64,000 bases of DNA. Source: an uncultured Candidatus Saccharibacteria bacterium. Lineage in GTDB: Bacteria > Patescibacteriota > UBA1384 > JACPKC01. The stretch is taken from positions 160,660 to 224,659 of the forward strand of contig CAYRGD010000001.1 of assembly GCA_964423885.1 (NCBI GenBank), written 5' to 3'. Under the pieces are notes generated by a model. The model did no database searches and was not told where the DNA came from. It worked only from the letters and a program-made list of their open reading frames with translations. How positions within the stretch are numbered: position 1 is the stretch's first letter; each line of letters opens with the position of its first letter. Both the position numbers and the translations under genes were made by a program. Positions 1-64,000 of this stretch are shown piece by piece.

Positions 1-299
1 CAGCCGATCCTTCCCGTCGCCGTAGCGAAGCTTTTTTGCTCCGGCTTGTGCAACAGGCTCGGCCGGTTCACTGCGACATAAGCGTGGATGGCGGAGTAGT
101 GCTGGGCGACCTGGGCGTTGAGATCCGCGATTTGCGCTTCGGCTTGGTCTTGCAGGGCTTGGATCTGGGTACGGAGCGCGGCGGCGATTGCCTTCTTGGT
201 TTCTGTACACCGGGCAAGCGCGGCGTGCCGTTGGGCCAGTTCTTCGGTTGACTGGATGGCGGTTTCGACCGCGACGAGTTCGACGAATTGTTTGCTCAC
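1..299 (-). CDS. Partial CDS running off the left edge: coiled-coil protein resembling a Mu Gam-like DNA-end-binding / host-nuclease-inhibitor protein
   Basis: GTG start at 299-297 preceded by GAGAGGAA RBS. Translation reads VSKQFVELVAVETAIQSTEELAQRHAALARCTETKKAIAAALRTQIQALQDQAEAQIADLNAQVAQHYSAIHAYVAVNRPSLLHKPEQKSFATATGRIG and stays open to position 1. Heptad-like coiled coil followed by K-x-x-x-x-TG-x-I/V-x-W-like segment as in Gam family. Not in ORF track because it is truncated. Confidence 0.35.
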   Translation of the reverse strand, partial: MSKQFVELVAVETAIQSTEELAQRHAALARCTETKKAIAAALRTQIQALQDQAEAQIADLNAQVAQHYSAIHAYVAVNRPSLLHKPEQKSFATATGRIG

Positions 300-390
300 G
301 TGCGTATATTCCTCTCGATTTGTAAACTGAACCGCGCTTCATTGCTGAAGCGCCAGGGCAGTATAGCGGGTTTGGCAGGATCGAGCGAGG

Positions 391-891
391 TTAGCCGAAG
401 CGCAGCTGGGCTGCGGCGACACCGAACGCAACTGCGACGTTCAAGGATTCCTTCGTGCCGAGCATTGGGATCATGACGTGGTGGTCCGCGGCGGCAAGGG
501 CGTCGGTGCGGATGCCGTAGAGTTCGTGTCCGACCACGAGCGCGAGCTTGGCGGCCGTCGGGTGGAACTGCTGGATCGGTATGGCGTCGGGCGTCTGTTC
601 GAGTGCCACGATCTCGAAACCAGCCGCTTTCAGGTGTGCCGCGGCATCGGCGCCGAGCGTGACATGTGTCCAGCGCACGCTCTGTTCGGCACCAAGCGAG
701 GTTTTGGCGATGCGGGAGCGGGTCAGCTCGTCGGCCGGCGTGCCGGTCATGCCGCACAGATACAGGTGCTCGAAGCCGAACGCGTCGGCGGTGCGGAACA
801 TCGACCCGACGTTGTAGAGGCTGCGGACGTTGTCGAGGATGGCGGCGAGCTGCCGGTCAGTTCTGGGTGAGTTCGTCGAGCTTGCGGGCAA
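391..891 (-). CDS. SpoU/TrmH-family RNA 2'-O-methyltransferase (small, TrmL-like size)
   Basis: 166-aa ORF with SpoU motifs LDNVRSLYNVGSMFRTADAFG near the N-terminus and IPMLGTKESLNVAVAFGVAAAQL near the C-terminus. Start is uncertain and overlaps the hisS 3' end. Confidence 0.65.
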   Translation of the reverse strand: MPASSTNSPRTDRQLAAILDNVRSLYNVGSMFRTADAFGFEHLYLCGMTGTPADELTRSRIAKTSLGAEQSVRWTHVTLGADAAAHLKAAGFEIVALEQTPDAIPIQQFHPTAAKLALVVGHELYGIRTDALAAADHHVMIPMLGTKESLNVAVAFGVAAAQLRFG

Positions 892-2173
892 TGACGCTCT
901 CCACGTCTTCGAACGCGACCGTATCCTGCGTGCCGTCGAACATATTGCGGACGATGATCGTGCCGTCGATCGCCTCGCGTTCGCCGACGATCAAGGCTAA
1001 TTTCGCGCCCATCTTGTCGGCCGAGCGCAGCTGCGATTTCAAGCTTTCCTTGCCCAGGGCCATGCTGGCGGCCAGACCCTTTTTGCTCAAGCTCACCAGG
1101 AGCGGGATGGCTTTCTTTTTGGCGCGGTCGCCCAGTTGGATCACCAGGATTTCGGTACCGGCCATCGGCGCGACCTCAATCCCCCGTTCGATGAGCCGCT
1201 CGACCGTCCGTTCTATGCCCAATCCGAACCCGAACGCAGGGGTCTGGCCGCCGCCCAAGGTCTCGACGAGTTCGTCGTACCGCCCGCCGCCGCCTAGGAC
1301 CGACTGGCGGCCCGGGTCGTCTTTGTGCCGCAGCTCGAACGTGGTGCGGGTGTAGTAGTCGAGTCCGCGGACCAAGTACGGGTTGAGGTCGTACGGCACG
1401 CCGGCTTCGTCGAGATATTCGAGTACGAGCATGAAGTGCTTGCGGCAGTCGGCGCACAGGTTGTCAACCGTGGCCGGCGCGGCTTCTTTATACGGCTGGC
1501 ACTGCGCTTCTTTGCAGTCGAGCAACCGGAGCGGGTTGGTTTCGAACCGCTTGTTGCAATCGGCGCACAGGTGCGGCAGGAGCGGTTCGTAGTACGCCTT
1601 CAATGCCGAGCGGATCTGGCCGCGGCAGGCCTTGTCGCCGATCGAATTCAATTCGATCACCGATTCGTCGTCGAGTCCCAGGTCTTGGACGATCTGCCAC
1701 AAGGCGAGCAGGGTCATCGCGTCGGTGAGCGGCGTGTCGTCGCCGAAAACCTCGACGGTCAGCTGCGTGTGCTGGCGGTACCGGCCTTTTTGTGGCCGGT
1801 CGTAGCGGAAGTTTTGGACGAACGAATAGAGCTTGACCGGCTGCGACCAGGTACGCATGCCGTGTTCGATGTAGGCGCGGACGATACCGGCCGTGCCTTC
1901 GGGCCGCAACACAAGTTCTCGGTCGGCGGATTCGTCGCCCTCGCCGCGGTTGCCGATCCGGCCGGCTGCAAAGAGTTCCTTCTGGACGATGTCGGTGTCC
2001 TGGCCGGTACCACGCAGGTAGAGTTCTTTCGATTCGACGACCGGCGTGTCGATCGGTTGGAAACCGAAGCTCTGGAGCCGCGTCTGGGCGACCGACCGCA
2101 GTCGGGACCAGTACGCCTGCTCTTCGGGTAAGACGTCGCGCATGCCCCGTGCGAGCGAGATCGGTTTCTCCAT
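857..2173 (-). CDS. hisS: Histidine--tRNA ligase
   Basis: Class II aaRS HisRS motifs (ARGMRDVLPEE, GGGGRYDEL). Start trimmed to the ATG at 2173, preceded by AAGGAG; the ORF-track N-terminal extension has no RBS. Confidence 0.9.
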   Translation of the reverse strand: MEKPISLARGMRDVLPEEQAYWSRLRSVAQTRLQSFGFQPIDTPVVESKELYLRGTGQDTDIVQKELFAAGRIGNRGEGDESADRELVLRPEGTAGIVRAYIEHGMRTWSQPVKLYSFVQNFRYDRPQKGRYRQHTQLTVEVFGDDTPLTDAMTLLALWQIVQDLGLDDESVIELNSIGDKACRGQIRSALKAYYEPLLPHLCADCNKRFETNPLRLLDCKEAQCQPYKEAAPATVDNLCADCRKHFMLVLEYLDEAGVPYDLNPYLVRGLDYYTRTTFELRHKDDPGRQSVLGGGGRYDELVETLGGGQTPAFGFGLGIERTVERLIERGIEVAPMAGTEILVIQLGDRAKKKAIPLLVSLSKKGLAASMALGKESLKSQLRSADKMGAKLALIVGEREAIDGTIIVRNMFDGTQDTVAFEDVESVIARKLDELTQN

Positions 2174-2229
2174 GGCACTCCTTGTCACAGGGGGCAGTAT
2201 AGCACGCGTTCCCCAGGGGAACAAATCTG

Positions 2230-3750
2230 TCAGCCGCCGATGTGGAACCAGGCTTTGATGTGCGAGCGGGCCTTCTGGGTTTTGGCGAACCGGAGCCAGT
2301 CGCGTTTGGGACCTTTCGGGTGTTTGCCGCGGACGATTTCGACGATGTCGCCGTTCCCAAGCGGTGTCGAGAGCGCGGTCAATTTCCCGTTGACGGTCGC
2401 GCCCTGCAGACTTTCGGCGACTTCGGAATGGATCGCGTAGGCGAAGTCGACCGGCGTACTGTCGGCCGGCAAGGTGACCACCTCGCCCCGTGGCGTAAAC
2501 ACGAAAATCTGGTCGGTGAAAAAGTCGAGCCGGAGCGCCTCGCGCAGTTCGTCGGGCTTCGTGAGCGATTCCTGCCAGCGCTGCAGGTCGGCCAGCCAGT
2601 CAAGACGGGCTTCGGTGATTTCTTCGGGCGAGCCGGCCGTATCCGCGCGGTGCTTGCGTTCGTTGTACGACCAGTGGGCGGCCACGCCGCGTTCGGCCTG
2701 TTCATGCATCTCGGGCGTCCGGATCTGGATCTCGACGATCTCGCCGTCGAGCCCGAAGACGGTGGTGTGGAGCGACCGGTAGCCGTTCGGTTTCGGGGTG
2801 GCGATGTAATCCTTGATCCGGCCGATGAGCGGGTTCCAGCGGCTATGGATGAGGCCCAAAGTGCGGTAGCAGTCGCTCGCGGTCGGGACGATGATCCGGA
2901 TCGCGACCAGGTCGTAGATCTTACTTAAGTCGCCTTGGTACCGCTGGAGTTTCCGCCAGAGGCTGTACATGTGCTTGACCCGGCCATGGACGTCGGCCGC
3001 GCGGATGCCCTCGGCTTCCAAGCTCGCTTGCAGCACCCGCGAGAAGCGGCGGATGTAGCGTTCCCGTTCGGCGACGCGTGCCTCGACGAGCGCCTGCAGT
3101 TGGACGTGCTCTTTGGCGTAGACGTACGGGAACGCCAGGTCTTCGAGGTCGCCTTTCACCTGGCCCATGCCGAGCCGGTACGCGATCGGGGCGTAGATCT
3201 CGAGCGTTTCCTGGGCGATCCGCGTCCGTTTGTCCGGCCGGAACGAGTCGAGCGTCTGCATGTTATGGAGCCGGTCGCCGAGCTTGATAAGCACGACGCG
3301 GATATCGGCAGCCATGGCGAGCAGCATCTTGCGGAGCGACTCCACCTGGCGTTCGAACGCCAGGCGCTTGTCGTCGTTGCGGCCAAGGAGCCGGGACACG
3401 AACGACGCCGGCTGGAGCTGTACTTTGGCGAGCTTAGTAACGCCGGCGACCAGATTTGCCACGTCGGAGCCGAATTCCTTGGCGAGTTGGTCGACCGTGA
3501 CGCCGGTATCTTCAGGAATGTCATGGAGTATGCCGGCGGCCAAGGTGGCGGCGTCGAGATGGAGCTTGGCTAGGAAGACGGCCACGGACAGCGGGTGGGT
3601 CAGATAGGCTTCGCCGCTCTGGCGCACGGCCCCGGCGTGGTGTTTAGCGGCGAATCCGATCGCCCGTTCGACCAGCCGCCAATCGGCGGCGCGCAGGTAT
3701 GGCTGGGCGAGCTCTTTAAGCCGCCGTTCGAGTACGTGTTCGGGTGCCAT
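2230..3750 (-). CDS. Bifunctional (p)ppGpp synthetase/hydrolase, short RelA/SpoT homologue (HD + synthetase + TGS, no ACT domain)
   Basis: HD motif LHDIPEDT, synthetase motif RVKHMYSLWRKL...DLVAIRIIV, TGS segment VVTLPADSTPVDFAYAIHSEVA. 506 aa. Confidence 0.85.
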   Translation of the reverse strand: MAPEHVLERRLKELAQPYLRAADWRLVERAIGFAAKHHAGAVRQSGEAYLTHPLSVAVFLAKLHLDAATLAAGILHDIPEDTGVTVDQLAKEFGSDVANLVAGVTKLAKVQLQPASFVSRLLGRNDDKRLAFERQVESLRKMLLAMAADIRVVLIKLGDRLHNMQTLDSFRPDKRTRIAQETLEIYAPIAYRLGMGQVKGDLEDLAFPYVYAKEHVQLQALVEARVAERERYIRRFSRVLQASLEAEGIRAADVHGRVKHMYSLWRKLQRYQGDLSKIYDLVAIRIIVPTASDCYRTLGLIHSRWNPLIGRIKDYIATPKPNGYRSLHTTVFGLDGEIVEIQIRTPEMHEQAERGVAAHWSYNERKHRADTAGSPEEITEARLDWLADLQRWQESLTKPDELREALRLDFFTDQIFVFTPRGEVVTLPADSTPVDFAYAIHSEVAESLQGATVNGKLTALSTPLGNGDIVEIVRGKHPKGPKRDWLRFAKTQKARSHIKAWFHIGG

Positions 3751-6293
3751 GGCGGTTCGGACGCGGCGGAACGGACGGACGGACAGGCGTTACCTTGATG
3801 GTGCCGTGTACCGCGGCGACGGTGAGCGGTTGCGGCCGGGCCGATCGGAGTACGGCATCGGCGAGCTTGGCGCCCGCTTCGCGTTCGACCAGACGCCGGA
3901 TGTCGCGTGCGCCGGCCTTCGACCGTCCGACCATGCCGGCCAGGTGCTGTACTGCCGAGTCGTCGATGTGGACGGTGACGCCTTCTTGCGCTCCTTGTGC
4001 AACCAGGCGGCCAAGCTCAAGCCCTACGATCGTGGCAAGGGCATCGGGCGTGAGCGGCCGGAATGGCACGACCGCGTCGAGCCGGCCCAAGAATTCGGGC
4101 TGGAAGCGCTCGCGCAGGAGCGCATCGATCTTCGCGTCGATCGCGGCGGTCGATTGCCCGGTCGCGAAGCCGATCCCACCTTGTTCTTGCCATAGCTGTC
4201 CGCCGATGTTGCTCGTGAGTACGATGAGCGTGTCGTGGAAATGGACCGTGCGGCCCGTGCCGTCGGTCAGACGGCCGTCTTCCATGAGCTGGAGCAGGAC
4301 ATGGAAGACGTCGGGGTGTGCCTTTTCGATTTCGTCGAACAGCAGCACCTGGTGCGGCCGTCGCCGGACCGCTTCGAGTACCTTGCTCGGTTCATTGTAG
4401 CCGACGTACCCCGGCGGCGCGCCCAGTAAGCGGGCCACTTGGTGCCGTTCCATGAATTCGCTCATGTCGAGCTTGGTGAGCGCCGCGGGCGACCCGAAGA
4501 CCGTGTCGGCAAGCACGCGGGCCGTTTCGGTTTTACCGACCCCGGTCGGCCCGACGAACAGCAGGACGCCGAGCGGCCGGTTCGGGTGTTTGAAGCCGCT
4601 CTTCGCCTGACGGATGATCCGTGCTACGGTGCCGACCGCTTGCGGCTGCCCGATAATCGCGGCGCCCAGCGTGTCGTCGAGCTTCAGCAGGCTGCGGCGG
4701 TGCATGACCGACAGCTTCGCGGCCGGAATGCCGGTCCACCGGCTCACGATCGCGCGCAGGTGGTCGCCGGTGAGCGTTTGGTCGTACTGCCGCTTCGCGG
4801 GTTGGGTCTCGCGCCGGTCGCGCAGTTTCTTGATCGCAAGTTGGAGTTTGGCCGCTTCGTCGCGCAGGTAGGCGGCCCGTTCGAAGTGCTCTTGCCGCGT
4901 CTCGTATTCCTTCTGGTTCAAGAGCGCTTTGAGCTCGCGTTCGAGCGCCGGTACCGAGGGATGCGCGTGTTGCAGGCTTCCGGGCTGCCCGGAGCGAGGC
5001 GGCAGCTTCGTCGACCAGATCGATCGCCTTGTCGGGAAAGTGGCGGTCGTGCAGGTACCGTTCGGCCAGCCGCACGGCGTCTTCGACCGTCTCGTCGGGA
5101 ATCGACAGTTCGTGGAACTGCTCGTACCGGTCGCGGATGCCCAGGAGGATCTCTGTTGTCTCGGTGGCGCTCGGCTCTTGGACGACTACTGGCTGGAAGC
5201 GGCGTTCGAGCGCAGCGTCTCGTTCGATATGTTTCTTGTACTCGGCGGTCGTCGTCGCGCCGATGACGCGCTGCGTGCCCTTGGCAAGCAGCGGCTTCAG
5301 GATATTGGCCGCGTCGAGGCCGCCCTCGGCCCCGCCCGCGCCGATCAAGGTATGGATCTCGTCGATGAACAGGATTACGTGCTCCACAGCTTCGAGTTCG
5401 GCGATCATGCGGCGGAGCCGTTCTTCGAATTGGCCCCGGTACATCGTACCGGCGACCAGTGTGCTGAGTTCGAGACTGACCAGGCGTGTATCGGCAAGGT
5501 ACGGCGGGACGGTGCCGGCGACGATCGCGGCGGCCAGGCCTTCCACGATCGCGGTTTTCCCGGTGCCCGGTTCGCCGATCAGGATCGGGTTGTTCTTCGT
5601 TTTCCGTCCGAGGATATGGGTCAGGCGCATGAGCTCGTCGGCCCGGCCGATGAGCGGTTCCAATTGATGGTCGGCCGCGAGCGCGGTCAGATCGGTAGTC
5701 AGCTCGTCGAGCATCGGCGTGGCACTCTCTTCGCCATCGTCATCGTCCGTTTCGTCGGTGTCGTCGTGCTGGGCCGGCGGACGGTTGCTGATCGGCTGTC
5801 CGCCGATCACGCCCAATATCTCGATCTCGTGGCTACCCACCTGCTCGACGCCCTCTTCGTAGAGTGACCGTTCGAGCATTCGGCGGACCGTCTTTGGTTC
5901 CAGGCCGAGTTGGTGGAGGACGTGATGGCCGCGGCTGTCGGTGTCCGTGGTCAGGGCCCATAGGATATGTTCGGGCCCGATCCGCTCCGACCCGACGGTC
6001 GCTGCCTGGAGCGCTGCCCGTTCGAGTACGGCCTTCGCCTCGGCGGTCATCGTGCCCTTGGGTTGCGGTTTCGACGGATGGGCATGTAACACCAGCCGGA
6101 TCTGGTCGAGCGTGACCGGCAGTTTCCGCAGCACCGAGTAGGCGGCCGATCCGGGTGTGACCGCGAGCGCGATCAGTAAGTGCTCGGATCCCAATCCGGC
6201 GTCGAGCGTTTCGGCGTAGCGTTGGGCGGCAACCAAAATCGCCCGCGCCTCGCGCGAGAACTTGGCAAAGCTGTCGAGCGGCATGTCGCTCAT
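3716..6293 (-). CDS. clpC: ClpC-type AAA+ chaperone (Clp_N, D1, UVR-like linker, D2), reading frame interrupted near 4950-4965
   Basis: ORF 4533-6293 encodes Clp_N repeats and D1 (GEPGTGKTAIVEGLA Walker A). ORF 3716-4921, in another frame, encodes the linker (FERAAYLRDEAAKLQ) and D2 ([15 protein letters not shown]). Translating through 4921-4990 shows a single +/-1 shift after ...DEAAASLRAARK. Confidence 0.8.
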
Positions 6294-6303
6294 GGGCGGT
6301 CGG

Positions 6304-7509
6304 TTACTCCTGCGCTTGGTCGGGTTCCTCGGGCATCGGTTCGACGTCCGTGGATTCAGTGGTTGCGGTATCAGCCGGCTCTTCTGGCGCGGCAGTCTCG
6401 TCGGCCTCGTCCGTCGGTTCGGTTTCCGCCTCGGCGTCAGCGCTTTCGGCGGCGGCGGGCACGAGCTCGTCCTTCACGATATCCAGGTTCCAGCCGGTGA
6501 GCTTGCTTGCGAGCCGGACGTTCTGGCCGCTCCGGCCGATAGCGAGCGACACTTGGTCGTCGGGGACGCGGATCTTGGCCGTCCTGGTGGCATCATCGAG
6601 CGTGATCGAATCGACCTTGGCCGGCGACAGCGCGTTGGCGATGAGCTGCATCGGGTCTTCGTTCCACAGGATGATGTCGATTTTTTCTTCGGTCAGCTCC
6701 GACAACACGGCCTGGACGCGGATGCCGCGCTGGCCGACGCACGAGCCGACCGGATCGAGGCCGTCCTGATGGGCCATAACGGCGATCTTGGTGCGCGAGC
6801 CCGGTTCGCGGGCGATCGCCTCGATCGTGACCGTGCCGCTCTGGATTTCCGGCACTTCCTGGGTGAACAGGCCGCGGATCACGTCCGGGTGTGTGCGGGA
6901 GACAAGTACCTTCGGGCCGCGGTTCGTTTCTTCGACCCCTCGGACGAAGAACTTCAGCCGCTGGCCGGTGTAGTAGCGCTCGTTCGGCACCTGGTCGTGC
7001 GGGAGCATGACCGCGTTCATCCGGCCGATGTTGATGATGACGTCCTTGCCTTCGATCTGCTGGACTGTACCGCTCACGATCTGCCCTTCTTTGTCCTTGA
7101 ATTCCTGGTAGAGCATCGTGCGCTCGGCTTCGGCGATCCGTTGGATGATCACCTGCTTGGCGGTCTGCGCGGCGATCCGGCCGAACTCGGCGTGTTCGGG
7201 CAGTGGAATGACGACCTCGCCACCGATCTCCGCCTTCTTGTCGAGCTTCTTGGCCTCGGTTTCGGTGAGCTGACGTTCCGGTTCCTCGATTTCGGCGTCG
7301 TCCGCGACCACGTCGTAGACTTGGAACATCTTGGTCTTTGTCAGGTCGTCGGCATCAAGGGTCGCCCGAATAACCTGGCCGGCCTTGCCATAGTCTTTGC
7401 GGTAGGCGGCGGCCAGCGCGGCCTCGACCGTTTGGACGATAACCTCGACCGGGAGCCCGCGCTCCTCGGACAGTTGTTCGAGCGCTGCCATGAAGGGTGA
7501 TGATGCCAT
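6304..7509 (-). CDS. nusA: Transcription termination/antitermination factor NusA
   Basis: NusA N-terminal domain, S1 and two KH domains (GRIAAQTAKQVI, LAIGRSGQNVRLASKLTGW). Acidic C-terminal tail. RBS AAGGAAC. Confidence 0.9.
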   Translation of the reverse strand: MASSPFMAALEQLSEERGLPVEVIVQTVEAALAAAYRKDYGKAGQVIRATLDADDLTKTKMFQVYDVVADDAEIEEPERQLTETEAKKLDKKAEIGGEVVIPLPEHAEFGRIAAQTAKQVIIQRIAEAERTMLYQEFKDKEGQIVSGTVQQIEGKDVIINIGRMNAVMLPHDQVPNERYYTGQRLKFFVRGVEETNRGPKVLVSRTHPDVIRGLFTQEVPEIQSGTVTIEAIAREPGSRTKIAVMAHQDGLDPVGSCVGQRGIRVQAVLSELTEEKIDIILWNEDPMQLIANALSPAKVDSITLDDATRTAKIRVPDDQVSLAIGRSGQNVRLASKLTGWNLDIVKDELVPAAAESADAEAETEPTDEADETAAPEEPADTATTESTDVEPMPEEPDQAQE

Positions 7510-7556
7510 AGGGGTTCCTTTGTTCCTTTTATAGCCGATGCGGCCGGTTCTGTCGA

Positions 7557-7586
7557 CAAAAAACCAGCCAACGGAGCGTTGTCTGG
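7557..7586 (-). terminator. Candidate intrinsic terminator downstream of the tagA-like gene
   Basis: Minus strand reads CCAGACAACG-CTC-CGTTGGCTGG (10-bp stem, one mismatch) followed by TTTTTTGTC. Confidence 0.4.
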
Positions 7587-7623
7587 TGTACGCCTCGTAT
7601 CCTACTACGAATGCCGGTTACGG

Positions 7624-8376
7624 TCAATCAAGCGAGGCGCGGATCACAGCCAGGGGGAAGGCTATGGTCGCGGTCGCGATCCTGCGGAACCGCCACGGCT
7701 GCGTCAGGAGTCGCCAGAGCCATTCGAGCCCCAGGCGTCGCATGAGAACCGGTGCCCGGTGCGCCCGGCCGGTCACGAAGTTGAACGACCCTCCGACGCC
7801 CATCATGACCGGCACGCCGAGTGCGGTGCGATGTCGGGCGATAAACACGTCCTGCTTCGGGGCGCCGAATGCGACGAAGAGCACGTCCGGTTTGGCGGCG
7901 CGGATGCGTGCGATGAGCGCCCGTGTCTCAGTGTCAGTGACGCGAGCGTCTTTCTCGAAGCCCTCCTCGGCGCCGGCCACCTGCAAGCCTGGATACCGCT
8001 CGGTAAGCACGTGGGCCGTTTCCGCGGCCACGCCGGCTGTTTCTCCAAGGAAGTACACCCGCCAACCTAGGCGGGCCGCAGCGGCGCAGATATGTTCGAG
8101 CAGATCGATGCCAGGAACGGTCTCGGGGATCGGCGTACCGCGGACGAGTGCGGCCAAGCGGATACCGGTACCGTCGGCGATGTTGAGCGCCGTGGTGCGG
8201 AGCGCTTCGGCAAACTCGGGGTTCCGGCCCGCTTCCATCACGAACTCGGGATTGACGGTGGCGATCTGGTGCGGCTGGCCACTCACGACGAATTCCTTGA
8301 TCCGGGCAAGCACGGCGTCGCCTGTCATGACGTCGATCGGGACCGACAGGATGTCGATCCGCCGCGCGGCTACCAT
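7624..8376 (-). CDS. WecB/TagA/CpsF-family glycosyltransferase (GT26)
   Basis: Motifs VPIDVMT, ATVNPEFVMEA, FGAPKQDVFI. Start trimmed to the ATG at 8376, 4 nt after the DUF2207 stop; the ORF-track N-terminal extension overlaps the upstream gene. Confidence 0.75.
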   Translation of the reverse strand: MVAARRIDILSVPIDVMTGDAVLARIKEFVVSGQPHQIATVNPEFVMEAGRNPEFAEALRTTALNIADGTGIRLAALVRGTPIPETVPGIDLLEHICAAAARLGWRVYFLGETAGVAAETAHVLTERYPGLQVAGAEEGFEKDARVTDTETRALIARIRAAKPDVLFVAFGAPKQDVFIARHRTALGVPVMMGVGGSFNFVTGRAHRAPVLMRRLGLEWLWRLLTQPWRFRRIATATIAFPLAVIRASLD

Positions 8377-10031
8377 GATCCCCCGCCGCCTCCGCCGAAG
8401 CCTCCTCCACTTCCGCCCCCGGAGAACCCGCTGCCGCCCGAGCTTGCGGTCGTGACGCCTGACAGGCTGCTCGTCAGGTTGCCGCCCAAGCCGTTGGCAA
8501 AATGAACGGCCGACCAGTGGGTGCCGTAGTAGCCGCTGTACCAGCGCGGCGCCGCGGTCGCGATGTCTTTGAACGCCTTGGCCCACAGGCCGGCCACGCC
8601 GAAGGCGATCGCGTAAGGCAGGTACCGCTCGAACAGACGCTCTTTCTCGGCGAACGCCATTCGGTACCGTTCGGCGGTCTTGAGGTACAGCTCGAACCCT
8701 TGGATCTGCTCCTTCTTGTCGACGCCGGTCTTCGTCCGCTTCGGCATGAACGGCGCGGCGGCCGCGATGAGCAGGCCGCTCACCGCTCCGCCGATGGCGC
8801 CGGCGGTACCGATGGCTGATCCGAGTACGACCGACGCGGCAACAACCGCGATACCGGCGATGAAGTACAGGAGACGGACCGTATCCGGGTTCGTCACGAT
8901 ATAGCGCGCATCAAGTAACTGGCGGATCGCTTCCGAACGGATTGCCGTCTTGGCGACGACGAGCTGGGTGTCTTGCTTCAGGTCAGCCAGGCGGACGGTG
9001 TCGCCGGTGCGGAACAGCGCGGCGAATAGCCCTGTTTCCGCCGGACTCCCCTGCTTGGGCGGCGACAATTTCGTGAGTTCGAACGCGTTGTGTTTCGGTT
9101 CGCTGATCGTGAGGTGCCCGCCGACCGCCCAGCCAATAATGAGCGCCGTGAGCGTCCGGTCGTCCATCGATTCGGTGCGGAGCATGGCCATGGCCGGGAT
9201 CGTCAGATCTTTGGGTGGGGCGAATTCCGGCACGATCGTGCCCCGGCCACGCGGATCCTTGCCGCCCCGCGCAAATTGCCACAGCAGGAATGCTGCGACC
9301 AGGAACGGCAGGCCCAGCGGCCAATTATCGGTCAGGAACCAACGGAGTTTCGTAGCCGTGCCCGGCAGGGTGACGATACCCAGCGGCCAGCTGGCCACGA
9401 TCGTCAAGCCTTCGGTCGCCGCAAGCTGCCGGGCAGCTTCAAACCGGTACCCGCGTTCCGGCGAGAACGACGATTCCGCTTGGGCCGTACTGCCGAGGGG
9501 TCCCATGTACGCCACCTGGCGGACAGCATCCGGATCCGCGATACCCGGGAGCGTTACGGCCGCCGTGGCGCGGTCGATCGACGTGTCCCATCCGTTACCG
9601 GTAACGTTCCAGTAGAGCTCGACCGCATCGCCTACCTGGTTGAGCGCATTGTCGACGCGGTAGCGGATCGTATACGTATGCATGCCAGTCACGAGCGTAT
9701 CCGCGTCGCCGATCTTGACGGTGATACCGGACAGTGACCGGGATACCGCGAACGTATCCCCTGCGACGTCAATCCCGGAAATCCGAATGCTGCGTGTCAG
9801 GCCGTGGCTATCCGGGAACCTCGTGGGGATCGTCCGTATGATGCCGTGGCGCTGGTTCGTGCCGAAATCGACCGCGATCGCCTCGCGCACGTCGAAACTG
9901 CCGTCGGCGTTCACGCTGACCGTGTCGGCGAAATCCTGGACAGTAAACGCCTCGACGGCGGCTGCAGGCGGCGCGTATCCTACAAGCAGGCCGATAACGC
10001 CGAGGGCAGCAAGAAATCTACTGGTGATCAA
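8370..10031 (-). CDS. DUF2207-family membrane protein (signal peptide, extracellular domain, TM segments, Gly-rich C-terminus)
   Basis: N-terminal signal MITSRFLAALGVIGLLVGYAPPAAA, internal hydrophobic segments, C-terminal SGGSGFSGGGSGGGFGGGGGGSW tail typical of this family. Confidence 0.6.
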   Translation of the reverse strand: MITSRFLAALGVIGLLVGYAPPAAAVEAFTVQDFADTVSVNADGSFDVREAIAVDFGTNQRHGIIRTIPTRFPDSHGLTRSIRISGIDVAGDTFAVSRSLSGITVKIGDADTLVTGMHTYTIRYRVDNALNQVGDAVELYWNVTGNGWDTSIDRATAAVTLPGIADPDAVRQVAYMGPLGSTAQAESSFSPERGYRFEAARQLAATEGLTIVASWPLGIVTLPGTATKLRWFLTDNWPLGLPFLVAAFLLWQFARGGKDPRGRGTIVPEFAPPKDLTIPAMAMLRTESMDDRTLTALIIGWAVGGHLTISEPKHNAFELTKLSPPKQGSPAETGLFAALFRTGDTVRLADLKQDTQLVVAKTAIRSEAIRQLLDARYIVTNPDTVRLLYFIAGIAVVAASVVLGSAIGTAGAIGGAVSGLLIAAAAPFMPKRTKTGVDKKEQIQGFELYLKTAERYRMAFAEKERLFERYLPYAIAFGVAGLWAKAFKDIATAAPRWYSGYYGTHWSAVHFANGLGGNLTSSLSGVTTASSGGSGFSGGGSGGGFGGGGGGSW

Positions 10032-10623
10032 CGATGCTCACTTTCGTCATGCTGTCGCCTTTGCGCAGTTGGTCGACCACGTCCATCCCTTGCGTAACCA
10101 TACCGAAAATCGTGTAGGCGGGCGGCAGCGGCGTATCCTCGAGCATAATGAAGAACTGGCTGCCGTTCGTGTTGGGGCCGGCATTGGCCATCGCGACCGT
10201 GCCTTTGGTATACGGCCGCGTGACCTGCTCGTCGGCAAACCGGTAGCCTGGTCCGCCGGTGCCGGTACCGAGCGGATCGCCTCCCTGGATCACGAAGCCC
10301 GGTTCGTACCGGTGGAAGGTCAGGCCGTCGTAAAAGTTCTTGCTAGCAAGGAAGACGAAGTTGCTGACCGTGAGCGGTGCATCGTCGGCGTACAGCTCGA
10401 CGACGACCGTCCCTTTACTGGTCTCGATGACGGCGTCTTTCCCTTTGATTTCAGCGTCCGGTAATAGGCCAGGGGCGGCGTCGAACTGGCGGGTCGATGA
10501 TGTTCCCATAACATGCTCCTCTGTTGATGATTGCTTGTCGTTGGTCGTCGAGGCCTGGCAACCTGTCAGTACGAGTGCCGCGGTCGTGAGCACTATGGCT
10601 CTACCTGCTGTAGTGCGGTTCAT
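10018..10623 (-). CDS. Cyclophilin-type peptidyl-prolyl cis-trans isomerase, predicted lipoprotein
   Basis: Lipobox LVLTGC, cyclophilin signature HRYEPGFVIQGGDP, GSQFFI. Confidence 0.85.
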   Translation of the reverse strand: MNRTTAGRAIVLTTAALVLTGCQASTTNDKQSSTEEHVMGTSSTRQFDAAPGLLPDAEIKGKDAVIETSKGTVVVELYADDAPLTVSNFVFLASKNFYDGLTFHRYEPGFVIQGGDPLGTGTGGPGYRFADEQVTRPYTKGTVAMANAGPNTNGSQFFIMLEDTPLPPAYTIFGMVTQGMDVVDQLRKGDSMTKVSIVDHQ

Positions 10624-10814
10624 CGGTTGCCTCCGTCGGCGCGCAGGAATTCATGTTCGACGACGTTAAGACGAGCCCGTGCTTCGGTAAGGACTGACTG
10701 CCCGCGTTTGTAGAGCGCCAGGCTTTCTTCGATATCGGTCTGTTCCTGGCCGAGCTGTTCGGCAATGTCGTCGAGCTCTGCCAGCAAGTCGTCAAACCGC
10801 CGTTTCTTCGCCAT
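10620..10814 (-). CDS. xseB: Exodeoxyribonuclease VII small subunit
   Basis: 64-aa helical protein FDDLLAELDDIAEQLGQEQTDIEESLALYKRGQSV, located directly upstream of xseA. Confidence 0.8.
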   Translation of the reverse strand: MAKKRRFDDLLAELDDIAEQLGQEQTDIEESLALYKRGQSVLTEARARLNVVEHEFLRADGGNR

Positions 10815-11994
10815 GAATCACCTCCGATAGTACGCTGCCGTCTGCGAGCCGCGTCTCCAACCGGTCTCCGTCTGAGACGTCCCGTATCGACCTAAGTATT
10901 GTACCTGTTGTCCGATTGGTTGTGAACGAATAGCCTCGGGTAAGGATCCGTTGTGGGTCGAGGGACGCAAGAACGGCGCCGATCCTGTCGAGGCGCAGGG
11001 ATGCGGTGTCGATCCGGTGCGTAGCTTGCGTAATCGTCGACGCTGCCCGGTCGAGCCGGTGCTGGGCATTCCGGTGCGCGACCGTGGTCCGGAGCGACAG
11101 GAGATCGGCCCGGGCAGTAAGCGTATTCATTGTACGTTCGTATCTATTATGCAAAGCATGGCGGAGTGACGCCTCGGCCGTACCGAGCAAGGCTGTAACC
11201 GTCTGTCGATCGGGTACAGCAAGTTGGGCGGCATGGCTCGGCGTGGCGCCCCGGGCGTCAGCAACCAACTCCGCAAGTGTCACGTCCTTCTCATGCCCGA
11301 TAGCGGCGATGACGGGTGCCGCACTTGCGAACACAGCACGGATCACGTGTTCATCGTTGAACGCGGACAGATCTTCGGCGGATCCGCCGCCGCGTGTCAG
11401 GATGACAACGTCAACCCGCTCGCGTTCGTTGAAAGAGTCGAGCGATCGGACGATGTCTTTGGCAGCGGTTGTGCCCTGCACTGCGACGTGACGGAGTATC
11501 ATCGTGATACCGCCCCAACGTTCGCGGATCACCTTTCGTACGTCGCCGACTGCCGCGCCGTCGGCCGAGGTAATAATCCCGATCCGCTCCGGGAACTTGG
11601 GCAGTGCGCGTTTGCGCTCCATACGGAAAAGACCCTCAAGCTTGAGGGTACGATACAATGCCTCGTATGCCGCTTGGAGCGGGCCTGCGCCGACGGCTTC
11701 CATGGCCTCGACCGTGAGCGAATATCTGCCGTACGGCACGTAAATCCTGGGCGTAGCCAGGATCCGGACGCGCAGCCCGTCCTTCGGTTCAATGCCTGGA
11801 TCGAGTCGGGCCGCGAAGCAGTCGACAGTGCTTTCGCCATCCACCAGATTGAACAGTAGCCAGCGTCCATTCCGTACCCGGACGCCAGACAGTTCTCCTT
11901 CGACCACGATCGCGCCGACGTGTTCGCTGAGTGTCCGGTGAGTAAACTCATTCAATTCACGGACGGAAAATGTCTTAATCGCTACCGGTTGCAT
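10792..11994 (-). CDS. xseA: Exodeoxyribonuclease VII large subunit
   Basis: OB-fold N-terminus plus catalytic core (ILTRGGGSAEDL). Start trimmed to the ATG at 11994, immediately after the upstream GT4 stop. Confidence 0.85.
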   Translation of the reverse strand: MQPVAIKTFSVRELNEFTHRTLSEHVGAIVVEGELSGVRVRNGRWLLFNLVDGESTVDCFAARLDPGIEPKDGLRVRILATPRIYVPYGRYSLTVEAMEAVGAGPLQAAYEALYRTLKLEGLFRMERKRALPKFPERIGIITSADGAAVGDVRKVIRERWGGITMILRHVAVQGTTAAKDIVRSLDSFNERERVDVVILTRGGGSAEDLSAFNDEHVIRAVFASAAPVIAAIGHEKDVTLAELVADARGATPSHAAQLAVPDRQTVTALLGTAEASLRHALHNRYERTMNTLTARADLLSLRTTVAHRNAQHRLDRAASTITQATHRIDTASLRLDRIGAVLASLDPQRILTRGYSFTTNRTTGTILRSIRDVSDGDRLETRLADGSVLSEVIHGEETAV

Positions 11995-11999
11995 CGGCG

Positions 12000-13124
12000 T
12001 TATGCACGCTTGGCGGCAGCCTCGATGACGGCGATTGTCTTCCGGGCAGCCGACTCCCAAGTGAACTGGCGGGCCCGACGGAGGCCGCGCTCCGACAGTT
12101 GCTGACGGATTGAGGGATCTGTGGCGATCGCGTACATAGCATCGGCGATCGCTTCCGCCTTGGTTTCGTTGACCAAAATACCGGCATCCCCGACGATTTC
12201 CGGCAGCGACGAGTTCCGGCTGACGATCGCAGGTACGCCGGAAGCCATCGCTTCGAGCGCCGGCAGACCGAACCCTTCGAAGCCCGTAGTGAACGTGAGC
12301 GCTTCCGCGAATCGCAGCCAGATCGGGTAGTCGTGGTACGAGACGTAACCCGGCAGGACGATACTGCTCCTCACTTGCGGCGGCAACGCGTCGAGCGTGG
12401 CCGTGATCTCGTCGTAGCCGTGCATGCCGGGCTTGCCTGCGAGTACCAGGTTGTGGGGCAGGTCGCGCGTTTCCTTGAGCCTGCGGAACGCCTGGATTAA
12501 CCGGACGATGTTTTTCTTTGCCTCCAGCCGGCCTAAGTAGAAGAAATACGGCTCTAATGCTCGGATGCGTTTCGGCGGCACGTCGCGCATGAGCTTCGGG
12601 AAGAACCGTTCTTGGTCCACGCCGTGATGGACTACGTGGATCCGGTTGGCGGGAAAGCGGGTGAAGCGGACAAGGTCGCGTTTCGTCGCCTCGGAAATCG
12701 CGATGAGCTCGCGGCTAACCCGGGTCGCAAGCCAGAGGCCGATGTTCTGGTAGACACGCTCGAACTTACCGTAGTACGCAGGATGCCGCTTGAAGCCCAG
12801 GTCATGGACGGTGTTGACTACCGCGGCCGGATGGACGAGCGGCACGGTATGCGACGGCACAAAGAGGACGTCCGGCTTGGGCTGCGTCAGGAATTCCCAG
12901 CTCAGTCGGATCTGGGTCCAGCCGCGGGCGAACGGAATAATCCGGTATGCCACTTGGGCACGGCCGACGTTGAGCGGCTTGGTCGGCAATTTGGGCGCGT
13001 ATATCGTGTACCGGTGATGGGGTGCGACCCGGAACAGGTGTTCCAGGATCGTGTGGGAGTACTGCTCGGTGCCCGTGTACTGGTCTTTCGCGAGCCGCGA
13101 GCCGTCGAGGCCGATATGGAGCAT
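12000..13124 (-). CDS. GT4-family glycosyltransferase
   Basis: GT-B fold with EGFGLPALEAMASGVPAIV motif. Confidence 0.8.
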   Translation of the reverse strand: MLHIGLDGSRLAKDQYTGTEQYSHTILEHLFRVAPHHRYTIYAPKLPTKPLNVGRAQVAYRIIPFARGWTQIRLSWEFLTQPKPDVLFVPSHTVPLVHPAAVVNTVHDLGFKRHPAYYGKFERVYQNIGLWLATRVSRELIAISEATKRDLVRFTRFPANRIHVVHHGVDQERFFPKLMRDVPPKRIRALEPYFFYLGRLEAKKNIVRLIQAFRRLKETRDLPHNLVLAGKPGMHGYDEITATLDALPPQVRSSIVLPGYVSYHDYPIWLRFAEALTFTTGFEGFGLPALEAMASGVPAIVSRNSSLPEIVGDAGILVNETKAEAIADAMYAIATDPSIRQQLSERGLRRARQFTWESAARKTIAVIEAAAKRA

Positions 13125-13141
13125 AGGGCCAGTCTATGGAA

Positions 13142-14158
13142 TCAGCTCTTCGCCCACAAGATCGACCGTTTGTACGCGTCAAGGTTGTCGACGGCGATGC
13201 CTGCGCCTTTGGCGACGCAAAGCATGGGCTCTTCGGCTAGTTGGCATGGGACACCGGTCACCTTCGTAAAGAGATCGTCGATGCGGCGCAGCAGCGCTCC
13301 CCCGCCAGTCAGGACGATGCCCTTGTCCATGACGTCCGACGCCAGCTCGGGCGGTGTTTTCTGCAACACCTCGCGCACGGTGTTGATGATACTGCCGATC
13401 GGTTCCTTGGCCGCGGCCGCGATGTCGTTCGAGCTCACGATGACTGACTCGGGCAGACCGGATACGCCGTTTGATCCGGACACCTCCATCGTGAGCTCTT
13501 TGGTGAGCTTCATCGCGGTGCCGATCTTGATCTTCACCTCTTCCGCAGTCTGTTCGCCGATCTGGAGACCGTACGTTTTCCGGATGTAGCCGATGATCGC
13601 CGCGTCGATCGCGTTGCCCGCAACCCTGACTGATGAGGCGGCGACGATGTCGCCGAGCGAGATGACCGCGACCTCGGCCGTACCGCCGCCGATATCGATG
13701 ATCATGTGGCCGCTTGCCGCCGCGATGGGAATACCGGCGCCGAGCGCTGCCGCGACCGGTTCCTTGATGATATAGGCGGCCTTCGCGCCGGCTGCGATAC
13801 AGGCGTCGATGACCGCGCGCCGTTCGGTGCTCGTGATACCGGCCGGTGCCGTAACCATGATTTCCGGACGCACCAGCCGGATCCGTCCGCTTAATCGGTT
13901 GACGACGTACTGGAGCATTGCTTGGGTGACGCGGTAGTTGGCGATCACGCCGTCTTTGAGCGGGTGGACGGCCAGGATCGAGTCGGGCGTGCGGCCGAGC
14001 ATAGCCCGCGCTTCCTGGCCGATCGCCATGATGCGGTTGGATCCTGCTTCGACCGCGACGACCGATGGTTCGTTGATCACAATCCCCTGCTTCGGTAGAT
14101 ACACGAGGACGTTCGTGGTCCCGAGATCAATGGCTAGGCGCCGGAGGAATAGCGGCAC
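13142..14158 (-). CDS. mreB: Rod-shape-determining actin homologue MreB
   Basis: Actin/Hsp70 fold motifs LAIDLGTTN, DIGGGTAEVAVIS, VLTGGGALL. Confidence 0.9.
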   Translation of the reverse strand: MPLFLRRLAIDLGTTNVLVYLPKQGIVINEPSVVAVEAGSNRIMAIGQEARAMLGRTPDSILAVHPLKDGVIANYRVTQAMLQYVVNRLSGRIRLVRPEIMVTAPAGITSTERRAVIDACIAAGAKAAYIIKEPVAAALGAGIPIAAASGHMIIDIGGGTAEVAVISLGDIVAASSVRVAGNAIDAAIIGYIRKTYGLQIGEQTAEEVKIKIGTAMKLTKELTMEVSGSNGVSGLPESVIVSSNDIAAAAKEPIGSIINTVREVLQKTPPELASDVMDKGIVLTGGGALLRRIDDLFTKVTGVPCQLAEEPMLCVAKGAGIAVDNLDAYKRSILWAKS

Positions 14159-14159
14159 G

Positions 14160-15464
14160 TTAGGCCTCCAGCCGGACGATGGTAGCGCCCAGTGCGCGGA
14201 GATTGCGTTGGAACTGCGCCGCTCCGTACCCTCGGTCGAGGTGTTCGATCCCGGTCAATCGCGATGTGCCTTTGGCCATGAGTGCCGCGACGACGTGGGC
14301 CATACCGGCACGGATATCCGGAATGGAGAGCGTTGTCGGACGCAGGGTCGCTGGTCCGGTAACTGCCGCGCTGTGGCGGCACCCGAGCTTGGCAAATCGG
14401 CACGGCGTTCCGAAACACTCAGTGCTCACCTCGATCCGCCCGCCCATGGCGCGCAGGTCTTCGGTATAGCGGAGCCGATCCTCGTAGACCGTTTCATGGA
14501 CGCGGGATATACCGTTCGCCGCGAGCAGGACAACGACCGACGGCTGCTGCCAGTCGGCCATGAATCCGGGATGGACACCGGTTTCGATATCGGCGGGCGT
14601 AAGGGGGCCACCGCGCTCGAACCTGATGCCGGCCGCATCCTGCGTTACCCTAGCCCCGATCTGTTGTGCGAAGTCGAGGTAGCGGGTGAGATGTTCCGCA
14701 ACGGCGTTTTCAATGAGGATCGACCCATCGGTCGCGAGGGCGAGCGAGGCATAGGACACTGCTTCGAGCCGGTCGGGCAGTACGGTGTGCTCGGCAGGCG
14801 TGAAGCGGTCCACGCCGCGGATCCGTAGCTGCCGTCCGTCCGTGTCGAATGCAATGTCGGCTCCCATGGCGCGCAGGAAATCGGCTAGAGCGACAACTTC
14901 GGGCTCGACCGCGACGCCGGTCGCAACCGTGATCCCCGACGCCCAGCTCGCTGTAAGCAGGATGGTTTCCGTGGCACCGACACTCGGGTACGGCAGGTGG
15001 ATATCGGCACCATGCAGTCCGTCGGTCCGAGCGGCGAAGCCCTGGTCGGTTTGGACGATCGTCGCCCCTAGCGCCTCAAGCGCGTCGATGTGGAAACCCA
15101 CCGGCCGCCGGCCGATTTGGTCGCCGGTGACCGGCGGCACATGGGCAGTACCGAACCGGTAGAGCAGCGGTCCTAATAGTAAAATAGATAGCCGGCTCTT
15201 GGCGGCCTGTCCGGTGAAATCAGGCGCATGGAGCGTCGACGCGTCGATCCGGATACCGTCCGGACGGCGGTCGATCCGGGCACCGGCGGCACCGATGAGA
15301 TCGAGTGCGATATCGGTCTCGCCGATCTCGGGGGCGTTGTGGACCACCGACGTGCCGCTGGGCAGGAGCGAGGCAAGAATCAGCTTGCTCGCCAGGTTTT
15401 TCGCGCCGGACAACCGGACGCTGCCGGCGAGCGCCGTACCGCCGGTGATGTCGTAGACTGCCAT
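14160..15464 (-). CDS. murA: UDP-N-acetylglucosamine 1-carboxyvinyltransferase
   Basis: EPSP-synthase fold, active-site region LSGAKNLASKL, two-domain inverse alpha/beta repeats, 434 aa. Confidence 0.9.
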   Translation of the reverse strand: MAVYDITGGTALAGSVRLSGAKNLASKLILASLLPSGTSVVHNAPEIGETDIALDLIGAAGARIDRRPDGIRIDASTLHAPDFTGQAAKSRLSILLLGPLLYRFGTAHVPPVTGDQIGRRPVGFHIDALEALGATIVQTDQGFAARTDGLHGADIHLPYPSVGATETILLTASWASGITVATGVAVEPEVVALADFLRAMGADIAFDTDGRQLRIRGVDRFTPAEHTVLPDRLEAVSYASLALATDGSILIENAVAEHLTRYLDFAQQIGARVTQDAAGIRFERGGPLTPADIETGVHPGFMADWQQPSVVVLLAANGISRVHETVYEDRLRYTEDLRAMGGRIEVSTECFGTPCRFAKLGCRHSAAVTGPATLRPTTLSIPDIRAGMAHVVAALMAKGTSRLTGIEHLDRGYGAAQFQRNLRALGATIVRLEA

Positions 15465-15561
15465 GCTGGTAGCCTACGGTGGGTCAGGCTCGGATGCAAG
15501 CGAGCTTGAGCCCGGCCGCCGGGTGGGATAGGCTGAATGAAACCAAGCCTGGGAGTATCGG

Positions 15562-16266
15562 ATGGAAGAACGCGACGTAGGATGGGACATTGCCGGCGTA
15601 GCATTGCGGTCGGTGCTGACGCTGCTGGCCGCCGCCATCCTCGTGCTCGAGGCGAACGGCTACCTGATCGATTTCAACCGTCTCCGAGCCGAAAAAGCCG
15701 GCCTGCTCGTACTGGAAACCCGTCCGGCCGATGCGAAGGCAATGCTCGACGGCAACGCGTTGCCACTTCGGCGCGGCCAACTGACAACAGCCTATTTCCC
15801 GGATATGTACCGGCTGGACGTGGTCAAAGACGGCTATCATCCGTGGCATCATACGGTCCGCATCGAGCGTGGCCATGTCGCCGTGTTCGACGGTATCGTG
15901 CTGTTTCCACGTGAACGTCCTGTGACCGGTGCCCGGCCTGCGACGACGGCCGAAGCAGCCGCGCCGCTCGTGGGTTCCCAGTTGCGTGTCACTTCGGGCG
16001 AGGTGTGGTATCAGAGCGCGAGAACCGCTGCGGAACAGCTTGTTACCAGGCTGTCGGTGCCGATCCAGGCCGCGGTCCTGCTCGACAAGGCACACGTGCT
16101 CTATCAGGTACGAAGCGGTGTCCATGTCGTCGATCTCGACGGCACGAACGACGTGCTGCTTATCGATCAGGCGCTGCCGGATCCGGCGCGGATGACCGTT
16201 GCCGACGGCGGACGGACGGTGTTGCTTACGGTTGCAGGGACGACGACGTCGTACCGAGTGCAGTAG
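15562..16266 (+). CDS. Membrane-anchored PEGA-domain-like protein
   Basis: N-terminal TM (VALRSVLTLLAAAILVL) and a PEGA-like beta segment LLVLETRPADAKAMLDGNALP...YRLDVVKDGYHPWHHTVRIERGHVAVF. Confidence 0.45.
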   Translation: MEERDVGWDIAGVALRSVLTLLAAAILVLEANGYLIDFNRLRAEKAGLLVLETRPADAKAMLDGNALPLRRGQLTTAYFPDMYRLDVVKDGYHPWHHTVRIERGHVAVFDGIVLFPRERPVTGARPATTAEAAAPLVGSQLRVTSGEVWYQSARTAAEQLVTRLSVPIQAAVLLDKAHVLYQVRSGVHVVDLDGTNDVLLIDQALPDPARMTVADGGRTVLLTVAGTTTSYRVQ

Positions 16267-16981
16267 GCACCGGCTCGGCGTAGAGTACTAGGCGGTTGAG
16301 CGAGGTGCCGACCGGCGTGCAGGTCATAAGTGCCAGCTGGTTACGGTCGAGCGTTTGGTCGCGGATGACCGATACCTTGTCCGGAGCCACGACTTCGCGG
16401 CCGGTCACGACGTACGCGTACGCCTGGCCGTCCCGTTTCAGGAATACCAGGTCGCCGTCGCGGACTTGGTCGAGCAGCGCGAATACCTTAGTCCACGGGT
16501 TGCGCATCCACCAGTATCCCGACGAGTGGCCGACGATGAAGGTGCGGCCGACCTCGCCCGGGTAGTATGATTCGGCGACCTGGACGACTCCCTGCTGGAG
16601 CCCGTTCAAGGCATCATTGACCGGGATATCCCACAGGATCGGTGCCCGGACGTCGATGCTCGGCAGATAGATCGTGCTGTCATCCATCGTGGGGACCGCG
16701 ACTGCCGGCTGTTCCGGGCCGTAGCCCAGGAATTGCGCAGGCGAAAAATCATCGATATGGCTGTTGGCCGCGGACTCACCGTGCAGGAGCCAACGTTCGA
16801 GCGCGAACGTGAGGCGGTCGTACTGCGCCGGGGCGGATAGCGCTACGAAGACAGCCGCCGCCGCGACTGCCGCCCACACGAACTGGGCGACGCGGTGCGA
16901 CGCCGTGCGGGTATGCCGCCGCCGCGCCAGGCGTGCTACCGCCTGGTCGGCGCTATCGAGGGTAAGGAATGCAGTCGACAT
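16226..16981 (-). CDS. Sortase (class unclear) with N-terminal membrane anchor
   Basis: Conserved His (FIVGHSSGYW), Cys in TLxTC-like motif (LALMTCTP), downstream Arg. ATG at 16981 preferred; GTG at 17065 would leave only 14 bp to the divergent gene. Confidence 0.7.
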   Translation of the reverse strand: MSTAFLTLDSADQAVARLARRRHTRTASHRVAQFVWAAVAAAAVFVALSAPAQYDRLTFALERWLLHGESAANSHIDDFSPAQFLGYGPEQPAVAVPTMDDSTIYLPSIDVRAPILWDIPVNDALNGLQQGVVQVAESYYPGEVGRTFIVGHSSGYWWMRNPWTKVFALLDQVRDGDLVFLKRDGQAYAYVVTGREVVAPDKVSVIRDQTLDRNQLALMTCTPVGTSLNRLVLYAEPVPTALGTTSSSLQP

Positions 16982-17079
16982 AAACCCGATACTATAGGGG
17001 AAAACAGCCGTTTCGTCAAGGTTCACGAACCTGATACTGTGCTTGACAGCCGATAGGGGCCGCACTAAGGTTCGCAGTC

Positions 17080-17511
17080 ATGAACCGCTTATCTGCCGTC
17101 CGGCCGCATATGTTCCGCATCGCGTTCGCGGCGGGTTTGCTTGTTGTCGTCGTGGCCGCCGCCGCTTGGTTGCATCGCCGTACTGCATCCCCCCGCCAGG
17201 CAACCGTGGTACCGCTCGAGGCCCGGGTCGTTTGGACGAGCGACCTGTTCCGGATCGCGAATACGGGTTCCCAGACCTGGCTCAACTGCCAGTTCGTGTT
17301 GAACCGGTCAGATGCGGACGGCAAGCCGGGGTATATCTTGTTCCGGGACCGGGTGCTGCCGCGCGAAGTGCTCCAGGTAGCCCATGCAGTGTTCACCGAT
17401 CCGGCTGGCCAGAAGTACCGCTACGATCAGAACCCGCCGACCAGCTTCTTTATCCGGTGTGAAAACGTCGGTGGCGACGTCGGCGTATTTTCGGGTAAGT
17501 ACGAGCGCTGA
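17080..17511 (+). CDS. Hypothetical protein with N-terminal TM anchor
   Basis: ATG start; hydrophobic segment FRIAFAAGLLVVVVAAAAWL. No recognisable domain. Confidence 0.4.
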   Translation: MNRLSAVRPHMFRIAFAAGLLVVVVAAAAWLHRRTASPRQATVVPLEARVVWTSDLFRIANTGSQTWLNCQFVLNRSDADGKPGYILFRDRVLPREVLQVAHAVFTDPAGQKYRYDQNPPTSFFIRCENVGGDVGVFSGKYER

Positions 17512-17516
17512 GCGCG

Positions 17517-18134
17517 TCAGTTGGCACTAATGCGGACGTCGGCTGCCTGGCCGCGCGCATCGTAGAGTACCCGCAGGGTTAGGCGGTCGGTTGGGATCGC
17601 GGCGGCTTCAGGTCCGAGGCAGTACGACGCCTCGCCGACCTCGTTCTGTCCAAGGAGCGCGGTGATCTGTTGCGGCGTCATGCCGCGGATTTCCTGCACC
17701 AAGGAGGTGACCATCATTTGTCTGGCGCGGCTCGTGCCGCAGCCCGCATCCTGCCATACCTTGGCGTCGAACGGGATCTGTTTGACTGCAAAACCGGGGC
17801 GCAGTACGAGGACTTGCAGCCACAGCGCGACCACTGTCGCGACAATGCCTCCGATGCCGACCATGCTTAGCAGTATTCTGGCCGGACGTTGGGCCGCGAA
17901 GAACGTGCCCGCCAGCATACATGCCACGATCGCGGCAAACAGGCTTGGCAGGAGCGCCAGCAATGGGTGCCCGACGCGTTGGACAAGACTACCGATCTTC
18001 GGTACATGGATAAGCACGCCATAGGTCAGTGTGATCGACAGGGCTGGCAGGCCGAGCCCGACGATACCGCCGACAATCCAGGGAATAATCGGGAGCGTGT
18101 CGGATCCGTGCCGGTCGCTTGCTGGGTGGGCCAT
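17517..18134 (-). CDS. Hypothetical polytopic membrane protein
   Basis: Four to five predicted TM helices followed by a soluble C-terminal ~80-aa domain. No recognisable motifs. Confidence 0.45.
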   Translation of the reverse strand: MAHPASDRHGSDTLPIIPWIVGGIVGLGLPALSITLTYGVLIHVPKIGSLVQRVGHPLLALLPSLFAAIVACMLAGTFFAAQRPARILLSMVGIGGIVATVVALWLQVLVLRPGFAVKQIPFDAKVWQDAGCGTSRARQMMVTSLVQEIRGMTPQQITALLGQNEVGEASYCLGPEAAAIPTDRLTLRVLYDARGQAADVRISAN

Positions 18135-18333
18135 AGCTGCCTTTCATTGCGATTCGTTGGTTGCCTTGGTCACTGTAGTATCGGCATGACGTGGGCGGCG
18201 TCAAGGCCGCGTACCCTATGGCCAGGAGCCGGACAGGGTGACCCTTGACAAGATTTTGCGGCTGTGGCTATCGTCGCAACCAAGGATTCATACCGCGAAC
18301 GTAAAACTAGTATCCGTCCAAGCTGGAGGAGTC

Positions 18334-19254
18334 ATGGTCACTCGTTTTCGAACGGGATTCTCATCCGCCATCGCAGTCCGCCTCGTAGCGGCGTCGCTGC
18401 TCGTGGCAGTGCCATCCTCCGGCTTCGCACTCGACGGTACTCTGTCCAACGAACGGACCGGCGCGGACTCGGCCAACATGAACGACGTCGCGGTGAACCG
18501 TGACCTTGCGGTATCGCTCACGAACACGGCGAACGTGACGAACTCGTTCAACTTCACGGTCAACACCGGCGGCAACACGGTTACTAATAACACGACGGTC
18601 GGCAATGTCACGACCGGAGATGCAACACTTGAACTGAAAGCGGAGACTACTGTAAACGAACTGCCCGACAGCGCGTTGCAGCAGGCACTTGACCAGTTCG
18701 CAGCCGACGGGACGGCGTCCGTGACGTCGTCGAACGCGCAAACCGGTGCCGGTAGCACCAATACCAACACCACGGGTATCACCAAGAGGGTTCGTACGAA
18801 CGTGACGAATACGATGAATGTCACGAACAACGCGGCGCTCGATATCAATACCGGCGGCAACACCGTGAACGACAATACGACCGTCGGCGATATCACGACA
18901 GGAAACATTTCGGTTATCGCGGCGTTCCTGACCCAAGGAGACGGCAAGGGTGCCGGCTTCCCGGGGAACGATACGCCGGGCGATACGGGTACGGGCGGCG
19001 GCACGAACCCCGGAACGGGTCCGGTAACGGTTGCCCAGCTGCCGCCGACTGTCATCAGTCAGGCGCCAGCGACGACCACGCAGGACGTTGGTCGGGGCGG
19101 CGGCCAGTTCTTTCCGGCTGGCACCGACAGCAACCTTGCCCTGGAACTGCTGGTTTTCGTGATCGCCGCTATCCTGCTGGTACGATTCCAGGAACTGCTC
19201 CCGATACTCTTTCCTCGGCTACAGCGCGTACCAGTTATCCGGCCAGCGCGGTAG
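18334..19254 (+). CDS. Secreted Asn/Thr-rich repeat protein 1 (2 repeat units, C-terminal hydrophobic anchor)
   Basis: GGAGGAGTC RBS, signal peptide MVTRFRTGFSSAIAVRLVAASLLVAVPSSGFA. Two copies of the unit TG-x-(D/N)S-x-N-x-N...V-x-N...NTGGNTV-x-(N/D)NTTVG-(N/D)-(V/I)-TTG. C-terminus FPAGTDSN, then hydrophobic stretch, then R/Q-rich tail. Confidence 0.7.
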   Translation: MVTRFRTGFSSAIAVRLVAASLLVAVPSSGFALDGTLSNERTGADSANMNDVAVNRDLAVSLTNTANVTNSFNFTVNTGGNTVTNNTTVGNVTTGDATLELKAETTVNELPDSALQQALDQFAADGTASVTSSNAQTGAGSTNTNTTGITKRVRTNVTNTMNVTNNAALDINTGGNTVNDNTTVGDITTGNISVIAAFLTQGDGKGAGFPGNDTPGDTGTGGGTNPGTGPVTVAQLPPTVISQAPATTTQDVGRGGGQFFPAGTDSNLALELLVFVIAAILLVRFQELLPILFPRLQRVPVIRPAR

Positions 19255-19352
19255 CGGCATAGTTTGGGTCGATGCGTGTCCGTTATCGTATGCGGCGGCC
19301 ACGTACCATCAGCATACGGTGTGTATATACCTACTGAGAAAGGAACGCCCCT

Positions 19353-20222
19353 ATGAAGATCAACTTCATTTCGGCTCGGGATCGCCTGCGGACACTCGCG
19401 GCTGTTTCAGCTGTCGTCCTCATGAGCGGTGCCGGTTCCGCGTGGGCGTCGGTCGATGTCAGCGGTGAAAACGACACCACTGGCTTCAATTCGACGAACC
19501 GCAACAACTATGACATCAGCGACTCGGTTGACCTTGACGTCGATAACAGCGCCACTGTTACCAACACCCCGTCGGTGACGGCGAACAGCGGTGGCAACGA
19601 TGTCAACAACAACACGACCGTTGATGATGTCATGGGCGGCGATATCGATGTCGAAGGCGAGTTCACGAACGAGCTCAACAGCGCCGACATGGATCTCAGC
19701 CTGGACTCGTTCGGCGATGTCTCGGCTGATTTCACCAACGGCACGACCGGCTCGAACTCGGACAACCGCAACGTCCTCGATGTGAACCGCGATATGGACA
19801 TCACTGTCCGTAACTCGGCGACCATCCGGAACGATATCGATGCCGACCTCAACTCTGGCGATAACCGCACGAACAACAACACCACTGTCGGTGACGTTGA
19901 AACCGGCGCTATCGACTTCAGCGTGACGGTCGACAACAAGGCCAATCAGAACGCTGGCAGCATCAAGCTCCCGGATATGGGTTCGATGGACGTCAATGGC
20001 GATTTCGCCAACGACACCACCGGTGCCAATTCGGAGAACCGGAATACTGTCAACGTCAACGATTCGGCTGACATCACCGTTCGGAACAATGCCACGGTCC
20101 GCAACGACCTGGATATCAACGGTGACTCCGGCCACAACGACGTGAACCGCAACACCACTGTGGGCAACGTCAAGACCGGCGATCAGCGGTATAACTTCAC
20201 CTTCACCAACATCCTGAACTAA
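19353..20222 (+). CDS. Secreted Asn/Thr/Asp-rich repeat protein 2 (3 units of ~90 aa, no anchor)
   Basis: AAAGGAA RBS, signal peptide ending AWASVD. Three units beginning TNGTTGSNSDNRN / ANDTTGANSENRN and ending NNTTVGDVETG / NRNTTVGNVKTG. Confidence 0.7.
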   Translation: MKINFISARDRLRTLAAVSAVVLMSGAGSAWASVDVSGENDTTGFNSTNRNNYDISDSVDLDVDNSATVTNTPSVTANSGGNDVNNNTTVDDVMGGDIDVEGEFTNELNSADMDLSLDSFGDVSADFTNGTTGSNSDNRNVLDVNRDMDITVRNSATIRNDIDADLNSGDNRTNNNTTVGDVETGAIDFSVTVDNKANQNAGSIKLPDMGSMDVNGDFANDTTGANSENRNTVNVNDSADITVRNNATVRNDLDINGDSGHNDVNRNTTVGNVKTGDQRYNFTFTNILN

Positions 20223-20314
20223 CGTTCAGACTGTTGGCTGGTGATGTGGGCGGAGGAAGGTAACTTCCTTCTCCCCATCAGCAGCAACATGAGCGGAGGG
20301 AGCGGCAACTATCT

Positions 20315-22231
20315 ATGAAACACATCACGCTCGTACAACGGATCAGCACCCTGGGTCTCGCAGTCGTCTTGGCGTTCGGCCAAGTCGTCCTGCCGGTCGT
20401 TGCCAGGGCAGATGACGCAGTATTGGCGCCTCGAGGCCCTCAAGGCGTTGTCGGCCCGCAGGGTCCTACCGGACCACAAACGCCGACCGGCCCGAAAGGT
20501 CAGACCGGCGTCCAGCCGATTACTCAACCGACGGATCCTGCCCTTGTCCCGTCGTCCGGTACGCAACCGGCCGTAGCGGCCGACACGCTCGCGCCGTCCG
20601 GCGATACCGCCATGTCGAACGAGACGACCGGAAGCAACTCTGCCAACAGCAATGCCCAGCAGACGACGAACACAGCGGATATCACCAATACGAACGATGC
20701 TTCGGTCGGGAACGATATCAACCTCAATGCGACGAGCGGCGCGAACACGATCAGCCAGAACACGCTCGGCGGCAATATCGCCACCGGCGACCTGCAAGGC
20801 TCGATCAACCTGCTCAATGTCACGAACTCGGTCTTCGCCCCTGGTAGCAGTGTGGGTGTCCAGTCACTCGCGGGCGGAGCGAACGACCTGTATCTCTTGG
20901 CGTCGGACGGCCGCACCTTGTTGCCGACCAACGACACCACCGGCGCGAATTCAGCGAACACCAATACTATCGACGGCACGAACGTGGTTCATTTCATTAC
21001 CGCGAACACGTCAGACGTCGACAACGATGTCACGATCGTGGCGGATACGGGAAACAACGTCGTCACGGAAAACTCATCGCTCGGCGATTTCATGACCGGC
21101 AGCATCGATATGGCGCTCAACCTCATCAATCTCATTAACCTGCAGCTGCCCAACTTGCTCGTGAACTTGGATATCTGGTCGATCTTCGGCGACGTGACCG
21201 GCAACCTCATCTTGCCGACGAACAGCACGACCGGATCGAATTCGCTGAACCAAAACGCGGTCAATCAGACCAATACCGCGGCTGTCGACCTGACGCAGAC
21301 TGCTGATGTGGCCAACGGCTTCAACGTCAAGACGAATACCGGCGGCAACACGATCGACCAGAATACGGTGGTCGGCAACGTGACGACCGGCGACGTCGAT
21401 GTGAAAGGCGGTGTCACAACCGTTGCGAATGCCGGCCAGCCAGTGCTGTACCTCATCAATGTGTTGGGAAAGTGGATCGGCCAGGCGTTCCTGCCGGGTG
21501 TCGGCGTGATCGTGAACGAGCTCGGCAACAGCGATACCGGCGCGAACTCCGAAAACACGAATACGGTCGACCAGACCAACGAGCTGACGGCTAGCGTGGA
21601 TCAGACCGCGACAGTCAATAACTCGATCAACCTCGACCTCAATACCGGAAACAATACCGTCGCCCGGAACTCGAAGGTCGGCGACATTTCTACCGGCGCG
21701 ATCAACGTGATGGCGAACGTCGTCAACTTCGTCAATTCTTTCGGCGGCGATCTGTCGCAATTCTCGCTGGGTATCGTGAACGTGTTCGGCAACTGGTTCG
21801 GGAATGCGGCGACTGCCGGATCGACGGCCAGCGCACTCGGGGAAACCGGCGCAGCTGCAACTGCGGATCAGGCACCGGGGCAGACGGCTGCCAGCGCGCA
21901 ATCGGACGCGGGCCAGACCGAAACCCAAGCAGTCGCTGCGTACGCCTCGGACGCGAGTGCGTCAGGCCAGGCTGTTTCGACTACCGTTGCCGCGACAACC
22001 GCTCCTGCAGCGACTACTGCTGCGGTGGATACGCAGCAGATCGCCTCTGCCCAGGTACTTGGCGCATCGAACACGCTTGCCGACGTACTGCCGCAGGTGG
22101 CGGGTTCGTCCGACCGCAAGGCAAGCGGCAGCGCGTTACCGTGGCTGGTTGCAGGCGCGGTGCTGCTCGCTGGCTGGGTCTTCGTCGAAGTCATGGCCGC
22201 CCGAACCTTGAAGCGCCAAGCAGGACGATAG
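20315..22231 (+). CDS. Secreted Asn/Thr-rich repeat protein 3 (short collagen-like GXY stretch, 4 units of ~100 aa, Ala/Thr linker, C-terminal TM anchor)
   Basis: Signal peptide; GPQGVVGPQGPTGPQTPTGPKGQTG; units start NETTGSNSANSN / NDTTGANSANTN / NSTTGSNSLNQN / NSDTGANSENTN. C-terminus LPQVAGSSDRKASGSALPWLVAGAVLLAGWVFVEVMAARTLKRQAGR. Confidence 0.75.
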   Translation: MKHITLVQRISTLGLAVVLAFGQVVLPVVARADDAVLAPRGPQGVVGPQGPTGPQTPTGPKGQTGVQPITQPTDPALVPSSGTQPAVAADTLAPSGDTAMSNETTGSNSANSNAQQTTNTADITNTNDASVGNDINLNATSGANTISQNTLGGNIATGDLQGSINLLNVTNSVFAPGSSVGVQSLAGGANDLYLLASDGRTLLPTNDTTGANSANTNTIDGTNVVHFITANTSDVDNDVTIVADTGNNVVTENSSLGDFMTGSIDMALNLINLINLQLPNLLVNLDIWSIFGDVTGNLILPTNSTTGSNSLNQNAVNQTNTAAVDLTQTADVANGFNVKTNTGGNTIDQNTVVGNVTTGDVDVKGGVTTVANAGQPVLYLINVLGKWIGQAFLPGVGVIVNELGNSDTGANSENTNTVDQTNELTASVDQTATVNNSINLDLNTGNNTVARNSKVGDISTGAINVMANVVNFVNSFGGDLSQFSLGIVNVFGNWFGNAATAGSTASALGETGAAATADQAPGQTAASAQSDAGQTETQAVAAYASDASASGQAVSTTVAATTAPAATTAAVDTQQIASAQVLGASNTLADVLPQVAGSSDRKASGSALPWLVAGAVLLAGWVFVEVMAARTLKRQAGR

Positions 22232-22237
22232 CGATTG

Positions 22238-22816
22238 ATGCTCAAACGGTTGCTGCTTGGTTCACTCATTACGCTCGGCTTGATACTTGCATGGCACGGC
22301 CCGCTTCTGGCGGGCCTCCTGCGTCCTCGCCTGTACGACGCCGGACTTGTCCGCTCGACTGATGCCGAGATCGGACCCGACGAACTGCGGTACGACCGGC
22401 TTGGGATCCGTGCCCCCGTTTCGGTCGACGCGGATACGAGTCCGCTGGTCGAATCCGATTGGTCGAAGATCACGCAATCGCTCATGGAAGGTGTAAGCCT
22501 GTCGTACGAGGGCGACACGTTCACCGATGCCCGGCTCGCGTTCGTGACGGGACATTCGAGCGACGCGACGCGACATGCGTTCGACAGCGTCTTTGCCGGC
22601 CTCGGCCAAGCGGCGCCAGGCGACACGTTCACGCTTGCGGTCGACGGCGAGCGGTTCGACTACCGGGTCGTGGATCGCCGGACCATTGCGCCAGCCGATG
22701 CCGACGCGTTCCGGCTCCTTGCCCCGAGCGACGATTCGGACCGTGTCGCCCTGGTAACCTGTTGGCCTCCGCTTACCACGAAGACCCGTATGGTTGTCAT
22801 CGGCGTACGGCTCTGA
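22238..22816 (+). CDS. Sortase with N-terminal membrane anchor
   Basis: Starts 7 nt after repeat protein 3. His in FVTGHSSDAT, Cys in ALVTCWPP, Arg in RMVVIGVRL. Confidence 0.75.
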   Translation: MLKRLLLGSLITLGLILAWHGPLLAGLLRPRLYDAGLVRSTDAEIGPDELRYDRLGIRAPVSVDADTSPLVESDWSKITQSLMEGVSLSYEGDTFTDARLAFVTGHSSDATRHAFDSVFAGLGQAAPGDTFTLAVDGERFDYRVVDRRTIAPADADAFRLLAPSDDSDRVALVTCWPPLTTKTRMVVIGVRL

Positions 22817-22851
22817 TAGAGATACGGTATCCGAACCAAGGAGGTCTGTGC

Positions 22852-24009
22852 ATGAACCTGCCCGTCCGCCTGCTCATAGTGGCAGTACTCTTCTCGGCCG
22901 TTGTATCCCCTGCTTCGACCAGCGCCCGCGACACGTCCACCCGGCGTTCGATCGTCGTACTCAAATCGAAGGCAGCCCACGACCGCGTGAAGAAGGCGGT
23001 GGCCTTGTCATCCGAGATCGAGGAGATCGCCGACCTGTCGGGCCAGCAGGCACTGGTCACCGAACTCTCCGACGCATCGAAACGGGATCTTGCTCGCAAC
23101 CCCGATGTGCTACGGATCGACGAGGATATCGAACTGTCGGCGGACAGCATCCGGACCGCACCGCAGACGGTGCCGTGGGGCATCGACCGGATCCATGCGC
23201 CGGCCGCGTGGAGTGCCGACACGGGAACGGGTATCGACGTGGCGGTGATCGACACCGGTGTCGACCTCGACCATCCCGACCTGCTGCCGAACATCGGCTC
23301 GGGTATCAATATCGTGAAGCCGAAACGCGCTCCCGACGACGACAACGGCCATGGTACGCATGTGGCCGGGATTATCGGTGCTGCCAGTAATGCGGTCGGG
23401 GTGGTCGGCGTCGCGCCGACTGTCCGGATCCACCCGGTCAAGGTGCTCAAGAGCAACGGAACAGGCTATCTGTCGGATATCATCGCGGGCATTGATTGGG
23501 CGATTGCCAACGGTATGGATGTGATCAATCTGAGTCTTGGTGCCGCGCAGGATATCCCGTCGCTCCATGACGCCGTGCAGCGCGCCGACCGTGCCGGTAT
23601 CGTCGTCGTGGCTGCGGCCGGTAATTCCGGCGGCCCAGTGATGTATCCGGCAGCGTATCCCGAGGTGATCGCGGTCGGTATGATCGGCCAGGACGGCAGT
23701 GTTGACCGGATGTCCTCGCGCGGACCCCAGCTCGACCTGGTTGCTCCCGGGGCAGCGGTCTACTCCACCTATCGTGGCAAGACCTACCGCACCATGACCG
23801 GCACCTCGATGGCCTCGCCTCATGTGGTAGGCGTGGCCGCCCTCCTATTGGCTCGACCGGCTGCCTGCGATACCGACGGCGACGGGCGCTGCTCACGCGA
23901 CGAAGTGGCCCGCCGCCTGGAACGGACCGCGACCGATCTCGGTTCCGCAGGCCGGGATGATGCGTCGGGCTTCGGCCTGGTGAACGCGCAGGCCGCCCTC
24001 GGCTTCTAG
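22852..24009 (+). CDS. Secreted subtilisin-like serine protease (peptidase S8)
   Basis: AGGAGG RBS, signal peptide, catalytic triad motifs VAVIDTGVD, HGTHVAGII, GTSMASPHVVG. Confidence 0.85.
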   Translation: MNLPVRLLIVAVLFSAVVSPASTSARDTSTRRSIVVLKSKAAHDRVKKAVALSSEIEEIADLSGQQALVTELSDASKRDLARNPDVLRIDEDIELSADSIRTAPQTVPWGIDRIHAPAAWSADTGTGIDVAVIDTGVDLDHPDLLPNIGSGINIVKPKRAPDDDNGHGTHVAGIIGAASNAVGVVGVAPTVRIHPVKVLKSNGTGYLSDIIAGIDWAIANGMDVINLSLGAAQDIPSLHDAVQRADRAGIVVVAAAGNSGGPVMYPAAYPEVIAVGMIGQDGSVDRMSSRGPQLDLVAPGAAVYSTYRGKTYRTMTGTSMASPHVVGVAALLLARPAACDTDGDGRCSRDEVARRLERTATDLGSAGRDDASGFGLVNAQAALGF

Positions 24010-24082
24010 TGATAGCCCGCCGGACCGGCGCCACGCCTCTCCCTTGTGGCGCACCGCTGTAAGCGGCTACACTATACCCGAT

Positions 24083-24169
24083 GCCGCGGTGGCGGAACTG
24101 GCAGACGCAACGGACTCAAAATCCGTCGACCGCAAGGTCATGTGGGTTCGACTCCCACCCGCGGCACCA
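24083..24169 (+). tRNA. tRNA-Leu (anticodon CAA), class II with long variable arm
   Basis: Acceptor stem GCCGCGG/CCGCGGC, anticodon stem ACGGA/UCCGU with loop CUCAAAA, 15-nt variable arm, T-arm GUGGG-UUCGACU-CCCAC, encoded CCA. 87 nt. Confidence 0.85.
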
Positions 24170-24172
24170 CTA

Positions 24173-24541
24173 CTACTGGCGCAGGATCTTCTCCATGGGC
24201 CTGCCCTTCGCCAGTTCGTCGATCAACTTATCCATATAGCGTACCTCACGCATCAGATCGTCCGTGATCTCTTCGAGCCGGACGCCGCAGATCACCCCGG
24301 TGATCTGCGTTCGTGCAGGGTTCATCGTGGGCGCTTCGGCAAAGAATGTCTCCAAATCAACCTCTCGCGCAATCTGCTTGTCGAGTCCTGCCTTTGTGTA
24401 GCCGGTCAGCCAGGCAATAACCTCGTCGACTTCTGCTTTTGTCCGCCCCTTCCGTTCGGCTTTGGTGATATAGAGCGGATAGACGCTTGAAAAACGTATC
24501 GCATAGACCCGCCGGTTTTTCGCATCGTCGCCTTGTTTCAT
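24173..24541 (-). CDS. Conserved hypothetical protein (DUF2200-like)
   Basis: 122 aa; [38 protein letters not shown] resembles DUF2200 as I recall it. Confidence 0.45.
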
Positions 24542-25149
24542 GGGAATGGTGCCGCTCCTTGGCGGATGATCACGGGCGGTGTACAGGTAAGGTCGACTAT
24601 GGTCGAAGGCGGTATGTCCGGCAAGGTGCCGGCGTCAAGGACAAGGTCGGGCAGATTGCTAGACTCCTGTACTCCAAGGAATTCTTCTCGGATCGCTTCG
24701 TATGAATAGAGCGCCGGTTCGCCAGTCAGATTGGCGCTGGTGCTGATGAACGGGGCGCCGAACGCCACCGCCAACTGCCGGGTCACCTCGTGGTCGGGAA
24801 CACGGATCCCGACAGTGTTCGAACCGAGCAACTGCAGATCGGCGGCCAGGAGCACGAACGTGAACGGCCCTGGAAGAGAGCGCTCCAGCGCTGCGCGTTG
24901 GCTGTCGGTCAGGATCGCGACCCGCTCGATGCCCGCTATACCATTCACGATCACGGAATATTTTTTGCGTTCGTCACGGCGCTTCATTGCAGCGATACGC
25001 GCGACCGCCCGCGTGTTGTGCGGATCCGCGCCGATGCCGTAGCAGGTGTCCGTTGGGTAGACGATCACCCCGCCCTTACGAAGAACGTCGGATGCCGCCG
25101 CAATGGCTGCCGGGTCAGGATGCGCGGGATTGATCGGCACTACAGTCAT
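24538..25149 (-). CDS. tsaC: L-threonylcarbamoyladenylate synthase (YrdC/TsaC family)
   Basis: YrdC fold motifs [17 protein letters not shown] and [10 protein letters not shown]. 203 aa. Confidence 0.8.
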
Positions 25150-25193
25150 TTACTGGTAGCGTACCAAGGAGTCTGGTACCATACCAGCCACAC

Positions 25194-25269
25194 GGGCCCA
25201 TAGCTCAGTTGGTAGAGCGCGGCATTCGCATTGCCGAGGTCAGGAGTTCGAATCTCCTTGGGTCCACCA
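25194..25269 (+). tRNA. tRNA-Ala (anticodon CGC)
   Basis: Acceptor GGGCCCA with G3:U70 Ala identity pair, D-arm GCUC-AGUUGGUA-GAGC, anticodon loop UUCGCAU, T-arm AGGAG-UUCGAAU-CUCCU, encoded CCA. Confidence 0.85.
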
Positions 25270-25286
25270 AACACCACCAAACCCCC

Positions 25287-25667
25287 ATGGCAACGAACAA
25301 TCCAGATTTTCATACGGCCCTACAATCGCTGCTCGATGCAATATCGAACCGTGATTTTGAACGGTACAAGGCGCACATTACGAAAAACCACACGCTGTAT
25401 ACGATTGTCCAAAACGGACAGGCGTTTACGACGTCGCAGGAATTACTTGCTATGCACGAGGCATGGTTCAAGGATCCGCACTGGATATGGGAGGGCTCTG
25501 TTATTCGCACCGATGTGGGTCAGGATATGGCAATGGCCATCATCAAGTACGAGTACCGAGCGAAAAAGGAAGACGCACCGTCGAGCACGTGGCTGACCTA
25601 TGTGTTCCGGCTCGAAGATGGGGAGTGGCGTCTCATACATGACCACAATACCGCGCTGAATGCGTAG
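25287..25667 (+). CDS. NTF2-like / SnoaL-like small protein (DUF4440-like)
   Basis: Start trimmed to the ATG after the tRNA. Motifs FERYKAHITKNHTLYTI and WLTYVFRLEDGEWRLIHDH. Visibly lower GC than its flanks. Confidence 0.5.
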   Translation: MATNNPDFHTALQSLLDAISNRDFERYKAHITKNHTLYTIVQNGQAFTTSQELLAMHEAWFKDPHWIWEGSVIRTDVGQDMAMAIIKYEYRAKKEDAPSSTWLTYVFRLEDGEWRLIHDHNTALNA

Positions 25668-25693
25668 ACGGTTATGCGTACATCTGCCACTAA

Positions 25694-25716
25694 GCCCCTG
25701 AACGGGTCTTTTTTTC
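25694..25716 (+). terminator. Weak candidate intrinsic terminator after the NTF2-like gene
   Basis: Short GCCCC-TGAAC-GGGTC hairpin followed by TTTTTTT, an unusual T-run in this GC background. Confidence 0.3.
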
Positions 25717-25743
25717 TGCCCGATTGTCCGCTATAGCAGGAAC

Positions 25744-26838
25744 ATGGATCAAGCAGCTTCCCTTGAACGGACGAGTGAACTGTTAGGCGTGGATACGCAG
25801 AACATGCTCCAAACCGTCCACGACGTTCCAGACCAGATCGTATCCGGTTGGAGCTCGATGGCGCAGGTGACGTTGCCGACGCACTACGTGCAGGCGACGG
25901 GCGTCTACATTCTTGGCCGGGGGGCGAGTGCGCTGGCCGGAGCGTATGTTAAGCGCCTTGGGGCAGAAGCCAGTAGCGTGCCGATCGACCATGGCGGCTC
26001 CGCGACACTTCCGGCGTATGTGAACGGCCGCACCTTGGTGGTCGCCGTAAGTTACAGCGGCCAGACGCCGGAGATCGTCCGCGGCTTCGCTGAAGCGGCC
26101 GAACGGGGTTGCAAACTGTTCGCCATCACGACCGGGGGCGAGCTGGGCGCGCTCTGCCGCAAGCATCGGGCGCCTTGGTACCAGATCCAGTACGGCGCGC
26201 TTCCCCGCGCGGCGTTCGGGTATCTGTTCGCTCCCCTGCTCGAGGCGCTCACGCGGCTGGGATTCCTCGATAAAAAGGCGCTCAAGTTCGAGCAGTCCGC
26301 CGCGGCGCTCTACGACTACGCGGCCCGGCTCGACCCGGCGCTGCCGGTCAACCAGAACCCGGCCAAGACGCTAGCCACGAAGCTCAGTGGACGGCAGCTA
26401 TTCCTCGTCGCGAGCGACCGCTGCCAACCCGTGGCCGACCGTTGGGTGGCGCAGCTTGCCCAGAACGCCAAGTACCTGGCGTGGAGCGAACCGATCCAAA
26501 CCGTCCAGCATGCCACGGTCGAACGGTTCGGCGCGTTCGGCGGACCACAGTCCGGCATTTATACCGTCAACTTCCGCAGCAATCACGACACCCAGGCGGA
26601 TGCCCTGGCCTTGAACGGCATCGAACAGCTCCTGTCGCTCGCGAAACTGCCCGGCGAGGAGTTATTGCTCGACGGCGACGGGACGCTCTTGCAGGAACTG
26701 CTTATCTATACGCTGCTCGGCGATTACGTGAGCGTCTACCTTGCGCTGCTTGCGCGTACGGATCCATCGCCCACGCCGCAGCTCGACGAGCTTACGGAAC
26801 GCTTGGGCGGCGGCCGTATCTACGACCGGCGGCGTTGA
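25744..26838 (+). CDS. SIS-domain sugar-phosphate isomerase, probably bifunctional phosphoglucose/phosphomannose isomerase (archaeal-type PGI/PMI family)
   Basis: Two SIS-like halves (ILGRGASALAGAY; KLFAITTGGELG), ~360 aa, located immediately upstream of eno-gpmI. Confidence 0.5.
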   Translation: MDQAASLERTSELLGVDTQNMLQTVHDVPDQIVSGWSSMAQVTLPTHYVQATGVYILGRGASALAGAYVKRLGAEASSVPIDHGGSATLPAYVNGRTLVVAVSYSGQTPEIVRGFAEAAERGCKLFAITTGGELGALCRKHRAPWYQIQYGALPRAAFGYLFAPLLEALTRLGFLDKKALKFEQSAAALYDYAARLDPALPVNQNPAKTLATKLSGRQLFLVASDRCQPVADRWVAQLAQNAKYLAWSEPIQTVQHATVERFGAFGGPQSGIYTVNFRSNHDTQADALALNGIEQLLSLAKLPGEELLLDGDGTLLQELLIYTLLGDYVSVYLALLARTDPSPTPQLDELTERLGGGRIYDRRR

Positions 26839-26884
26839 CAGTCAGGGGCTGGTTCCGGACAATACGGCAAAGATCGGAGGGACT

Positions 26885-28090
26885 ATGGCATCGATTCGGA
26901 CACTTCAAGCCCGAAGTATCCTTGATTCCCGGGGTAACCAGACGCTCGAAGTCGACCTGACGCTGGACGACGGCACGGTCGGCCGTGCATCGGTCCCGGC
27001 CGGCGCATCAACCGGCATCCACGAAGCCGTCAGGATCGACGACATGGCCCGGGCGGTTACGAATGCGCAGGCGCTCGGCGAGCGGTTGGCAGGCCAGGAT
27101 CCGGCCCAGCAGGAACGGATCGACCTGGCGCTGCTCGAAGCCGACGGCACCGACGACAAGAGTAAGCTTGGCGGCAACGTGCTGCTCGCGGTATCGATCG
27201 CCTCGTGCGTCGCCGCGGCCGCATCGCTGAAGCGGCCGCTCTACGAGCACATCGCGGCCGTCGCCGACCAAAAGACTCCGCCAGGACTGCCCACGCCGAT
27301 GTTCAATATCATCAACGGCGGCAAGCATTCCGACAACAAGCTTGAGATCCAAGAATTCATGGTCGTGCCGGCCAACGACCGCCGGCCGTTCCGCGACAAG
27401 CTTACGATCGGCCGTGAGCTGTACCAGGCGCTCAAGGCGATGCTCCAGGATATGGGCCAGACGACAGCGGTCGGCGACGAGGGCGGGTTTGCGCCCCGGT
27501 TGACGTCGAACATCGAGGCGGTCGAGTTGCTCGTCCGTGTCATCGAAAACTCGCCGTACAAGCCGCGGACCGACGTCTCGATCGGGATCGACGTGGCAGC
27601 CAGTTCGATTCCCGACCTGGCGGCGGTCACCTACCCGCTCGACCCGATCTCGTTCTACGAGAAACTCGTCAACGACTATCCGGTTTCGATCATCGAGGAT
27701 CCGCTGACTGAAGACGACTGGCAGGGCTGGGCGGCGCTCAACGCGCGGATCGGCAGCCGCGTGGTACTCGTCGGCGACGACCTGTATACGACGAACCCGA
27801 AGCGGCTCAAAGAGGGTATCGACAAGCGGGCGACGAACGCGGTGCTTATCAAGCCCGACCAGATTGGCACGCTGACCGAAACGTTCCAGACGATGCGGCT
27901 GGCCCACGAGGCGGGCTTCACCCGTGTCGTATCCCACCGTTCGGGCGAGACGGAATCGAGCTTCCTGGCCGACCTGGCCGTCGGTACCGGCGCCGAGTTC
28001 TTGAAAGACGGCGCCCCGGCCCGCGGCGAACGTGTCGCGAAGTACAACCAATTATTGCGGATCGCCGAGCAGCTCGAACGGGAGGGGTGA
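26885..28090 (+). CDS. eno: Enolase
   Basis: GGAGG RBS; motifs SRGNQTLEVDL, SGETED-like SGETESSF, KPDQIGTLTE. Confidence 0.9.
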   Translation: MASIRTLQARSILDSRGNQTLEVDLTLDDGTVGRASVPAGASTGIHEAVRIDDMARAVTNAQALGERLAGQDPAQQERIDLALLEADGTDDKSKLGGNVLLAVSIASCVAAAASLKRPLYEHIAAVADQKTPPGLPTPMFNIINGGKHSDNKLEIQEFMVVPANDRRPFRDKLTIGRELYQALKAMLQDMGQTTAVGDEGGFAPRLTSNIEAVELLVRVIENSPYKPRTDVSIGIDVAASSIPDLAAVTYPLDPISFYEKLVNDYPVSIIEDPLTEDDWQGWAALNARIGSRVVLVGDDLYTTNPKRLKEGIDKRATNAVLIKPDQIGTLTETFQTMRLAHEAGFTRVVSHRSGETESSFLADLAVGTGAEFLKDGAPARGERVAKYNQLLRIAEQLEREG

Positions 28091-28094
28091 CAGT

Positions 28095-29675
28095 ATGACA
28101 CGGCAGCGGTTGATCCTGATGGTCTTGGACGGGTTCGGCCTATCCCCCGCTACCCGGGGCAATGCCACCTACATGGCCAAAACGCCCAATCTCGACCGTC
28201 TGATCGCCGAATATCCCTATACGGCCCTTACCGCCCACGGCGCCGAGGTCGGCCTGTCGTGGGGCGAGATGGGTAATTCCGAGGTCGGCCACATGAACCT
28301 GGGCGCGGGGCGTGTCATGCTGCAGGAGGCGACGCGGATCAGCAACGCGATTACGACCGGCACGTTCGCTGACAACGAAGCGCTCCGTGCAGCCTGCGAG
28401 ACAGCCAAACGGACGGGTGCGACGCTCCATCTTATCGGCATCGTCTCGCCTGGTGGCGTCCATGGCCACATCGACCACTTGGTCGCCAGTATCGAACTGG
28501 CGCACCGCGAAGGGGTGGGAGCAGTCTCGCTCCACCTCATCGCCGACGGCCGGGACGCGACGCCGAAGTCATTCGAGAAGTTTTTTCCGAAGCTCGATGC
28601 GGTCGCCCGGCAGGCCGGTGCCAAGTACGCGACCCTGATGGGGCGCTACTACGCCATGGACCGCGACCGCCGGTGGGACCGCGTCCAGGCGGCGTACCAG
28701 GCGATGGTCGTGGGTCAGGGGCAGACCGCCACGACAGTTCCCGAGGCGCTCGCCGCCGCGTACGCACGGAACGAAACCGACGAGTTCATTACACCCACGG
28801 TGATCGATCCGGGCAATGCGGCGTTACGGATCAAGAACGGCGACGTCGTGGTCTTTACCAACTACCGCCCCGACCGCGCCCGACAGTTGTCGCTTGCGCT
28901 CGCCGGTAAGGAATTCAACGGGTTCACCCGTACGCCGCTCGATCTGACCTTCGTCACCTTCAGCGAGTACGGCGTCGAGCTGCGCAACAACACCGTCGCT
29001 TTTCCCGAAGAACCGATCCAGAACCAGCTGGCTCAGGTGTTATCGGATGCCAACCTGCGGCAATTGCACCTGGCCGAGACCGAAAAGTACGCCCACGTGA
29101 CGTACTTCTTCAACGGCGGCCAGGAACAGGCGTTCCCGCTCGAAAAGCGGATGCTCGTCGAATCGCCCAAGGTGCCGACGTACGACCAGGCGCCGGCGAT
29201 GGCAGCCCGCGAGATCACGACGACCTTGCTCGAGGCCTACCAGGCCGACGGGTTCGATGTGGCGATCGTCAATTACGCGAACGGTGACATGGTCGGCCAC
29301 ACGGGCAATCTGCAGGCGACCATCGAAGGGATCGAGACGATCGACGAGGCGTTCGGTGCGATTGCGGCTGCGGTCGAGCACGCCGGCGACATTCTGCTCA
29401 TTACCGCCGACCATGGCAATGCCGAACAGAAGATTCATCCGGACACCGGCGAGATCGACAAGGAACACACCGCGAACCCGGTTCCCTTGCTACTCGTCGA
29501 CCCTAAGTACCGGCACCGGCCGCAAAGCGGCGACGTGAAACTGGCGTTCATGTCGACCCAAGCTATCGGGATCCTGGCCGACGTCGCACCGACGATCCTC
29601 GAACTGCTCCACGTGCCCCAACCGAAGGACATGACCGGCCAAAGCTTGCTCCCCGTCTTAAAGCGCGCCCGGTAA
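28095..29675 (+). CDS. gpmI: 2,3-bisphosphoglycerate-independent phosphoglycerate mutase
   Basis: iPGM motifs LMVLDGFG, catalytic Ser in GNSEVGHMNLGAGR, metal site TADHGNAEQ. Confidence 0.9.
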   Translation: MTRQRLILMVLDGFGLSPATRGNATYMAKTPNLDRLIAEYPYTALTAHGAEVGLSWGEMGNSEVGHMNLGAGRVMLQEATRISNAITTGTFADNEALRAACETAKRTGATLHLIGIVSPGGVHGHIDHLVASIELAHREGVGAVSLHLIADGRDATPKSFEKFFPKLDAVARQAGAKYATLMGRYYAMDRDRRWDRVQAAYQAMVVGQGQTATTVPEALAAAYARNETDEFITPTVIDPGNAALRIKNGDVVVFTNYRPDRARQLSLALAGKEFNGFTRTPLDLTFVTFSEYGVELRNNTVAFPEEPIQNQLAQVLSDANLRQLHLAETEKYAHVTYFFNGGQEQAFPLEKRMLVESPKVPTYDQAPAMAAREITTTLLEAYQADGFDVAIVNYANGDMVGHTGNLQATIEGIETIDEAFGAIAAAVEHAGDILLITADHGNAEQKIHPDTGEIDKEHTANPVPLLLVDPKYRHRPQSGDVKLAFMSTQAIGILADVAPTILELLHVPQPKDMTGQSLLPVLKRAR

Positions 29676-29679
29676 CCCG

Positions 29680-31314
29680 ATGCCGGGCGTCACCGACATC
29701 ACAACCCAGCCGAAACCGGTCGTCCTCGCCATCCTCGACGGTTGGGGACTGTTGCCGTCGTGGCAACGTAACGCGATTGTCTCGACGCGGACCCCGACCT
29801 TCGACTACCTCTGGAAACACTATCCGCACGCCGTCCTGCAGTCGTTCAAGATGATCGGCAACCGCGACGGCCAGATCCGCTCGAGCGAGATCGGCCACGC
29901 CTCGATCGGTTCAGGCCGGATCGTCAAGGATGACCTGACCGAGCTGAATGCGGTGATCGAAAACGGCCGGTTTTACGGCAACGAGGTCTTGGGCGAGGCG
30001 ATGGCGCACGCGGTTGAGACGGGTAAGGCGGTGCATCTCATCGGGATCATGTCCGAGGGAGGCATCCAGGGATCGCTCGGCCATGCGGTCGCGCTCGTCA
30101 AGCTTGCGAAGCAGCGCGGCGTCAAGGAGCTCTGGCTCCATCCGATCACCGACGGGCTCGACGTCCCCGACCGGTCGGCGCCCGGGTACTTGCAAGCGTT
30201 GCAAGCGGCCTTGGAGGTGGAAGGTATCGGCATCGTCGCTACCGTACTCGGTCGCGCCTCGGCTATGAACCAAGACGGCGACTGGCGTGCTACCGCCCTT
30301 GCCTACCGCGCCTTGCTCTACGGCGACGGCCCGACGGCATCGTCGGCGCGCGAGGCGCTCGAAGCTGGATACGCGCGGGATGCGACCGACGCGACACTCC
30401 TGCCGACCGTCATCGCTCCTCCGGGCGAATCCCGGACGTTCGTGAAGGGAAGGATCCGGCCCGGCGACGTGGTCGTTGCCTGGAACTTCCGCCACGACGG
30501 CATGGAACAGCTCGTGCGCGCGATGCTCGACCCGTCCGCGTTGCGCCGCTACGCGGTGAGTCGCCAACTTCCGCTCGCGAAAACGTCCCGGTTCGTCACG
30601 CTCACCGACTACCGGATCACGCTTCCGGGCCTTGCCGCCGCGTTCCCGGCCGCGGAGCTTGGCAACACCCTCGCCGACCTGCTCGAACGGCACAATAAGA
30701 CCCAACTCCGGGTCGCTGAAACGGCCAAGTACCCGCACATCACGTACTTCTTCAACGGCGGACGGGCGGCGCCATACCCGCACGAGACCCGGATCATCAT
30801 TCCGTCGCGCAAGAGCCCGCCCGACCGTGCGCCGGAACTCGCGACCGGCGAGGTAGTCCGCCAGCTGGAACGACAGATCGACGCCAAGGCCGCCGATTTC
30901 ATGCTCGCCAATCTGCCGAACCTGGACGTGGTTGCCAAGACCGGCGACATGGCTGCCACGGCCAAGGCGGTCCAGGTAGTCGACGAGGCGCTCCGCCGGA
31001 TCGCGAACGCGACGCTGGCCGTAGGCGGCGTCCTGCTTGTCACCGCCGACCACGGCAACGCCGAGCAGATGCGCAGCCGTCCGACGGCGAGCCAGCGCCA
31101 TACGATCAGCCCCGTCCCGTTCCTGCTTATCGGCGAGGCGTACAAACGCACGCACGCGCCCGAGCGGGTCGATACCGAAGACGTGGTCGCCATGATGGTC
31201 CGGTCCGACCACACGCTTGCCGACGTCGCACCGACGATCCTCGAGCTGTTCGGCATCGCCAAGCCGAGCGACATGACCGGCAGCTCGCTGCTTGGCGAGC
31301 TGTCCACAAGATGA
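29680..31314 (+). CDS. Second, divergent iPGM-family paralogue (tandem to gpmI)
   Basis: LAILDGWG, RSSEIGHASIGSGR, TADHGNAEQ; only ~30% identical to upstream gpmI by eye. Starts 5 nt after the gpmI stop. Confidence 0.75.
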   Translation: MPGVTDITTQPKPVVLAILDGWGLLPSWQRNAIVSTRTPTFDYLWKHYPHAVLQSFKMIGNRDGQIRSSEIGHASIGSGRIVKDDLTELNAVIENGRFYGNEVLGEAMAHAVETGKAVHLIGIMSEGGIQGSLGHAVALVKLAKQRGVKELWLHPITDGLDVPDRSAPGYLQALQAALEVEGIGIVATVLGRASAMNQDGDWRATALAYRALLYGDGPTASSAREALEAGYARDATDATLLPTVIAPPGESRTFVKGRIRPGDVVVAWNFRHDGMEQLVRAMLDPSALRRYAVSRQLPLAKTSRFVTLTDYRITLPGLAAAFPAAELGNTLADLLERHNKTQLRVAETAKYPHITYFFNGGRAAPYPHETRIIIPSRKSPPDRAPELATGEVVRQLERQIDAKAADFMLANLPNLDVVAKTGDMAATAKAVQVVDEALRRIANATLAVGGVLLVTADHGNAEQMRSRPTASQRHTISPVPFLLIGEAYKRTHAPERVDTEDVVAMMVRSDHTLADVAPTILELFGIAKPSDMTGSSLLGELSTR

Positions 31315-31412
31315 CCGCGTGCGAAACAGAGCCGATCGGCGTATGATTGGTGCAAGCGCATCCGCGCGTATGACTTCAGTACATCCGACGCATCGAACCT
31401 AAGGAGGGTTGC

Positions 31413-32468
31413 ATGCACATGAATGCCCTGCGGCGGGTCAGGCAGGCCGCAGCAAGAGGGACAGGACTCGCACTCGTCGGCCTAATGGGGAGCGTGTCCG
31501 TTCTTGCTCTGCCCTTGTCCGCCACCGCAGCGGAGCTGACAGCCGAAAGCACCTCGCTGTCTGATCCGACCATCAGCCATGCGGCCACGACCTACACGGT
31601 CACGCAGAGTAGCGTGTCGCTGAGCGCGATCAAGTGTCTCCAAGTCGTGTTCAGCGTGAACGCCGACGGCACTGGCGGCGTTCCCACCGGCATGAGCACG
31701 ACCTCGGCCACGTTCAATGGCAGCTCGACCTACGTGCCGACCCCGGCATCCTGGTCGGTCGACGCGACCACGAACGGCACGGTCAACATTACCTTCGCGA
31801 CCGGCGAAACGCCGGCCTCCGCGTCGGGACGGACGATCGTGTTGGGCAGTATCACGAACGGCTCCACGGCCAATACCACCTACTACACCACCGTGCAGAC
31901 GTTCAATAACACCGACTGCTCGACCTCGCCGGTCGACGATGGTGGCCAGTCCACGTACGTGTTCGTGGACGGTGTGGTGGTGACTGCGACGGTCAACCCG
32001 ACGCTCACCTTTACGGTCGATTCCACCACTTGTAACCTGGGTACACTGACGTCTTCGAGTACCGGTAACTGCAGCCATACGATAACTGCGGCATCGAACG
32101 CGACGAGCGGCTACGTGATCTCGTACATCGCGAGTCCGACGCTCACGAGCGGCGGTAACACGATTACGGCCAACGGTGCGTCCGCGGTCGCCAACGCGAC
32201 CAACACCGAACAGTTCGGTCTCAACTTGGTGGCGAATAGCTCGCCTTCGGTCGGGGCTAACCCGTCGGGCGGTACCGGCGCTGCAGCGGCCAACTACAAT
32301 ACGGCGAACAGCTTCGCGTTCACGACTGCGGGCGCGACCGTCGCGACCACAGCTGGTCCGAGCGCGCTGACGACATATACGGTATCGTACATCGCGAACA
32401 TCGACGCGGTTACCGAAGCCGGCCTGTACACGAAGACGCAGACGTATACCATCACAGCAACGTACTAA
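31413..32468 (+). CDS. Secreted beta-rich surface protein, WxL-like C-terminal region (paralogue A)
   Basis: AAGGAGGG RBS, signal peptide ...ALPLSATAAE, Thr/Ser/Asn-rich beta segments. C-terminus EQFGLNLV...TYTVSYIANIDAVTEAGLYTKTQTYTITATY. Confidence 0.55.
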   Translation: MHMNALRRVRQAAARGTGLALVGLMGSVSVLALPLSATAAELTAESTSLSDPTISHAATTYTVTQSSVSLSAIKCLQVVFSVNADGTGGVPTGMSTTSATFNGSSTYVPTPASWSVDATTNGTVNITFATGETPASASGRTIVLGSITNGSTANTTYYTTVQTFNNTDCSTSPVDDGGQSTYVFVDGVVVTATVNPTLTFTVDSTTCNLGTLTSSSTGNCSHTITAASNATSGYVISYIASPTLTSGGNTITANGASAVANATNTEQFGLNLVANSSPSVGANPSGGTGAAAANYNTANSFAFTTAGATVATTAGPSALTTYTVSYIANIDAVTEAGLYTKTQTYTITATY

Positions 32469-32487
32469 GAAAGGAGAGGGGCATATT

Positions 32488-33492
32488 ATGACTACGCATC
32501 GCATGAAACGTCTTGCTTTCGCCGCTGGCGTCGCGGCACTCGCGGGAATGGTAGGAGCGCCGCTCATCGCGGCTGCGCAAGCCGCCGCGACTACGACTAG
32601 CGCCAACGCGGTCGACGTATCGATCACGCCGCTCATCCGCGACGTGACAGCCAAACCCGGCGATACCTTCACGGGTTCGATCGAGGTGAAGAACGAATCG
32701 GATGCCAAGCAGACCTTTTTCCCGGCTGCCCGCGACTTCACGGCGTCGGACGACTCCACGAGCGGCGCACCCAAGTTCCTTGAGACAGCCGGTGTTCCCG
32801 AACAAAGCCTGTCGTCATGGGTCAAGTTCAAGCAGACTTCGGTGCCGATCGACGCGAAAAAGTCCGCGATGATCGACTACACGGTCGTCGTCCCCGCGAA
32901 CGCGGAACCGGGCGGCCACTATGCCGGCATCTTCGCTTCCACTCAGGCGCCTGATGTCACTGGCGGCTCGGGTGTCGCGATCGCCGCGCGGGTCGGCTCC
33001 CTGCTCCTGCTGACGGTGTCCGGCGATATCCGGACCTCGGCCGAGATCTCATCGTTCAAGACTGACAAGTCTGTCTACCAGTCCGGCCCGATCAGCTTTA
33101 TTGCCGACCTCAAGAACGACGGCAATATCCACTTCAAGCCGAAAGGTACGATCGATGTGAAGAACGGCACCATGGTCAAATCGGTGGCGTTCAACGAGAA
33201 TGGCGGCAACGTCTTGCCGTCGAGCGTCCGCGAGTTCACCAGTAACCTGGACGGCAACTTCGGATTCGGGCGGTACACGGCGACGCTGACGCTCACTGCG
33301 CAGGCATCGAACGGAGACACGATTCCCCTCACCTCGGTGGTCAGTTTCTGGGTGATCCCGATGAGCACCGTCCTCATCGCGCTCCTTATTCTCATCGTGC
33401 TCTACATGCTGCTCAAGAACGGCATGAAGGAAAGCAGCGCGAAGGGTGGCAGTAACATGGCGGCTCCGGCAACCAAGAAGGCGTCGAAGTAA
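32488..33492 (+). CDS. DUF916/DUF3324-like cell-surface protein with C-terminal TM anchor and Lys-rich tail (CscA-like)
   Basis: Signal peptide; VDVSITPLIRDVTAKPGDTFTGSIEVKNESDAKQTFF resembles the DUF916 N-terminal consensus as I recall it; second half YAGIFAS...IAARVGSLLLL is DUF3324-like. C-terminal TM VIPMSTVLIALLILIVLYMLL followed by KNGMKESSAKGG. Confidence 0.55.
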   Translation: MTTHRMKRLAFAAGVAALAGMVGAPLIAAAQAAATTTSANAVDVSITPLIRDVTAKPGDTFTGSIEVKNESDAKQTFFPAARDFTASDDSTSGAPKFLETAGVPEQSLSSWVKFKQTSVPIDAKKSAMIDYTVVVPANAEPGGHYAGIFASTQAPDVTGGSGVAIAARVGSLLLLTVSGDIRTSAEISSFKTDKSVYQSGPISFIADLKNDGNIHFKPKGTIDVKNGTMVKSVAFNENGGNVLPSSVREFTSNLDGNFGFGRYTATLTLTAQASNGDTIPLTSVVSFWVIPMSTVLIALLILIVLYMLLKNGMKESSAKGGSNMAAPATKKASK

Positions 33493-33513
33493 CACGCGGC
33501 GCAGATCGGAACA

Positions 33514-33547
33514 ACGACGGATCCCACAGGGTCCGTCGTTTTGTTTG
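33514..33547 (+). terminator. Intrinsic terminator after the first WxL-like/DUF916 pair
   Basis: ACGACGGATCC-cacag-GGTCCGTCGT (10-bp stem, one mismatch) followed by TTTTGTTTGGG. A TATACT -10-like hexamer lies downstream at 33562-33567, before the next gene. Confidence 0.55.
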
Positions 33548-33586
33548 GGCTAGTGCATTGCTATACTGGATCCGACATCGGAGGGA

Positions 33587-34612
33587 ATGATGGCGCAGGT
33601 GTTCAATCGGTTACTTGTCGTAGTTTGTGTGGCACTGACGGCCTTGCAGTTCTTCCCGTTGCCGCTTGAGGCCGCCGAACTGACTGCCGAGAGCGTCGCA
33701 CTCACTGATCCGACCGTCGGCCAAGCGGGTGTCACCTACGATATCGTGCTGGGAGGGCAATCTACGGCGGCGATCCGATGCATCACCGTTCGGTTCACCG
33801 GGACAATCGGCACGAACGACCCGCCTGCCGGCATGGATATTGGTAGCGCGGTTTTCGATGCGGCCAGCACGATCGTGCCTACGCCTGCGGCTTGGTCGGC
33901 AGTCGGTGTGAACGGTACCGGTATCGTAATGATTACGAATGCGCTCGGTGAAAATCCGGCCGGCGGTGCAAACCGGACGCTTATCCTGAACGGTATCACG
34001 AACGGCAGCGCAGGCAATACTACCTACTACGCCGAGGTAAATACGTTCGCCGATGCAGGGTGCACCGCCCTTGTCGATACCGACGGCCAGGCAGCCTTCG
34101 TGTTCACCTCCGGGGTACTGGTGACATCCACGGTAAACGACGTGCTCAACTTCTCGCTCACACCGGGGTGTTCTGCTGGTGAGCTCAATCAGGCAGCCGC
34201 CAAGACCTGTACGCTCGAGATGCATGCCTCGACTAATCATCCGACCGGGTACAGCGTGTCGTACTCGGCAGTGGAGACTATGCACGAAGCGTCCCACTTG
34301 GACACGATCGCTGCGGTAGGCGCTACCGCCCAGACGAGTGCTCCCGGCACGAAGCAGTTCGGGTTCAACCTGGTTGGTAACATGGTGCCGACAACAGGTG
34401 CCGACCCGGTCGGCGGTACCGGCGCTGCGTTCGGCCAGTACGCCATCGCGGACAAGTTTGCGTTCACGACCGCCGGCGGCACGATCGCCAGCGCTGCTTC
34501 TTCGAGTAGCGATACGCAGTATACGGTGTCGTACCTGGTCAACGTCGAGCCGAACATGGTGTCCGGTTCCTACGTAGCACAGCAGACGTACACGATCGTG
34601 GTGAATCCATGA
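33587..34612 (+). CDS. Secreted beta-rich surface protein, WxL-like C-terminal region (paralogue B)
   Basis: Colinear with paralogue A (AAELTAES...; TPAAWS; NTTYYAEVNTF; KQFGFNLV). C-terminus QYTVSYLVNVEPNMVSGSYVAQQTYTIVVNP. Confidence 0.55.
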   Translation: MMAQVFNRLLVVVCVALTALQFFPLPLEAAELTAESVALTDPTVGQAGVTYDIVLGGQSTAAIRCITVRFTGTIGTNDPPAGMDIGSAVFDAASTIVPTPAAWSAVGVNGTGIVMITNALGENPAGGANRTLILNGITNGSAGNTTYYAEVNTFADAGCTALVDTDGQAAFVFTSGVLVTSTVNDVLNFSLTPGCSAGELNQAAAKTCTLEMHASTNHPTGYSVSYSAVETMHEASHLDTIAAVGATAQTSAPGTKQFGFNLVGNMVPTTGADPVGGTGAAFGQYAIADKFAFTTAGGTIASAASSSSDTQYTVSYLVNVEPNMVSGSYVAQQTYTIVVNP

Positions 34613-35235
34613 CGCGGCGATTTATTGCGCTCGGTATACTTACGGCCGTCGTAAGCTGGTCGGCAGTGACGCAGGGGGCAGATACGATTTCGATCGAACC
34701 GGCCACTGTGTCAGTACGTGTCGCGGCCGGTGAGGTGACGCTGCAAACGGTGTACTTCACGAACCGTAGCGGCGACACCAAGGCGTTCAGCGTCGAGCGG
34801 TCGGATTACCGGCCTGACGCCTCGTCACGGAACGCGTTCGAATTTCTGCCGGCCGGGAGTACCGACGATAGCATCCATCCGATGCTGGATGTCACGCCGT
34901 TGCGGTTCGAGCTCGGGTCGGGCAAGACGCAGGAACTGCTGGTTCGTATCCGGCCGGCAACGACGGCAAGCAACGGTAACTACAAAGGCGCGCTCTTTGT
35001 CGGCGAGGATCCGGGCGCTAGCGTCGACGCGTCACTCCAGGTGCTTGGGCGTGTCGGTACGATGATCGGCGTGACCGTGACCGACGGCCGGCCCCCCGCC
35101 GGCGTCCATCCGTTCACCGGCCAGCCGAACGCGTTGGCTGTCGCAGCGATCGCTATCCTTGCCCTCTTCTTCCTAGGTGTCGGCTTGGCAGCCGCCCGCA
35201 AGGCGCGCCAGCTGGAAGCCGATCGCATCTCCTAA
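34609..35235 (+). CDS. Short DUF916-like cell-surface protein with C-terminal TM anchor
   Basis: Signal peptide, beta-sandwich-like segment ISIEPATVSVRVAAGEVTLQTVYFTNRSGDTKAF, C-terminal TM LAVAAIAILALFFLGVGLAAA followed by RKARQLE. Start overlaps the preceding gene. Confidence 0.45.
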   Translation: MTRRFIALGILTAVVSWSAVTQGADTISIEPATVSVRVAAGEVTLQTVYFTNRSGDTKAFSVERSDYRPDASSRNAFEFLPAGSTDDSIHPMLDVTPLRFELGSGKTQELLVRIRPATTASNGNYKGALFVGEDPGASVDASLQVLGRVGTMIGVTVTDGRPPAGVHPFTGQPNALAVAAIAILALFFLGVGLAAARKARQLEADRIS

Positions 35236-36590
35236 TGACTGCTAGCCCTGAGGATGCCCAAGCGGCGGTCGAACGGCTGCGCCAGGGCGGCTACGAGGCC
35301 TACTGGGTCGGTGGCTGCGTCCGGGATATCCTGCTCGGCCGAACGCCGAACGATTACGACGTGGTGACGGATGCGGTGCCTGACGACGTCGCCGCCTTGT
35401 TCGAACGGCACCATCCGGTCGGCAAGGCCTACGGCGTCATGCTGGTCGGCATCGGTTCCAGTCAGATCGAGGTCGCCACGTACCGGGCGGAACAGGGCTA
35501 CGCCGACCGCCGCCGGCCCGATACTGTCCGTTGGACTGACGCGAAGGGCGACGTGTTTCGCCGCGATTTCACCGTGAACGGCCTGCTCTACGATCCTGTC
35601 AGTCGCCACGTGGTGGATTACGTGGACGGCCAACGCGACCTCATGATCAAGATTATCCGCTGCATCGGCGATCCGGACGAACGCATCCGCGAGGATCCGC
35701 TCCGAATTTTGCGAGCGGTCCGATTGAAGAATGCCTTGGGTTTCCAATACGACCAGGCAACGTACCGGGCACTTGTCCGGCATGCGGCCGAGGTGTCGCA
35801 CGTGGCTTGGGAGCGGATCGGCGCGGAACTGACGCTCATGCTCGGCCATCCTTCCCGCGCCCAGGCGATCCGAGACCTTGACCGACTCGGCCTACTCCCA
35901 CTGCTCTTGCCCGAACTCGAAGCGACCAAGGGCGTGCCGCAGCCGATCGATTTCCACGCCGAAGGCGACGTGTTCGACCACTTGCTCCGTTCGCTCGCGT
36001 CGGTACCGGCGGATTCGCCAGCCTTTCTGGCGTGGGCTGTCTTGCTTCATGATATTGCCAAGCCCGCGACGCTTGCCTATCCCCCGTCGGCGAGCGCAGG
36101 CAGGATTACCACCTACGGCCATGCCAAGCAGTCAGCTGCGGTCGCGGAACGGATCCTGCGCCGGTTCCGACGACCTGCATCCGAGGTGCGGACGGTCGGT
36201 TGGCTCATTGACCGTCATATGAGCCTGCCGGCGCTCGAGCGGTTGCGTCCGCATAAACGAGAAGCGTTCTTGAGTGATCCGCGCTTTCCATGGTTGCTTG
36301 AGCTCCACCATGCCGACGCCGCCGGTGCAATACCGGTCGACCTGTCGTTCTATGCGAAGAACTTACAGCACTACCAGGAATGGAAACGGCTCCGCGCTAC
36401 CGTCGGATCATTCAAGTCGCTCGTCAACGGCCACGATTTGGTCGAAGCCGGTATTCCGTCGGGGCCGCATATGGGGGAGATCCTGCGTTTGGTACGTGAC
36501 GCAGAATTGACGCACCGCATAAACTCGAAGGCCGAGGCGATCGCGTACGCCAAAGAGCGGTATGCCAGTTACGGCAATGCGAACGCGTAA
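35235..36590 (+). CDS. cca: CCA-adding enzyme / tRNA nucleotidyltransferase (PolyA_pol head plus HD domain)
   Basis: GGCVRDILLGRTPNDYDVVTD nucleotidyltransferase motif, RDFTVNGL, HD domain LLHDIAKP. Confidence 0.8.
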   Translation: MTASPEDAQAAVERLRQGGYEAYWVGGCVRDILLGRTPNDYDVVTDAVPDDVAALFERHHPVGKAYGVMLVGIGSSQIEVATYRAEQGYADRRRPDTVRWTDAKGDVFRRDFTVNGLLYDPVSRHVVDYVDGQRDLMIKIIRCIGDPDERIREDPLRILRAVRLKNALGFQYDQATYRALVRHAAEVSHVAWERIGAELTLMLGHPSRAQAIRDLDRLGLLPLLLPELEATKGVPQPIDFHAEGDVFDHLLRSLASVPADSPAFLAWAVLLHDIAKPATLAYPPSASAGRITTYGHAKQSAAVAERILRRFRRPASEVRTVGWLIDRHMSLPALERLRPHKREAFLSDPRFPWLLELHHADAAGAIPVDLSFYAKNLQHYQEWKRLRATVGSFKSLVNGHDLVEAGIPSGPHMGEILRLVRDAELTHRINSKAEAIAYAKERYASYGNANA

Positions 36591-37249
36591 ACCGACACCG
36601 TGGTCGAGTACATGCCCGGCTGTTGGCTGAACGGCACGTTGAGCTTATAGGTGACAGTAGTGTCGTCCGGTGAGCTGATCGACTGCCCTAGAATGTGGTA
36701 GGTCGTCGGTGATGCGGTAGGAATCGCCGCGAACGCATTACCGTTGTCCCACTTGGGATCGACGTTCGTGCCAGCGCTAACACTGAAACCCAGGCCGGTG
36801 CCGCTGTATGTGGTCGGGCCGTCGATGTCGCTGCCATAGTCGCCGATCGTCGTTACCGTATCGGTATGCGTCATAGGCGCCGCCTTCGAAATTGCCAGGC
36901 TGTACCCAGCCGACGAATCCGTGCTGACCGTACTGGTTGTTGTGCCGCTGACAGGGCTTCCCGGTACAAGGTTACCAAGATCGACCGTCGGCGAGTTAAG
37001 GGTCAAGGTTACCACCGATCCCGTGACTGCCGGAAAACCGGTATCCAGATAGTAGTTGTCGCTGTTCGCAACGCCGACGATGGGCGCACCCGACGAACGG
37101 ATACCGAAGTTGTCCGAGCTTATGCTGTTGCCAAAGCTATGGATGCCGAACTGCGGGATCTTGTAGCTGTCCGATTCGAGCGCCAAGGCGCTGGCCGGAA
37201 TCACGATACCCAGAGTGAGCGTGGCGATGGCGATGATCCGTTTGTCCAT
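36569..37249 (-). CDS. Secreted beta-rich surface protein, WxL-like C-terminal region (paralogue C, short)
   Basis: Signal peptide MDKRIIAIATLTLGIVIPASALA. C-terminus TVTYKLNVPFSQQPGMYSTTVSVYAFALP aligns with the C-termini of paralogues A and B. 3' end overlaps cca convergently by 22 nt. Confidence 0.5.
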   Translation of the reverse strand: MDKRIIAIATLTLGIVIPASALALESDSYKIPQFGIHSFGNSISSDNFGIRSSGAPIVGVANSDNYYLDTGFPAVTGSVVTLTLNSPTVDLGNLVPGSPVSGTTTSTVSTDSSAGYSLAISKAAPMTHTDTVTTIGDYGSDIDGPTTYSGTGLGFSVSAGTNVDPKWDNGNAFAAIPTASPTTYHILGQSISSPDDTTVTYKLNVPFSQQPGMYSTTVSVYAFALP

Positions 37250-37255
37250 ACCCGC

Positions 37256-39706
37256 TTACTGCTGGATGGCGTAGTCGAACGTCGCATTCTTCGGCGCCGG
37301 CGTTGCAAAGGTGACCGTGAAGCCGTCGTTCGTTTTGTCGGTGACTGCGACCGTCGTCGCCCAGCTCGGCGTGATCGTAACTGCGTACGGTACTAGCGTA
37401 TCCGGCAGTGCGTCTTCGGGCGGTGTCAGGCCGAGTTTCGTGACGACGTACGATATGGCGTTTTTATCGACTGCCAGATCGATGCCGCGAGTCTTAGCGT
37501 TCCCTTTGATAGCGCCAGCGAGCGCAAGGTCGCCGCCGACCGACACGTCCTTGGCGAAGGTGGCGGTATCGCCGACCGCAAGAGTCCCTGCGAACTCGAC
37601 CGCTCCGGCGACATGGAGGGTGGCCAAGTGCGGCGAATCATTGACGGGCAGGTGGCCGTCACGGGCGTTCAATTCCTGGATCGCCTTGACCGCGTAGGCC
37701 AGGATGCCGTTGTAATTGAGCGACAGGTAGTCGTCGCCGCTGTTCTTATGGACCAGACCGGGCAAGACCTGCTGCACGTCTTGGGCAAGGAAGCCGCTCG
37801 AACCGGTCTGGCCCGAAATAAAGTCGTACGTCTTGGGCGAGAGCTGTTCGATTACCGACAAGCCGGTCGCAATATCGTTCACGTTCTTTTTAAGCCGCGC
37901 ATCCGATGCACAGGTGCCGATCATGCCGTTCGTATCGATACAAAGCTCATCGCCGCCAGCGGCCGACTCAATCGCGGTGTCGTAGAAGTTACCAGCGTCA
38001 ACGAACACGTTGTTGGTAACCGTTAGGCTTTGATCGGAATCAAGCATCATGCCGACGCCGTCAATGCCATGATCGTGCGCGTCAGTCGAGGTGCCGAAGA
38101 GCAGTGACATCTGGTCGCTTCCGTCTTGGAACGCCCACATACCGGCTACCGGTCGCGTTTGGCTGTAGTTGCTGGAATCAAGCGGGTCGTAGGTCGACCA
38201 GAACACACCGCCCTTATGCGTATCTTGTGCTGCATCGTTCGTGATTGTGATGCCGTTATCCTGGGTGTAGTTCAATAAACTACCGGTGTTGCCCATGCCG
38301 CTGCCAAAATGCGTATGATTGTACACACTTAATGTCGGTGTCGTTTCAGTGCTGCTGTCACCGACCGATACGTGGCCATTCGAGCCAAGGACGAATCCCC
38401 AGTTCTCAACGTTCCCGTTTTCGGCATCGCTGGTCGTGCCCATGCGGATCTGCGTGCCGGTACTTCCTTGCGCCAGATACATGACGCCGATCGGGCGGTT
38501 GGTATCACTAGTCCAGGTGATACCCGGAATGATTGTGTCGTCATGGTAGTCGCTGTTGATGACGAATGCGGCATAGACCGGGTTTGACATTACGTTGTCG
38601 AAGCCGTCGCCGCCTTGGTAGGCGCTGCTGTTGGAGTCGATGAATGTCGAGACCCTTCCTTGTGGATTCGTGGTCATGACGCCGAACTTACCGTCTGTCG
38701 TGAAGCCCGCAATGTCACAGCACCCGTTCGAGATAATGAGGTTGCCGTCGGTGCCGTCGCCCGGATCGGCTGGGTTTCCTACCCAGATGCGAAAGTCGCG
38801 GTCGCCAACGCCTGTTTCGGCAGCGGTGGCCACAAGATGTAACGACGATGGCCCCAGAAAGAGATCCCTCCATCGCGAGGTATCCGAACCCAGGCTGTAC
38901 GCATTGTCAGCATCGGGGCCAATGCTATCGCCCGCTTCGATACGGAAGTCATTGGTATTTGACGTGCCGAGTCCGACGCTGCCACCGTCGTCCGATATGA
39001 TCACGCTCCCCTTGGATCCGTCTTGTGTTGATCGGAGTACTAAATTATCCCCTCCGTCGACGCCCCCATACGCTGTCTGCCCGCCGGACACGCCGTCACG
39101 GATCAGGAAGTTTTCTGACGACAAGCCGTCCAGCTTGTCACTGTTGAACGCGTACGGAGCAGCGCCCAGGCGGATGCGCGGGGTCATTTCGTCGTCGCCC
39201 TCGACCGTAATGCCGAGCCACCATTCGTCGGTATTGAAGTCCACACCGCTCAAGTCATTGAGCGAGCCGAGCATGGTCGAGAAGATGCCGTCGACGGTCG
39301 CGATCTGGTCGCCGCCGGTGTGGGATTCACTCCAGACCGCGCCGCCGCCGCTCGGTACCGTATATAGCTGAAAGACCACATCGTAATTACCGTTCGATAC
39401 GACGGTGCCGTCGGGGTTGGTGAGACGGCCCTGGAACGGGATCTGGGCGAAGATGCCGTCCGCGGCCTTCGGGTTTTCGGCTGCGCGCGGACTGAAGATA
39501 ACCAGGCCGGCCATAAGGAATGCGGCCAACGCGACAAAGAGATGGGCAGGGACCCTGACCGGGCTATGGTGCCAATAGCGGTACCAGCCGACGCGATCGT
39601 GCAGGTACTCATGGATATGACGCGTGCCGGGAATATATCCGCGGCAGTTGCCACTGCTGTCGCACGTGTAGTTCGTAATGGTTCCCTCCCGATATGCACG
39701 CATCAT
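37256..39706 (-). CDS. Large secreted beta-helix/fibre-like protein with a phage tail-fibre-type intramolecular chaperone autoprocessing (peptidase S74-like) domain near the C-terminus
   Basis: ATG at 39706; the ORF-track extension beyond it is antisense to clpB. N-terminal signal/[24 protein letters not shown], Gly/Asp/Ser/Thr-rich beta-solenoid-like body. Motif [52 protein letters not shown]...[13 protein letters not shown] at ~37680-37910. Ends 6 nt before WxL-like paralogue C. Confidence 0.65.
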
Positions 39707-39727
39707 ACCAAACCGCGGCCGACAATA

Positions 39728-39756
39728 TTCCACAGGCCCGCGATGCGCGGTATACT
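39728..39756 (+). promoter_or_regulatory. Candidate sigma70-type promoter for clpB
   Basis: TTCCAC, 17-nt spacer, TATACT, ~25 nt upstream of the AAAGGAGTGAGG RBS. No CIRCE or HAIR inverted repeat seen. Confidence 0.35.
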
Positions 39757-39782
39757 GCTTCCATATAAAAGGAGTGAGGACT

Positions 39783-42464
39783 ATGGATCTCAACCGGTTT
39801 ACCATGAAGACGCAAGAAGCGCTGTTCCAGGCGCAGAACGTGGCATTGGAACGGCAGCAACAGCAAGTGGACGTCGCGCACGTCATGCTGGCGCTCATCG
39901 ACCAGACCGACGGCATCGTCCGGCCGCTGTTGCAAAAAATGAACGTGAGCGAGCAATTGCTCCGTTCGCGGATCAACCAACTCCTCGAACTGCTTCCCCG
40001 CACCTCGTCGCCGGCCGGGCAGTTCGGCCAGGTGTATATCGCGGAATCGCTCCGCCGGGTGCTTGTCCAGGCCGAAAAAGAAGCGGCTGCCCTCAAAGAC
40101 GAATTCATCAGTACCGAGCACATCGTGCTCGCTATCCTTGAGGTGCCGACGCCGGTGCGGCAGGTGTTGAACGCGCTCGGTATCCACCGTGAGGAAACGC
40201 TGAAGGCGTTGGTCGATGTGCGCGGTAACCAACGGGTGACCGACCAGTCGCCCGAAAACAAGTACCAGGTACTTGAAAAGTACACGGTCGACCTGACGGC
40301 CCAGGCCCAAGCCGGCAAGCTCGATCCGGTCGTGGGCCGCGACGAAGAGATCCGCCGGGTCATGCAGGTACTGTCGCGCCGCACCAAGAACAATCCCGTA
40401 CTGATCGGCGAGCCGGGCGTGGGCAAAACGGCTGTGGTCGAAGGCTTGGCGCAGCGGATCGCGGCCGGCGACGTGCCGGAATCGATCGCGAACAAACGCC
40501 TGCTCGCGCTCGACCTGGGGTCGCTGATTGCCGGTACCAAGTTCCGCGGCGAGTTCGAGGACCGTTTGAAGGCGATCCTCAAAGAAACCGACCAGGCCGA
40601 CGGCCAGATCATCCTCTTTATCGACGAGCTGCATACCATTGTCGGTGCCGGCGCGACCGAAGGCGCTATGGACGCCGCGAACCTCTTGAAGCCCGCGCTG
40701 GCCCGCGGCCGGCTGCGCGCGATCGGCGCGACCACGCTCAAGGAATACCAGCAGCACATCGAGAAGGACGCGGCCTTGGAACGCCGCTTCCAGCCGGTGA
40801 CGGTCAAGGAGCCGTCGGTCGAGGACACGATCGCGATCCTGCGCGGCATCAAAGAGAAGTACGAAGTGCACCACGGCGTCAAAATCACCGATTCAGCGAT
40901 CGTGGCGGCGGCTGTGCTGTCACACCGCTACATCTCCGACCGGTTCCTGCCTGACAAGGCGATCGACCTTATCGACGAGGCGACCTCGGCCCTGCGGATG
41001 CAGATCGATTCGATGCCAGAGGAGCTCGACGCCTTGAAGCGCCGGATCATCCAGCTTGAGATCGAACGCGAAGCTTTGAAGCGCGAGACGAGTAAAGAAG
41101 GTAAAGAGCGTTTGAAGGAGTTGCAGGAAGAGCTCGGGACACTCCGCGAAGAGGCCGGCGAAAAGGAATTGCGCTGGAAGAACGAGAAGGAAATCATTAC
41201 CGGCTTGCGCGAGGTGTCGATGAAGCTCGACCAGGCGCGGGTCGATGCCGAGCAGGCCGAACGGAACGGCGAACTCGAGAAAGTGGCGATGATCCGCTAC
41301 CAGCAGATCCCCGAGCTCGAGAAGAACCGCCTGGGATTAAGCAAGAAGCTCGCGGACATCCAGAAGGAACACAAGTTTCTGAAAGAGGAGGTGAGCGAGG
41401 AAGACATCGGCTTGGTGGTGGCGCGGTGGACCGGTATTCCGGTCGTGCGGATGCTCGAGAGCGAGTCGATGAAGCTTGCCCGGCTCGAAGAAGAGCTCAA
41501 GAAGCGCATCATCGGCCAAGACGAAGCGATTTCCGCGGTTTCGAACGCAGTCCGACGCTCGCGGGCCGGCATCGCCGAGGAATCGAAGCCGATCGGCTCG
41601 TTCATTTTCTTGGGACCGACGGGCGTGGGTAAAACCGAACTCGCCCGGGCGCTCGCCTCATTCCTCTTCAACGACGAACGCGCGATGATCCGGGTCGACA
41701 TGAGCGAGTTCATGGAAAAACACGCGGCCAGCAAACTCATTGGCGCACCGCCAGGGTACGTCGGCTACGAAGAGGCCGGGCAGCTCACTGAACAGGTGCG
41801 ACGCAAGCCGTTTTCGGTAATCCTCTTCGACGAGATCGAAAAGGCGCATCCCGACGTGTTCAATTTGTTATTGCAGATCCTCGACGACGGCCGGCTGACC
41901 GATGCCAAGGGACGGGTCGTCAACTTCAAGAACGCGATCATCGTGATGACAAGTAACATCGGCAGCCAGATCATCCAGGACTTCGCCGCCAACAAGCAGA
42001 CCTCGGCGATCGGGTACAAGACCACCGAACGCGAGCAGACTGACGAAGAACTGATGAAAGGGCGGATCACCGAAGAACTCCAGCATTTCTTTAAGCCGGA
42101 GTTCCTGAACCGCATCGACGAAATTATCGTCTTCCATGCCCTGACCGAACAGCAAATCGGCTTCGTCGTCGACGTCCAGCTGCAACGGGTGCTGCAACGG
42201 ATCCAGCAGCAGCGCGGGATTACGCTCGAGATCACCGATGACGTGAAGGCCGAAATCGCGAAGCGGGGCTACGACGCCGCGTACGGCGCCCGGCCGTTGA
42301 AGCGCGTCATCCAGCGCGACTTGCTCGACCCGCTCGCGCTGCTCTTGCTTCAGCACGAGATTCCTGAAGACACGGTGATCCGCGTCGTTCTGAACGATGG
42401 CGCGATCGTGATCGAACCGCCGGCAACAGCCCGCTTGCTTGCGAAGGCCGAGGCTGCGGCATAA
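39783..42464 (+). CDS. clpB: ATP-dependent chaperone ClpB
   Basis: Clp_N, D1 Walker [16 protein letters not shown], long coiled-coil M-domain, D2 [15 protein letters not shown]. 893 aa. Confidence 0.9.
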
Positions 42465-42472
42465 GGACCCTA

Positions 42473-44859
42473 TGGCGTACGACCACGCGGACATCGAACG
42501 AAAGTGGCAAGAGTACTGGCGCGAGCACGGTACGTTCGCGGCACCCGACAAGCCCGCCAACAAATACTACGCGCTCGACATGTTCCCCTATCCGTCGGGT
42601 GCCGGGCTGCACGTCGGCCATCCGAAAGGCTACACGGCGACGGACATCGTGAGTCGGATGCGCCGGGCCCAAGGGTACGACGTGCTCCATCCGATGGGAT
42701 GGGACGCGTTCGGCCTGCCGGCGGAGAACTACGCGATCAAGACCGGGACAGCACCGCAGGAAACGACGGCCCGTTCGATCGTGCGGTTCAGGGAGCAGCT
42801 GCAGCGGCTCGGTTTCAGCTATGACTGGAACAAAGAGCTCGCGACCTCGGATCCGTCGTTTTACAAGTGGACGCAGTGGATCTTCTTGCAACTCTTCGAG
42901 CGCGGCCTTGCGTACCAGAAGGAAGCTGCCGTCAACTGGTGCCCGAAGGACCAGACCGTGCTTGCCAACGAACAAGTCGTGGGCGGTTGCTGCGAGCGGT
43001 GCGGTACCGAGGTGGTGCAGCGGCAGCTCAAGCAGTGGTTTTTCAAGATTACCGACTACGCCGACGAGCTGCTTGCGGATCTCGATGCGCTCGACTGGCC
43101 CGAAGCGATCAAGGCGGCGCAGCGCAACTGGATCGGCAAGAGCGAGGGTGCGCGGATCGGGTTCCCGCTCGAGGACCGCAGCGGCAGCCTCGAGGTGTTC
43201 ACGACCAGGCCGGAGACGCTCTACGGCGTGACGTACCTGATTGTGGCGCCCGAACACCCGTTGGTTGCCGAGCGTGTTGCCCGCCCCGACGCTCCTGCCG
43301 GCCTCGCGGAGTATGCCGAACAGGCCCGACGGAAAACCGAACGCGACCGCAAGATGGACAGCGGCGAGAAGACAGGCGTCTTTACCGGGTGCTACGCGAC
43401 CCATCCGCTCACCGGCGAACGATTGCCGGTCTGGACCGCCGACTACGTGCTGGGCAGCTACGGCACCGGTGCGGTGATGGCGGTGCCTGCGCACGATGCC
43501 CGGGATTGGGCGTTCGCCGCTGCGCACGGTTTGCCGGTTCACACCGTAGTGTCCGGCGGTACGGCCGATGCTGTGTACGAGGACGCCGGCACCTTGGTTG
43601 CGTCGGGCGACTGGACCGGCAAGCATAGCGAGGCTGACCGCTCGGCGATCATCATGGCGATCGAAGCGGCCGGCATTGGTACCGTGGCGACGCAGTACCG
43701 GATCCGTGACTGGCTTGTCTCGCGCCAGCGCTACTGGGGTGCGCCGATCCCGATCATCCACTGCGACGCCTGCGGTATCCAACCGGTGCCGTTCGACCAA
43801 CTGCCTGTCCGGCTGCCCGAGGATGTCGATTTCCTGCCCACCGGCGAATCGCCGCTCGCCCGCTCGGCCTCGTTCCACGACGTAGCCTGTCCTCGCTGCG
43901 GCGGTGCGGCCCGGCGGGAATCCGATACCATGGACACGTTCGTCGATTCAAGTTGGTACTTCCTGCGTTATCCTGATCCCCGGAACGATGCCGTCGCGTT
44001 CGTTCCTGGCACCGTCGCTCATTGGCTGCCGGTCGACCTCTACGTGGGCGGGGCCGAGCACGCGGTGTTGCACCTGCTGTACGCACGGTTCGTCACCAAG
44101 GCGCTCGACGACATCGTCGGCGTAGGATTCCGCGAGCCGTTCCGACGCCTCAAGAACGTCGGCCTGATCCTGGGTGAGGATGGCCGCAAAATGAGCAAGT
44201 CGTTGGGCAATGTCATTAATCCCGACGACGTTGTCGACCGGTACGGCGCGGATACCTTGCGGCTCTACGAAATGTTTATGGGGCCGTTCGAGGACTACGC
44301 GCCGTGGAATACCGGTGCCATGGTCGGGATCCGGCGCTGGCTCGACCGTATCTGGCGGCTGCAGGACCGGGTGGTACAGGACGCGCAACAGGAAGCGGTT
44401 GTCCGGCAACGCGCCCAGCTTTCGAAACTGACGCGGCTCGTCACCGACCATATCGACGGGTTCAAGTTCAATACCGCGGTGAGCGCACTTATGATCCAGA
44501 CCAACGCCTTCATGGATGAACCGGCCGTGAGTAATGAGGCGTTCAGCACGTTTACGCAGCTCCTGGCGCCGTTCGCACCCCACCTTGCCGAAGAGCTCTG
44601 GCAGCGGCTTGGCAATGCGGACAGTATCGCGCACGCGCCGTGGCCGGTACCGCAAGCGGAGACAGCCGACGAGCGGTGTACGATCGTCGTCCAAGTGCAA
44701 GGCAAGGTCCGCGGCACGATGACGCTGCGGACCGGTGCGGGTATCGACGAAGCCATTGCCGAAGCCAGGCAGCTTGAGAATGTTGCCCGGCATCTTGGGG
44801 ATTCGCCGTGGAAAACGGTGTTCGTCCCGAACAAACTGGTCAATTTTATTCCGATGTAG
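42473..44859 (+). CDS. leuS: Leucine--tRNA ligase
   Basis: HIGH motif PYPSGAGLHVGH, KMSKS motif, CP1 editing domain. Start trimmed to ATG 42473 after AAGGA. Confidence 0.9.
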
Positions 44860-44888
44860 TATGCTTATCGCCTTGAAGGAGCTATTCC

Positions 44889-45060
44889 TATGGCAGAGCC
44901 GAAAAAGAAGTTGTCGAAAACACGAACCCACTCGCGCCGCGCAGGGTTCAAAGCGACGAGCATCAGCTTAGCCGCGTGCTCCCACTGCGGCGCACAGATC
45001 CGGTCGCACCGGGTATGCCCGAACTGCGGCTACTACAAGAACGCCAAGGTTGCCGCCTAA
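44889..45060 (+). CDS. rpmF: 50S ribosomal protein L32
   Basis: Not in ORF track (57 aa). AAGGAG RBS; MAEPKKKLSKTRTHSRRAGFKATSISLAACSHCGAQIRSHRVCPNCGYYKNAKVAA, Zn-ribbon form. Confidence 0.75.
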
Positions 45061-45066
45061 CCGACT

Positions 45067-45585
45067 ATGGCCAACCGGCATCTTTCGAGAATCATCATCG
45101 TCCAGGCGTTGTACGAATGGGATTTTCGACGGGATACGGACGTGGTCGCAATCGCCGACCGCGGCATTGCCACGTTCGCGCACGATGTCGATGACGCGTT
45201 CGTCCGAGACGCGGTCACGGGCGTAACGTCACGCGTCGCCGAACTCGACGAGCTTATCAGTACCTATGCCCCGGAATGGCCGCTCGAGCAGATCGCGGTC
45301 ATCGACAAGACCTTGCTGCGCGCGTCGGTCTACGAACTGCTTCACGTCGACGGTACGCCGCCCAAGGTCGTGATCAACGAAGCCGTAGAGCTCGCGAAGA
45401 TGTTCGGCGGTGAAAGCTCGGCCAAGTTCGTCAACGGGGTACTGGGCAGCGTCTACCGGACCCATCCCCGGTTCGAGGCCGAACGGGCAGCTGCCGCGGA
45501 AGCCCAAGCCGACGAGTCGTCGCACGATGGTGCCGATGAGGCGGCGACACCGATCACGGAGATCGAGGAATCCGGCGATGCGTGA
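45067..45585 (+). CDS. nusB: Transcription antitermination factor NusB
   Basis: NusB helical fold motifs [13 protein letters not shown] and [10 protein letters not shown]; acidic C-terminal tail. Confidence 0.75.
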
Positions 45586-46297
45586 TCGGAACCCTGCCGA
45601 CTTCGCGGAGGCGCTCGGCCTTACCTTTAGTGACGCGTCACTCCTGCAGCAGGTATTCGTCCACCGTTCGTATCTCAACGAACACCGGTCGTTCCCGCTC
45701 GATCACAACGAACGGCTCGAATTCCTTGGTGACGCGGTACTCGAATTGGTCGCCACCGAGTACTTATATAAGCGGTTCAATAATCCCGAAGGCGAACTGA
45801 CGAACTGGCGGAGCGCGCTTGTCCGGGGCGAGATGCTTGCCAAGATCGCGACGGAACTCGGCATGAACGACTATTTGCTCTTAAGTAAAGGCGAGCAGCG
45901 GAGCCAGGGAAAAGCCCGGAACTTGATCCTTGCCAACGCCTTCGAGGCGTTCGTGGGTGCGCTGTACCTCGACCAAGGATATGCTGCCGCACAGGCGTTC
46001 CTTGAAGCGAGGCTGCTATCACGCATCGATGAAGTACTGTCGCAACGTCTGCATATCGACGCGAAGAGCGATTTACAGGAAAAGAGCCAAGAGCAGCTCG
46101 GGGTCACGCCCTCATATACGATCCTCAAGACCACAGGGCCCGACCACGACCGTCATTTTACGGTCGGCGTATACTTGCGCTCTGTCTTGGCTGGTGAGGG
46201 AGAAGGCCAGTCGAAGCAGAAGGCGGAACAAGCGGCAGCGACCGCTGCGCTCGGCAATTGGACCAAGGTAGTCGCGTCAGCAGTCGAGGCCGACTAG
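45578..46297 (+). CDS. rnc: Ribonuclease III
   Basis: Signature [14 protein letters not shown], catalytic E in [14 protein letters not shown]-terminal dsRBD. Start overlaps nusB end. Confidence 0.85.
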
Positions 46298-47028
46298 GCC
46301 TGTTCGTAGCAGTACGGCTGGACTTTCTTGTAGAGCGCATGGGCGCTCTTCCGTTTGTAGTTGGCCGGTTCAAGGTGCGCCGGCAGCTTCGGATCTTGCG
46401 ATAACAGCTTGGCGTACGAGTAGACCAGTAACTTCGCCCGGAAGCTGTCTTTCTGCTTGCGGCCGAGGAATTCCTCGGCGCTTGCGATGAAAGCGCCGTA
46501 CTGCGTATTGAGCGAGTCCCAATCCCAGGAAAACGCATCGATTACCGCCTGCTCGTCCGTAGCGGTGAGCGTCGGTTCGATGATGGTAATGGAATTACGG
46601 ATAGTGTCGATGTCGAGCAGGTCTTCGAACTCGAACCGGATGTCGCGGGCCGACGCCCAGACGCTGTTTTGGATCCGTCCGAACCCGATATTCGCCAGCC
46701 GGTTCCGTAGCACGTCGCGGAATTTCCGTTGCGATTCCGGTATATTGAAGAACACGAACAGCCAGCGGTGCTCCCACGCGGAGTCGTCGGCCAGTTTCAG
46801 ATGGCGCAGCGTTTTCGTGACGGTCGCCGTCCCCGATTCGGTGATAGCGTAGGTATTGATCCGTCGCAGCCTGTCCCGTTCCATGGCGACCCACCCTTTG
46901 GCGGCGAGCCGGCCAAGCGTCGAGGACAGCGTCTGCCTGGTCCGGTCGGGCAATAAGAACGCGCACTCGTCGAGCGTGCGGGCGGTATGATCGTCCAACA
47001 GGACCATGAGCTCGTCGATGACAGTCAT
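46294..47028 (-). CDS. PaaX-family transcriptional regulator
   Basis: N-terminal winged helix, central WEHRWLFVFFNIPESQRKFRDVLRNRLANIGFGRIQNSVWAS typical of PaaX-like regulators. Confidence 0.55.
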   Translation of the reverse strand: MTVIDELMVLLDDHTARTLDECAFLLPDRTRQTLSSTLGRLAAKGWVAMERDRLRRINTYAITESGTATVTKTLRHLKLADDSAWEHRWLFVFFNIPESQRKFRDVLRNRLANIGFGRIQNSVWASARDIRFEFEDLLDIDTIRNSITIIEPTLTATDEQAVIDAFSWDWDSLNTQYGAFIASAEEFLGRKQKDSFRAKLLVYSYAKLLSQDPKLPAHLEPANYKRKSAHALYKKVQPYCYEQA

Positions 47029-47095
47029 AAAAGCATAGTACGAACGTGTACGGTTACACTATACCCGCTCAACGGTCGTGTCAAATATACGCGGA

Positions 47096-48058
47096 TCACT
47101 GCCACTCGAAGGCGCCGAAGGCCCAGAGTAGAAGCTTTCGCGTCTCGGCCGCGCTCGCGTCGGCGGTATCGCTAGTAGTGTCGAGGATAACGCTTACGAG
47201 CTGATGGCCATTGTGTTCGGCGGTTGCTACCAGGCAGTGGCCTGCGTCGTACGTGAAGCCGGTTTTGAGTCCGGTCACCTCCGGCAGGTAGAGCGGATTG
47301 TCGCTGATAATGAGGCGGTTCGATGAGGTAAGCGCATGGTTCACGGATCCGTCGGCGGACTTGATCGTGGTAGCCGGCTGGCTGACGATGTCGCGGATCA
47401 CCTCATCTCGCATCACGTAGGCTGCGAGTACCGCCAGGTCGCGCGCGGTCGAGCGGCCGTCATCATTGAGTCCGGCTGGATCCATGTAATGCGTGTCCGT
47501 CATGCCAAGGTACTGCGCTTGCTCGTTCATTTTTGCGACGAACGTTTCGAGACCCATGTGGTCGGCCAGCGTCATGGCAGCGTCGTTGCCGGATTGGATG
47601 AGGAGCCCTGTGAGCAGCGACCGTACGTCCATCTGTTCGCCGGTTCGCAGCAGGATCTTCGATCCTTCGACCGAGACGGCCGCACTGTCGGCGGCAAGAA
47701 CGTCGTCCAGGCCGTACTCCTTACGTGCGATAACCGCGGTCATGAGCTTCGTGACGGACGCGATCGGGACGGGTTGGTCTGCTTGCTGGGCATAGAGCGG
47801 GTAGGCCGATCCGGCATCAAGCAGGTAAGCGACCTTGGCCCGGATCGGTGGTTCGGTATCGGAGATATGGCGGGGCGGCTGGACGGCAACCGGTATTGCC
47901 GAAGGGTCGAACGCGACGTCACGAGTGCCGAGTACCGCCGGCTTGGCCGACGGTGCCGCAGCGTGGTCGGCACGGAATCGTATGACAGTCGTACAGAGGA
48001 CCGCTATGCCTAGTACCGGCAGACCGACGATAACGAGCGGCACCCTCCTTGATGCCAT
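47096..48058 (-). CDS. D-alanyl-D-alanine carboxypeptidase (peptidase S11, low-MW PBP)
   Basis: Signal anchor; SxxK (ASVTKLMT), SxN (SGNDAA), KTG (KTGFT). Confidence 0.8.
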   Translation of the reverse strand: MASRRVPLVIVGLPVLGIAVLCTTVIRFRADHAAAPSAKPAVLGTRDVAFDPSAIPVAVQPPRHISDTEPPIRAKVAYLLDAGSAYPLYAQQADQPVPIASVTKLMTAVIARKEYGLDDVLAADSAAVSVEGSKILLRTGEQMDVRSLLTGLLIQSGNDAAMTLADHMGLETFVAKMNEQAQYLGMTDTHYMDPAGLNDDGRSTARDLAVLAAYVMRDEVIRDIVSQPATTIKSADGSVNHALTSSNRLIISDNPLYLPEVTGLKTGFTYDAGHCLVATAEHNGHQLVSVILDTTSDTADASAAETRKLLLWAFGAFEWQ

Positions 48059-48060
48059 GG

Positions 48061-49458
48061 TCAGTCTTTCTTCCGGTTATCTGCGACCCGAAGGTGCAGT
48101 TCAGTGAGCTGTTTGTCGGTAAGCGGGCTCGGCGCGTCCATAACCGCAGTCCTCCCTCCCGAGGTCATCGGGAATGCGACGACTTCACGCAGGTAGGCCT
48201 CGTCCGCAATGTTCATGATATTCCGCTCGACGCCTAGGGCGATGCCGCCGTGCGGCGGTGCGCCGTAGGAAAAGGCTTTCAGCATGTGGCCGACCGATGC
48301 CTCAATCTCCTCGTCGCTGTACCCCATGATTTTGTATGTGGCCCGGAGTACGTCGGGGTCATGGGCCCGGATGCTGCCGCCTCCGGCCTCGTACCCGTTG
48401 CATACCAAGTCGTACTGGCTCGTGAGGATTTGCTCCACGTTCGTTCCTGCTTTGTGGTCGTCAAGGAACCGGGGCAGCGGCTGCGAGAAGGGGTTGTGCG
48501 TAAAGGTCCACGCGCCGGTATCGGTACGTTCAAAGAAGGGGAAGTCGACTACCCAGGCATAGGCAAGGATTCCGTCCCGCTTGTCTTCGTCGGTCCGGAG
48601 ATCGAACTTGTCAGCCCCGAATTGTTCCATCGCTTGGGCATACGTGAGCCTTGGGAATGGTACCTGCTTGATCCGTTTCCCCATCCCTTCCGCGATCGTG
48701 ATAATCATGGATTCGATCGTTTGTAGGACATCTTCCTGTTTGACGAAGCTCATCTCGATATCGATCTGCGTATGCTCGAATCCGCGGTCGGCTCGCAAGT
48801 CTTCGTCACGGATTGCCCGTGCGATCTGGAAGTACCGGTCGAGTCCCCCGACCATCAACAGCTGTTTGTACTGCTGCGGGCTTTGCGGCAACGCGTAGAA
48901 CTTGCCGGGCTGGAGACGCGACGGCACCACGAAGTCGCGTGAGCCTTCAGCAGTGGATTTCGTGAGTAATGGCGTCTCGATTTCGACGAACTGCTGGTCG
49001 AAAAGGAACTCACGTGCCCGCCGGACGAACTCGCTCCGCGCGACAATGTTCGCCGTCATGCGTTCCGAGCGCAGGTCAAGGTACCGGTATTGCAAGCGGC
49101 GCTCTTCATCGACAGGCGACGTGTCTTGGTCGATCGGGAACGGCGGAGTTTCCGAGCGGCTGATGACGTTGATCGTGTCCGCCTGCAATTCCACGGTACC
49201 GCTCACGATCGTAGGATTAATAAGCCGTTCCGGGCGCTTCGCCACGGTTCCCGTGACGGCGACGACCCATTCGGGCCGGATTTCCTTGAGCTCCGCCGTG
49301 GCGGCTTCGGTCGCCACGACTTGCAGCAGACCCCAACGGTCGCGCAGGTCGAAGAACGTGATCTTGCCGTGGTCACGACGGGAATGGATCCATCCGTACA
49401 CGGTTACGGACTCCCCTGCCTTGGCGGTTACTTCGTGCGTTCGTGTGCGGTCGGTCAT
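48061..49458 (-). CDS. aspS: Aspartate--tRNA ligase, short form lacking the bacterial GAD insertion
   Basis: OB-fold anticodon-binding N-terminus and class II motifs (FFDLRDR, RDEDLRADR, GGGSIRAHD). Only ~15 aa between ...FGADKFDLR and ...WVVDFPFF, where bacterial AspRS carries a ~130-aa GAD domain. 465 aa. Confidence 0.85.
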   Translation of the reverse strand: MTDRTRTHEVTAKAGESVTVYGWIHSRRDHGKITFFDLRDRWGLLQVVATEAATAELKEIRPEWVVAVTGTVAKRPERLINPTIVSGTVELQADTINVISRSETPPFPIDQDTSPVDEERRLQYRYLDLRSERMTANIVARSEFVRRAREFLFDQQFVEIETPLLTKSTAEGSRDFVVPSRLQPGKFYALPQSPQQYKQLLMVGGLDRYFQIARAIRDEDLRADRGFEHTQIDIEMSFVKQEDVLQTIESMIITIAEGMGKRIKQVPFPRLTYAQAMEQFGADKFDLRTDEDKRDGILAYAWVVDFPFFERTDTGAWTFTHNPFSQPLPRFLDDHKAGTNVEQILTSQYDLVCNGYEAGGGSIRAHDPDVLRATYKIMGYSDEEIEASVGHMLKAFSYGAPPHGGIALGVERNIMNIADEAYLREVVAFPMTSGGRTAVMDAPSPLTDKQLTELHLRVADNRKKD

Positions 49459-49477
49459 GGTATAGCCTTTCTTTTGG

Positions 49478-51451
49478 TCAGCGGATCGTTGCGCCGAACT
49501 CACGTTCGAGCACATGTGCCATACGGTGTTCGATCTGTTCGATCTCGGTAAGTTCGAGCGTCCGCTCCGGGCTCGAAAACAGGATATGGAACGACAGACT
49601 CTTCTTTCCTTCCCCTAATTTCGGCGAGACGAATTCGTCGAAAAGCGTTACGTCTTCTACGAACGGATGCGATGCGACGAGGTATGCTCGGACCGTTTCG
49701 GGCGGTGTCTCGGTCGGGACAAGCAGCGACAGGTCGCGGGTAACCGGCGGGAACTTGGAGATCGGTCGGTATTGCCGCGGCATTCCTGGTAGTGCGAACG
49801 TGGCCGGTATCCGCCGGGCGGTTTTGAGCGTTTTGATCGGGATCTCGGCAAGATACGCTGGTAAATTCCGGATCCGGTACTGCTGCGCAGCCTCGTTTCC
49901 AACGGCGACATTGTGGAGTGCGGCTGTCAGTTCTGACGAATCCAATCCGAGGGTATCTGCGATCCGGGCGGTCCAGGTTTCGAGCGGTTCCTTCTGGTTC
50001 GCGATTGCAAGCCCGAGCTGCAGGTGTTCCGAGGTTTTCGTGAAGACATGGCCGATCTCGAACAGCAGGATCGGGTCGTAGTATCCATTCTTACCGACGG
50101 CACCTGCCAAGCCTGGCAAGAGCGACGGGCGGAGGAAGCGGAGTTGCGGATTCAGCGGATTCGCGAGCTCGCCTGTATCGGGCAATGCGAACCTATCCAG
50201 ATCCTGCTTGCCGATGAAGCTGTACGTGAGTACTTCGGAAAACCCGAGCTCGACGAGACAATCCTTTAGGCCTTCCACCCAGACCGTGTCGGACACCGCA
50301 CCCTCGTGGGGCTTGGTCGCAGGTAGGCGCGCTGCATCGATGCCGGTGTCGAGTCCGGTCAGCCGGGCGATTTCTTCGGCGCAATCCTGCCAGATCGTGA
50401 GGTCGGAGCGCCACGGCGGCGGGGTGACGGCAAACGGTGTATCCGGCGTGTCGCCGATTTGGCAGCCGAGCCGCTCGAGCAGGCGCTGCTGTGCTGCCCG
50501 GGTTATAGTGGCGCCGATCAGGCTTCGTACGCGCTTGTCGTCTACGTTGATCGACAGCTTGTCCGCAGGCGCTGTCCGGATAATGAGCTTGCCGATAGCT
50601 TTGGCGTGACCGAATTCCGGTTTCGATAAGAGCTCGACCGCCTGGTGTAATACCGGAAGACTGAGCGTGGGGTCGACGCCGCGTGCATACCGGTACGACG
50701 CGTCGGTGCCATGCTTCGCTGCCCGCATGGAGGCGCGGATCGCTGCTGGCTTGAACAGGGCGGACTGCAGCAGGATCCGGGTCGTCCGGTTGCTGACGGC
50801 TGTGTTGGCGCCTCCTTGGATACCGGCCAGGTCGACGACTGCCTTCGCGTCGGCGGCGACCAATGCGTCCGTACCGGGTGTCCGTTCGGTGCCGTCGAAC
50901 GTTGTCAGCGCTTCACCGTCATGGGCGTGGCGTATGGTGATCGTGCCGCCCACGATCGCGTCGGCGTCGAACGCATGGAGCGGCTGTCCGTAGAGCTCCA
51001 TGAGGTAGTTCGTCATATCCACGACGTTGTTGATCGGGCGCAGGCCGAACGACACGAGCGCGTCCGCGAGCCAAGGCGGGCTCGGCTGCACGGCCACGTT
51101 GTCGAGCAGTACGGCATGGTATTGGGTACAATCGTCGGTCTCGACGGTGATTGTTGGCTGCGACAGCTCGTCGAGCCGGTCGATCTGCGCCTGGTCGATA
51201 AGCCGCAAGACCGGACGGATGGCATCCGCAGGCGCGTCGGCGTCCAGTTTCGCTTGGAGGTCGCGGGCTACACCGAGGACGGACAGCGCATCGCCCCGGT
51301 TTGGCGTGACCTTGAGTTCGTAGACAGGCTGCTCGCCGGCTAAGAGCTCGGTTTCGAGGCCGAGTCGGTTGAGCTCGCCAGCGATCCGCTCCGGCGCGAG
51401 ACCGGCGAGTTCTGGCACGAAGGTTATCAAATCGCGGTGCGGTACCCTCAT
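49478..51451 (-). CDS. pheT: Phenylalanine--tRNA ligase beta subunit (short, no N-terminal tRNA-binding domain)
   Basis: B3/B4, B5 and class II-like C-terminal domains; 657 aa versus ~800 typical. Confidence 0.85.
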   Translation of the reverse strand: MRVPHRDLITFVPELAGLAPERIAGELNRLGLETELLAGEQPVYELKVTPNRGDALSVLGVARDLQAKLDADAPADAIRPVLRLIDQAQIDRLDELSQPTITVETDDCTQYHAVLLDNVAVQPSPPWLADALVSFGLRPINNVVDMTNYLMELYGQPLHAFDADAIVGGTITIRHAHDGEALTTFDGTERTPGTDALVAADAKAVVDLAGIQGGANTAVSNRTTRILLQSALFKPAAIRASMRAAKHGTDASYRYARGVDPTLSLPVLHQAVELLSKPEFGHAKAIGKLIIRTAPADKLSINVDDKRVRSLIGATITRAAQQRLLERLGCQIGDTPDTPFAVTPPPWRSDLTIWQDCAEEIARLTGLDTGIDAARLPATKPHEGAVSDTVWVEGLKDCLVELGFSEVLTYSFIGKQDLDRFALPDTGELANPLNPQLRFLRPSLLPGLAGAVGKNGYYDPILLFEIGHVFTKTSEHLQLGLAIANQKEPLETWTARIADTLGLDSSELTAALHNVAVGNEAAQQYRIRNLPAYLAEIPIKTLKTARRIPATFALPGMPRQYRPISKFPPVTRDLSLLVPTETPPETVRAYLVASHPFVEDVTLFDEFVSPKLGEGKKSLSFHILFSSPERTLELTEIEQIEHRMAHVLEREFGATIR

Positions 51452-52146
51452 GCATCCCCCTTGAACTGATTGAGGAACCGGAGACTGCCGCCGTAAAACT
51501 GACGGACGTCGTCGACGCCGTGGGCCATCATGGCGAAGCGGTCGATACCCATGCCGAACGCGAAGCCCTGAACTGTGTTCGGGTCAAGGCCCATCCGCTC
51601 AAGGACGCCCGGATGGATCATCCCTGCGCCGAGCATTTCGACCCAGGCACCTTTGATGCGGGCATGCATTTCGAGCCCCGGCTCGACGAACGGGAAGTAG
51701 GCAGGTACGAATAACGTTTCGGTGTCCGACCCGTACATATGGCTGATAAAGTCGGTCAGCATGCCTTTCAGCTCGGCCAGCGAAACCGATTCGCCGACGA
51801 CCAACCCTTCAAGTTGGAAGAAATTGGTTTCGTGCGTGGCATCGGTTGCTTCGTTGCGGAACACGCGTCCGGGAATGACCAGGCGAACCGGTGGTGTCCG
51901 GCCTTTCATGGCCGGGATCTGGTAGGCAGAGGTGTGCGTGCGGGGTAGCCGGCCATCCGTGAGCCAGAACGTGTCGTGCATCGTCCGGGCCGGATGGTCG
52001 GCAGGGATGCGTAGGTCGTCGAAATTATGCCGTTCGGTCGTGATTTCGGGGCTGTCCACGACCTCGAACCCCCGCTCGAGGAAGAAGGCTAGGCTGCGGC
52101 GCATGTACTGCGTGATCGGATGGAGCGAACCCTGGCGTACGGTCAT
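51448..52146 (-). CDS. pheS: Phenylalanine--tRNA ligase alpha subunit (catalytic core only)
   Basis: Class II motifs 1-3 (FWLTDGRLPRTHTSAYQ; FRNEATDATHETNFFQLEG; GFAFGMGIDRFAMM). Start trimmed to ATG 52146 after GGTAGGAGC. The frame is closed upstream, so the N-terminal coiled-coil arm is absent. Confidence 0.8.
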   Translation of the reverse strand: MTVRQGSLHPITQYMRRSLAFFLERGFEVVDSPEITTERHNFDDLRIPADHPARTMHDTFWLTDGRLPRTHTSAYQIPAMKGRTPPVRLVIPGRVFRNEATDATHETNFFQLEGLVVGESVSLAELKGMLTDFISHMYGSDTETLFVPAYFPFVEPGLEMHARIKGAWVEMLGAGMIHPGVLERMGLDPNTVQGFAFGMGIDRFAMMAHGVDDVRQFYGGSLRFLNQFKGDA

Positions 52147-52532
52147 GCTTCGGCTCCTACCGGTTGCCTGCGCAAACTCACCGCGACCTCGGCCGAGACG
52201 GCGGCAACGCATAACAGTGCGGTCTCCCACCCGTTGAGATTGGTATAGATGCGCAACAGTGCCCAGACGAGTAAAAATACGGCAAGCTCGATGCCTTGCC
52301 GGACTGCTTGGGAGACGCCGCGGGAATCAGGGAACCGCCGTGCCGCAGCCCGGCGCAGTTCGATGCCGAGGAACGCGAAGAACGAGCCGGCGGCCAAGAC
52401 GAAGCCCGATCCGACACTCGCGTACGCGATCGTATCCGCGGCTGACTGCGGCGTGGTCATGAGTACCCAGAGGACCAAGATCGATCCCAGGAGCAAGCCC
52501 GATGCTAGCCATGCGTAGACAGAGCGGTTCAT
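52143..52532 (-). CDS. Small hypothetical membrane protein (4 predicted TM helices)
   Basis: 129 aa, hydrophobic; ATGA overlap with pheS start. Confidence 0.4.
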   Translation of the reverse strand: MNRSVYAWLASGLLLGSILVLWVLMTTPQSAADTIAYASVGSGFVLAAGSFFAFLGIELRRAAARRFPDSRGVSQAVRQGIELAVFLLVWALLRIYTNLNGWETALLCVAAVSAEVAVSLRRQPVGAEA

Positions 52533-52858
52533 GGCAGCGAATCGAGGATCCGTTCGACCTCGACGATATTTCCGCCACGGTCGTCGGCCACGAACCGGAG
52601 ATTTGGGATGATCTTGAAATCAAGCAACGGCTTTAACCGGTGACGGATGGCGCCGGCGCGCGCGTTCAGGGTATCAACGTGCCCTGGCAGCCCTGCAACT
52701 GCAGTGACGTACACGCGGGCGTCTTTGAGGTCGCGCGTCGTGGTGACGGAGGTCAGCGTGACAAGATCGTTACCGCCGTCGAGCTCGCTGCGGACGATGT
52801 CGGACAGGAGCCGAAGGAGATACGCATTCACCCGATCCATGCGATCGACTGGTTTCAT
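52529..52858 (-). CDS. rbfA: Ribosome-binding factor A
   Basis: KH-like fold motifs RVNAYLLRLLSDIV and VTLTSVTTTRDLKDARVYV. Confidence 0.8.
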   Translation of the reverse strand: MKPVDRMDRVNAYLLRLLSDIVRSELDGGNDLVTLTSVTTTRDLKDARVYVTAVAGLPGHVDTLNARAGAIRHRLKPLLDFKIIPNLRFVADDRGGNIVEVERILDSLP

Positions 52859-52879
52859 GCGTATGATTCTAGCGGGTGT

Positions 52880-53254
52880 TTAGCGCTTTGCCCACTGCGG
52901 TGCACGGCGTGCACGCTTGAGACCCGGCTTCTTGCGTTCTTTTTCGCGCGGGTCGCGGGTAAGAAAGCCAGCTTGCTTCAGGACTTTCTTCGCTTCCGGC
53001 TTATAGGTGATTACCGCCCGGGCGATACCGTGTCGGATGGCGCCCAATTGGCCGGTGACGCCGCCGCCGATCACCTTGGCCGTGATGTCCACTTTACCGA
53101 TAAGCCCTGCGAGTTCCAGCGGTGCGAGCACGCTGCTGTGCGGCGATTCGACGGTTTGCCCGTTGACGACCAGCGACCCCTTGCCCTCGGTCATACGGAT
53201 GCGTGCGACAGCCCGCTTGCGGCGGCCGACGGTCGCGATACGTTCGCTGCTCAT
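52880..53254 (-). CDS. rpsI: 30S ribosomal protein S9
   Basis: GGGVTGQLGAIRHGIARAV and C-terminal ...RAPQWAKR. Confidence 0.9.
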   Translation of the reverse strand: MSSERIATVGRRKRAVARIRMTEGKGSLVVNGQTVESPHSSVLAPLELAGLIGKVDITAKVIGGGVTGQLGAIRHGIARAVITYKPEAKKVLKQAGFLTRDPREKERKKPGLKRARRAPQWAKR

Positions 53255-53658
53255 GCCTGCTCCTTCGCGGTTTCGGGCGCGGCTGCGCCATGGATCGTAA
53301 GCCGGCGCATCAGTTCCCTGCGCAGCCGGTTTTTCGGCAACATGTTGTAGACCGCCATCTCGATCACCTGCTCCGGCTTGGTGGCCATGAGGTCTTTTAG
53401 GCTGACTTCGCGCATACTACCCAAGTATCCGCTATGCCGGCGGTATACCTTTTGGTCGAGCTTCTTGCCGGTGACCGCGACATTCGCGGCGTTGATGACA
53501 ACGACCCGGTCGCCCTCGATCCGGTGCGGCGCGAACGTCGGTTTGTCTTTCCCACGGAGCGCCGTGGCGATTTCAGTCGCGATACGGCCGAGGACCTTGC
53601 CGCCTGCGTCGATCGTCCGGACGGTGTCGGTGGCGGGGAGATAGGTTTTCTTCTTCAT
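53251..53658 (-). CDS. rplM: 50S ribosomal protein L13
   Basis: GKVLGRIATEIATALRGK, NMLPKNRL. Confidence 0.9.
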   Translation of the reverse strand: MKKKTYLPATDTVRTIDAGGKVLGRIATEIATALRGKDKPTFAPHRIEGDRVVVINAANVAVTGKKLDQKVYRRHSGYLGSMREVSLKDLMATKPEQVIEMAVYNMLPKNRLRRELMRRLTIHGAAAPETAKEQA

Positions 53659-54122
53659 GCTGCTGCCTTTGCCGGTGCGGCCTTCTTGGGAGCCGGCGCT
53701 GTGCTTCCGGCGGTACGGTCTACAGCCTTGGTCTTCGCCGGTTTGTCGTCATCGGTTTTCGGCGGGTCGACGAAGGTGATCATCGAGGTTTCGGCCGCGT
53801 CGCCCTTGCGCATCCCGATCTTATAGAGACGGGTGTAGCCGCCGGCGCGGTCGCCGACACGCGACACGACGTTGTCGATCAAGATGCGTACCGCCGACGC
53901 ATTGCGGAGTTCCGCGACGAGCAGCCGGTGCAGCGCCAGTTTCGCGGCGCCGTTCGCACGGGCTGCTTTGCGTCCGGCGGTGATCCATCGTTCGACGATC
54001 GGACGGAGCGCTTTGGCTTTCGTCGTCGTGGTAGTCACATGGCCGTGCTCGATGAGCGAGATGCCCATCGTGGTGAGCATATGACGTTCTTTGTCGCGGA
54101 TGCGGCGGAACAGCAGTGCCAT
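53655..54122 (-). CDS. rplQ: 50S ribosomal protein L17
   Basis: HRKAML-like segment, GGYTRLYKIGMRKGD, Ala/Lys-rich tail. Confidence 0.85.
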   Translation of the reverse strand: MALLFRRIRDKERHMLTTMGISLIEHGHVTTTTTKAKALRPIVERWITAGRKAARANGAAKLALHRLLVAELRNASAVRILIDNVVSRVGDRAGGYTRLYKIGMRKGDAAETSMITFVDPPKTDDDKPAKTKAVDRTAGSTAPAPKKAAPAKAAA

Positions 54123-54125
54123 GGT

Positions 54126-54911
54126 TTACTCCGCCTGCTCCGGCTCGTCGGCAACGGCCTTCTTCGAAGTGCGCTTCTTGGCAGCCTTCTTCGGTTCCCC
54201 GTCCGTGGTCTGCGCGGCTGCCTGGGCCGCATCGCGAACGATACCGAAGTGCTCGACCAAGATCTGCGACGCCTTGCCCACGGCCTCGGCCGGCGAGACG
54301 GTGCCGTCAGTGGTGAGTTCGAGTGTCAGCTTGTCGTAGTCGGTCTGGCCGCCGACGCGGGTGTGCTCGACATCATAGTGGACCCGCTTGATCGGACTGA
54401 AGATCGAGTCGACCGCGATCGTGCCGAGCGGCAGCTTTTCGTTACCCTTGCGTTCGGTCGGAACGTAGCCGCGGCCGCGTTCGACCGTTACTTCCATCGA
54501 CAGTTTGCCGTTCTTGTCGAGCGTCGCCAGGTGATGGTCGGGATCGGCGATCGTGACATCGGCGTTCGGCGCGAAGTCGGCAGCGGTTACGGCGCCCGGC
54601 CCCTTCTTGTCGAGGCGGATTACCACCGACTCGTCGGATTCGGAGCGGACGCGGAGCGATTTGAGGTTCAGGATAAGCTCGACAATGTCTTCTTTCATAC
54701 CCTTGAGCGTCGTGAACTCATGGTCGGCGCCGTTGATCTTCACGTACGAGACGGCCGCGCCTTCGAGCGAGGTCAGCAGGACGCGGCGCAGGGAATGGCC
54801 GAGCGTCATGCCGTAGCCGGGAGCCAACGGCTCGATCACGAAGGTCGAGACCCGTTCAGAGCTCGGCTGTTCGGTGATCGTCATCCGTTCGGTGTCAGGC
54901 AGGATATACAT
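54126..54911 (-). CDS. rpoA: DNA-directed RNA polymerase alpha subunit, N-terminal domain only (no alpha-CTD)
   Basis: Start trimmed to ATG 54911 with a consensus AAGGAGCGTT-ATG RBS. NTD motifs EPLAPGYGMTLGHSLRRVLL. The protein ends right after the NTD (ILVEHFGIV) with a 35-aa Lys/Ala-rich tail. 261 aa. Confidence 0.85.
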   Translation of the reverse strand: MYILPDTERMTITEQPSSERVSTFVIEPLAPGYGMTLGHSLRRVLLTSLEGAAVSYVKINGADHEFTTLKGMKEDIVELILNLKSLRVRSESDESVVIRLDKKGPGAVTAADFAPNADVTIADPDHHLATLDKNGKLSMEVTVERGRGYVPTERKGNEKLPLGTIAVDSIFSPIKRVHYDVEHTRVGGQTDYDKLTLELTTDGTVSPAEAVGKASQILVEHFGIVRDAAQAAAQTTDGEPKKAAKKRTSKKAVADEPEQAE

Positions 54912-54924
54912 AACGCTCCTTGGC

Positions 54925-55530
54925 TTATCGCGAGTAGAACTCAATGATCAGCTGCTCTTCGAGGTCGGTGCCGATCTCGTCGCGGCTCGGAACCGACAGG
55001 ATCTCGCCCTTGAGGGCGGTCTTGCTTTCAGGCCGCAGCCAGACCGGCATGTCGTTGGTGCTCGGCTTGCGGGCGATCTTGGTCAACTCGATCACCTGAT
55101 TGGGCGCCATCTGCATCGACGGGATCGTGGCTTTCTTGCCATCTACCTTGACCAAGCCGTGCGTGACGTACTGGCGAGCCTGGCGGCGGGTATCAGCGAA
55201 GCCGAGCCGGTACACGACATTGTCGAGCCGGAGCTCAAGCAGCTGGAGCAGGCGCTCGCCGCTGTTGCCGGAGCTGCGCTGGGCCAAACTGTAGTAACGG
55301 CGGAACTGCTTTTCGAGCATGCCGTAGATCGCTTTCGCCTTCTGCTTTTCGAGCAGCTGACGGCCATATTCCGAACGTTTGCCCGGGCGGCGGCTCTGGC
55401 CATGTTGTCCCGGCGCGTAGCCGCGCTTCGTGAACGAGCTCTTCGGCCCAAGGCTGCGCTCCCCCTTCAGGAAGAGGTTGACGCCAGCGCGTCGGCTCAA
55501 TCGTTCGGTCGGTCCTGTGTAGCGTGCCAT
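54925..55530 (-). CDS. rpsD: 30S ribosomal protein S4
   Basis: MARYTGPTERLSRRAGVNLFLKGER; S4 RNA-binding domain. Confidence 0.9.
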   Translation of the reverse strand: MARYTGPTERLSRRAGVNLFLKGERSLGPKSSFTKRGYAPGQHGQSRRPGKRSEYGRQLLEKQKAKAIYGMLEKQFRRYYSLAQRSSGNSGERLLQLLELRLDNVVYRLGFADTRRQARQYVTHGLVKVDGKKATIPSMQMAPNQVIELTKIARKPSTNDMPVWLRPESKTALKGEILSVPSRDEIGTDLEEQLIIEFYSR

Positions 55531-55545
55531 ATGGTGCTCCGATGT

Positions 55546-55920
55546 TTAGACGCGGCGCGGCTTCTTGGCGCGGACGCCATTGTGGGCGACCGGGGTGACA
55601 TCCTTCATTGAGGTAACGCGGACGCCGGTGCCACCGATCGAGCGGACTGCCTGTTCGCGGCCCGAGCCGACACCCGAGACGAAGACGGACGCTTCCTGCA
55701 GCCCCATGGCTTTGGCGCGTTCGAGCGCGTCGAGCATGGCGGTCTGGGCGGCGTACGGGGTCGCCTTGCGTGCGCCCTTGAACCCCTTGGTTCCGGCGCT
55801 CGACCAGGACAGAACGTTCCCGTCGGCATCCGTGATCGTGATGATGGTGTTGTTGAAGGTCGACTGGACGTAGATCCGGCCGGTCGTGACCTGTTTCTGG
55901 GATTTCTTTTTGGTGGCCAT
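55546..55920 (-). CDS. rpsK: 30S ribosomal protein S11
   Basis: GRIYVQSTFNNTIITITD, SSAGTKGFKGARKATPYAAQ. Confidence 0.9.
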   Translation of the reverse strand: MATKKKSQKQVTTGRIYVQSTFNNTIITITDADGNVLSWSSAGTKGFKGARKATPYAAQTAMLDALERAKAMGLQEASVFVSGVGSGREQAVRSIGGTGVRVTSMKDVTPVAHNGVRAKKPRRV

Positions 55921-55926
55921 GGCGGG

Positions 55927-56313
55927 TTATGTCTTCGCTGCTGACGGTTTGCGGCCCGAGCCGACGTTGACTCGCTTGCCGCGCTTGGTACGGGCGTTCG
56001 TTTTGGTGCGCTGGCCGCGGACCGGCAAGCGGCGGGCGTGCCTGTCGCCACGATAGGTACCGATTTCCCGCAGGCGCTTGACGTGTTGGGCGACTTTCAT
56101 GCGCAGCTCGCCCTCGACCGTATACTCGCGCTCGACGATGTCGCGGAGCTCCGACACTTCGGCTTCGGACAGCTCTTGCATCCGCCGACCCGGTTCGATA
56201 CTCGTCCGGGCAAGGATCGCGTCGGCCGCGCTCCGTCCGATGCCATGGATCGCGGTCAGGGCGATCCGGGCGGGTTTCTGGTTCGGCAATGTGACGCCGG
56301 CGATACGGGCCAT
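55927..56313 (-). CDS. rpsM: 30S ribosomal protein S13
   Basis: MARIAGVTLPNQK, GIGRSAADAI, YRGDRHARRLPVRGQRT. Confidence 0.9.
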   Translation of the reverse strand: MARIAGVTLPNQKPARIALTAIHGIGRSAADAILARTSIEPGRRMQELSEAEVSELRDIVEREYTVEGELRMKVAQHVKRLREIGTYRGDRHARRLPVRGQRTKTNARTKRGKRVNVGSGRKPSAAKT

Positions 56314-56316
56314 GGC

Positions 56317-56430
56317 TTATCCTTGTACCTGCTTATGGCGCGGGTTTTCGCAGATGATCCGTACCTTGCGGGCACGCAGGATCACCTTGCACTTCTCGCA
56401 CCGTTTCCGAACTGAAGCAGATACTTTCAT
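56317..56430 (-). CDS. rpmJ: 50S ribosomal protein L36
   Basis: Not in ORF track. [37 protein letters not shown], Zn-ribbon C-x2-C...C...H; sits between infA and rpsM as usual. Confidence 0.8.
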
Positions 56431-56678
56431 CGCCGTTCCTCGTCTCGTTGGTCGACGCTGAACCGGTAGCTGATCCGTCCGCGGGTCAGGTCGTACGGTG
56501 ACAGTTCCACCTTGACCCGGTCACCCGGCAGGATCTTGATCCGGTTCATACGGATTTTGCCTGAAATAGTCGTGAGAATAGTGAGCGCTGCCTGCCCCGT
56601 GTTGACTTCAACGCGAAACATAGCATTGGGTAACGCTTCCGTCACCATGCCCTCAAACTCGATAACGTCTTTTGCCAT
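56427..56678 (-). CDS. infA: Translation initiation factor IF-1
   Basis: [25 protein letters not shown]..., S1-like OB fold. Confidence 0.9.
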
Positions 56679-56702
56679 GTCGTAATTTCAATGACTGTTG
56701 GG

Positions 56703-56732
56703 AGTATACGAAAAAGGATCTGATCGGTCAAC
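56703..56732 (-). promoter_or_regulatory. Candidate sigma70-type promoter for infA-rpmJ-rpsM...
   Basis: Minus strand: TTGACC (56732-56727), 18-nt spacer, TATACT (56708-56703), ~25 nt upstream of the infA start, in the 62-nt map-infA gap. Confidence 0.4.
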
Positions 56733-56740
56733 AGGGAACA

Positions 56741-57496
56741 TCAAGCATCCGTCCGTGTAAGGATGTCGCACCCGTGCGCTGTAACAAGGAGCGTATCCTC
56801 GCTGTGGGCTGCCCGGGATCCGTCGGCGGTCGAGATCGTCCAGCCGTCGGCCGCGGTTTCCACTTCGTCGGTGCCGCGGGTGATCATCGGTTCGAGACAG
56901 ATCGCCATGCCCGCCTCGAGTACTGGACCGGTGCCGACGCGTCCGGCATTGGGGATCGACGGCGGCTCGTGCAGGTTACGGCCGATGCCATGGCCGGTGA
57001 GCGAGGTGACATTGCCGAACCCCGAACGGTCGATTACGGCCTGGATAGCCGCCTGGACGTCGCCCAGGCGGACGCCGTCCCGGACGGCAGCGATGCCGGC
57101 CGCGAGCGCTTGCTCTGCGACGGTGGTGAGGCGACTGTCTTCGGTGTCAGCCGGAGCCAATACGACCGTTCGGGCCGCATCCGCGTTCCATCCTTGGTAG
57201 CGGACGCCGATATCGACCGATACGACGTCGCCCCGCTCGAGCGGCTGGTCATCGGGAATACCGTGAACCACTTGGTTGTTCCGTGACAGGCAGATCGTGG
57301 CCGGGTAGCCGTTGAACCCAAGAAATCCCGGCTCACCGCCCAGACGGACGATCGTGTCTTGGGCGAGCTGGTCGAGCGTCGTGCCGGTTATGCCAGGCTC
57401 GATGGCTGCCACGACCGTATCGAGCGTCGTGGCCAGGATCGCGCCGGCGCGGCGCATCGCCGCGATGTCTTCGGGTTGCTTCGCATACCTAGCCAT
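56741..57496 (-). CDS. map: Methionine aminopeptidase type I
   Basis: Metal-binding motifs DVVSVDIGV, GHGIGRNLHE, EPMITRG. Confidence 0.9.
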   Translation of the reverse strand: MARYAKQPEDIAAMRRAGAILATTLDTVVAAIEPGITGTTLDQLAQDTIVRLGGEPGFLGFNGYPATICLSRNNQVVHGIPDDQPLERGDVVSVDIGVRYQGWNADAARTVVLAPADTEDSRLTTVAEQALAAGIAAVRDGVRLGDVQAAIQAVIDRSGFGNVTSLTGHGIGRNLHEPPSIPNAGRVGTGPVLEAGMAICLEPMITRGTDEVETAADGWTISTADGSRAAHSEDTLLVTAHGCDILTRTDA

Positions 57497-58076
57497 GGAT
57501 GATGCCTCTCTCGGTCAACGCGTCGACGATCATCCGCTGCACCGTCTCGATCGGGTGGTCGCCGCATACCTCGACGACCTCGTCTTGCGCACGGAAATGG
57601 CTGAGGATCGCCTGGATCTTTTCGGTCGACCATTCGAGGCGGCGGGCGATAAGCTCGGGCGTGTCGTCGGCCCGGCCGCGGGCCATGAGCCGCTTGATCG
57701 CGTGTTCTTTGGACAACGTGAGATAGACAATGAGCGGATCAGGGAGATGGTACTCGTGCCGGAACCGATCGAACTCGGCGAGCTGGTCGGGCGTGCGCAG
57801 GAAGCCGTCGAACACAAGGCCGCGGCTGGCGTCGACAGTCTGGAAGACACGTTCGATCACCGGCCGCCAGAGCTCGGTCGGCAGGTATTCGCCCCGCTCA
57901 AGCAGCGCCTTGACCGACCGTCCGAGCGGCGTGTCCTGGTGAGCCTCGTCGCGGAACAGTTGGCCGGCCTCGGCCCGCGGCAGGCCGAGCTTGTCGGCAA
58001 GCAGGGATGACTGCGTCCCCTTGCCGCTTCCCTGCGGTCCGAGGAATACCAGGATGCGGGGCTTCGTGAGTGTCAT
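57489..58076 (-). CDS. adk: Adenylate kinase (short LID, no zinc)
   Basis: P-loop FLGPQGSGKGTQ, LVFDGFLRT. Start trimmed to ATG 58076 (ATGA overlap with the upstream stop). Confidence 0.85.
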   Translation of the reverse strand: MTLTKPRILVFLGPQGSGKGTQSSLLADKLGLPRAEAGQLFRDEAHQDTPLGRSVKALLERGEYLPTELWRPVIERVFQTVDASRGLVFDGFLRTPDQLAEFDRFRHEYHLPDPLIVYLTLSKEHAIKRLMARGRADDTPELIARRLEWSTEKIQAILSHFRAQDEVVEVCGDHPIETVQRMIVDALTERGIIHG

Positions 58077-59062
58077 TCGGCGTCCACCCATGCACCAACA
58101 AATGAAGCTGATCCGTAGCGGGATTGGGTGCCGGCAGGTAATCCGAGAATAAACAACGCTCCGTCGTCGCCGACCGTAGCCAGCCACGCGCCGTCGCGCG
58201 AGATAGCGAGCGAGGTCTCATTGCCAGGCAGGTCGGCGAGTAGTTGCCGCTCGCCGGAATCCGTCCGGATCGTGATGATGCTTGCCCCTATGCCGTCGAC
58301 AATGACGTTGACAGCGACCAAGTTGTTGCGCTGCCAGGCGATACTGATGACACGCTCGTCCGGACCGAATGACGCAACTTTACGTGGATCCGCGCCGTTA
58401 TGGGCAGCCCAGAGTTCTTGGTCGTCGTCGCCCGGCTTACCCTTGACGTACGCGACCATAGTGCCGTCCTGTGACCAGGCAGGTATCGACAACCAACTCG
58501 CTCCCTGGTCGATTACCTGGCGTCCGCCACCCTGCAGCCGCTCGGTGACCAATGCGTATCCGTAGCTCCGCTCCGCATTGTCGAACGTGATAAACGACAG
58601 GGTATCGGTTCCAGGGCGGTACGCTGCCGAACCCCAGGGGTCGTACGCAAGCGCGTGGCCGAGGTCGATGGGAAAATCGGTCCGAGTACCAGTTCCATCG
58701 AGCGCGATCGCAGCGACGTAGCTCCGGCCGTCATCGGCCACGAAGGCTGCGATCGCTTGTCCGTCCCGCACGCCGAGCACGTGCTCGAGATCAGGATCAC
58801 TGAATACGACGTGCTCGCGGCCGTCGGAATCCCGCTCCATGAGCTGGTCGCCGCGTATGTACAGCAGAGCCGGGGCTTGCGCGGTGTCGGGCGCAGGTTG
58901 AGGCGGAAGCGGCTGTCCGGCCGACATGCCGCTGGTTGAGGCGAGGTCTGCCGTCGTATGCATCGACGGATGCGACCTCATCCAAAACAATGCGCCGGCC
59001 ATGACGGCCAATGCAAGGAATCCGAGTACGGCAATCCTGACCGGCCGTCGGTCAGAACTCAT
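58073..59062 (-). CDS. Membrane-anchored TolB-like beta-propeller protein inserted between secY and adk
   Basis: Start trimmed to ATG 59062 (MSSDRRPVRIAVLGFLALAVMAGALFW TM anchor), overlapping the secY stop by 11 nt. Repeated segments (DGTMVAYV, DGAWLATVGDDGALFIL) suggest WD40/TolB-like blades. Confidence 0.5.
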   Translation of the reverse strand: MSSDRRPVRIAVLGFLALAVMAGALFWMRSHPSMHTTADLASTSGMSAGQPLPPQPAPDTAQAPALLYIRGDQLMERDSDGREHVVFSDPDLEHVLGVRDGQAIAAFVADDGRSYVAAIALDGTGTRTDFPIDLGHALAYDPWGSAAYRPGTDTLSFITFDNAERSYGYALVTERLQGGGRQVIDQGASWLSIPAWSQDGTMVAYVKGKPGDDDQELWAAHNGADPRKVASFGPDERVISIAWQRNNLVAVNVIVDGIGASIITIRTDSGERQLLADLPGNETSLAISRDGAWLATVGDDGALFILGLPAGTQSRYGSASFVGAWVDAE

Positions 59063-60314
59063 AACGTCTGGTGGTGAGCTGGGCCCGGATCTGTCGCATC
59101 GTGTCCAAGATAACCGATACGACGATGAGGATACCAGTACCACCGAGCACCAGTGTTTGGATATTGGTCAGGCTTTGGACGACGAACGGCAGAACCGCGA
59201 TCGCAGCCAAGAAAAACGCGCCGAGCAGCGTGACTCGGTTCAAGACCTTGCTCAAGTATTCCGCGGTTTCGCGTCCGGGCCGCAAGCCGGGAATGAAGCC
59301 GCCTTGTTTCTGGATGTTTTCGGCCACTTGTTCGGGCTGGAAGACGATCGAGGTGTAGAAGAACGTGAAAATCACGACCAAGCAGAAGTAGGCGATCCCG
59401 TAAAACGTGTTGTTGGCGAACAGGTCGGTCACCTTTTGGGCGGCGGTGCGGACCCACGGGGTCTGGACCGTTTCCAGGAAGCGGGCCGCGACCGGCGGGA
59501 AAATCATCATCGACAGCGCGAAGATGATCGGCACGACGCCGGCCATCGTCACCTTGAGCGGCAGGAAGGTGGCGACGCCGCCCGAGGCCTGGTTGCCCCG
59601 CACCCGGCGGGCGTAGGTGATCGGGACCTGGCGCTCGCCCTCGTTCACGAACACGATACTGACAGTGACGAGCGCGGCGATGACGACAAAGATAATGATG
59701 TTGACGATGCCCGCCTGGTCAGCCACCTGGAACGTTTGCGACACGGCCGACGGGATCCCTGACAGGACGCCGAGCGTGATAAGCAATGACATGCCATTGC
59801 CGATCCCGTTTTCGGAAATGAGCTCGCCGATCCAGACGAGCAGCATCGTCCCGGCTGTGACAGTAAGTAAGATCGTAAAGAGGTTGAGCGGCGTGAATGC
59901 GCCGACGATCCCCTGGTTCTTCAAGAGGATGAGCGTGCTGTAGCCTTGTAGGAATGCCAGCGGGACGGTAAGTAATCTCGTGTACTGGTTGATCCGCTCG
60001 CGGCCGGCTTCCCCTTCCTTCTGCAGCTCTTCGAGCCGGGGTACGATAATGATGAGCAGCTGGAAGATGATAGAGGCGGTAATGTACGGCCCGACACCCA
60101 TAAGGACGATCGAGAAGTTTTCCATCGATCCGCCCGTGAACAGGTTCAAGAGGCCGAACAGCGCGTACTGGCTGAAGAATGCCCGGATCGCTGCCAGGTC
60201 GACGCCCGGCATCGGGATATGGGCAAGGACGCGGAAGATGGTCAGCAGGCCGAGCGTGTAGAGGATCCGCTTGCGCAGGTCGGGGCTATGCCAGATTGCG
60301 CGGAGCGTGTTCAT
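59052..60314 (-). CDS. secY: Preprotein translocase subunit SecY
   Basis: 10 TM helices; motifs GIMPYITASII and ENLQKQGGFIPGLRPG. Confidence 0.9.
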   Translation of the reverse strand: MNTLRAIWHSPDLRKRILYTLGLLTIFRVLAHIPMPGVDLAAIRAFFSQYALFGLLNLFTGGSMENFSIVLMGVGPYITASIIFQLLIIIVPRLEELQKEGEAGRERINQYTRLLTVPLAFLQGYSTLILLKNQGIVGAFTPLNLFTILLTVTAGTMLLVWIGELISENGIGNGMSLLITLGVLSGIPSAVSQTFQVADQAGIVNIIIFVVIAALVTVSIVFVNEGERQVPITYARRVRGNQASGGVATFLPLKVTMAGVVPIIFALSMMIFPPVAARFLETVQTPWVRTAAQKVTDLFANNTFYGIAYFCLVVIFTFFYTSIVFQPEQVAENIQKQGGFIPGLRPGRETAEYLSKVLNRVTLLGAFFLAAIAVLPFVVQSLTNIQTLVLGGTGILIVVSVILDTMRQIRAQLTTRRYEF

Positions 60315-60730
60315 CGCTGGACGTGTGCCTGGTAGACCGCTTTCGTGAATGTAAGGCCGCGGAACTTGAGTTTCTTGGTGAGCGTGCCGCTGCCGACGAT
60401 CTTGGCCGCCTTGGCGTCGCTGCCGACCAATCCCTTGGCGCGGAGCGTTTTGAGCGTCACGACATTGCCGTCTTGAAACGCATGGTCGAGCTGCGTCAGT
60501 GTAACGGTCGCCGTCAATGGACGGTGCGGGAACCGGCGGCCGCGCAGCTTCGGCAGACGCATGAAGAGCTTGGTCTGGCCGCCTTCGAAACCGGCGGGAA
60601 TGTTGAAGCCTGACCGCGCCTTCTGGCCTTTGGTGCCACGGCCGGCGCTCTTGCCTTGTCCGGCCGAGATGCCTCGTCCGAGCCGGCGGGCGCGCTTCAC
60701 CGTGCGCGGGAGCGTATGGAGCGAGCTCAT
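60311..60730 (-). CDS. rplO: 50S ribosomal protein L15
   Basis: [22 protein letters not shown] glycine-rich N-terminus typical of L15. Confidence 0.9.
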
Positions 60731-61212
60731 GCGCGTGCCTTTCTGGCCGGGCGTTCTTTCATGGTTGCCAGCGCCTGGATCGTGGCGCGGACGTTGTTCG
60801 TCTTATTGTTTGAGCCGATCATCTTGGACAGGATATTTTTGATGCCTGCCAGTTCGATCACTGCCCGGATCGGGCCGCCTGCGATCACCGAGGTGCCGGC
60901 CGCGGCCGGTTTCAGAAAGATCTGCGCGCTGCCCAAGCGGACGGTGGTTTCGTGCGGGATCGTGTCGTTCACGATCGGTACGGTCACGAGCTTCTTCTTG
61001 GCTGCCTGGCCGGCTTTCTTGATCGCCTGTTGGACGTCGCCGGCTTTGCCGAGGCCCATACCGACCTTGCCGTTCCGATTGCCGATCACGACCAAGGCTC
61101 GGAAACGCATGCGCTTGCCGCCCTTGACGGTGCGCGAGACGCGCGAGAGCTCGACGAGCCGCTCTTCGAACTCGCTTTTCGGTTTGTCGTGGGTATCGTG
61201 ATGATCAGCCAT
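60727..61212 (-). CDS. rpsE: 30S ribosomal protein S5
   Basis: [32 protein letters not shown]. Stop overlaps the rplO start, so there is no room for rpmD (L30). Confidence 0.9.
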
Positions 61213-61220
61213 ACAACTCC

Positions 61221-61571
61221 TTAGAACTGCAATCCGCCGGCCCGGGCGGCTGCCGCGAAGGCGGCGACACGGCCATGGTAGCGGTATCCGCGGCGGTCGA
61301 AGACGGCTGCGGTGATATTGGCGGCTTTCGCTTGCTCGGCCAGCCGTTCGCCGACGGCCGTGGCTTGCTTGATGCCGGTGTCCTTCGTGCCGACCATATC
61401 GTCGGTGGCATAGGCCAGCGTCCGGCCGGCCGCGTCATCGATGAGCTGCGCACGGAAGTGCTTGGCGGTCCGTTGGACGGACAGCCGTGGCCGCGCCGCT
61501 GTGCCGGCAACAACCATGCGGATTTTCCGGACGCGCCGCGCCCGTCTGGTTGCTTGGGAAACGTGTGTCAT
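61221..61571 (-). CDS. rplR: 50S ribosomal protein L18
   Basis: [42 protein letters not shown]. Confidence 0.9.
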
Positions 61572-62110
61572 GCTCCTGCCGCCTTTGCTGCCTTACCGGC
61601 TTTCTTCCGGACATGTTCGCCGACATAGCGGATACCCTTGCCCTTGTACGGCTCGGGCGGCCTGACCCGGCGGATGTCCGCTGCCACCTGGCCGACGCGC
61701 TGCTTGTCGATACCGGCGACCGTGATGATCTTTTGGACGTCGATGTCGATGCCCTGGGGCGGCTCGATCGTGACCGGGTGCGAGTAGCCGACATTTAACA
61801 CAAGGGCATTCCCCTGCTTCGCCGCTTTGTACCCGACACCGCGGAGCTCAAGCTGCTTCGCGAATGGTTCGGCCACGCCCATGAGCGCGTTTTCGATAAG
61901 CCTGACCGTCAGGCCGCGGAGCGACCGGGACAACTTGCTCGTGTTGACCGCATCGACGGTAATCGCGCCGTCGGCTTGGTTGACGCGGACATTCGGATGC
62001 AACGCCACGGTCAACTCGCCTTTCGGGCCTTTGGCGACCAGCTGCCGGTCGGCAAGGGTGACCGTGATCGTATCGGCGACAGTCAGTCGCCGACCACCGA
62101 CGCGGCTCAT
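61568..62110 (-). CDS. rplF: 50S ribosomal protein L6
   Basis: MSRVGGRRLTV, two L6 alpha/beta repeats, GKGIRY. Confidence 0.9.
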   Translation of the reverse strand: MSRVGGRRLTVADTITVTLADRQLVAKGPKGELTVALHPNVRVNQADGAITVDAVNTSKLSRSLRGLTVRLIENALMGVAEPFAKQLELRGVGYKAAKQGNALVLNVGYSHPVTIEPPQGIDIDVQKIITVAGIDKQRVGQVAADIRRVRPPEPYKGKGIRYVGEHVRKKAGKAAKAAGA

Positions 62111-62499
62111 GACAGTACCTCGCAGATGACTTCACCGCCGACCGCACGCTTCATTGCTTCGGCACCGGTCATGAACCCCTGCGGGGTCGACAAGATGACG
62201 TGGCCGAAGCCGCCGCGAGGCCGCGGGATGCGGGCCGCTTTGGCGTAGACGCGGAGACCAGGCGTCGAGATTCGGCGGATACTCTTGATCGCCGAAGCGC
62301 CGTCATGGTAATTGAGCACCAGCTTCAGCTGCGTGTGCCCCTGTTCCGTCTCGACGGTGTCGACAGCTTTCAGGTAGCCGTGGTCGCGCAAGAGCGAAGC
62401 GATCGACGCCTTGACGCGCGAGTGCGGCACCAAGACTTCGGCCTTGCCCAGCTGGGCGGCGTTGCGGATTTGGGTGAGCATGTTTGCAATGGGGTCCAT
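62107..62499 (-). CDS. rpsH: 30S ribosomal protein S8
   Basis: MDPIANMLTQIRNA, GGEVICEV. Confidence 0.9.
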   Translation of the reverse strand: MDPIANMLTQIRNAAQLGKAEVLVPHSRVKASIASLLRDHGYLKAVDTVETEQGHTQLKLVLNYHDGASAIKSIRRISTPGLRVYAKAARIPRPRGGFGHVILSTPQGFMTGAEAMKRAVGGEVICEVLS

Positions 62500-62507
62500 A
62501 CCAGCTC

Positions 62508-62693
62508 CTACCAGGATGACTTCGTGACGCCGGGAATCTCGCCCTTATGCGCCAGCTCGCGGAAGCAGATGCGGCAGATGCCGTAGGCGCGCAAGTAGGC
62601 CCGGTTCCGACCGCAGATGCCGCATCGGTTCACTGCGCGGGTGGAAAACTTGGGCGTGCGGGCGGCTTTGACTTTGAGTGATTGCTTGGCCAT
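62508..62693 (-). CDS. rpsN: 30S ribosomal protein S14 type Z (zinc-binding, 61 aa)
   Basis: [38 protein letters not shown] with C-x2-C...C-x2-C. Confidence 0.85.
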
Positions 62694-62701
62694 ATCGACT
62701 C

Positions 62702-63253
62702 CTACTTGGCTTCCTCGCGACGGACGAGCGGCAGACCGAGCGAGCGCAAGAGCGCTTCGGTCGCTTCGCCCGACGTCGCGCTCGTGACGATCGTCACGCC
62801 CAGTCCGTAAAACTCGCTGACGCGTTCGTGGTCGATTTCCGGAAAGACCGTGTGCTCGCGGATACCGAACGAGTACCCGCCCCGGCCGTCGAAGCCAGTG
62901 AGCGGCAGGCCGCGGAAGTCGCGGATGCGCGGTAAGACGACGTGGACGAGCCGTTCCAGGAAATCGTACATCCGCTTGCCACGGAGCGTCGAAGACAAGC
63001 CGATCACCTCGCCGGCACGGAGCTTGAACCCTGCGATCGCCTTGTGCGCCGACCGCGAGGCCGGCTTCTGGCCGGTAATCTTGGCAAGGTCGGCCGCCGC
63101 GATCTCAAGGAACTTGCCGTGCTGGCGCCGCGAACCGGTGCCGATGTTGACGACGATCTTCGTCACTGCCGGTACGGCGTTCACGTTCGCGATCGAGAGC
63201 TCGGTGCCGAGCTTCGGCCGGAGTTCGGTGGCGAATTGGGTGCGCAGTCTCAT
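62702..63253 (-). CDS. rplE: 50S ribosomal protein L5
   Basis: [31 protein letters not shown]. Confidence 0.9.
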
Positions 63254-63582
63254 TTGTCCGCCTTCTTGGCTTCGGCCGCCAGGGCAGCGCCGCAGTGTTT
63301 GCAGGTGCGCACCTTGCCGGTGTCAGTGAGCTTCATAGCGATGCGGGTCGGCTTGCTGCACGACGGGCAGACAAGGAGGACGTTACTGACCGCGAGCGGG
63401 GCCGCGAACTCGACGATGCCGCCCGCCGGCTGCTTGGCTGTTGGCTTGGTGTGGCGCTTGGCCATGTTGACGCCCTCGATCACGACCCGGTCGGCTTTCG
63501 GCAGGACACGGACCACCGTCCCGCGCTTGCCGCGGTCCTTGCCGGTAATCACCATGACGGTATCGTTGCGTCGGATCTTCAT
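63250..63582 (-). CDS. rplX: 50S ribosomal protein L24 with Cys4-containing C-terminal region
   Basis: KOW motif [16 protein letters not shown]-terminal [33 protein letters not shown] has two CxxC pairs 17 residues apart. Confidence 0.85.
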
Positions 63583-63947
63583 AGTACCTCTGGGGCGAGC
63601 GAGACGATCTTTTGGAAGCCGCGGGTGCGGACCTCACGGGCAACCGGGCCCAGGACGCGCGTGCCGCGGGGCTGCCCGTCGTCGCCGACGATCACGACCG
63701 CGTTGTCATCGAACCGGATCGCGCTGCCGTCGGCCCGCTGGAACCGGTTCCGTTGCCGGACGATAACCGCTTTCGCGACTTCTTTCTTCTTGACGGTGCC
63801 GCGGGGCAGCGCGTCTTTCACCGTCACGACGATCGTGTCGCCGAGCTGGGCCGCGTCCTGCTTGCGTCCGCCTAATACACGGATGCACATCACTTCTTTG
63901 GCGCCGGTGTTATCGGCGACAGCCAGGCGGGAAAAGGGTTGGATCAT
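63579..63947 (-). CDS. rplN: 50S ribosomal protein L14
   Basis: [37 protein letters not shown]. Confidence 0.9.
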
Positions 63948-64000
63948 GCCTGCTCCTTGCCGTCGACCTCGATCGCACTGTCGGCGACCACGACGCCTGC
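63945..64000 (-). CDS. rpsQ: Partial CDS running off the right edge: probable 30S ribosomal protein S17 C-terminus
   Basis: Minus-strand frame ...[18 protein letters not shown]-stop with TGA overlapping the rplN ATG (ATGA). Position upstream of rplN matches S17; only 18 codons visible. Confidence 0.45.

What the first reader, a model, noticed from the sequence alone, without database searches (positions are those of the whole stretch)
16226..24169. tRNA-Leu-bounded surface-protein island: two sortases, three secreted repeat proteins and a subtilisin
The ~8 kb between murA/PEGA and tRNA-Leu(CAA) encodes only envelope-facing functions. These are a sortase (16226-16981), two small membrane-anchored unknowns, three consecutive secreted proteins built from one repeat family, a second sortase starting 7 nt after the third repeat protein, and a secreted S8 protease with its own AGGAGG RBS. 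The repeat genes look lower in GC than the flanking housekeeping genes, partly because of AAC/ACN codon bias, and the block ends at a tRNA gene, the classical insertion landmark. No integrase or transposase is present, so mobility is not supported. The content and position look like a lineage-specific accessory cell-surface module (adhesin, S-layer-like or host attachment), possibly processed by the co-located subtilisin and anchored by the sortases.
Basis: partly seen in the sequence, partly recalled or inferred. Interest (0 to 1): 0.85.

Follow-up and report, generated by a model that had tools for sequence, protein, structure and literature searches.

The report
Conserved sortase-linked surface repeat-protein cassette
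This stretch is not a mobile island but a conserved gene set of ultra-small Patescibacteria (CPR bacteria): three secreted proteins built from an undescribed ~90-residue repeat, a dedicated sortase that probably recognises an unusual FFPAG signal, and a previously unlisted structured RNA ahead of the middle gene.

Summary
In detail: two sortases, three secreted paralogous repeat proteins (2, 3 and 4 units of ~90 aa), an S8 protease and tRNA-Leu(CAA) lie at the stated coordinates.

The "tRNA-bounded accessory island" reading fails.
- The order from murA through rep1-rep2-rep3-srt2-S8 to tRNA-Leu recurs in at least 9 distinct relatives. One further contig is cut within rep3.
- GC3 and synonymous codon use match the flanking genes.

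The conserved core is rep1-rep2-rep3-srt2.
- It recurs in other genomic contexts in distant relatives whose contigs carry no closer name.
- Andersenbacteria, Woesebacteria and Saccharimonadales carry looser versions with canonical-type sortases.
- The repeat matches no Pfam, NCBIfam or PDB entry, yet 2,338 clusters carry it. Every member a source names is Patescibacteria.

Every two-unit member ends in FFPAG, a hydrophobic helix and a basic tail. It co-occurs with a sortase bearing VTCWPxxTT (13 loci both, 7 neither, 0 discordant).

rep2 has no anchor. It is among the best conserved proteins of the block. It is flanked by a covarying pseudoknot leader (no Rfam match) and a strong 3' hairpin.

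Best model, inferred: rep1 and rep3 are anchored and abundant free rep2 assembles on them. The fold is unresolved. This is a new variant of a known kind.

The parts
15562..16266 (+). PEGA-like membrane protein. It is a conserved neighbour and its 3' end overlaps the srt1 3' end by 41 nt.
   Evidence: Pfam PEGA E=5e-4, just under the cut-off. Orthologues sit at the same place in L001, L002, L007, L009, L010 and L012.
16226..16981 (-). srt1: a membrane-anchored sortase with a canonical-type LMTC active-site motif. It is found only in the murA-syntenic lineage.
   Evidence: Pfam Sortase 4.2e-23. Best solved relative is class C sortase 8t28, E=9.5e-9, with His, Cys and Arg aligned. Below every class cut-off in NCBIfam.
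17080..17511 (+). p143: a small N-terminally anchored protein of unknown function. It is not part of the widely conserved core.
   Evidence: No Pfam or NCBIfam hit. Orthologues in L007, L009 and L010. L029 has a 137-aa ORF called at the same position. Absent at this spot in L001, L002, L012 and L030.
17517..18134 (-). p205: a polytopic membrane protein of unknown function. It is not part of the widely conserved core.
   Evidence: Three to four hydrophobic segments. No family hit. Orthologues in L007 and L009. L029 has a 200-aa ORF called at the same position. A homologue lies elsewhere in L001, at 834-1364.
18245..18274 (+). Promoter-like site upstream of rep1 (TTGACA-18-TATCGT).
   Evidence: 10 of 12 consensus matches. 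This is a consensus match only, and the number of such sites in the region is not above the shuffle expectation.
18334..19254 (+). rep1, 306 aa. Layout: signal-peptide-like N-terminus, 2 repeat units (18427-18693 and 18712-18963), a Gly/Thr/Pro-rich linker, FFPAG (19108-19122), a hydrophobic helix and a basic tail. It is the proposed srt2 substrate and wall anchor.
   Evidence: GGAGG RBS and ATG. Units scored against the unit profile. FF[PAR][AS]G plus TM plus basic tail in every two-unit member and rep1 orthologue examined.
19263..19327 (+). Structured RNA leader of rep2. It has an invariant GGUCGA box, hairpin P1, and a loop (CGUAUGC) that pairs with downstream GCAUACG to form an H-type pseudoknot.
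   Evidence: In 17 sequences P1 is 86% paired and the pseudoknot helix 89% paired. 14 of 16 pairs change on both sides. Covariation is 0.518 against 0.247 in shuffles (0/500). The covariance model finds one copy in 19 of the searched sequences, always in this spacer, and nothing else in 428 kb. No Rfam match.
19353..20222 (+). rep2, 289 aa. Layout: signal-peptide-like N-terminus (the sequence reads ...AGSAWA then SVDV) and 3 repeat units (19449-19715, 19716-19985, 19989-20219). It has no anchor and an excess of 28 acidic residues. It is the proposed abundant free subunit.
   Evidence: 64 homologues, many of 285-293 aa. No conserved Lys and no C-terminal hydrophobic segment. Identity to relatives of 52-85%, at or above most housekeeping neighbours.
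20223..20297 (+). Strong hairpin immediately after the rep2 stop codon. It is proposed to be an attenuator or an mRNA 3' stabiliser.
   Evidence: dG -46.5 kcal/mol, z -5.45, 0 of 200 shuffles fold as well. A hairpin with a different sequence sits at the same place in 10 other loci. Nine have z -2.9 to -6.2. L012 has z -0.9 because the folded stretch ran into coding sequence.
20315..22231 (+). rep3, 638 aa. Layout: signal-peptide-like N-terminus, a Gly/Pro-rich collagen-like stretch (about 20435-20510), 4 repeat units (20597-20866, 20915-21169, 21209-21463, 21512-21769) with hydrophobic inserts, an Ala/Thr/Ser linker, LPQVAG (22088-22105), a spacer, a hydrophobic helix (about 22136-22201) and a basic tail.
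   Evidence: Units. C-terminal architecture is conserved in orthologues. 17 of 46 large anchored family members carry [LF][PA]x[TSVA][GA] within 30 aa of the helix, against 3% expected. A weak collagen match is the only PDB sequence hit.
22238..22816 (+). srt2: the cassette-specific sortase, with the active-site signature VTCWPPLTT. Its ATG is the seventh base after the rep3 stop.
   Evidence: Pfam Sortase 6e-12. Best solved relatives are class C sortases (8t28, E=3e-5), with the His and Cys regions aligned. Co-occurs with FFPAG proteins in 13 loci, with none discordant.
22852..24009 (+). Secreted subtilisin-like S8 protease with the Asp/His/Ser motifs present. It is lineage-restricted company of the cassette.
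   Evidence: Peptidase_S8 1.7e-60. GGAGG RBS. Directly after srt2 in L001, L002, L007, L008, L009, L012 and L030, and upstream of the cassette in L004. Absent from L003, L006 and L013 and not called in L031-L033.
24083..24169 (+). tRNA-Leu(CAA): a conserved syntenic neighbour, not an insertion boundary.
   Evidence: ARAGORN. The same tRNA follows S8 in L001, L002, L007, L008, L009 and L012.

Best explanation
This is a vertically inherited cell-surface assembly cassette of Patescibacteria (CPR bacteria).

**Components**
- Three paralogous proteins are exported. This is inferred from their signal-peptide-like N-termini.
- Each is built from a ~90-residue, all-beta, Asn/Asp/Thr/Gly-rich unit whose strands alternate hydrophobic and acidic or polar residues.
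- rep1 (2 units) and rep3 (4 units) end in a low-complexity wall-spanning linker, a short motif, a hydrophobic helix and a basic tail. That is the layout of a sortase sorting signal.

**Proposed mechanism**
- srt2 is encoded immediately after rep3 and has an unusual VTCWPxxTT active-site segment. It most likely cleaves rep1 at its non-canonical FFPAG motif and links it to the cell wall (inferred).
- rep3 either stays membrane-anchored or is processed at its weaker LPQVAG motif, possibly by srt1 (inferred).
- rep2 (3 units, no anchor) is the main building block. It is made in excess from an mRNA bracketed by a pseudoknotted 5' leader and a strong 3' hairpin. It assembles non-covalently onto the homologous units of anchored rep1 and rep3 to form a fibre or coat on the cell surface (inferred).
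- The S8 protease is a lineage-specific addition that may trim or release these proteins (speculative).

**What is shown and what is inferred**
- Shown: gene content, repeat homology, conserved synteny, motif-sortase co-occurrence, RNA covariation and the lack of foreign composition.
- Inferred: enzyme-substrate pairing, differential expression and co-assembly.
For: **Gene content and repeats**
- Sortase and S8 domains.
- Unit counts and E-values.

**Breadth of the family**
- 2,338 clusters at 50% identity carry the unit (E<=1e-3 in 1.84 billion proteins).
- No Pfam, NCBIfam or PDB sequence match.
- Every member that a source names is Patescibacteria: Berkelbacteria, Andersenbacteria, Woesebacteria, Parcubacteria, Saccharibacteria.

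**Inheritance**
- Synteny with murA/mreB and the tRNAs.
- The core rep1-rep2-rep3-srt2 appears in other contexts.
- A sortase is adjacent in 18 of the 20 distinct loci with enough flank.
- Native GC3 and codon use.

**Sorting signals**
- FF[PAR][AS]G plus helix plus basic tail in every two-unit member and rep1 orthologue examined.
- Co-occurrence with VTCWP-type sortases: 13 loci have both, 7 have neither, none is discordant. The two loci that lack rep1 also lack the sortase.
- LPXTG-like motifs are enriched before the helix in large members, 17 of 46 against 3% expected. These include canonical LPVTG and LPETG, and LPLTG in one member from a later search.

**rep2 as the main subunit**
- No anchor, fixed length, no conserved Lys.
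- Among the best conserved proteins of the block.
- Covarying pseudoknot leader.
- Positionally conserved 3' hairpin.

**Fold**
- Unit covariation gives two strand-turn-strand elements.
Against: - No experiment or expression data exist, and the protein fold is unresolved. AF2 gave pLDDT 58.9 for rep2 and 42.7 for a single unit. Structural matches are insignificant.
- FFPAG is not a known sortase motif. Cleavage by srt2 rests only on co-occurrence among related genomes, which are not independent samples.
- rep3's LPQVAG is poorly conserved in orthologues.
- rep2's strong net negative charge (28 excess acidic residues) argues against simple amyloid-like stacking unless cations are bound.
- Two loci have rep2 and rep3 with neither rep1 nor a sortase. 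Sortase action is therefore not required for rep2 and rep3 to exist.
- The hairpins could be ordinary terminators. The leader could be a processing site or a regulator-binding site, with no bearing on abundance.
Confidence: 0.5

Rival explanations
1. One reading: a lineage-specific accessory surface island inserted next to tRNA-Leu and variable between relatives.
For: - The block ends at a tRNA gene.
- Overall GC of the repeat genes is slightly lower.
- p143 and p205 are present in only some relatives.
- 0.5-0.9 kb of extra DNA lies between S8 and tRNA-Leu in L007, L008 and L009.
Against: - The whole order, including both tRNAs, is conserved in 9 or more distinct relatives at 41-87% protein identity.
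- GC3 and synonymous codon use equal those of the flanks.
- No integrase or transposase family matched any of the nine ORFs tested.
- rep2 is as conserved as housekeeping enzymes.
Confidence: 0.03
2. A Gram-positive-type covalent pilus. srt2 would act as a class C pilin polymerase, joining rep proteins head to tail through sorting-signal and lysine isopeptide bonds. rep1 and rep3 would serve as base and tip pilins.
For: - Three paralogous secreted proteins followed by a sortase is the classic pilus-operon layout.
- The best solved and best NCBIfam relatives of both sortases are class C.
Against: - rep2, the best conserved member and the likely major one, has no sorting signal.
- No Lys is conserved in 37 aligned rep2 homologues.
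- No Cna/Ig-type pilin domain is detected.
- The sortases score 50-57 bits against a class C cut-off of 160.
- No DP[FWY] lid motif is evident in the srt2 clade.
Confidence: 0.08
3. The three proteins act independently rather than co-assembling. They could be an S-layer-like or cation-binding acidic coat, separate adhesins, or a wall-modifying scaffold. rep2 would be a soluble or loosely bound secreted factor.
For: - Very acidic, Asp/Asn-rich composition.
- Two loci carry rep2 and rep3 without rep1 or a sortase.
- In this lineage the cassette lies beside the wall and shape genes murA, mreB and the PEGA gene.
Against: - An anchored paralogue plus an unanchored one recurs across distant classes.
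- The units are homologous between anchored and free members.
- rep2 keeps a fixed three-unit length and evolves slowly, which suggests tight packing constraints.
- None of this is decisive.
Confidence: 0.22
4. A curli- or Fap-like functional amyloid. Each half-unit would form one rung of a parallel beta-solenoid. Free rep2 would polymerise on anchored nucleators rep1 and rep3, as CsgA does on CsgB or short chaplins do on sortase-anchored long chaplins. This is a more specific version of the best explanation.
For: - Asn/Gly/Thr/Ser-rich imperfect repeats with two similar TGxN turn motifs per unit.
- Covariation shows strand-turn-strand contacts plus weak constant-separation contacts at 33-38 residues.
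- The top Foldseek hit is FapC.
Against: - The two strand-turn-strand elements differ greatly in length (7 against ~20 residues per arm), which is unlike equal solenoid rungs.
- The constant-separation signal can arise from an internal duplication.
- High negative charge.
- No Pfam Curlin or Chaplin hit.
Confidence: 0.15

Closest known systems
Sortase-dependent pilus gene clusters of Gram-positive bacteria (SpaA type: two or three pilin genes plus a class C sortase)
   Same: - Several paralogous secreted proteins are followed directly by a dedicated sortase.
- The sortases' nearest solved relatives are class C enzymes.
- Sorting-signal-like tails are present on two of the three proteins.
   Different: - The middle, best conserved protein has no sorting signal and no conserved lysine.
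- The building block is an undescribed beta repeat, not Cna/Ig pilin domains.
- The motif is FFPAG rather than LPXTG.
- The sortases fall far below the class C cut-off.
Streptomyces chaplins (from my own knowledge): long chaplins anchored by sortase through LAXTG, and short secreted chaplins that assemble on them
   Same: - Anchored multi-domain paralogues and an unanchored paralogue share one domain.
- A sortase provides the wall anchor.
- The strands are amphipathic.
   Different: - No sequence relation: no Chaplin domain was detected.
- The unit is ~90 aa and very acidic rather than a ~40-aa hydrophobic domain.
- The genes here form one operon-like cassette with the sortase.
Dedicated sortase and cognate-substrate pairs with non-LPXTG motifs (from my own knowledge, e.g. 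SrtB with NPQTN; class D with LPNTA; the class GN 'marine' sortase system, which appears in NCBIfam)
   Same: One sortase subtype is encoded next to a single substrate type carrying its own variant motif. The variant motif and the variant active-site segment co-occur.
   Different: - Neither FFPAG nor the VTCWPxxTT segment matches any curated sortase class.
- The pairing is untested biochemically.
Curli (CsgA/CsgB) and Fap (FapC) functional amyloids
   Same: - Asn/Gly/Ser/Thr-rich imperfect repeats.
- The possibility of an anchored nucleator plus a free subunit.
- The weak best structural hits are to these proteins.
   Different: - No significant sequence or fold match.
- Curli and Fap are systems of diderm bacteria that use outer-membrane secretion channels, which are not seen here.
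- Much higher acidic content here.
Pam pili of CPR bacteria (bioRxiv 10.64898/2026.03.03.709456)
   Same: A CPR-restricted surface filament system built from previously unannotated secreted proteins.
   Different: - Pam pilins are two-domain Ig-like proteins joined by donor-strand exchange, with chaperone-like partners.
- That paper mentions sortase only as background and mentions no repeat.
- The cassettes are unrelated.
pap fimbrial operon mRNA processing (from my own knowledge): a stable major-pilin transcript that ends in a stem-loop
   Same: The gene proposed to be the major subunit is bracketed by RNA structures, a 5' leader and a 3' hairpin, within a multi-gene cassette.
   Different: - No evidence here of processing or differential stability.
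- The leader is a pseudoknot with an invariant GGUCGA box and has no Rfam counterpart.

Membership tests
Sortase (Pfam PF04203, peptidase C60) | Domain match above the curated cut-off | tested here: met
   srt1 81.9 bits and srt2 45.8 bits against a cut-off of 26.6.
Sortase (Pfam PF04203, peptidase C60) | Catalytic His, Cys and Arg | tested here: met
   - The HMMER alignment of srt1 to 8t28 covers the GH, TC and R positions.
- The srt2 alignment to 8t28 covers the GH and TC positions.
- His, Cys and the following Arg are conserved in 13 cassette sortases from other loci. The window's srt2 row in that alignment was translated out of frame, so its TGHSSD, VTCWPPLTT and R are read from the ORF translation.
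Class C (pilus-assembly) sortase | NCBIfam class_C_sortase score at or above the cut-off (160 bits) | tested here: not met
   57.2 bits (srt1) and 49.8 bits (srt2). Class C is the best-scoring class for both, but far below the cut-off.
Class C (pilus-assembly) sortase | N-terminal lid with a DP[FWY] motif | tested here: inconclusive
   The srt2 clade has a conserved TSPLxxxDW segment but no DP[FWY]. Without a structure the segment's role cannot be judged.
LPXTG-type cell-wall sorting signal | Tripartite C-terminus: motif, ~20 hydrophobic residues, basic tail | tested here: met
   rep1 and rep3 and their orthologues show it. rep2 lacks it.
LPXTG-type cell-wall sorting signal | LPXTG pentapeptide | tested here: not met
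   - rep1 has FFPAG, found in every two-unit member examined.
- rep3 has LPQVAG 16 residues before the helix, and this is poorly conserved.
- Some distant family members do carry LPVTG, LPETG, LPLTG or LAATG.
Sortase-assembled pilus | Every pilin carries a sorting signal, and the major pilin has a conserved pilin-motif lysine | tested here: not met
   rep2 has no sorting signal. No Lys is among the invariant or nearly invariant columns in 37 homologues.
Sortase-assembled pilus | CnaA/CnaB or Ig-like pilin domains | tested here: not met
   No Pfam or NCBIfam domain is found in rep1-3 or in 10 diverse family members. The fold itself is unresolved.
Peptidase S8 (subtilase) | Domain match above the cut-off, and an Asp/His/Ser triad | tested here: met
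   205.2 bits against a cut-off of 21.8. The DTG, HGTH and GTSMASP motifs are read directly in the ORF translation.
Genomic island | Variable presence between relatives at a conserved junction | tested here: not met
   Block and junctions are conserved in L001, L002, L007, L008, L009, L012 and L030, and in the partial loci L010 and L029.
Genomic island | Deviant composition or codon use | tested here: not met
   GC3 is 0.73-0.77 in the repeat genes against 0.63-0.83 in the other genes scored. Synonymous codon fractions are similar.
Genomic island | Integrase, transposase or flanking direct repeats | tested here: not met
   No such domain was found in any of the nine ORFs from 15562 to 24009. 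Flanking repeats were not searched for.
Curli or Fap functional amyloid | Curlin or Fap repeat signature, or a matching solenoid fold | tested here: inconclusive
   - No Pfam hit.
- FapC is the top Foldseek hit, but with probability 0.06.
Any Rfam family (for the rep2 leader RNA) | Covariance-model match | tested here: not met
   Only the two tRNAs and one sub-threshold chance hit appear in 15400-25400 at E<=1.

The most novel reading that the evidence does not exclude
The cassette encodes a so far unrecognised, CPR-wide class of surface appendage or coat.

- The structure would be built non-covalently from an abundant beta-repeat subunit (rep2).
- It would sit on wall-anchored paralogues.
- Anchoring would be done by a new sortase subclass (VTCWPxxTT) that recognises a new sorting motif (FFPAG).
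- Subunit output would be set by a new pseudoknotted cis-regulatory RNA.

If so, it could account for some of the unexplained pili-like or surface-layer structures seen on ultra-small bacteria.
Probability: 0.3. Interest if true: 0.8.

Novelty: new variant of a known kind. Interest (0 to 1): 0.6.

Why it matters
Patescibacteria are thought to live attached to other microbes, yet few of their surface structures are known at the molecular level beyond type IV pili and the recently described Pam pili.

This cassette gives four concrete, testable handles:
- a large unannotated repeat family (2,338 clusters at 50% identity) whose named members are all from this radiation;
- a candidate new sortase-motif pair (FFPAG with VTCWPxxTT) that would extend the known range of sortase specificity;
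- an anchored-plus-free paralogue layout that predicts a fibre or coat;
- a covarying pseudoknot RNA that is absent from Rfam.

The result also shows that "ends at a tRNA and has lower GC" was a false island signal. The GC dip came from amino-acid composition.

Tried and rejected
**Structure**
- AF2 on rep2 with 37 homologues gave pLDDT 58.9. AF2 on a single unit with 83 units gave pLDDT 42.7 and no secondary structure. Neither model is usable.

**Sequence searches that found nothing or little**
- Searching the PDB with rep3 and with the unit profile returned nothing relevant.
- Searching the word-indexed protein database with the unit profile returned only 3 hits, a wasted search.
- The search for related loci with the 37-sequence alignment failed for lack of conserved stretches. 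The 12-sequence alignment worked but returned only 11 loci per collection.

**Covariation**
- Two-unit covariation to find inter-unit contacts was dominated by same-position couplings between neighbouring units. These are expected from repeat homogenisation and were discarded.
- I first read the unit covariation as proof of antiparallel hairpins and against a solenoid. I withdrew that reading, because the beta-arches of a solenoid give the same i+j-constant pattern.

**Other checks**
- The promoter and terminator consensus scan was no better than shuffles.
- Three literature searches found sortase enrichment in CPR (PMC6744442) but no description of this cassette.
- The long antisense ORFs inside the repeat genes (for example 18288-19055 and 21074-21928 on the minus strand) were dismissed. 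Homologues, signal-peptide-like N-termini and unit profiles all support the plus-strand frames.

Full report
**1. What is there**

| Feature | Coordinates | Strand | Evidence |
|---|---|---|---|
| srt1 | 16226-16981 | - | Sortase, 4e-23 |
| p143 | 17080-17511 | + | N-terminal hydrophobic segment |
| p205 | 17517-18134 | - | 3-4 hydrophobic segments |
| rep1 | 18334-19254 | + | start fixed by a GGAGG RBS |
| rep2 | 19353-20222 | + | repeat protein |
| rep3 | 20315-22231 | + | repeat protein |
| srt2 | 22238-22816 | + | Sortase, 6e-12; ATG is the seventh base after the rep3 stop |
| S8 protease | 22852-24009 | + | Peptidase_S8, 2e-60; own GGAGG |
| tRNA-Leu(CAA) | 24083-24169 | + | ARAGORN |

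- A profile built from 83 aligned units finds 2, 3 and 4 units in rep1, rep2 and rep3. Per-unit E-values are 1e-16 to 1e-30.
- The modal period across 207 family proteins is 90 residues.
- Upstream lie a PEGA-like gene, murA, mreB and a GT4 glycosyltransferase.

**2. Not an island**

- Looking up rep2 homologues on their contigs and scanning species genomes gave 34 loci.
- The order xseA-GT4-mreB-murA-PEGA-srt1-rep1-rep2-rep3-srt2-S8-tRNA-Leu(CAA)-sua5-tRNA-Ala(CGC)-pgi-eno recurs in L001, L002 (the same contig as L011), L007, L008, L009, L012 and L030. It is partly visible in L010 and L029.
- Protein identities to the window are 77-87% for MreB, 49-70% for MurA and 52-85% for rep2.
- rep2 is the best conserved protein of the block in L007 (85% against 64-76% for its neighbours). 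It ranks with housekeeping enzymes elsewhere.
- The overall GC dip (0.56-0.61) sits in codon positions 1 and 2. GC3 is 0.73-0.77 against 0.63-0.83 in the other genes scored, and synonymous codon fractions match.
- p143 and p205 occur between srt1 and rep1 only in a sub-lineage: the window, L007, L009, L029, and p143 alone in L010.

**3. The unit that travels**

*Full cassette in other contexts*
- In more distant genomes the murA context is lost, but rep1-rep2-rep3-srt2 stays together. These are L006, L013, L031, L032 and L033, next to a NUDIX gene, a purine-DNA glycosylase gene (Pur_DNA_glyco) and RmuC.

*Looser versions*
- Andersenbacteria (L003), Woesebacteria (L004) and Saccharimonadales (L014-L016, L025, L026) keep a looser version. 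It has one or more unanchored and one or more anchored repeat proteins plus a sortase of the ordinary TC[ST]G type.

*Sortase and S8 adjacency*
- A sortase lies next to the repeat genes in 18 of 20 distinct loci with enough flank.
- The two exceptions are L034 and the P0040 contig. They have rep2 and rep3 but neither rep1 nor a sortase.
- S8 follows srt2 only in the murA-syntenic lineage. It lies two genes upstream of the cassette in L004.

**4. The repeat family**

- The unit profile matches 2,338 representatives of 50%-identity clusters (E<=1e-3; 328 at E<=1e-30) among 1.84 billion proteins.
- Architectures are mostly of 3, 4 or 6 units, with a few of up to 10.
- rep1, rep2 and rep3 and ten diverse members hit nothing in Pfam or NCBIfam. 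Nothing in the PDB matches by sequence.
- All members that carry a source name are Patescibacteria.
- Every strand of the unit alternates a hydrophobic residue with Asp, Asn, Thr or Ser. Two near-invariant turns (N-x-TTG-x-NS-x-N-x-N and NTG-x-N-xxxx-NTTVG-D-V-x-TGD) suggest an internal duplication.
- Mean-field covariation on 800 units gives two strand-turn-strand elements. One is short (positions 4-10 with 15-21). One is long (31-52 with 58-79, with twelve or more contacts on one anti-diagonal). There are also weaker contacts at a constant separation of 33-38.
- This fits either long beta-hairpins or the arches of a solenoid.
- I treat the fold as unresolved.

**5. Sorting signals and the sortase pairing**

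*Layout of rep1 and rep3*
- Both have the layout of wall-anchored proteins: repeat domain, low-complexity linker, motif, hydrophobic helix, basic tail.

*FFPAG in two-unit members*
- Every two-unit member examined carries FF[PAR][AS]G directly before the helix. The set comprises 10 from the representative search, 8 more from the rep1 search, and the locus orthologues.

*Co-occurrence with the sortase variant*
- Cassettes with such a protein always have a downstream sortase whose catalytic cysteine sits in VTCWP[PVL][LF]TT.
- Cassettes without one have TC[ST]G sortases or none.
- The tally is 13 loci with both, 7 with neither and none discordant.
- This is the main argument that srt2 processes rep1 at FFPAG. 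It is an inference, and the loci are phylogenetically related.

*Large anchored members*
- 17 of 46 have [LF][PA]x[TSVA][GA] within 30 residues of the helix, against 3% expected from the rest of the sequences. These include LPVTG and LPETG. LPLTG was seen in one member from a later search.
- The window's rep3 has LPQVAG 16 residues upstream of the helix. It aligns in position with LADTGA and LAATGA of the Andersenbacteria-type proteins, but it decays in closer orthologues.

*Sortase class*
- Both sortases retain His, Cys and Arg. Their nearest solved relatives are class C enzymes.
- They miss every NCBIfam class cut-off.

**6. rep2 and its RNA context**

*The protein*
- rep2 has a signal-peptide-like N-terminus, three units and nothing else. 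It has no helix, no motif and no conserved lysine.

*3' hairpin*
- Directly after its stop codon lies a hairpin of -46.5 kcal/mol (z -5.45).
- A hairpin of unrelated sequence occupies the same spot in ten other loci, including Andersenbacteria and Woesebacteria.

*5' leader*
- In the rep1-rep2 spacer there is an invariant GGUCGA box, then a hairpin whose loop is complementary to a stretch 10-20 nt downstream.
- On 17 sequences the outer hairpin is 86% paired and the pseudoknot helix 89% paired. 14 of 16 pairs change on both sides.
- Covariation is 0.518 against 0.247 in shuffles (0/500) and 0.09-0.18 when partners are slid.
- A covariance model finds one copy in 19 of the searched sequences. 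It is always in this spacer and on this strand, with nothing else in 428 kb. It finds none in the loci that lack an FFPAG protein.
- Rfam has no match.

*Reading*
- A gene bracketed by a structured leader and a strong 3' hairpin inside a cassette is what one sees for abundant major subunits. This reading is an inference.

**7. Model and rivals**

*Best model*
- rep1, and perhaps rep3, is fixed to the envelope by sortase.
- rep2 is made in excess and assembles on the homologous units to form a fibre or coat.
- The closest analogies are sortase-anchored long chaplins with free short chaplins, and the nucleator-subunit logic of curli.

*Covalent pilus*
- This is unlikely, because rep2 has neither a sorting signal nor a conserved lysine.

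*Independent action*
- An acidic coat or separate adhesins cannot be excluded.

*Amyloid-like solenoid*
- This remains possible but unsupported by any significant match.

*S8 protease*
- Its role is open.

**8. Literature**

- Sortases are known to be enriched in CPR genomes (PMC6744442).
- The Pam pili recently solved in a Saccharimonadia species are Ig-like donor-strand-exchange filaments and unrelated to this cassette.
- None of three full-text searches found a description of this repeat family, the FFPAG signal or the leader RNA.

**9. Verdict**

- What remains is a conserved, uncharacterised, sortase-linked surface cassette. It brings a new repeat family, a candidate new sorting motif with a matching sortase variant, and a new structured RNA.
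- It is a new variant of a known kind of system.
- It is of moderate to good interest because it is testable and widespread in a poorly understood radiation.

Noticed in passing
window 19263-19327 (+): A pseudoknotted RNA element lies in the rep1-rep2 spacer. It has a GGUCGA box, a hairpin, and loop-to-downstream pairing, with strong covariation in 17 loci. One copy sits at the same position in 19 of the searched sequences, and there is no Rfam match. Its function is unknown: leader, processing site or riboswitch-like.
   Followed up: yes
window 20223-20297 (+): A very stable hairpin follows the rep2 stop directly (dG -46.5, z -5.45). A hairpin of different sequence sits at the same position in 10 other loci across CPR classes. 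Most have no U-tract, so it may not be a classical terminator.
   Followed up: partly
window 32488-37249: A second cluster of ORFs with signal-peptide-like N-termini; the only one tested (34609-35235) has no Pfam hit. The ORFs are 32488-33492 (C-terminal helix and basic tail), 33587-34612, 34609-35235 (which ends ...HPFTGQP, then a helix, then RKAR, a possible sortase-type signal and perhaps a srt1 substrate) and 36569-37249 (-).
   Followed up: no
window 20435-20510 (rep3 residues ~41-65); also L003, L006, L002: The rep3 N-terminus has a Gly/Pro-rich, collagen-like G-X-Y stretch (GPQGVVGPQGPTGPQTPTGPKGQTG). Similar stretches start the large anchored protein in Andersenbacteria and other distant loci. 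It could be a stalk or a trimerisation segment.
   Followed up: partly
window 16226-16266: The PEGA-like gene (+) and srt1 (-) overlap tail to tail by 41 nt. The adjacency is conserved in all syntenic relatives.
   Followed up: no
L007 9277-9952, L008 5109-5639, L009 14843-15734: Between S8 and tRNA-Leu these relatives carry 0.5-0.9 kb that the window lacks (73 nt there). L009 also has extra DNA between tRNA-Leu and sua5. Some variability therefore does occur next to the tRNA, just not the cassette itself.
   Followed up: no
P0059-P0064 (Woesebacteria-type members); L004 10001-11287: The unanchored members of this branch end in an aromatic-rich tail (for example FDFDFSSLWIWFTHNQSN and FDFGFNWTFFWAWLHWTG) instead of stopping at the last unit, and they contain Cys pairs. 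This may be a different attachment mode.
   Followed up: no
window 24173-24541 (-) and 25209-25667 (+): A DUF2200 protein (2e-51) and a SnoaL-like protein (1e-9) sit between the two tRNAs and after tRNA-Ala. The mechanical ORF at 25209 starts inside tRNA-Ala, so its real start must be later.
   Followed up: no
rep3 inter-unit segments, e.g. window ~21100-21210, 21400-21510, 21720-21800: rep3 units are separated by hydrophobic inserts (for example LINLINLQLPNLLVNLDIWSIFG and PVLYLINVLGKWIGQAFLPG) that rep1 and rep2 lack. This stretches the period to ~100 aa.
   Followed up: no

What the first reader, a model, noticed from the sequence alone, without database searches (positions are those of the whole stretch)
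19100..22816. Non-canonical C-terminal anchors on repeat proteins 1 and 3, immediately followed by a sortase
Protein 3 ends ...LPQVAGSSDRKASGSALPWLVAGAVLLAGWVFVEVMAARTLKRQAGR, an LPxxG-like pentapeptide, a 13-aa polar spacer, a TM helix and a basic tail. Protein 1 ends ...FPAGTDSN-LALELLVFVIAAILLV-RFQ...R. Protein 2 has no anchor. The tripartite layout (motif, hydrophobic stretch, basic tail) is the sortase cell-wall sorting-signal architecture, but the pentapeptides are not LPXTG or LAXTG and the spacing is atypical. Two sortases (16226-16981 and 22238-22816) flank the locus. This may be a divergent sortase/substrate pair with an unusual recognition motif, or simple membrane anchoring.
Basis: partly seen in the sequence, partly recalled or inferred. 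Interest (0 to 1): 0.6.

Follow-up and report, generated by a model that had tools for sequence, protein, structure and literature searches.

The report
Divergent sortase anchor signals, Patescibacteria operon
Two secreted repeat proteins of an uncultivated Patescibacteria (CPR) bacterium end in an unusual, conserved version of the tag that sortase enzymes use to fix proteins to the cell wall, and a dedicated sortase gene follows them directly, so this is probably a new variant of a well-known anchoring system rather than a new kind of system.

Summary

**Protein 1.** The motif should be read FFPAG|T, not FPAGT. All 31 small membrane-anchored relatives carry [FY]F[PA][AS]G 1-7 residues before the transmembrane helix. 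Composition-preserving shuffles give a mean of 0.7.

**Protein 3.** The "LP" of LPQVAG is not conserved. Only [VI]AG[STA] is, and only in the nearer relatives. Other family members carry LPETG, LPxAG, LAxTG, LPLSG or FPVAG in the C-terminal tail upstream of the anchor helix, which points to a degenerate LPXTG-type signal.

**Sortase 2** (22238-22816) starts 6 nt after protein 3's stop codon.
- It has the invariant His/Cys/Arg triad and a confident sortase fold, nearest to class C.
- It reaches no class A-F cut-off.
- In every locus with flanking DNA it sits directly after a protein-3 homologue.

**Sortase 1** belongs to a different, widespread CPR module (sortase, one gene, murA) and is probably a housekeeping enzyme.

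**Best reading (about 0.55):** proteins 1 and 3 are sortase substrates with an x-A|G signal, and protein 2 is an unanchored partner.

**Rivals:** plain membrane anchoring, or shedding by the co-encoded subtilase.

This is a new variant of a known kind. No cleavage has been shown.

The parts
16226..16981 (-). Sortase 1 (251 aa from ATG 16981; longest ORF reaches 17065). It has an N-terminal TM anchor and a ...LALMTCTPVGTSLNRLV active-site region. Probably the general (housekeeping) CPR sortase, part of a sortase-X-murA module.
   Evidence: PF04203 at 81.9 bits. Below all NCBIfam class cut-offs, best class C at 57 bits against 160. H152/C221/R230 are invariant in 6 orthologues. There are >=475 metagenome relatives. 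In 24 of the 44 loci with enough flank, murA lies 0.7-1.5 kb downstream. Only 2 of 79 loci have p1/p2.
17517..18134 (-). Conserved multi-TM membrane protein (205 aa) between sortase 1 and protein 1. Role unknown; listed as context.
   Evidence: No Pfam or NCBIfam hit. Orthologues sit at the same position in L006, L007 and L039, and one is also present in L041.
18334..19254 (+). Protein 1 (306 aa): signal peptide, two Asn/Thr/Gly-rich beta-repeat modules, Gly/Pro/Thr linker, then the FFPAG sorting-signal-like tail.
   Evidence: Translation. Identical to P0121. Family alignment A3. No Pfam or NCBIfam family.
19108..19122 (+). FFPAG, the proposed sortase recognition pentapeptide of protein 1, with cleavage expected between A and G.
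   Evidence: F259, F260, A262 and G263 are invariant and P261 is >=90% conserved in A3. 31/31 small TM-bearing relatives carry FFPAG (17), FFAAG (4), FFPSG (4) or close variants (one each: YFAAG, FFQAG, IIPAG, YFPAG, FFPVG, FVPAG) 1-7 aa before the TM. Also conserved in the syntenic orthologues of L003, L006, L007 and L001; L035 has YFPSG.
19135..19251 (+). Protein 1 TM helix (19135-19182, LALELLVFVIAAILLV) and its 23-aa Arg-rich tail, which carries one conserved Glu (RFQELL...).
   Evidence: Hydropathy scan, translation, tail alignment.
19353..20222 (+). Protein 2 (289 aa): signal peptide and three repeat modules, with no C-terminal anchor. Ends in the conserved ...FTFTNILN.
   Evidence: 88 of 252 family members lack a C-terminal TM, most of them 200-400 aa.
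20315..22231 (+). Protein 3 (638 aa): signal peptide, collagen-like G-X-Y run (20435-20509), four beta-rich repeat modules, a disordered ~100-aa Ala/Thr/Ser linker, TM helix and basic tail.
22088..22105 (+). LPQVAG. The conserved core is [VI]AG followed by [STA][STA]. Proposed degenerate sorting motif of protein 3, with cleavage at A|G.
   Evidence: Tail alignment: [VI]AG is invariant in P0001-P0007 while the preceding residues vary (LPQ, LPR, DPQ, SPQ, SGA, SPV, AAQ). Also EVAGAS in L035/P0015, AVAGTA in P0010 and LVAGTS in P0008. Enrichment is 11 observed against 1.5 expected.
22145..22228 (+). Protein 3 TM helix (22145-22201), with the conserved W-x3-E motif (GWVFVEVMAAR), and basic tail RTLKRQAGR.
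   Evidence: The W..E motif occurs in 49 of 133 large TM-bearing family members.
22238..22816 (+). Sortase 2 (192 aa): N-terminal TM anchor plus catalytic domain. Operon-specific sortase; its ATG lies 6 nt after the protein 3 stop codon.
   Evidence: PF04203 at 45.8 bits. H106/C175/R184 are invariant in 18 homologues. AF2 pLDDT 92.7. Foldseek top hits are class C pilus sortases, E 2.7e-11 at 17-23% identity. Best NCBIfam class C score is 49.8 against a cut-off of 160. It lies directly downstream of a protein-3 homologue in the window, L001/L002/L005, L003, L006, L007 and L035.
22852..24009 (+). Secreted subtilisin-like S8 peptidase (385 aa, with signal peptide and propeptide). It follows sortase 2 in the window clade. 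Candidate maturation or shedding protease.
   Evidence: PF00082 at 205 bits. Start chosen. Orthologues follow sortase 2 in L001, L003, L006 and L007. S8-like genes also sit in the FPVAG-clade operons L033, L036 and L037.

Best explanation
This is a conserved Patescibacteria surface-protein operon: p1, p2, p3, sortase 2, S8 peptidase.

**Proposed mechanism**
- All three repeat proteins are exported by Sec (signal peptides read from the sequence; inferred).
- Proteins 1 and 3 are held in the membrane by a C-terminal helix and a charged tail.
- The co-transcribed, membrane-anchored sortase 2 (Cys175 nucleophile, His106, Arg184) cuts them at a divergent sorting motif whose shared core is x-[P/V]-A|G-[S/T]. 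In protein 1 this is FFPA|G, 4 residues before the helix. In protein 3 it is (PQ)VA|G, 13 residues before the helix.
- Sortase 2 then transfers the ectodomain to a peptidoglycan precursor.
- Protein 2 has the same repeats but no anchor, so it would join the anchored proteins non-covalently. This resembles short chaplins joining sortase-anchored long chaplins.
- Sortase 1 upstream is the general CPR sortase, linked to murA. It may serve xPxTG-type substrates such as the HPFTG protein at 34609-35235.

**What is shown and what is inferred**
- Shown: motif conservation, synteny, sortase fold and catalytic triad.
- Inferred: the cleavage itself, its exact position, which sortase acts on which protein, and the acceptor.
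For: 1. Protein-1 motif. FF.AG is invariant across an alignment spanning 32-55% identity while the linker and tail vary. 31/31 small TM-bearing members of a family of 1335 clusters carry it 1-7 aa before the TM. The spacing, hydrophobic segment and Arg/Lys tail match the tripartite sorting-signal layout.
2. Continuum to canonical signals. In the C-terminal tail upstream of the TM (0-40 aa before it), large family members carry LPETG, LPATG, LPVTG, LPLSG, LAxTG, LPxAG, FPTSG or FPVAG. That is 48 of 133, against a shuffle mean of 10.6 and a maximum of 21.
3. Sortase 2 is an intact sortase: Pfam hit, invariant H/C/R, a pLDDT 92.7 model and class-C-like fold hits.
4. Gene coupling. The gap or overlap between p3 and sortase 2 is 3-12 nt in the window-clade loci and the genes overlap in L035. 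Sortase-2 homologues were found only directly after p3 homologues. L035 has p2, p1 (YFPSG), p3 (EVAGAS) and a sortase-2-like gene, with no sortase 1 or S8 detected within about 10 kb. There the operon sortase alone accompanies both motif types.
5. [VI]AG is invariant in the variable linker of p3 orthologues.
6. Natural LPxAG substrates of SrtA are known in S. aureus (PMC3436756), so Ala at P1 has precedent.
7. Cell-wall synthesis genes (murA) are adjacent.
Against: - No biochemical data exist for any CPR sortase or substrate (literature searches).
- The L and P that canonical sortases read most strongly are absent or not conserved in protein 3.
- The [VI]AG core is missing in P0009, P0011 and P0014. 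P0011 appears to share a contig with a sortase-2 homologue, judged only from equal contig lengths.
- The 13-aa spacer and the conserved Glu at the cytoplasmic end of both helices are atypical for sorting signals.
- A second conserved island, ASAQVLGA, with the same Q-V-x-G-[AS] shape lies 7 residues upstream, so the real site is ambiguous.
- The large FPVAG clade has an S8 peptidase but no sortase within 10 kb.
- No NCBIfam anchor model matches either tail, even at E<=10.
- The motif patterns were defined after seeing the data, and the sequences are phylogenetically related.
Confidence: 0.55

Rival explanations
1. Plain membrane anchoring. Proteins 1 and 3 stay as C-terminally anchored membrane proteins. 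The conserved residues before the helix are structural (a turn or juxtamembrane contact), and the sortases act on other substrates such as xPxTG proteins.
For: - The protein-3 motif is weak and is lost in part of the family, whereas its TM (W-x3-E) and basic tail are the most conserved tail features.
- A more canonical candidate substrate, HPFTG, exists in the window.
- SPRTG sits directly upstream of a sortase-1-like gene in L023.
- No anchor HMM matches the tails.
Against: - The motif is present in 31 of 31 p1-type proteins at a fixed distance from the helix, inside an otherwise variable low-complexity linker.
- Relatives carry canonical LPXTG variants at the same position.
- A dedicated sortase is translationally coupled to p3 in all loci seen.
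Confidence: 0.17
2. Protease shedding. The co-encoded secreted S8 subtilase, not a sortase, cuts the conserved motif and releases the ectodomains from their membrane anchors. F at P4 and A at P1 in FFPA|G and FPVA|G fit general subtilisin preferences; that preference is stated from general knowledge.
For: - An S8 gene follows sortase 2 in the window, L001, L003, L006 and L007.
- S8-like genes sit in the FPVAG-clade operons L033, L036 and L037, which have no sortase within 10 kb.
- There is precedent for a protease that cleaves sortase substrates near their anchor: ZmpI in C. difficile (PMC4591827 abstract, listed).
Against: - L035 and L004 have motif-bearing proteins with an adjacent sortase but no S8 within 8-10 kb.
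- The motif plus helix plus charged tail, and the continuum to LPXTG, LAXTG and LPLSG, are hallmarks of sortase signals rather than of subtilase sites.
- The general sortase in CPR is encoded elsewhere, next to murA, so a missing neighbouring sortase is weak evidence.
Confidence: 0.13
3. Sortase-built fibre. Sortase 2 acts like a pilus-specific class C sortase and joins proteins 1, 3 and perhaps 2 covalently into a heteropolymeric surface filament. Sortase 1 then attaches it to the wall.
For: - The closest structural and sequence matches of sortase 2 are class C pilus sortases.
- The layout of an operon-specific sortase plus a separate housekeeping sortase mirrors Gram-positive pilus loci.
- The operon encodes three paralogous secreted subunits.
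Against: - No invariant Lys exists in the protein-1 or protein-3 family alignments, so there is no conserved pilin-type nucleophile.
- The subunits are predicted as beta-helix-like repeats, not CnaA/CnaB Ig-like pilin domains.
- Protein 2 has no sorting signal.
- No conserved DPW/DPY lid motif is visible in the sortase-2 alignment (by inspection).
- Similarity to class C is remote: 17-23% identity and 50 bits against a cut-off of 160.
Confidence: 0.1

Closest known systems
LPXTG-type cell-wall sorting signal processed by sortases (classes A-F; variants LPXTG, NPXTG, LPXTA, LAXTG; natural LPxAG in S. aureus)
   Same: - N-terminal signal peptide.
- A conserved short motif ending in Gly, then a hydrophobic helix, then an Arg/Lys-rich tail.
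- A sortase with the His-Cys-Arg triad encoded next to the substrate.
- Family relatives carry true LPETG, LAxTG and LPLSG at the same position.
- The class and motif table comes from PMC8225981; LPxAG comes from PMC3436756.
   Different: - Protein 1 has Phe-Phe-Pro-Ala-Gly: no Leu, Pro shifted by one position, and Ala instead of Thr.
- Protein 3 keeps only [VI]-Ala-Gly, has a 13-aa spacer, and has a conserved W-x3-E inside the helix.
- Both tails carry a conserved Glu, which is unusual for the positively charged tail.
- No curated anchor HMM matches either tail.
Class C (pilus-specific) sortases, e.g. Actinomyces oris SrtC1 (PDB 2xwg) and C. perfringens SrtC (7d6t)
   Same: - Best fold and profile matches of sortase 2.
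- Operon-specific and co-transcribed with its presumed substrates.
- A separate housekeeping sortase exists in the genome.
   Different: - Only 17-23% identity, and 49.8 bits against the class C cut-off of 160.
- N-terminal rather than C-terminal TM anchor.
- No conserved lid motif seen in the alignment.
- The substrates lack pilin folds and a conserved Lys.
Streptomyces chaplins with class E sortases (long ChpA-C carry LAXTG anchors; short chaplins are unanchored)
   Same: Paralogous secreted repeat proteins, some with a sortase signal and some without, are expected to co-assemble on the cell surface (analogy drawn from PMC8225981). Some relatives in this family do carry LAxTG (P0041, P0046, P0048, P0060, P0097).
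Pam pili of CPR bacteria (bioRxiv 10.64898/2026.03.03.709456)
   Same: A CPR-restricted, operon-encoded surface appendage system made of previously unannotated secreted proteins.
   Different: Pam pilins are Ig-like and assemble by donor-strand exchange with chaperone-like proteins. That paper mentions sortases only as general background and does not implicate one in Pam pilus assembly. There is no similarity in architecture to the repeat proteins here.

Membership tests
Sortase family (Pfam PF04203 / MEROPS C60): sortase 2 and sortase 1 | Sortase domain scoring above the curated threshold | tested here: met
   Sortase 2 scores 45.8 bits and sortase 1 scores 81.9 bits against a cut-off of 26.6. 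TIGR01076 sortase_fam: 39.6 bits (marginal) and 56.2 bits against 39.35.
Sortase family (Pfam PF04203 / MEROPS C60): sortase 2 and sortase 1 | Catalytic His-Cys-Arg triad, with the Cys in a TLxTC-like motif | tested here: met
   Sortase 2: H106, C175 (ALVTCWP) and R184 are invariant in 18 sequences. Sortase 1: H152, C221 (LMTCTP) and R230 are invariant in 6 sequences.
Sortase family (Pfam PF04203 / MEROPS C60): sortase 2 and sortase 1 | Eight-stranded sortase beta-barrel fold | tested here: met
   Tested for sortase 2 only. AF2 pLDDT 92.7. 134 PDB matches with E<=1e-3; all 50 listed are sortases, top E 2.7e-11.
Sortase classes A-F (NCBIfam class models) | Score above the class-specific cut-off (140-166 bits) | tested here: not met
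   Sortase 2: class C 49.8, class D 22. Sortase 1: class C 57.2, D 50.3, E 42.8, F 23.8. All are far below the cut-offs. No phylogeny was run.
LPXTG-type cell-wall sorting signal (proteins 1 and 3) | N-terminal Sec signal peptide | tested here: met
   Read from the sequence: a basic n-region, a hydrophobic core and an AxA-like site (..SSGFA|LDG in p1..VARA|DDA in p3). No dedicated signal-peptide predictor was available.
LPXTG-type cell-wall sorting signal (proteins 1 and 3) | Pentapeptide LPXTG or a recognised class variant (NPXTG, LPXTA, LAXTG) | tested here: not met
   Protein 1 has FFPAG and protein 3 has (LP)QVAG. No NCBIfam anchor model hits the tails at E<=10.
LPXTG-type cell-wall sorting signal (proteins 1 and 3) | Motif conserved among homologues at a fixed place just upstream of the helix | tested here: met
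   Met for protein 1: 31/31, 1-7 aa before the TM. Protein 3 is only partial: [VI]AG in 11 relatives, absent in P0009, P0011 and P0014.
LPXTG-type cell-wall sorting signal (proteins 1 and 3) | Hydrophobic segment followed by a positively charged C-terminal tail | tested here: met
   p1: a 16-aa helix plus a tail with 5 Arg. p3: a 19-aa helix plus RTLKRQAGR. AF2 places a helix at 608-637. Both also contain a conserved Glu, which is atypical.
LPXTG-type cell-wall sorting signal (proteins 1 and 3) | Cleavage within the motif and amide linkage to peptidoglycan | not testable with these tools
   This needs peptide cleavage assays or mass spectrometry of the native protein.
Sortase-assembled (class C) pilus | Pilin subunits with a conserved Lys nucleophile (pilin motif) | tested here: not met
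   No invariant or near-invariant Lys appears in the protein-3 (A2, 50 sequences) or protein-1 (A3, 11 sequences) alignments.
Sortase-assembled (class C) pilus | CnaA/CnaB-type Ig-like pilin domains | tested here: not met

The most novel reading that the evidence does not exclude
Sortase 2 would represent a Patescibacteria-specific sortase class whose natural recognition signal is [FY]FP[AS]|G (plus a degenerate [VI]A|G form) instead of LPXTG. On this reading the conserved Glu and W-x3-E in the substrate helices act as a second, intramembrane recognition element. The enzyme would build a wall-anchored beta-helical surface layer or fibre from an unannotated repeat family of more than 1300 clusters. 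That structure could mediate the attachment of these episymbiotic cells to their hosts.
Probability: 0.3. Interest if true: 0.7.

Novelty: new variant of a known kind. Interest (0 to 1): 0.5.

Why it matters
Sortases are reported in more than half of CPR/Patescibacteria genomes (PMC6744442). I found no paper that defines what they recognise or what they anchor.

If the FFPAG-type signal is real, three things follow.
- It gives a searchable rule for predicting part of the wall-anchored surface proteome of these uncultivated, host-attached bacteria.
- It assigns a role to a large repeat-protein family with no Pfam or NCBIfam annotation.
- It adds a natural sortase with Phe/Pro/Ala-Gly specificity, which could serve as an orthogonal tool for protein ligation.

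The claim can be tested directly with two short peptides and one small recombinant enzyme.

Tried and rejected
1. **Pfam and NCBIfam on proteins 1-3 and on their tails.** No family was found, so nothing could be named from libraries.
2. **Look-up of the window's own contig by exact protein.** It was not on record and no accession or name came back. The organism is known only as Patescibacteria-like, from its relatives.
3. **Genome-collection scan with the sortase-2 profile.** Only five Patescibacteria loci came back: three with sortase-2 homologues (L005-L007) and two that turned out to be sortase-1-like (L008, L023). The rest were proteobacterial sortases matching over part of the domain and were discarded as irrelevant.
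4. **The first S8 query in my scripts was taken in the wrong frame (22794).** therefore missed the S8 genes. This was corrected with 22852-24009.
6. **The ~300-aa gene that replaces sortase 2 in FPVAG-clade operons.** I considered it as a cryptic sortase and rejected that. The L004 copy has no Cys and there is no sortase similarity.
7. **The Pam pilus system of CPR.** Its architecture is unrelated.
8. **Pairing each sortase with one substrate by co-occurrence.** This was only partly resolvable. Sortase 2 is operon-specific and sortase 1 is general, but which one cuts which tail remains inference.


Full report
**What is there**

The window has about 62% G+C. Its closest relatives are all metagenome-assembled Patescibacteria (CPR) genomes.

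Between 16.2 and 24.0 kb the genes are, in order:
- murA (14160-15464, minus strand) and a small ORF;
- sortase 1 (16226-16981, minus strand);
- a multi-TM protein (17517-18134, minus strand);
- protein 1 (18334-19254), protein 2 (19353-20222) and protein 3 (20315-22231), all on the plus strand;
- sortase 2 (22238-22816);
- a secreted S8 subtilase (22852-24009).

Protein 1 ends FFPAG-TDSN-LALELLVFVIAAILLV-RFQELLPILFPRLQRVPVIRPAR. Protein 3 ends LPQVAG-SSDRKASGSALPW-LVAGAVLLAGWVFVEVMAA-RTLKRQAGR. Protein 2 ends FTFTNILN without an anchor.

**The repeat proteins**

- Proteins 1, 2 and 3 contain two, three and four copies of an Asn/Thr/Gly-rich module (N.TTG..S.N.N ... NTG.N....NT..G...TGD).
- None matches any Pfam or NCBIfam family.
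- A profile of the protein-1 family finds 1335 clusters at 50% identity with E<=1e-3.
- AlphaFold models the four modules of protein 3 confidently (pLDDT 85-94) as long-strand beta units. The 100-residue linker carrying LPQVAG is modelled as disordered, followed by a terminal helix.
- Protein 3 also has a short collagen-like G-X-Y run after its signal peptide.

**Is the protein-1 motif real?**

In an 11-sequence alignment spanning 32-55% identity to protein 1, the only invariant columns in the C-terminal third, apart from one Gly, are F259, F260, A262 and G263, with P261 nearly invariant. The syntenic orthologues in L003, L006, L007 and L001 have FFPAG, and L035 has YFPSG.

Among all family proteins collected, 31 are small (<345 aa) with a C-terminal helix. 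All 31 carry FFPAG (17), FFAAG (4), FFPSG (4) or a close variant 1-7 residues before the helix. Shuffling each linker gives 0.7 on average and 6 at most.

The pattern was written after seeing the data and the sequences are related. Even so, the contrast with the freely varying flanks is strong. The motif should be read FFPA|G-T, parallel to LPXT|G.

**Is the protein-3 motif real?**

Only in part.
- In the seven closest orthologues (56-67% identity) the residues before the motif vary (LPQ, LPR, DPQ, SPQ, SGA, SPV, AAQ), while [VI]AG followed by two small residues is invariant.
- More distant relatives have EVAGAS (L035), AVAGTA and LVAGTS.
- P0009, P0011 and P0014 have nothing comparable. P0011 appears to share a contig with a sortase-2 homologue, judged only from matching contig lengths.
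- So the "LP" that made the hexapeptide look LPxxG-like is largely coincidental.

Two other features are conserved:
- a second island, ASAQVLGA, with the same Q-V-x-G-[AS] shape lies 7 residues upstream of LPQVAG;
- a W-x3-E motif sits at the cytoplasmic end of the helix in 49 of 133 large members.

In the C-terminal tail upstream of the anchor helix, other large members carry LPETG, LPATG, LPVTG, LPLSG, LAxTG, LPDAG, LPIAG, FPTSG or, in a ~1000-aa clade, RFPVAG (20 proteins). Overall 48 of 133 have an LPXTG-like pentapeptide, against a shuffle mean of 10.6 and a maximum of 21. The simplest reading is that the family ancestrally carried an LPX[TAS]G-type signal and that the window's clade holds a degenerate form.

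**The sortases**

*Sortase 2*
- Its Pfam sortase domain scores above threshold.
- H106, C175 and R184 are invariant across 18 homologues.
- The model is confident (pLDDT 92.7). Its best PDB matches are class C pilus sortases, at only 17-23% identity.
- Against the NCBIfam class models it reaches at most 49.8 bits where 160 are required, so it belongs to no defined class.
- Its homologues are few: 19 in a 5.8-billion-protein search.
- Wherever flanking DNA is available (window, L001/L002/L005, L003, L006, L007, L035) the gene lies 3-12 nt after, or overlapping, a protein-3 homologue.

*Sortase 1*
- At least 475 relatives were found in metagenomes.
- Of the 44 loci with enough downstream sequence, 24 have murA 0.7-1.5 kb downstream on the same strand.
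- Only 2 of 79 loci, both from the window's own clade, have the repeat proteins.
- It is therefore best seen as the general CPR sortase that happens to abut this operon, not as part of it.

**Operon variants**

- Window clade and a Berkelbacteria genome (L003): p1, p2, p3, sortase 2, S8.
- L035: p2, p1, p3, sortase 2-like, without S8.
- An Andersenbacteria locus (L004): p2, p3 with LADTG, a 306-aa protein, then a sortase.
- The RFPVAG clade (L033, L034, L036, L037): p2-like, p3-like, a ~300-aa TM protein without Cys, an S8-like peptidase (three of the four loci), and further genes including a TrwB-like ATPase and DUF3048. No sortase lies within 10 kb.

**Most likely mechanism**

Proteins 1 and 3 are exported and held by their C-terminal helix. 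Sortase 2 then cuts them at x-[P/V]-A|G-[S/T] and transfers them to peptidoglycan. Protein 2 associates without a covalent anchor.

Ala at the cleavage position has natural precedent in the two LPxAG proteins of S. aureus (PMC3436756). I put about 0.55 on this reading overall, higher for protein 1 than for protein 3.

A pilus-like covalent polymer is less likely. Neither family has a conserved Lys and the subunits are not pilin-like.

The two main rivals are plain membrane anchoring and cleavage by the co-encoded subtilase. The subtilase's synteny extends to the sortase-less FPVAG clade. Both remain open because no cleavage has been observed.

**Comparison with what is known**

It works like the classic sortase and cell-wall sorting signal system. 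The enzymes are members of the sortase family by domain, triad and fold. They are not members of any of the classes A-F, and the substrate tails fail the literal LPXTG criterion and all curated anchor models.

The literature held here mentions CPR sortases only in passing (PMC6744442, PMC4736985, PMC6851277, PMC7143001). No paper uses FFPAG or FPVAG as a sortase motif. The recently described Pam pili of CPR are unrelated.

**Verdict**

A real, conserved feature. It is a new variant of a known kind of system, of moderate interest, and testable with a simple peptide assay.

Noticed in passing
window 34609-35235 (+), with neighbours 31413-34612 (+): A 208-aa secreted protein ends ...GVHPFTGQPN-ALAVAAIAILALFFLGVGLAA-ARKARQLEADRIS. 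This is an xPxTG-like signal with a helix and basic tail, and it looks more canonical than the tails of proteins 1 and 3. It weakly touches an LPXTG anchor model (E 0.036, below cut-off). It closes a run of four secreted proteins, one of which has a weak WxL-interacting-protein domain hit (E 0.003).
   Followed up: partly
window 16226-16981 (-) and 14160-15464 (-); loci L045-L105: Sortase-1-type genes form a conserved module with murA across CPR metagenomes. In 24 of 44 loci with enough flank, murA lies 0.7-1.5 kb downstream on the same strand, with one small gene between. This links the general CPR sortase to peptidoglycan precursor synthesis.
   Followed up: partly
window 22043-22066 (+): A second conserved island, ASAQVLGA, in the protein-3 linker lies 7 residues upstream of LPQVAG. 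It has the same Q-V-x-G-[AS] shape as the QVAGS motif. Other subclades have [VI]L[VI]K[SD]Y at this place. Its role is unknown, and it makes the true processing site ambiguous.
   Followed up: partly
window 22172-22201 (+) and 19183-19200 (+): A conserved acidic residue sits at the cytoplasmic end of both anchor helices. Protein 3 has W-x3-E (GWVFVEVMAAR), found in 49 of 133 large family members. Protein-1 relatives have R/Y-x-x-E-L just after the helix. This is atypical for sortase signals and might be a second recognition element.
   Followed up: partly
loci L033, L034, L036, L037 (and L004): A clade of ~1000-aa relatives with an invariant RFPVAG[SG] tail motif sits in a different conserved operon. 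The order is a CAP-domain protein (in L034, L036 and L037), p2-like, RFPVAG protein, a ~300-aa TM protein, S8-like peptidase (three of four loci), a DUF8128/TrwB-like ATPase and DUF3048. No sortase lies within 10 kb.
   Followed up: partly
window 20435-20509 (+): Protein 3 has a collagen-like run, GPQGVVGPQGPTGPQTPTGPKGQTG, right after its signal peptide. One homologue (P0013) has a Pfam Collagen hit and another (P0005) is named collagen-like. This hints at trimerisation.
   Followed up: no
window 37256-40888 (-): A 1210-aa protein has a Peptidase_S74 domain (intramolecular chaperone of endosialidase and tail-fibre proteins; E 2e-12) near its C-terminus. It may be a self-cleaving fibre or adhesin, or it may be of phage origin.
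   Followed up: no
protein family of window 18334-22231; P0105: The repeat family has 1335 clusters at 50% identity and no Pfam or NCBIfam model. One hit (P0105, 409 aa, with a C-terminal helix and KRRKK tail) is labelled Candidatus Aenigmarchaeota archaeon in nr. That could be a DPANN homologue or a binning error.
   Followed up: no
window 17517-18134 (-): A conserved multi-TM protein lies between sortase 1 and protein 1 in the window clade (L006, L007, L039). By eye its C-terminal part (GMTPQQITALLG...) resembles a BamE/SmpA-like domain. There was no library hit.
   Followed up: no

Follow-up and report, generated by a model that had tools for sequence, protein, structure and literature searches.

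A probable Pam-type pilus locus with two pilin-chaperone modules in a CPR genome, and the kinship of its chaperones with DUF916/WxLIP proteins

The region described here, part of a 64,000-nucleotide stretch of DNA (the window), is very probably the core of a CPR Pam-type pilus locus with two pilin-chaperone modules, the subunits of which would most likely be assembled by donor-strand exchange. The locus is an ordinary member of the Pam pilus system described in 2026 for Candidatus Mycosynbacter amalyticus and other CPR bacteria (Troman et al., bioRxiv 10.64898/2026.03.03.709456). Its link to the type proteins of M. amalyticus, PamA and PamB (structures PDB 25PZ and 25QA) and PamC and PamD (WP_260763277.1 and WP_260763284.1), is made solely through NCBIfam models for the family. 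Of wider interest are the chaperones, which profile comparisons show to be plainly related to Firmicute DUF916/WxLIP proteins, a homology unmentioned in the cited Pam and WxL papers. The features of the locus are as follows.

31413-32468, + strand: A1, Pam-type major pilin, 351 aa
32488-33492, + strand: B1, membrane-anchored two-domain chaperone of PamC/PamD type, DUF916/WxLIP homologue, 334 aa
33513-33547, + strand: intrinsic terminator between the A1-B1 and A2-B2 pairs
33562-33567, + strand: TATACT, possible -10 element 5' of A2, read from the sequence
33580-33585, + strand: GGAGGG, ribosome-binding site just ahead of the A2 ATG
33587-34612, + strand: A2, second Pam-type pilin, 341 aa
34609-35235, + strand: B2, short anchored chaperone paralogue, 208 aa
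36569-37249, - strand: T, PamT-like single-domain subunit, candidate tip subunit, 226 aa
37256-39691, - strand: tail-fibre-like secreted or anchored protein, about 780-810 aa, Pfam Peptidase_S74
39678-42464, + strand: ClpB

All four open reading frames that the first-pass annotation had laid out as two tandem pairs were found at the same coordinates, all on the forward strand, with a 4-nt overlap between the A2 stop and the B2 start. The intrinsic terminator placed between the pairs was likewise borne out: a 12-bp stem (33513-33540) that has 7 GC pairs and closes a 4-nt loop is followed by a T-rich tail TTTGTTTGGG, and it is the sole terminator-like site detected by the terminator scan within 31000-37600. 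That A1-B1 and A2-B2 form two transcription units, as had also been proposed, is plausible rather than firm, because the sigma-70 scan returned no two-hexamer promoter; the terminator and TATACT are present as described, the latter only as a possible -10 element. The locus is flanked by glycolysis genes (eno and two copies of gpmI) and by cca. The G+C content of the genome is about 62%.

Both A proteins carry an N-terminal hydrophobic signal segment, share the mature start AELTAES and are dominated by small and polar residues (T+S+N+A+G 61% in A1 and 50% in A2), in agreement with their earlier description as secreted proteins of such composition. The two share 46% identity in a colinear alignment of 318 residues (BLASTP, E 4e-80). 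The signal peptide of A1 (residues 1-40, nt 31413-31532) is followed by an N-terminal beta-sandwich (approximately residues 41-185), the conserved linker GVVVTATVNPT (approximately residues 186-197, nt 31968-32003), which is the putative donor strand, and the C-terminal Pam pilin domain (residues 198-351); A2 follows the same two-domain plan. The NCBIfam model NF058581 (CPR_Pam_pilin_C), which represents the C-terminal domain (CTD) of CPR Pam pilins and has a curated cut-off of 55 bits, scored 124.5 bits on A1 (residues 202-351) and 97.2 bits on A2. The AF2 model of A1 (pLDDT 85.6) consists of two all-beta domains joined by a linker with pLDDT below 50 at residues 188-193, and fold searches with the pilin model retrieved only generic tandem Ig, beta-sandwich and MSCRAMM-like matches. 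Conservation within the pilin family is highest at A1 residues 191-200, 261-270 and 321-330, that is, in the linker plus first CTD strand and in two more CTD strands, and cysteines are paired at 75/169 and 207/220 in A1 and at 65/159 and 195/208 in A2. These conserved blocks and paired cysteines agree with the preprint, which reports that conservation in Pam pilins is greatest in the donated linker and in the CTD groove, describes paired cysteines, and identifies the donor strand as the inter-domain linker and not an N-terminal extension (bioRxiv 10.64898/2026.03.03.709456). The family HMMs for pilin and chaperone match only A1, A2, T, B1 and B2 within the window.

The C-termini of A1 and A2 had previously been likened to WxL domains, a comparison which was not supported. 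None of the 36 members of the pilin family matches PF13731 (WxL) at E<=1, neither CTD contains a Trp or a Trp-x-Leu motif, and the sole Trp of the mature protein (residue 114 in A1, 103 in A2) lies in the N-terminal domain in both. Profile-profile comparison (hhalign) of the pilin family with WxL alignments gave probabilities below 5%, and it is the Pam pilin model that both proteins pass. The Pam CTD and the WxL domain nevertheless show some weak collinear similarity (score 23.4, P 0.009, above 40 of 40 block shuffles). The weak collinear profile alignments, two in all and consistent with each other (P about 0.01 and 0.04), pair TNAxSGYxI with TDNRGxxGWxL, instead of recovering FGLNLV as the first WxL motif as had been suggested. 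The case for homology of the WxL domain with the Pam pilin CTD is only suggestive.

B1 and B2 each begin with a signal peptide and end in a hydrophobic helix and a basic tail, as stated before for the DUF916-type proteins of the locus. In B1, the signal peptide (approximately residues 1-33) precedes domain 1 (approximately 41-178), domain 2 (approximately 183-290) and a C-terminal helix that spans residues 292-320 in the AF2 model and includes the TM segment 292-314 (nt 33361-33429), ahead of the basic tail. With its position next to A1, its Sec signal and its C-terminal TM helix, B1 corresponds to the PapD/FimC-like Pam chaperones. B2 consists of a signal peptide, one DUF916-like beta-sandwich (approximately residues 24-160), a TM helix (approximately 175-197) and a basic tail, and lacks the second domain of B1. 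Its similarity is restricted to the first domain of B1, both in direct comparison (23% identity over 165 aa, BLASTP) and between the two families (hhalign 99.1%, E 1e-18, confined to the N-terminal domain); hence the claimed colinearity of the paralogues over their whole length applies to the A proteins but not to the B proteins. B2 is one of a conserved protein family whose members measure about 205 aa and align from end to end, and in the loci L090, L092 and L088 the B2-like gene always follows an A2-like gene.

The recognition of DUF916 in the B proteins was supported by analysis of the family, although B1 itself scored 17.9 bits against PF06030 (WxLIP_PGBD, formerly DUF916), below the gathering cut-off of 27.3 bits. 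PF06030 was matched at E<=0.01 by 27 of the 34 members of the B1 family, its gathering score was exceeded by eight of ten members examined, and the family profile aligned with both domains of a Bacillus 'DUF916 and DUF3324' protein (hhalign 92.6%, E 4.6e-7), the alignment passing through residues 195-269 of the PF11797 region of that protein. Assignment of B1 to the DUF916/WxLIP lineage, and homology of B1 and B2 with DUF916/WxLIP proteins, are supported by these profile matches. The DUF3324-like anchor of the first-pass annotation was not recovered by the Pfam model: PF11797 found no match at E<=0.01 among the 34 members, and in B2 a second domain is missing altogether. The earlier WxL analogy was half right, because the chaperones are related to the DUF916/WxLIP proteins of Firmicute WxL loci.

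Candidates for further components of a Pam system are encoded downstream on the reverse strand. The PamT-like protein of 226 aa combines a signal peptide with a domain of the Pam pilin C-terminal type, without the N-terminal sandwich; its residues 79-223 match the local pilin-family HMM (E 2.5e-10), its scores with NF058579 (PamT, 41.5 bits) and NF058581 (22.4 bits) lie far below the cut-off of 240 bits and below that of 55 bits, respectively, and a 54% identical orthologue occupies the same position in L090. The tail-fibre-like protein contains Peptidase_S74, the intramolecular chaperone of endosialidase and tail fibres (Pfam, E 1.3e-12), together with a weak match to Bdello_MAT_N. The start of its gene is uncertain and lies near 39650, as the listed ORF of 1210 aa overruns antisense into clpB. 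A gene of this kind is reported as a constant neighbour of pam operons (bioRxiv 10.64898/2026.03.03.709456). No PamR-like (RbmA-like) terminator and no PamE was recognised in the window by the pilin and chaperone family HMMs. No LPxTG-type C-terminal signal occurs among window ORFs of at least 70 aa, no usher-sized beta-barrel gene is present among the genes of 26.7-42.5 kb, all of which are accounted for, and PapD_N and PapD_C (PF00345/PF02753) are absent from the families matched by the 34 chaperone-family members at E<=0.01.

The arrangement of the locus is widely conserved. Of 80 CPR species loci, nearly all encode a pilin of about 350 aa and, directly after it, a chaperone of about 330 aa, often joined by a short subunit of 180-250 aa. 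GTDB species genomes yielded 492 confirmed relatives. Ten genes (eno, gpmI, gpmI, A1, B1, A2, B2, cca, T and the fibre gene) are syntenic with L090, a MAG labelled Berkelbacteria, with protein identities of 41-69% across the whole locus; A1, A2, B1, B2 and T each have an orthologue there at 44-54% identity (A2 47%). Named homologues mostly carry labels of CPR lineages, and others have generic or evidently wrong MAG labels. Since the A-then-B order recurs in the 80-locus set and the locus is syntenic in L090, the A-B arrangement goes beyond chance.

Compared with described systems, the locus agrees with Pam in that its pilins are Sec-exported, have two domains including a Pam CTD, and show a conserved linker and cysteine pairs; there is more than one pilin paralogue to an operon, the chaperones are PapD/FimC-like and end in a TM helix, a candidate single-domain PamT-like subunit and a tail-fibre-like gene lie nearby, and the host is CPR. 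In contrast to that of M. amalyticus, it is smaller, its two modules are parted by a terminator, one of its chaperones is single-domain, and a PamR-like or PamE-like gene was not recognised. Its setting is eno/gpmI/cca; for M. amalyticus, an ATP-synthase and CorB context is described (bioRxiv 10.64898/2026.03.03.709456). Its closest labelled relative is the Berkelbacteria MAG, and not a member of Saccharimonadia or Microgenomatia. Unlike chaperone-usher pili (Pap, Fim, Csu, CFA/I), it involves no usher and no outer membrane, its chaperone is membrane-tethered, its pilins have an extra N-terminal domain, and no PapD_N/PapD_C match is listed.

The assembly model of the preprint, which is based on AlphaFold predictions (bioRxiv 10.64898/2026.03.03.709456), together with chaperone-usher biology, suggests how filaments might form here by strand exchange. 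A1 and A2 would act as two paralogous major pilins, and B1 as a two-Ig-domain chaperone tethered to the cytoplasmic membrane via its C-terminal helix. A strand of B1 would cap the open CTD of a newly exported pilin (donor-strand complementation) until the linker strand of the next subunit displaces it and the pilin is handed over (donor-strand exchange), with neither usher nor outer membrane taking part. B2, a conserved and anchored relative of B1 with one domain, would be dedicated to A2, either as a minimal chaperone or as a membrane anchor; the divergent PamT-like subunit would take the tip position, and the tail-fibre-like protein may serve as distal adhesin.

Within the Pam system, B2 could alternatively be a terminator or anchor, PamR-like in function, which takes or gives the last strand and ties the A2 fibre to the membrane. 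We consider this unlikely, given that its one domain shares homology with domain 1 of the chaperone (99.1%), including the last strand with alternating hydrophobics VLGRVGTMIGVTV, the site of the donor strand in chaperone-usher chaperones, and that it has neither an RbmA-like tandem FnIII architecture nor an obvious N-terminal extension.

Quite improbable is a static adhesion platform of WxL/Csc type, in which the A proteins bind peptidoglycan non-covalently via their CTD, the B proteins stabilise them and no filament is formed. The WxL/Csc clusters of Lactobacillales and Bacillales encode WxL proteins (PF13731) and WxLIP, which consists of DUF916 (PF06030), DUF3324 (PF11797) and a TM helix (Hassan et al. 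2023, PMC10599100), and B1 is a genuine relative of the latter, the C-terminal TM helix of B1 and B2 included. The parallel extends to the architecture, with a single-domain subunit, larger subunits sharing a C-terminal domain and an anchored two-Ig protein (PMC10599100, PMC9772566), and the weak collinear CTD-WxL similarity described above adds to it. Against this stand the 36 family members unmatched by PF13731, the missing Trp-x-Leu motifs and the scores of A1 and A2 above the Pam pilin cut-off. The locus further differs in that Pfam detects no PF11797 and that the host is CPR instead of a Firmicute. No LPXTG partner occurs in the window; the small LPXTG protein CscD is frequent, not obligatory, in Firmicute WxL clusters. 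Relatives of the pilins form helical filaments in cryo-EM structures and rank with the most abundant proteins of M. amalyticus cells (bioRxiv 10.64898/2026.03.03.709456), while WxL proteins are described as peptidoglycan-bound platforms; because cryo-EM structures of Pam filaments exist, the peptidoglycan-bound complex proposed earlier is less likely than a donor-strand pilus. That unrelated, S-layer-like, beta-rich secreted proteins adjoin anchored Ig-domain proteins by chance, with no assembly link between A and B, is scarcely credible and already disfavoured, since the generic beta-sandwich and MSCRAMM-like fold matches and the low-complexity Thr/Ser/Ala-rich composition that would fit it are set against strict A-then-B adjacency across CPR classes, the A2/B2 overlap, the curated Pam pilin HMM matches and the L090 synteny.

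The earlier expectation that the system would be newly extended outside Firmicutes was superseded as far as the DUF916-type protein is concerned: Actinomycetota plasmids already carry annotated DUF916 proteins, PF06030 matches on CPR proteins are precomputed in public data, and homologues are present in Deinococcus without DUF916 annotation. Pam pili, Firmicute WxL/WxLIP (Csc) clusters and the DUF916 loci of Actinomycetota and Deinococcus might be branches of one ancient usher-less, anchored-chaperone surface-fibre system of single-membrane bacteria, with the WxL domain as homologue of the Pam pilin CTD (TDNRGxxGWxL / TNAxSGYxI; YxxTLTWTL / AGxYxxTxTYT), a unification that we put forward tentatively and hold to be somewhat doubtful as a whole. 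Its chaperone half is well supported; its subunit half, which draws on the two collinear profile alignments, is weak. If true, WxL proteins would be assembled by donor-strand complementation or exchange, instead of merely sticking to peptidoglycan. In the Actinomycetota loci (Clavibacter, Cellulosimicrobium, Nonomuraea and Streptomyces; plasmid records), the anchored DUF916-type protein strongly resembles the CPR chaperones, matching at E 3e-16 in tblastn and scoring 59-92 bits with the CPR family HMM, and a secreted partner is encoded directly 5' of it, of about 210 aa in the first three genera and 677 aa in Streptomyces. The CTD of this partner is WxL-like (hhalign 96.2% to WxL), with the second Trp replaced by Leu, and not Pam-like (1.3%); the neighbours of these loci are glycoside hydrolases. 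In the genome studied here, a further paralogue (P0203) is encoded elsewhere on the source contig.

Genes within 31413-37249, together with the adjoining fibre gene, probably constitute a Pam-type pilus locus, which can now be annotated as two pilins, a full and a minimal membrane-anchored chaperone, a tip-like subunit and a fibre protein. The ORF listing places the four central genes in the same orientation and at the coordinates of the first-pass annotation, and the features discussed here are as follows.

31413-32468, plus strand: A1, putative pilin, 351 aa
32488-33492, plus strand: B1, putative anchored chaperone, 334 aa
33587-34612, plus strand: A2, putative pilin, 341 aa
34609-35235, plus strand: B2, putative minimal anchored chaperone, 208 aa
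36569-37249, minus strand: T, PamT-like protein, 226 aa (E 2.5e-10 against a local pilin-family HMM)
about 37256-39650, minus strand: tail-fibre-like gene, the real part of a 1210-aa ORF

A 12-bp stem-loop with a T-tail (33513-33547), the sole terminator-like site in 31000-37600, bears out the intrinsic terminator previously proposed between the A1-B1 and A2-B2 pairs. Upstream of A2 lie a TATACT element (33562-33567) and a GGAGGG ribosome-binding site, and a sigma-70 promoter scan of 31000-37600 returned no two-hexamer promoter.

Both A1 and A2 begin with hydrophobic N-terminal signal segments, share the mature N-terminus AELTAES and carry four cysteines each at equivalent positions of the mature protein. 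A Pfam search gave no match for either of them. The C-terminal halves of A1 (124.5 bits) and A2 (97.2 bits) score well above the curated cut-off of 55 bits of the NCBIfam model NF058581, "Pam pilus system pilin subunit", a family defined in a 2026 preprint (bioRxiv 10.64898/2026.03.03.709456, hereafter the Pam preprint). The pilins PamA and PamB, described there as CPR-exclusive, were identified by cryo-EM of filaments of the CPR parasite Ca. Mycosynbacter amalyticus (PDB 25PZ, 25QA); their C-terminal domain (CTD) takes up the linker of the neighbouring subunit in donor-strand exchange, and their cysteines are paired (Pam preprint). In M. amalyticus cells, relatives of A1 and A2 rank among the most abundant proteins (Pam preprint). 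The AF2 model of A1 (pLDDT 85.6) consists of two all-beta domains, the second being the CTD (residues 198-351), with a low-confidence linker (188-193) between them, and conservation among 115 homologues peaks in the linker and the first CTD strand (191-200) and then in two more CTD strands. In a PDB set without PamA and PamB, fold searches with the A1 model recovered generic sandwiches only, and sequence searches with A1 and the A family profile gave no useful match.

The partner proteins B1 and B2 start with a signal peptide and end in a hydrophobic helix that leads into a basic tail. In the AF2 model of B1 (pLDDT 86.8, pTM 0.74) two beta-sandwich domains are accompanied by a helix at 292-320. 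Among its matches follow the two-domain chaperones of chaperone-usher systems, CsuC (11.7), CfaA (11.7), EcpB (11.6), SafB (11.4), FimC (11.0) and PapD (10.0); RbmA scores 11.4. The Pam chaperones PamC and PamD (WP_260763277.1 and WP_260763284.1 of M. amalyticus) combine a PapD/FimC-like fold with a C-terminal TM helix (Pam preprint); the two-domain PapD/FimC-like fold of B1 with its anchor helix is therefore exactly the PamC/PamD architecture. PDB sequence searches with B1 and the B family profile yielded no useful match.

At the sequence level, B1 is also a member of the DUF916/WxLIP lineage. B1 itself scores 17.9 bits against PF06030 (WxLIP_PGBD, formerly DUF916), below the threshold of 27.3, and the model is matched by 27 of 34 B1-family members at E<=0.01, with its gathering score exceeded in eight of the ten members examined. 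The B1-family profile aligns over both domains with a "DUF916 and DUF3324" protein of Bacillus tropicus (92.6%, E 4.6e-7, 205 columns), which belongs to a bona fide WxL cluster, and tblastn with a CPR member of the family retrieved actinobacterial DUF916 proteins at E 3e-16. The DUF916 resemblance proposed for the B proteins is thereby upheld. As to the accompanying DUF3324 assignment, PF11797, like PapD_N and PapD_C, was absent from the families matched by the 34 members at E<=0.01.

The two pairs had been described as colinear throughout. This holds for the pilins, which are 46% identical over 318 residues, but the similarity of B2 to B1 is confined to the first B1 domain. The B2 family comprises small, conserved proteins of about 205 aa that align end to end and have just one domain, a homologue of domain 1 of the chaperones (99.1%, E 1e-18). 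Conservation and synteny of the short form led to the rejection of B2 as a truncated pseudogene. Such a conserved one-domain anchored protein offers a simple test case for the minimal chaperone requirement.

In the proposed assembly pathway, the pilins would be exported through Sec, and the open pilin CTD would be completed by a strand of the membrane-tethered chaperone. In the final strand of domain 1, at about residues 160-178 of B1 (GVAIAARVGSLLLLTV) and 145-160 of B2 (VLGRVGTMIGVTV), hydrophobic residues alternate as would be expected of a donor strand. The chaperone strand would then be displaced by the linker of the next pilin (residues 186-197 in A1); an usher is absent, and would be unnecessary in a single-membrane cell. 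This scheme draws on the cryo-EM of the Pam preprint for strand exchange between subunits and on its AlphaFold models for the chaperone steps.

Nearly all of 80 loci from different GTDB species have a chaperone of about 330 aa encoded immediately after a pilin of about 350 aa, and many also encode a short subunit of 180-250 aa; a pattern scan of the genome collection confirmed 492 relatives. The locus labels include Saccharibacteria, Woykebacteria, Nomurabacteria, Uhrbacteria, Falkowbacteria, Wirthbacteria, Veblenbacteria, CPR2 and Minisyncoccia. Nine typical CPR pilin-chaperone contigs (L002, L011, L017, L024, L027, L043, L058, L061 and L063) are filed under "uncultured Gammaproteobacteria bacterium" or "Candidatus Nanoarchaeia archaeon", labels that probably reflect wrong MAG taxonomy. 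Many chaperone-adjacent CPR pilin-like proteins fall below the NF058581 cut-off (34, 37, 29 and 22 bits) or receive no score, among them those of L007, L020, L079 and L057, under labels such as Parcubacteria, Paceibacterota, Minisyncoccia, Woykebacteria, Wirthbacteria, Uhrbacteria and Veblenbacteria and in one Saccharibacteria locus; present annotation will therefore overlook much of the family. Certain CPR pilin-like subunits reach 750-1350 aa, with large N-terminal additions.

A MAG contig (L090, GCA_020429585.1) shares with the window a run of ten genes in identical order: eno, gpmI, gpmI, A1, B1, A2, B2, cca, T and fibre. Eight of the alignments cover most of their protein at 46-69% identity, while B2 (44%) and the fibre protein (41%) align over part of their length only. 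This synteny implies that the two-module duplication and the pairing of A2 with a short B2 are old and maintained. The L090 chaperone is identical to a protein labelled Candidatus Berkelbacteria by NCBI, and the window, from a CPR lineage of high G+C akin to this Berkelbacteria-labelled MAG, adds to the evidence for Pam pili beyond Saccharimonadia and Microgenomatia. The G+C content is ~62% in the window and 45% in L090, and a value as high as ~62% is unusual for CPR.

WxL clusters encode small single-domain WxL proteins and large ones with a C-terminal WxL domain, along with an anchored DUF916-DUF3324-TM protein (PMC10599100, PMC9772566), and their logic is, by analogy, that of a chaperone and its subunit. 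The WxL analogy of the first-pass annotation holds for the B proteins but is unproven where the A proteins are concerned: PF13731 was found in none of 36 pilin-family members at E<=1, and the reading of the segments FGLNLV and YTVSYIANI as WxL motifs was dropped because alignments set the first WxL motif opposite SGYVISY. Full-length comparison of a WxL-domain profile (73 sequences, collected as homologues with a Bacillus WxL protein as seed) with the Pam profile gave a probability below 1%. Greedy domain-level alignment with the expanded Pam CTD profile (164 sequences) scored 23.4 (P 0.009, 133 collinear columns), above 40 of 40 block-shuffled controls (maximum 22.1, mean ~14), pairing TNAxSGYxI with TDNRGxxGWxL and AGxYxxTvTYtaT with YxsTLTWTL. 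The proteins encoded next to actinobacterial DUF916 genes show a clear WxL resemblance (96.2%, E 2.5e-9) and map collinearly onto the Pam CTD in the same way, at P 0.039 only. NCBIfam Pam models matched neither Bacillus WxL proteins nor these partners, and a PDB sequence search with the WxL profile, for which there is no solved domain, found nothing useful. Taken from these alignments, homology of the Pam CTD with the WxL domain is suggestive, and we only tentatively propose that Pam pili and WxL clusters might be one strand-complementation system.

The actinobacterial genes occur on Actinomycetota plasmids or chromids as pairs in which a gene for a secreted protein precedes one for a DUF916 protein:

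L082, 5098-6912: secreted-protein and DUF916 pair
L085, 4058-5900: secreted-protein and DUF916 pair
L086, 2393-4254: secreted-protein and DUF916 pair
L083, 2777-5825: secreted-protein and DUF916 pair
L087, 1331-2941: partner protein only

In the WxL-like C-terminal domain of the partners (hhalign 96.2%) the second Trp is replaced by Leu. They are annotated as "hypothetical" or left unannotated, a Pfam scan of one of them (Clavibacter) gave no match, and several pairs adjoin GH43 or LamG genes.

The Pam pilus locus itself is ordinary; its useful part is the cross-family link, and the wider point is a bridge between the Pam and WxL fields. The Pam preprint terms its chaperones PapD/FimC-like, whereas the WxL papers know their homologue as "WxLIP", a protein that binds peptidoglycan and the host. 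The text of the preprint contains neither WxL nor DUF916, that of the WxLIP paper neither "chaperone" nor "pilus", and the preprint and the WxL papers examined do not cite each other. A literature search of incomplete coverage returned no paper that treats both DUF916 and Patescibacteria, or both WxL and Saccharibacteria. Should these proteins form one family, strand complementation may be how the WxL clusters of enterococci, listeriae and lactobacilli, which are implicated in virulence and gut adhesion, are assembled, and the Pam pili would gain cultivable, genetically tractable cousins.

The T protein reaches only 41.5 bits with the PamT equivalog, whose cut-off is 240. The tail-fibre-like protein contains a Peptidase_S74 domain, and a gene of this type is a constant pam neighbour (Pam preprint). 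The 1210-aa ORF at 37256-40888 (minus strand) was rejected as one gene, its 5' third being antisense to clpB (39678-42464, plus strand); first-position G+C is just 0.28-0.36 in more minus-strand ORFs at 40.9-42.2 kb, which are likewise antisense to clpB. The pilus genes are directly preceded by enolase and then a tandem pair of 2,3-bisphosphoglycerate-independent phosphoglycerate mutase genes (28032-31314), the second scoring 445 bits on TIGR01307; the duplication is kept in L090, with copies 69% and 46% identical to those of the window. Another possible surface cluster (19353-24009) encodes a secreted protein of 289 aa and one of 638 aa that starts with a signal peptide and ends in a TM and a basic tail, both without Pfam or NCBIfam match, followed by an S8 subtilisin/mycosin-like protease (TIGR03921, 204.7 bits, below its cut-off). 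Outside the window, the same 292,834-bp contig encodes a 237-aa paralogue (P0203), a possible PamE-like or PamT-like component that shares 58% identity with the C-terminal half of A1 and has a precomputed PF06739 match.
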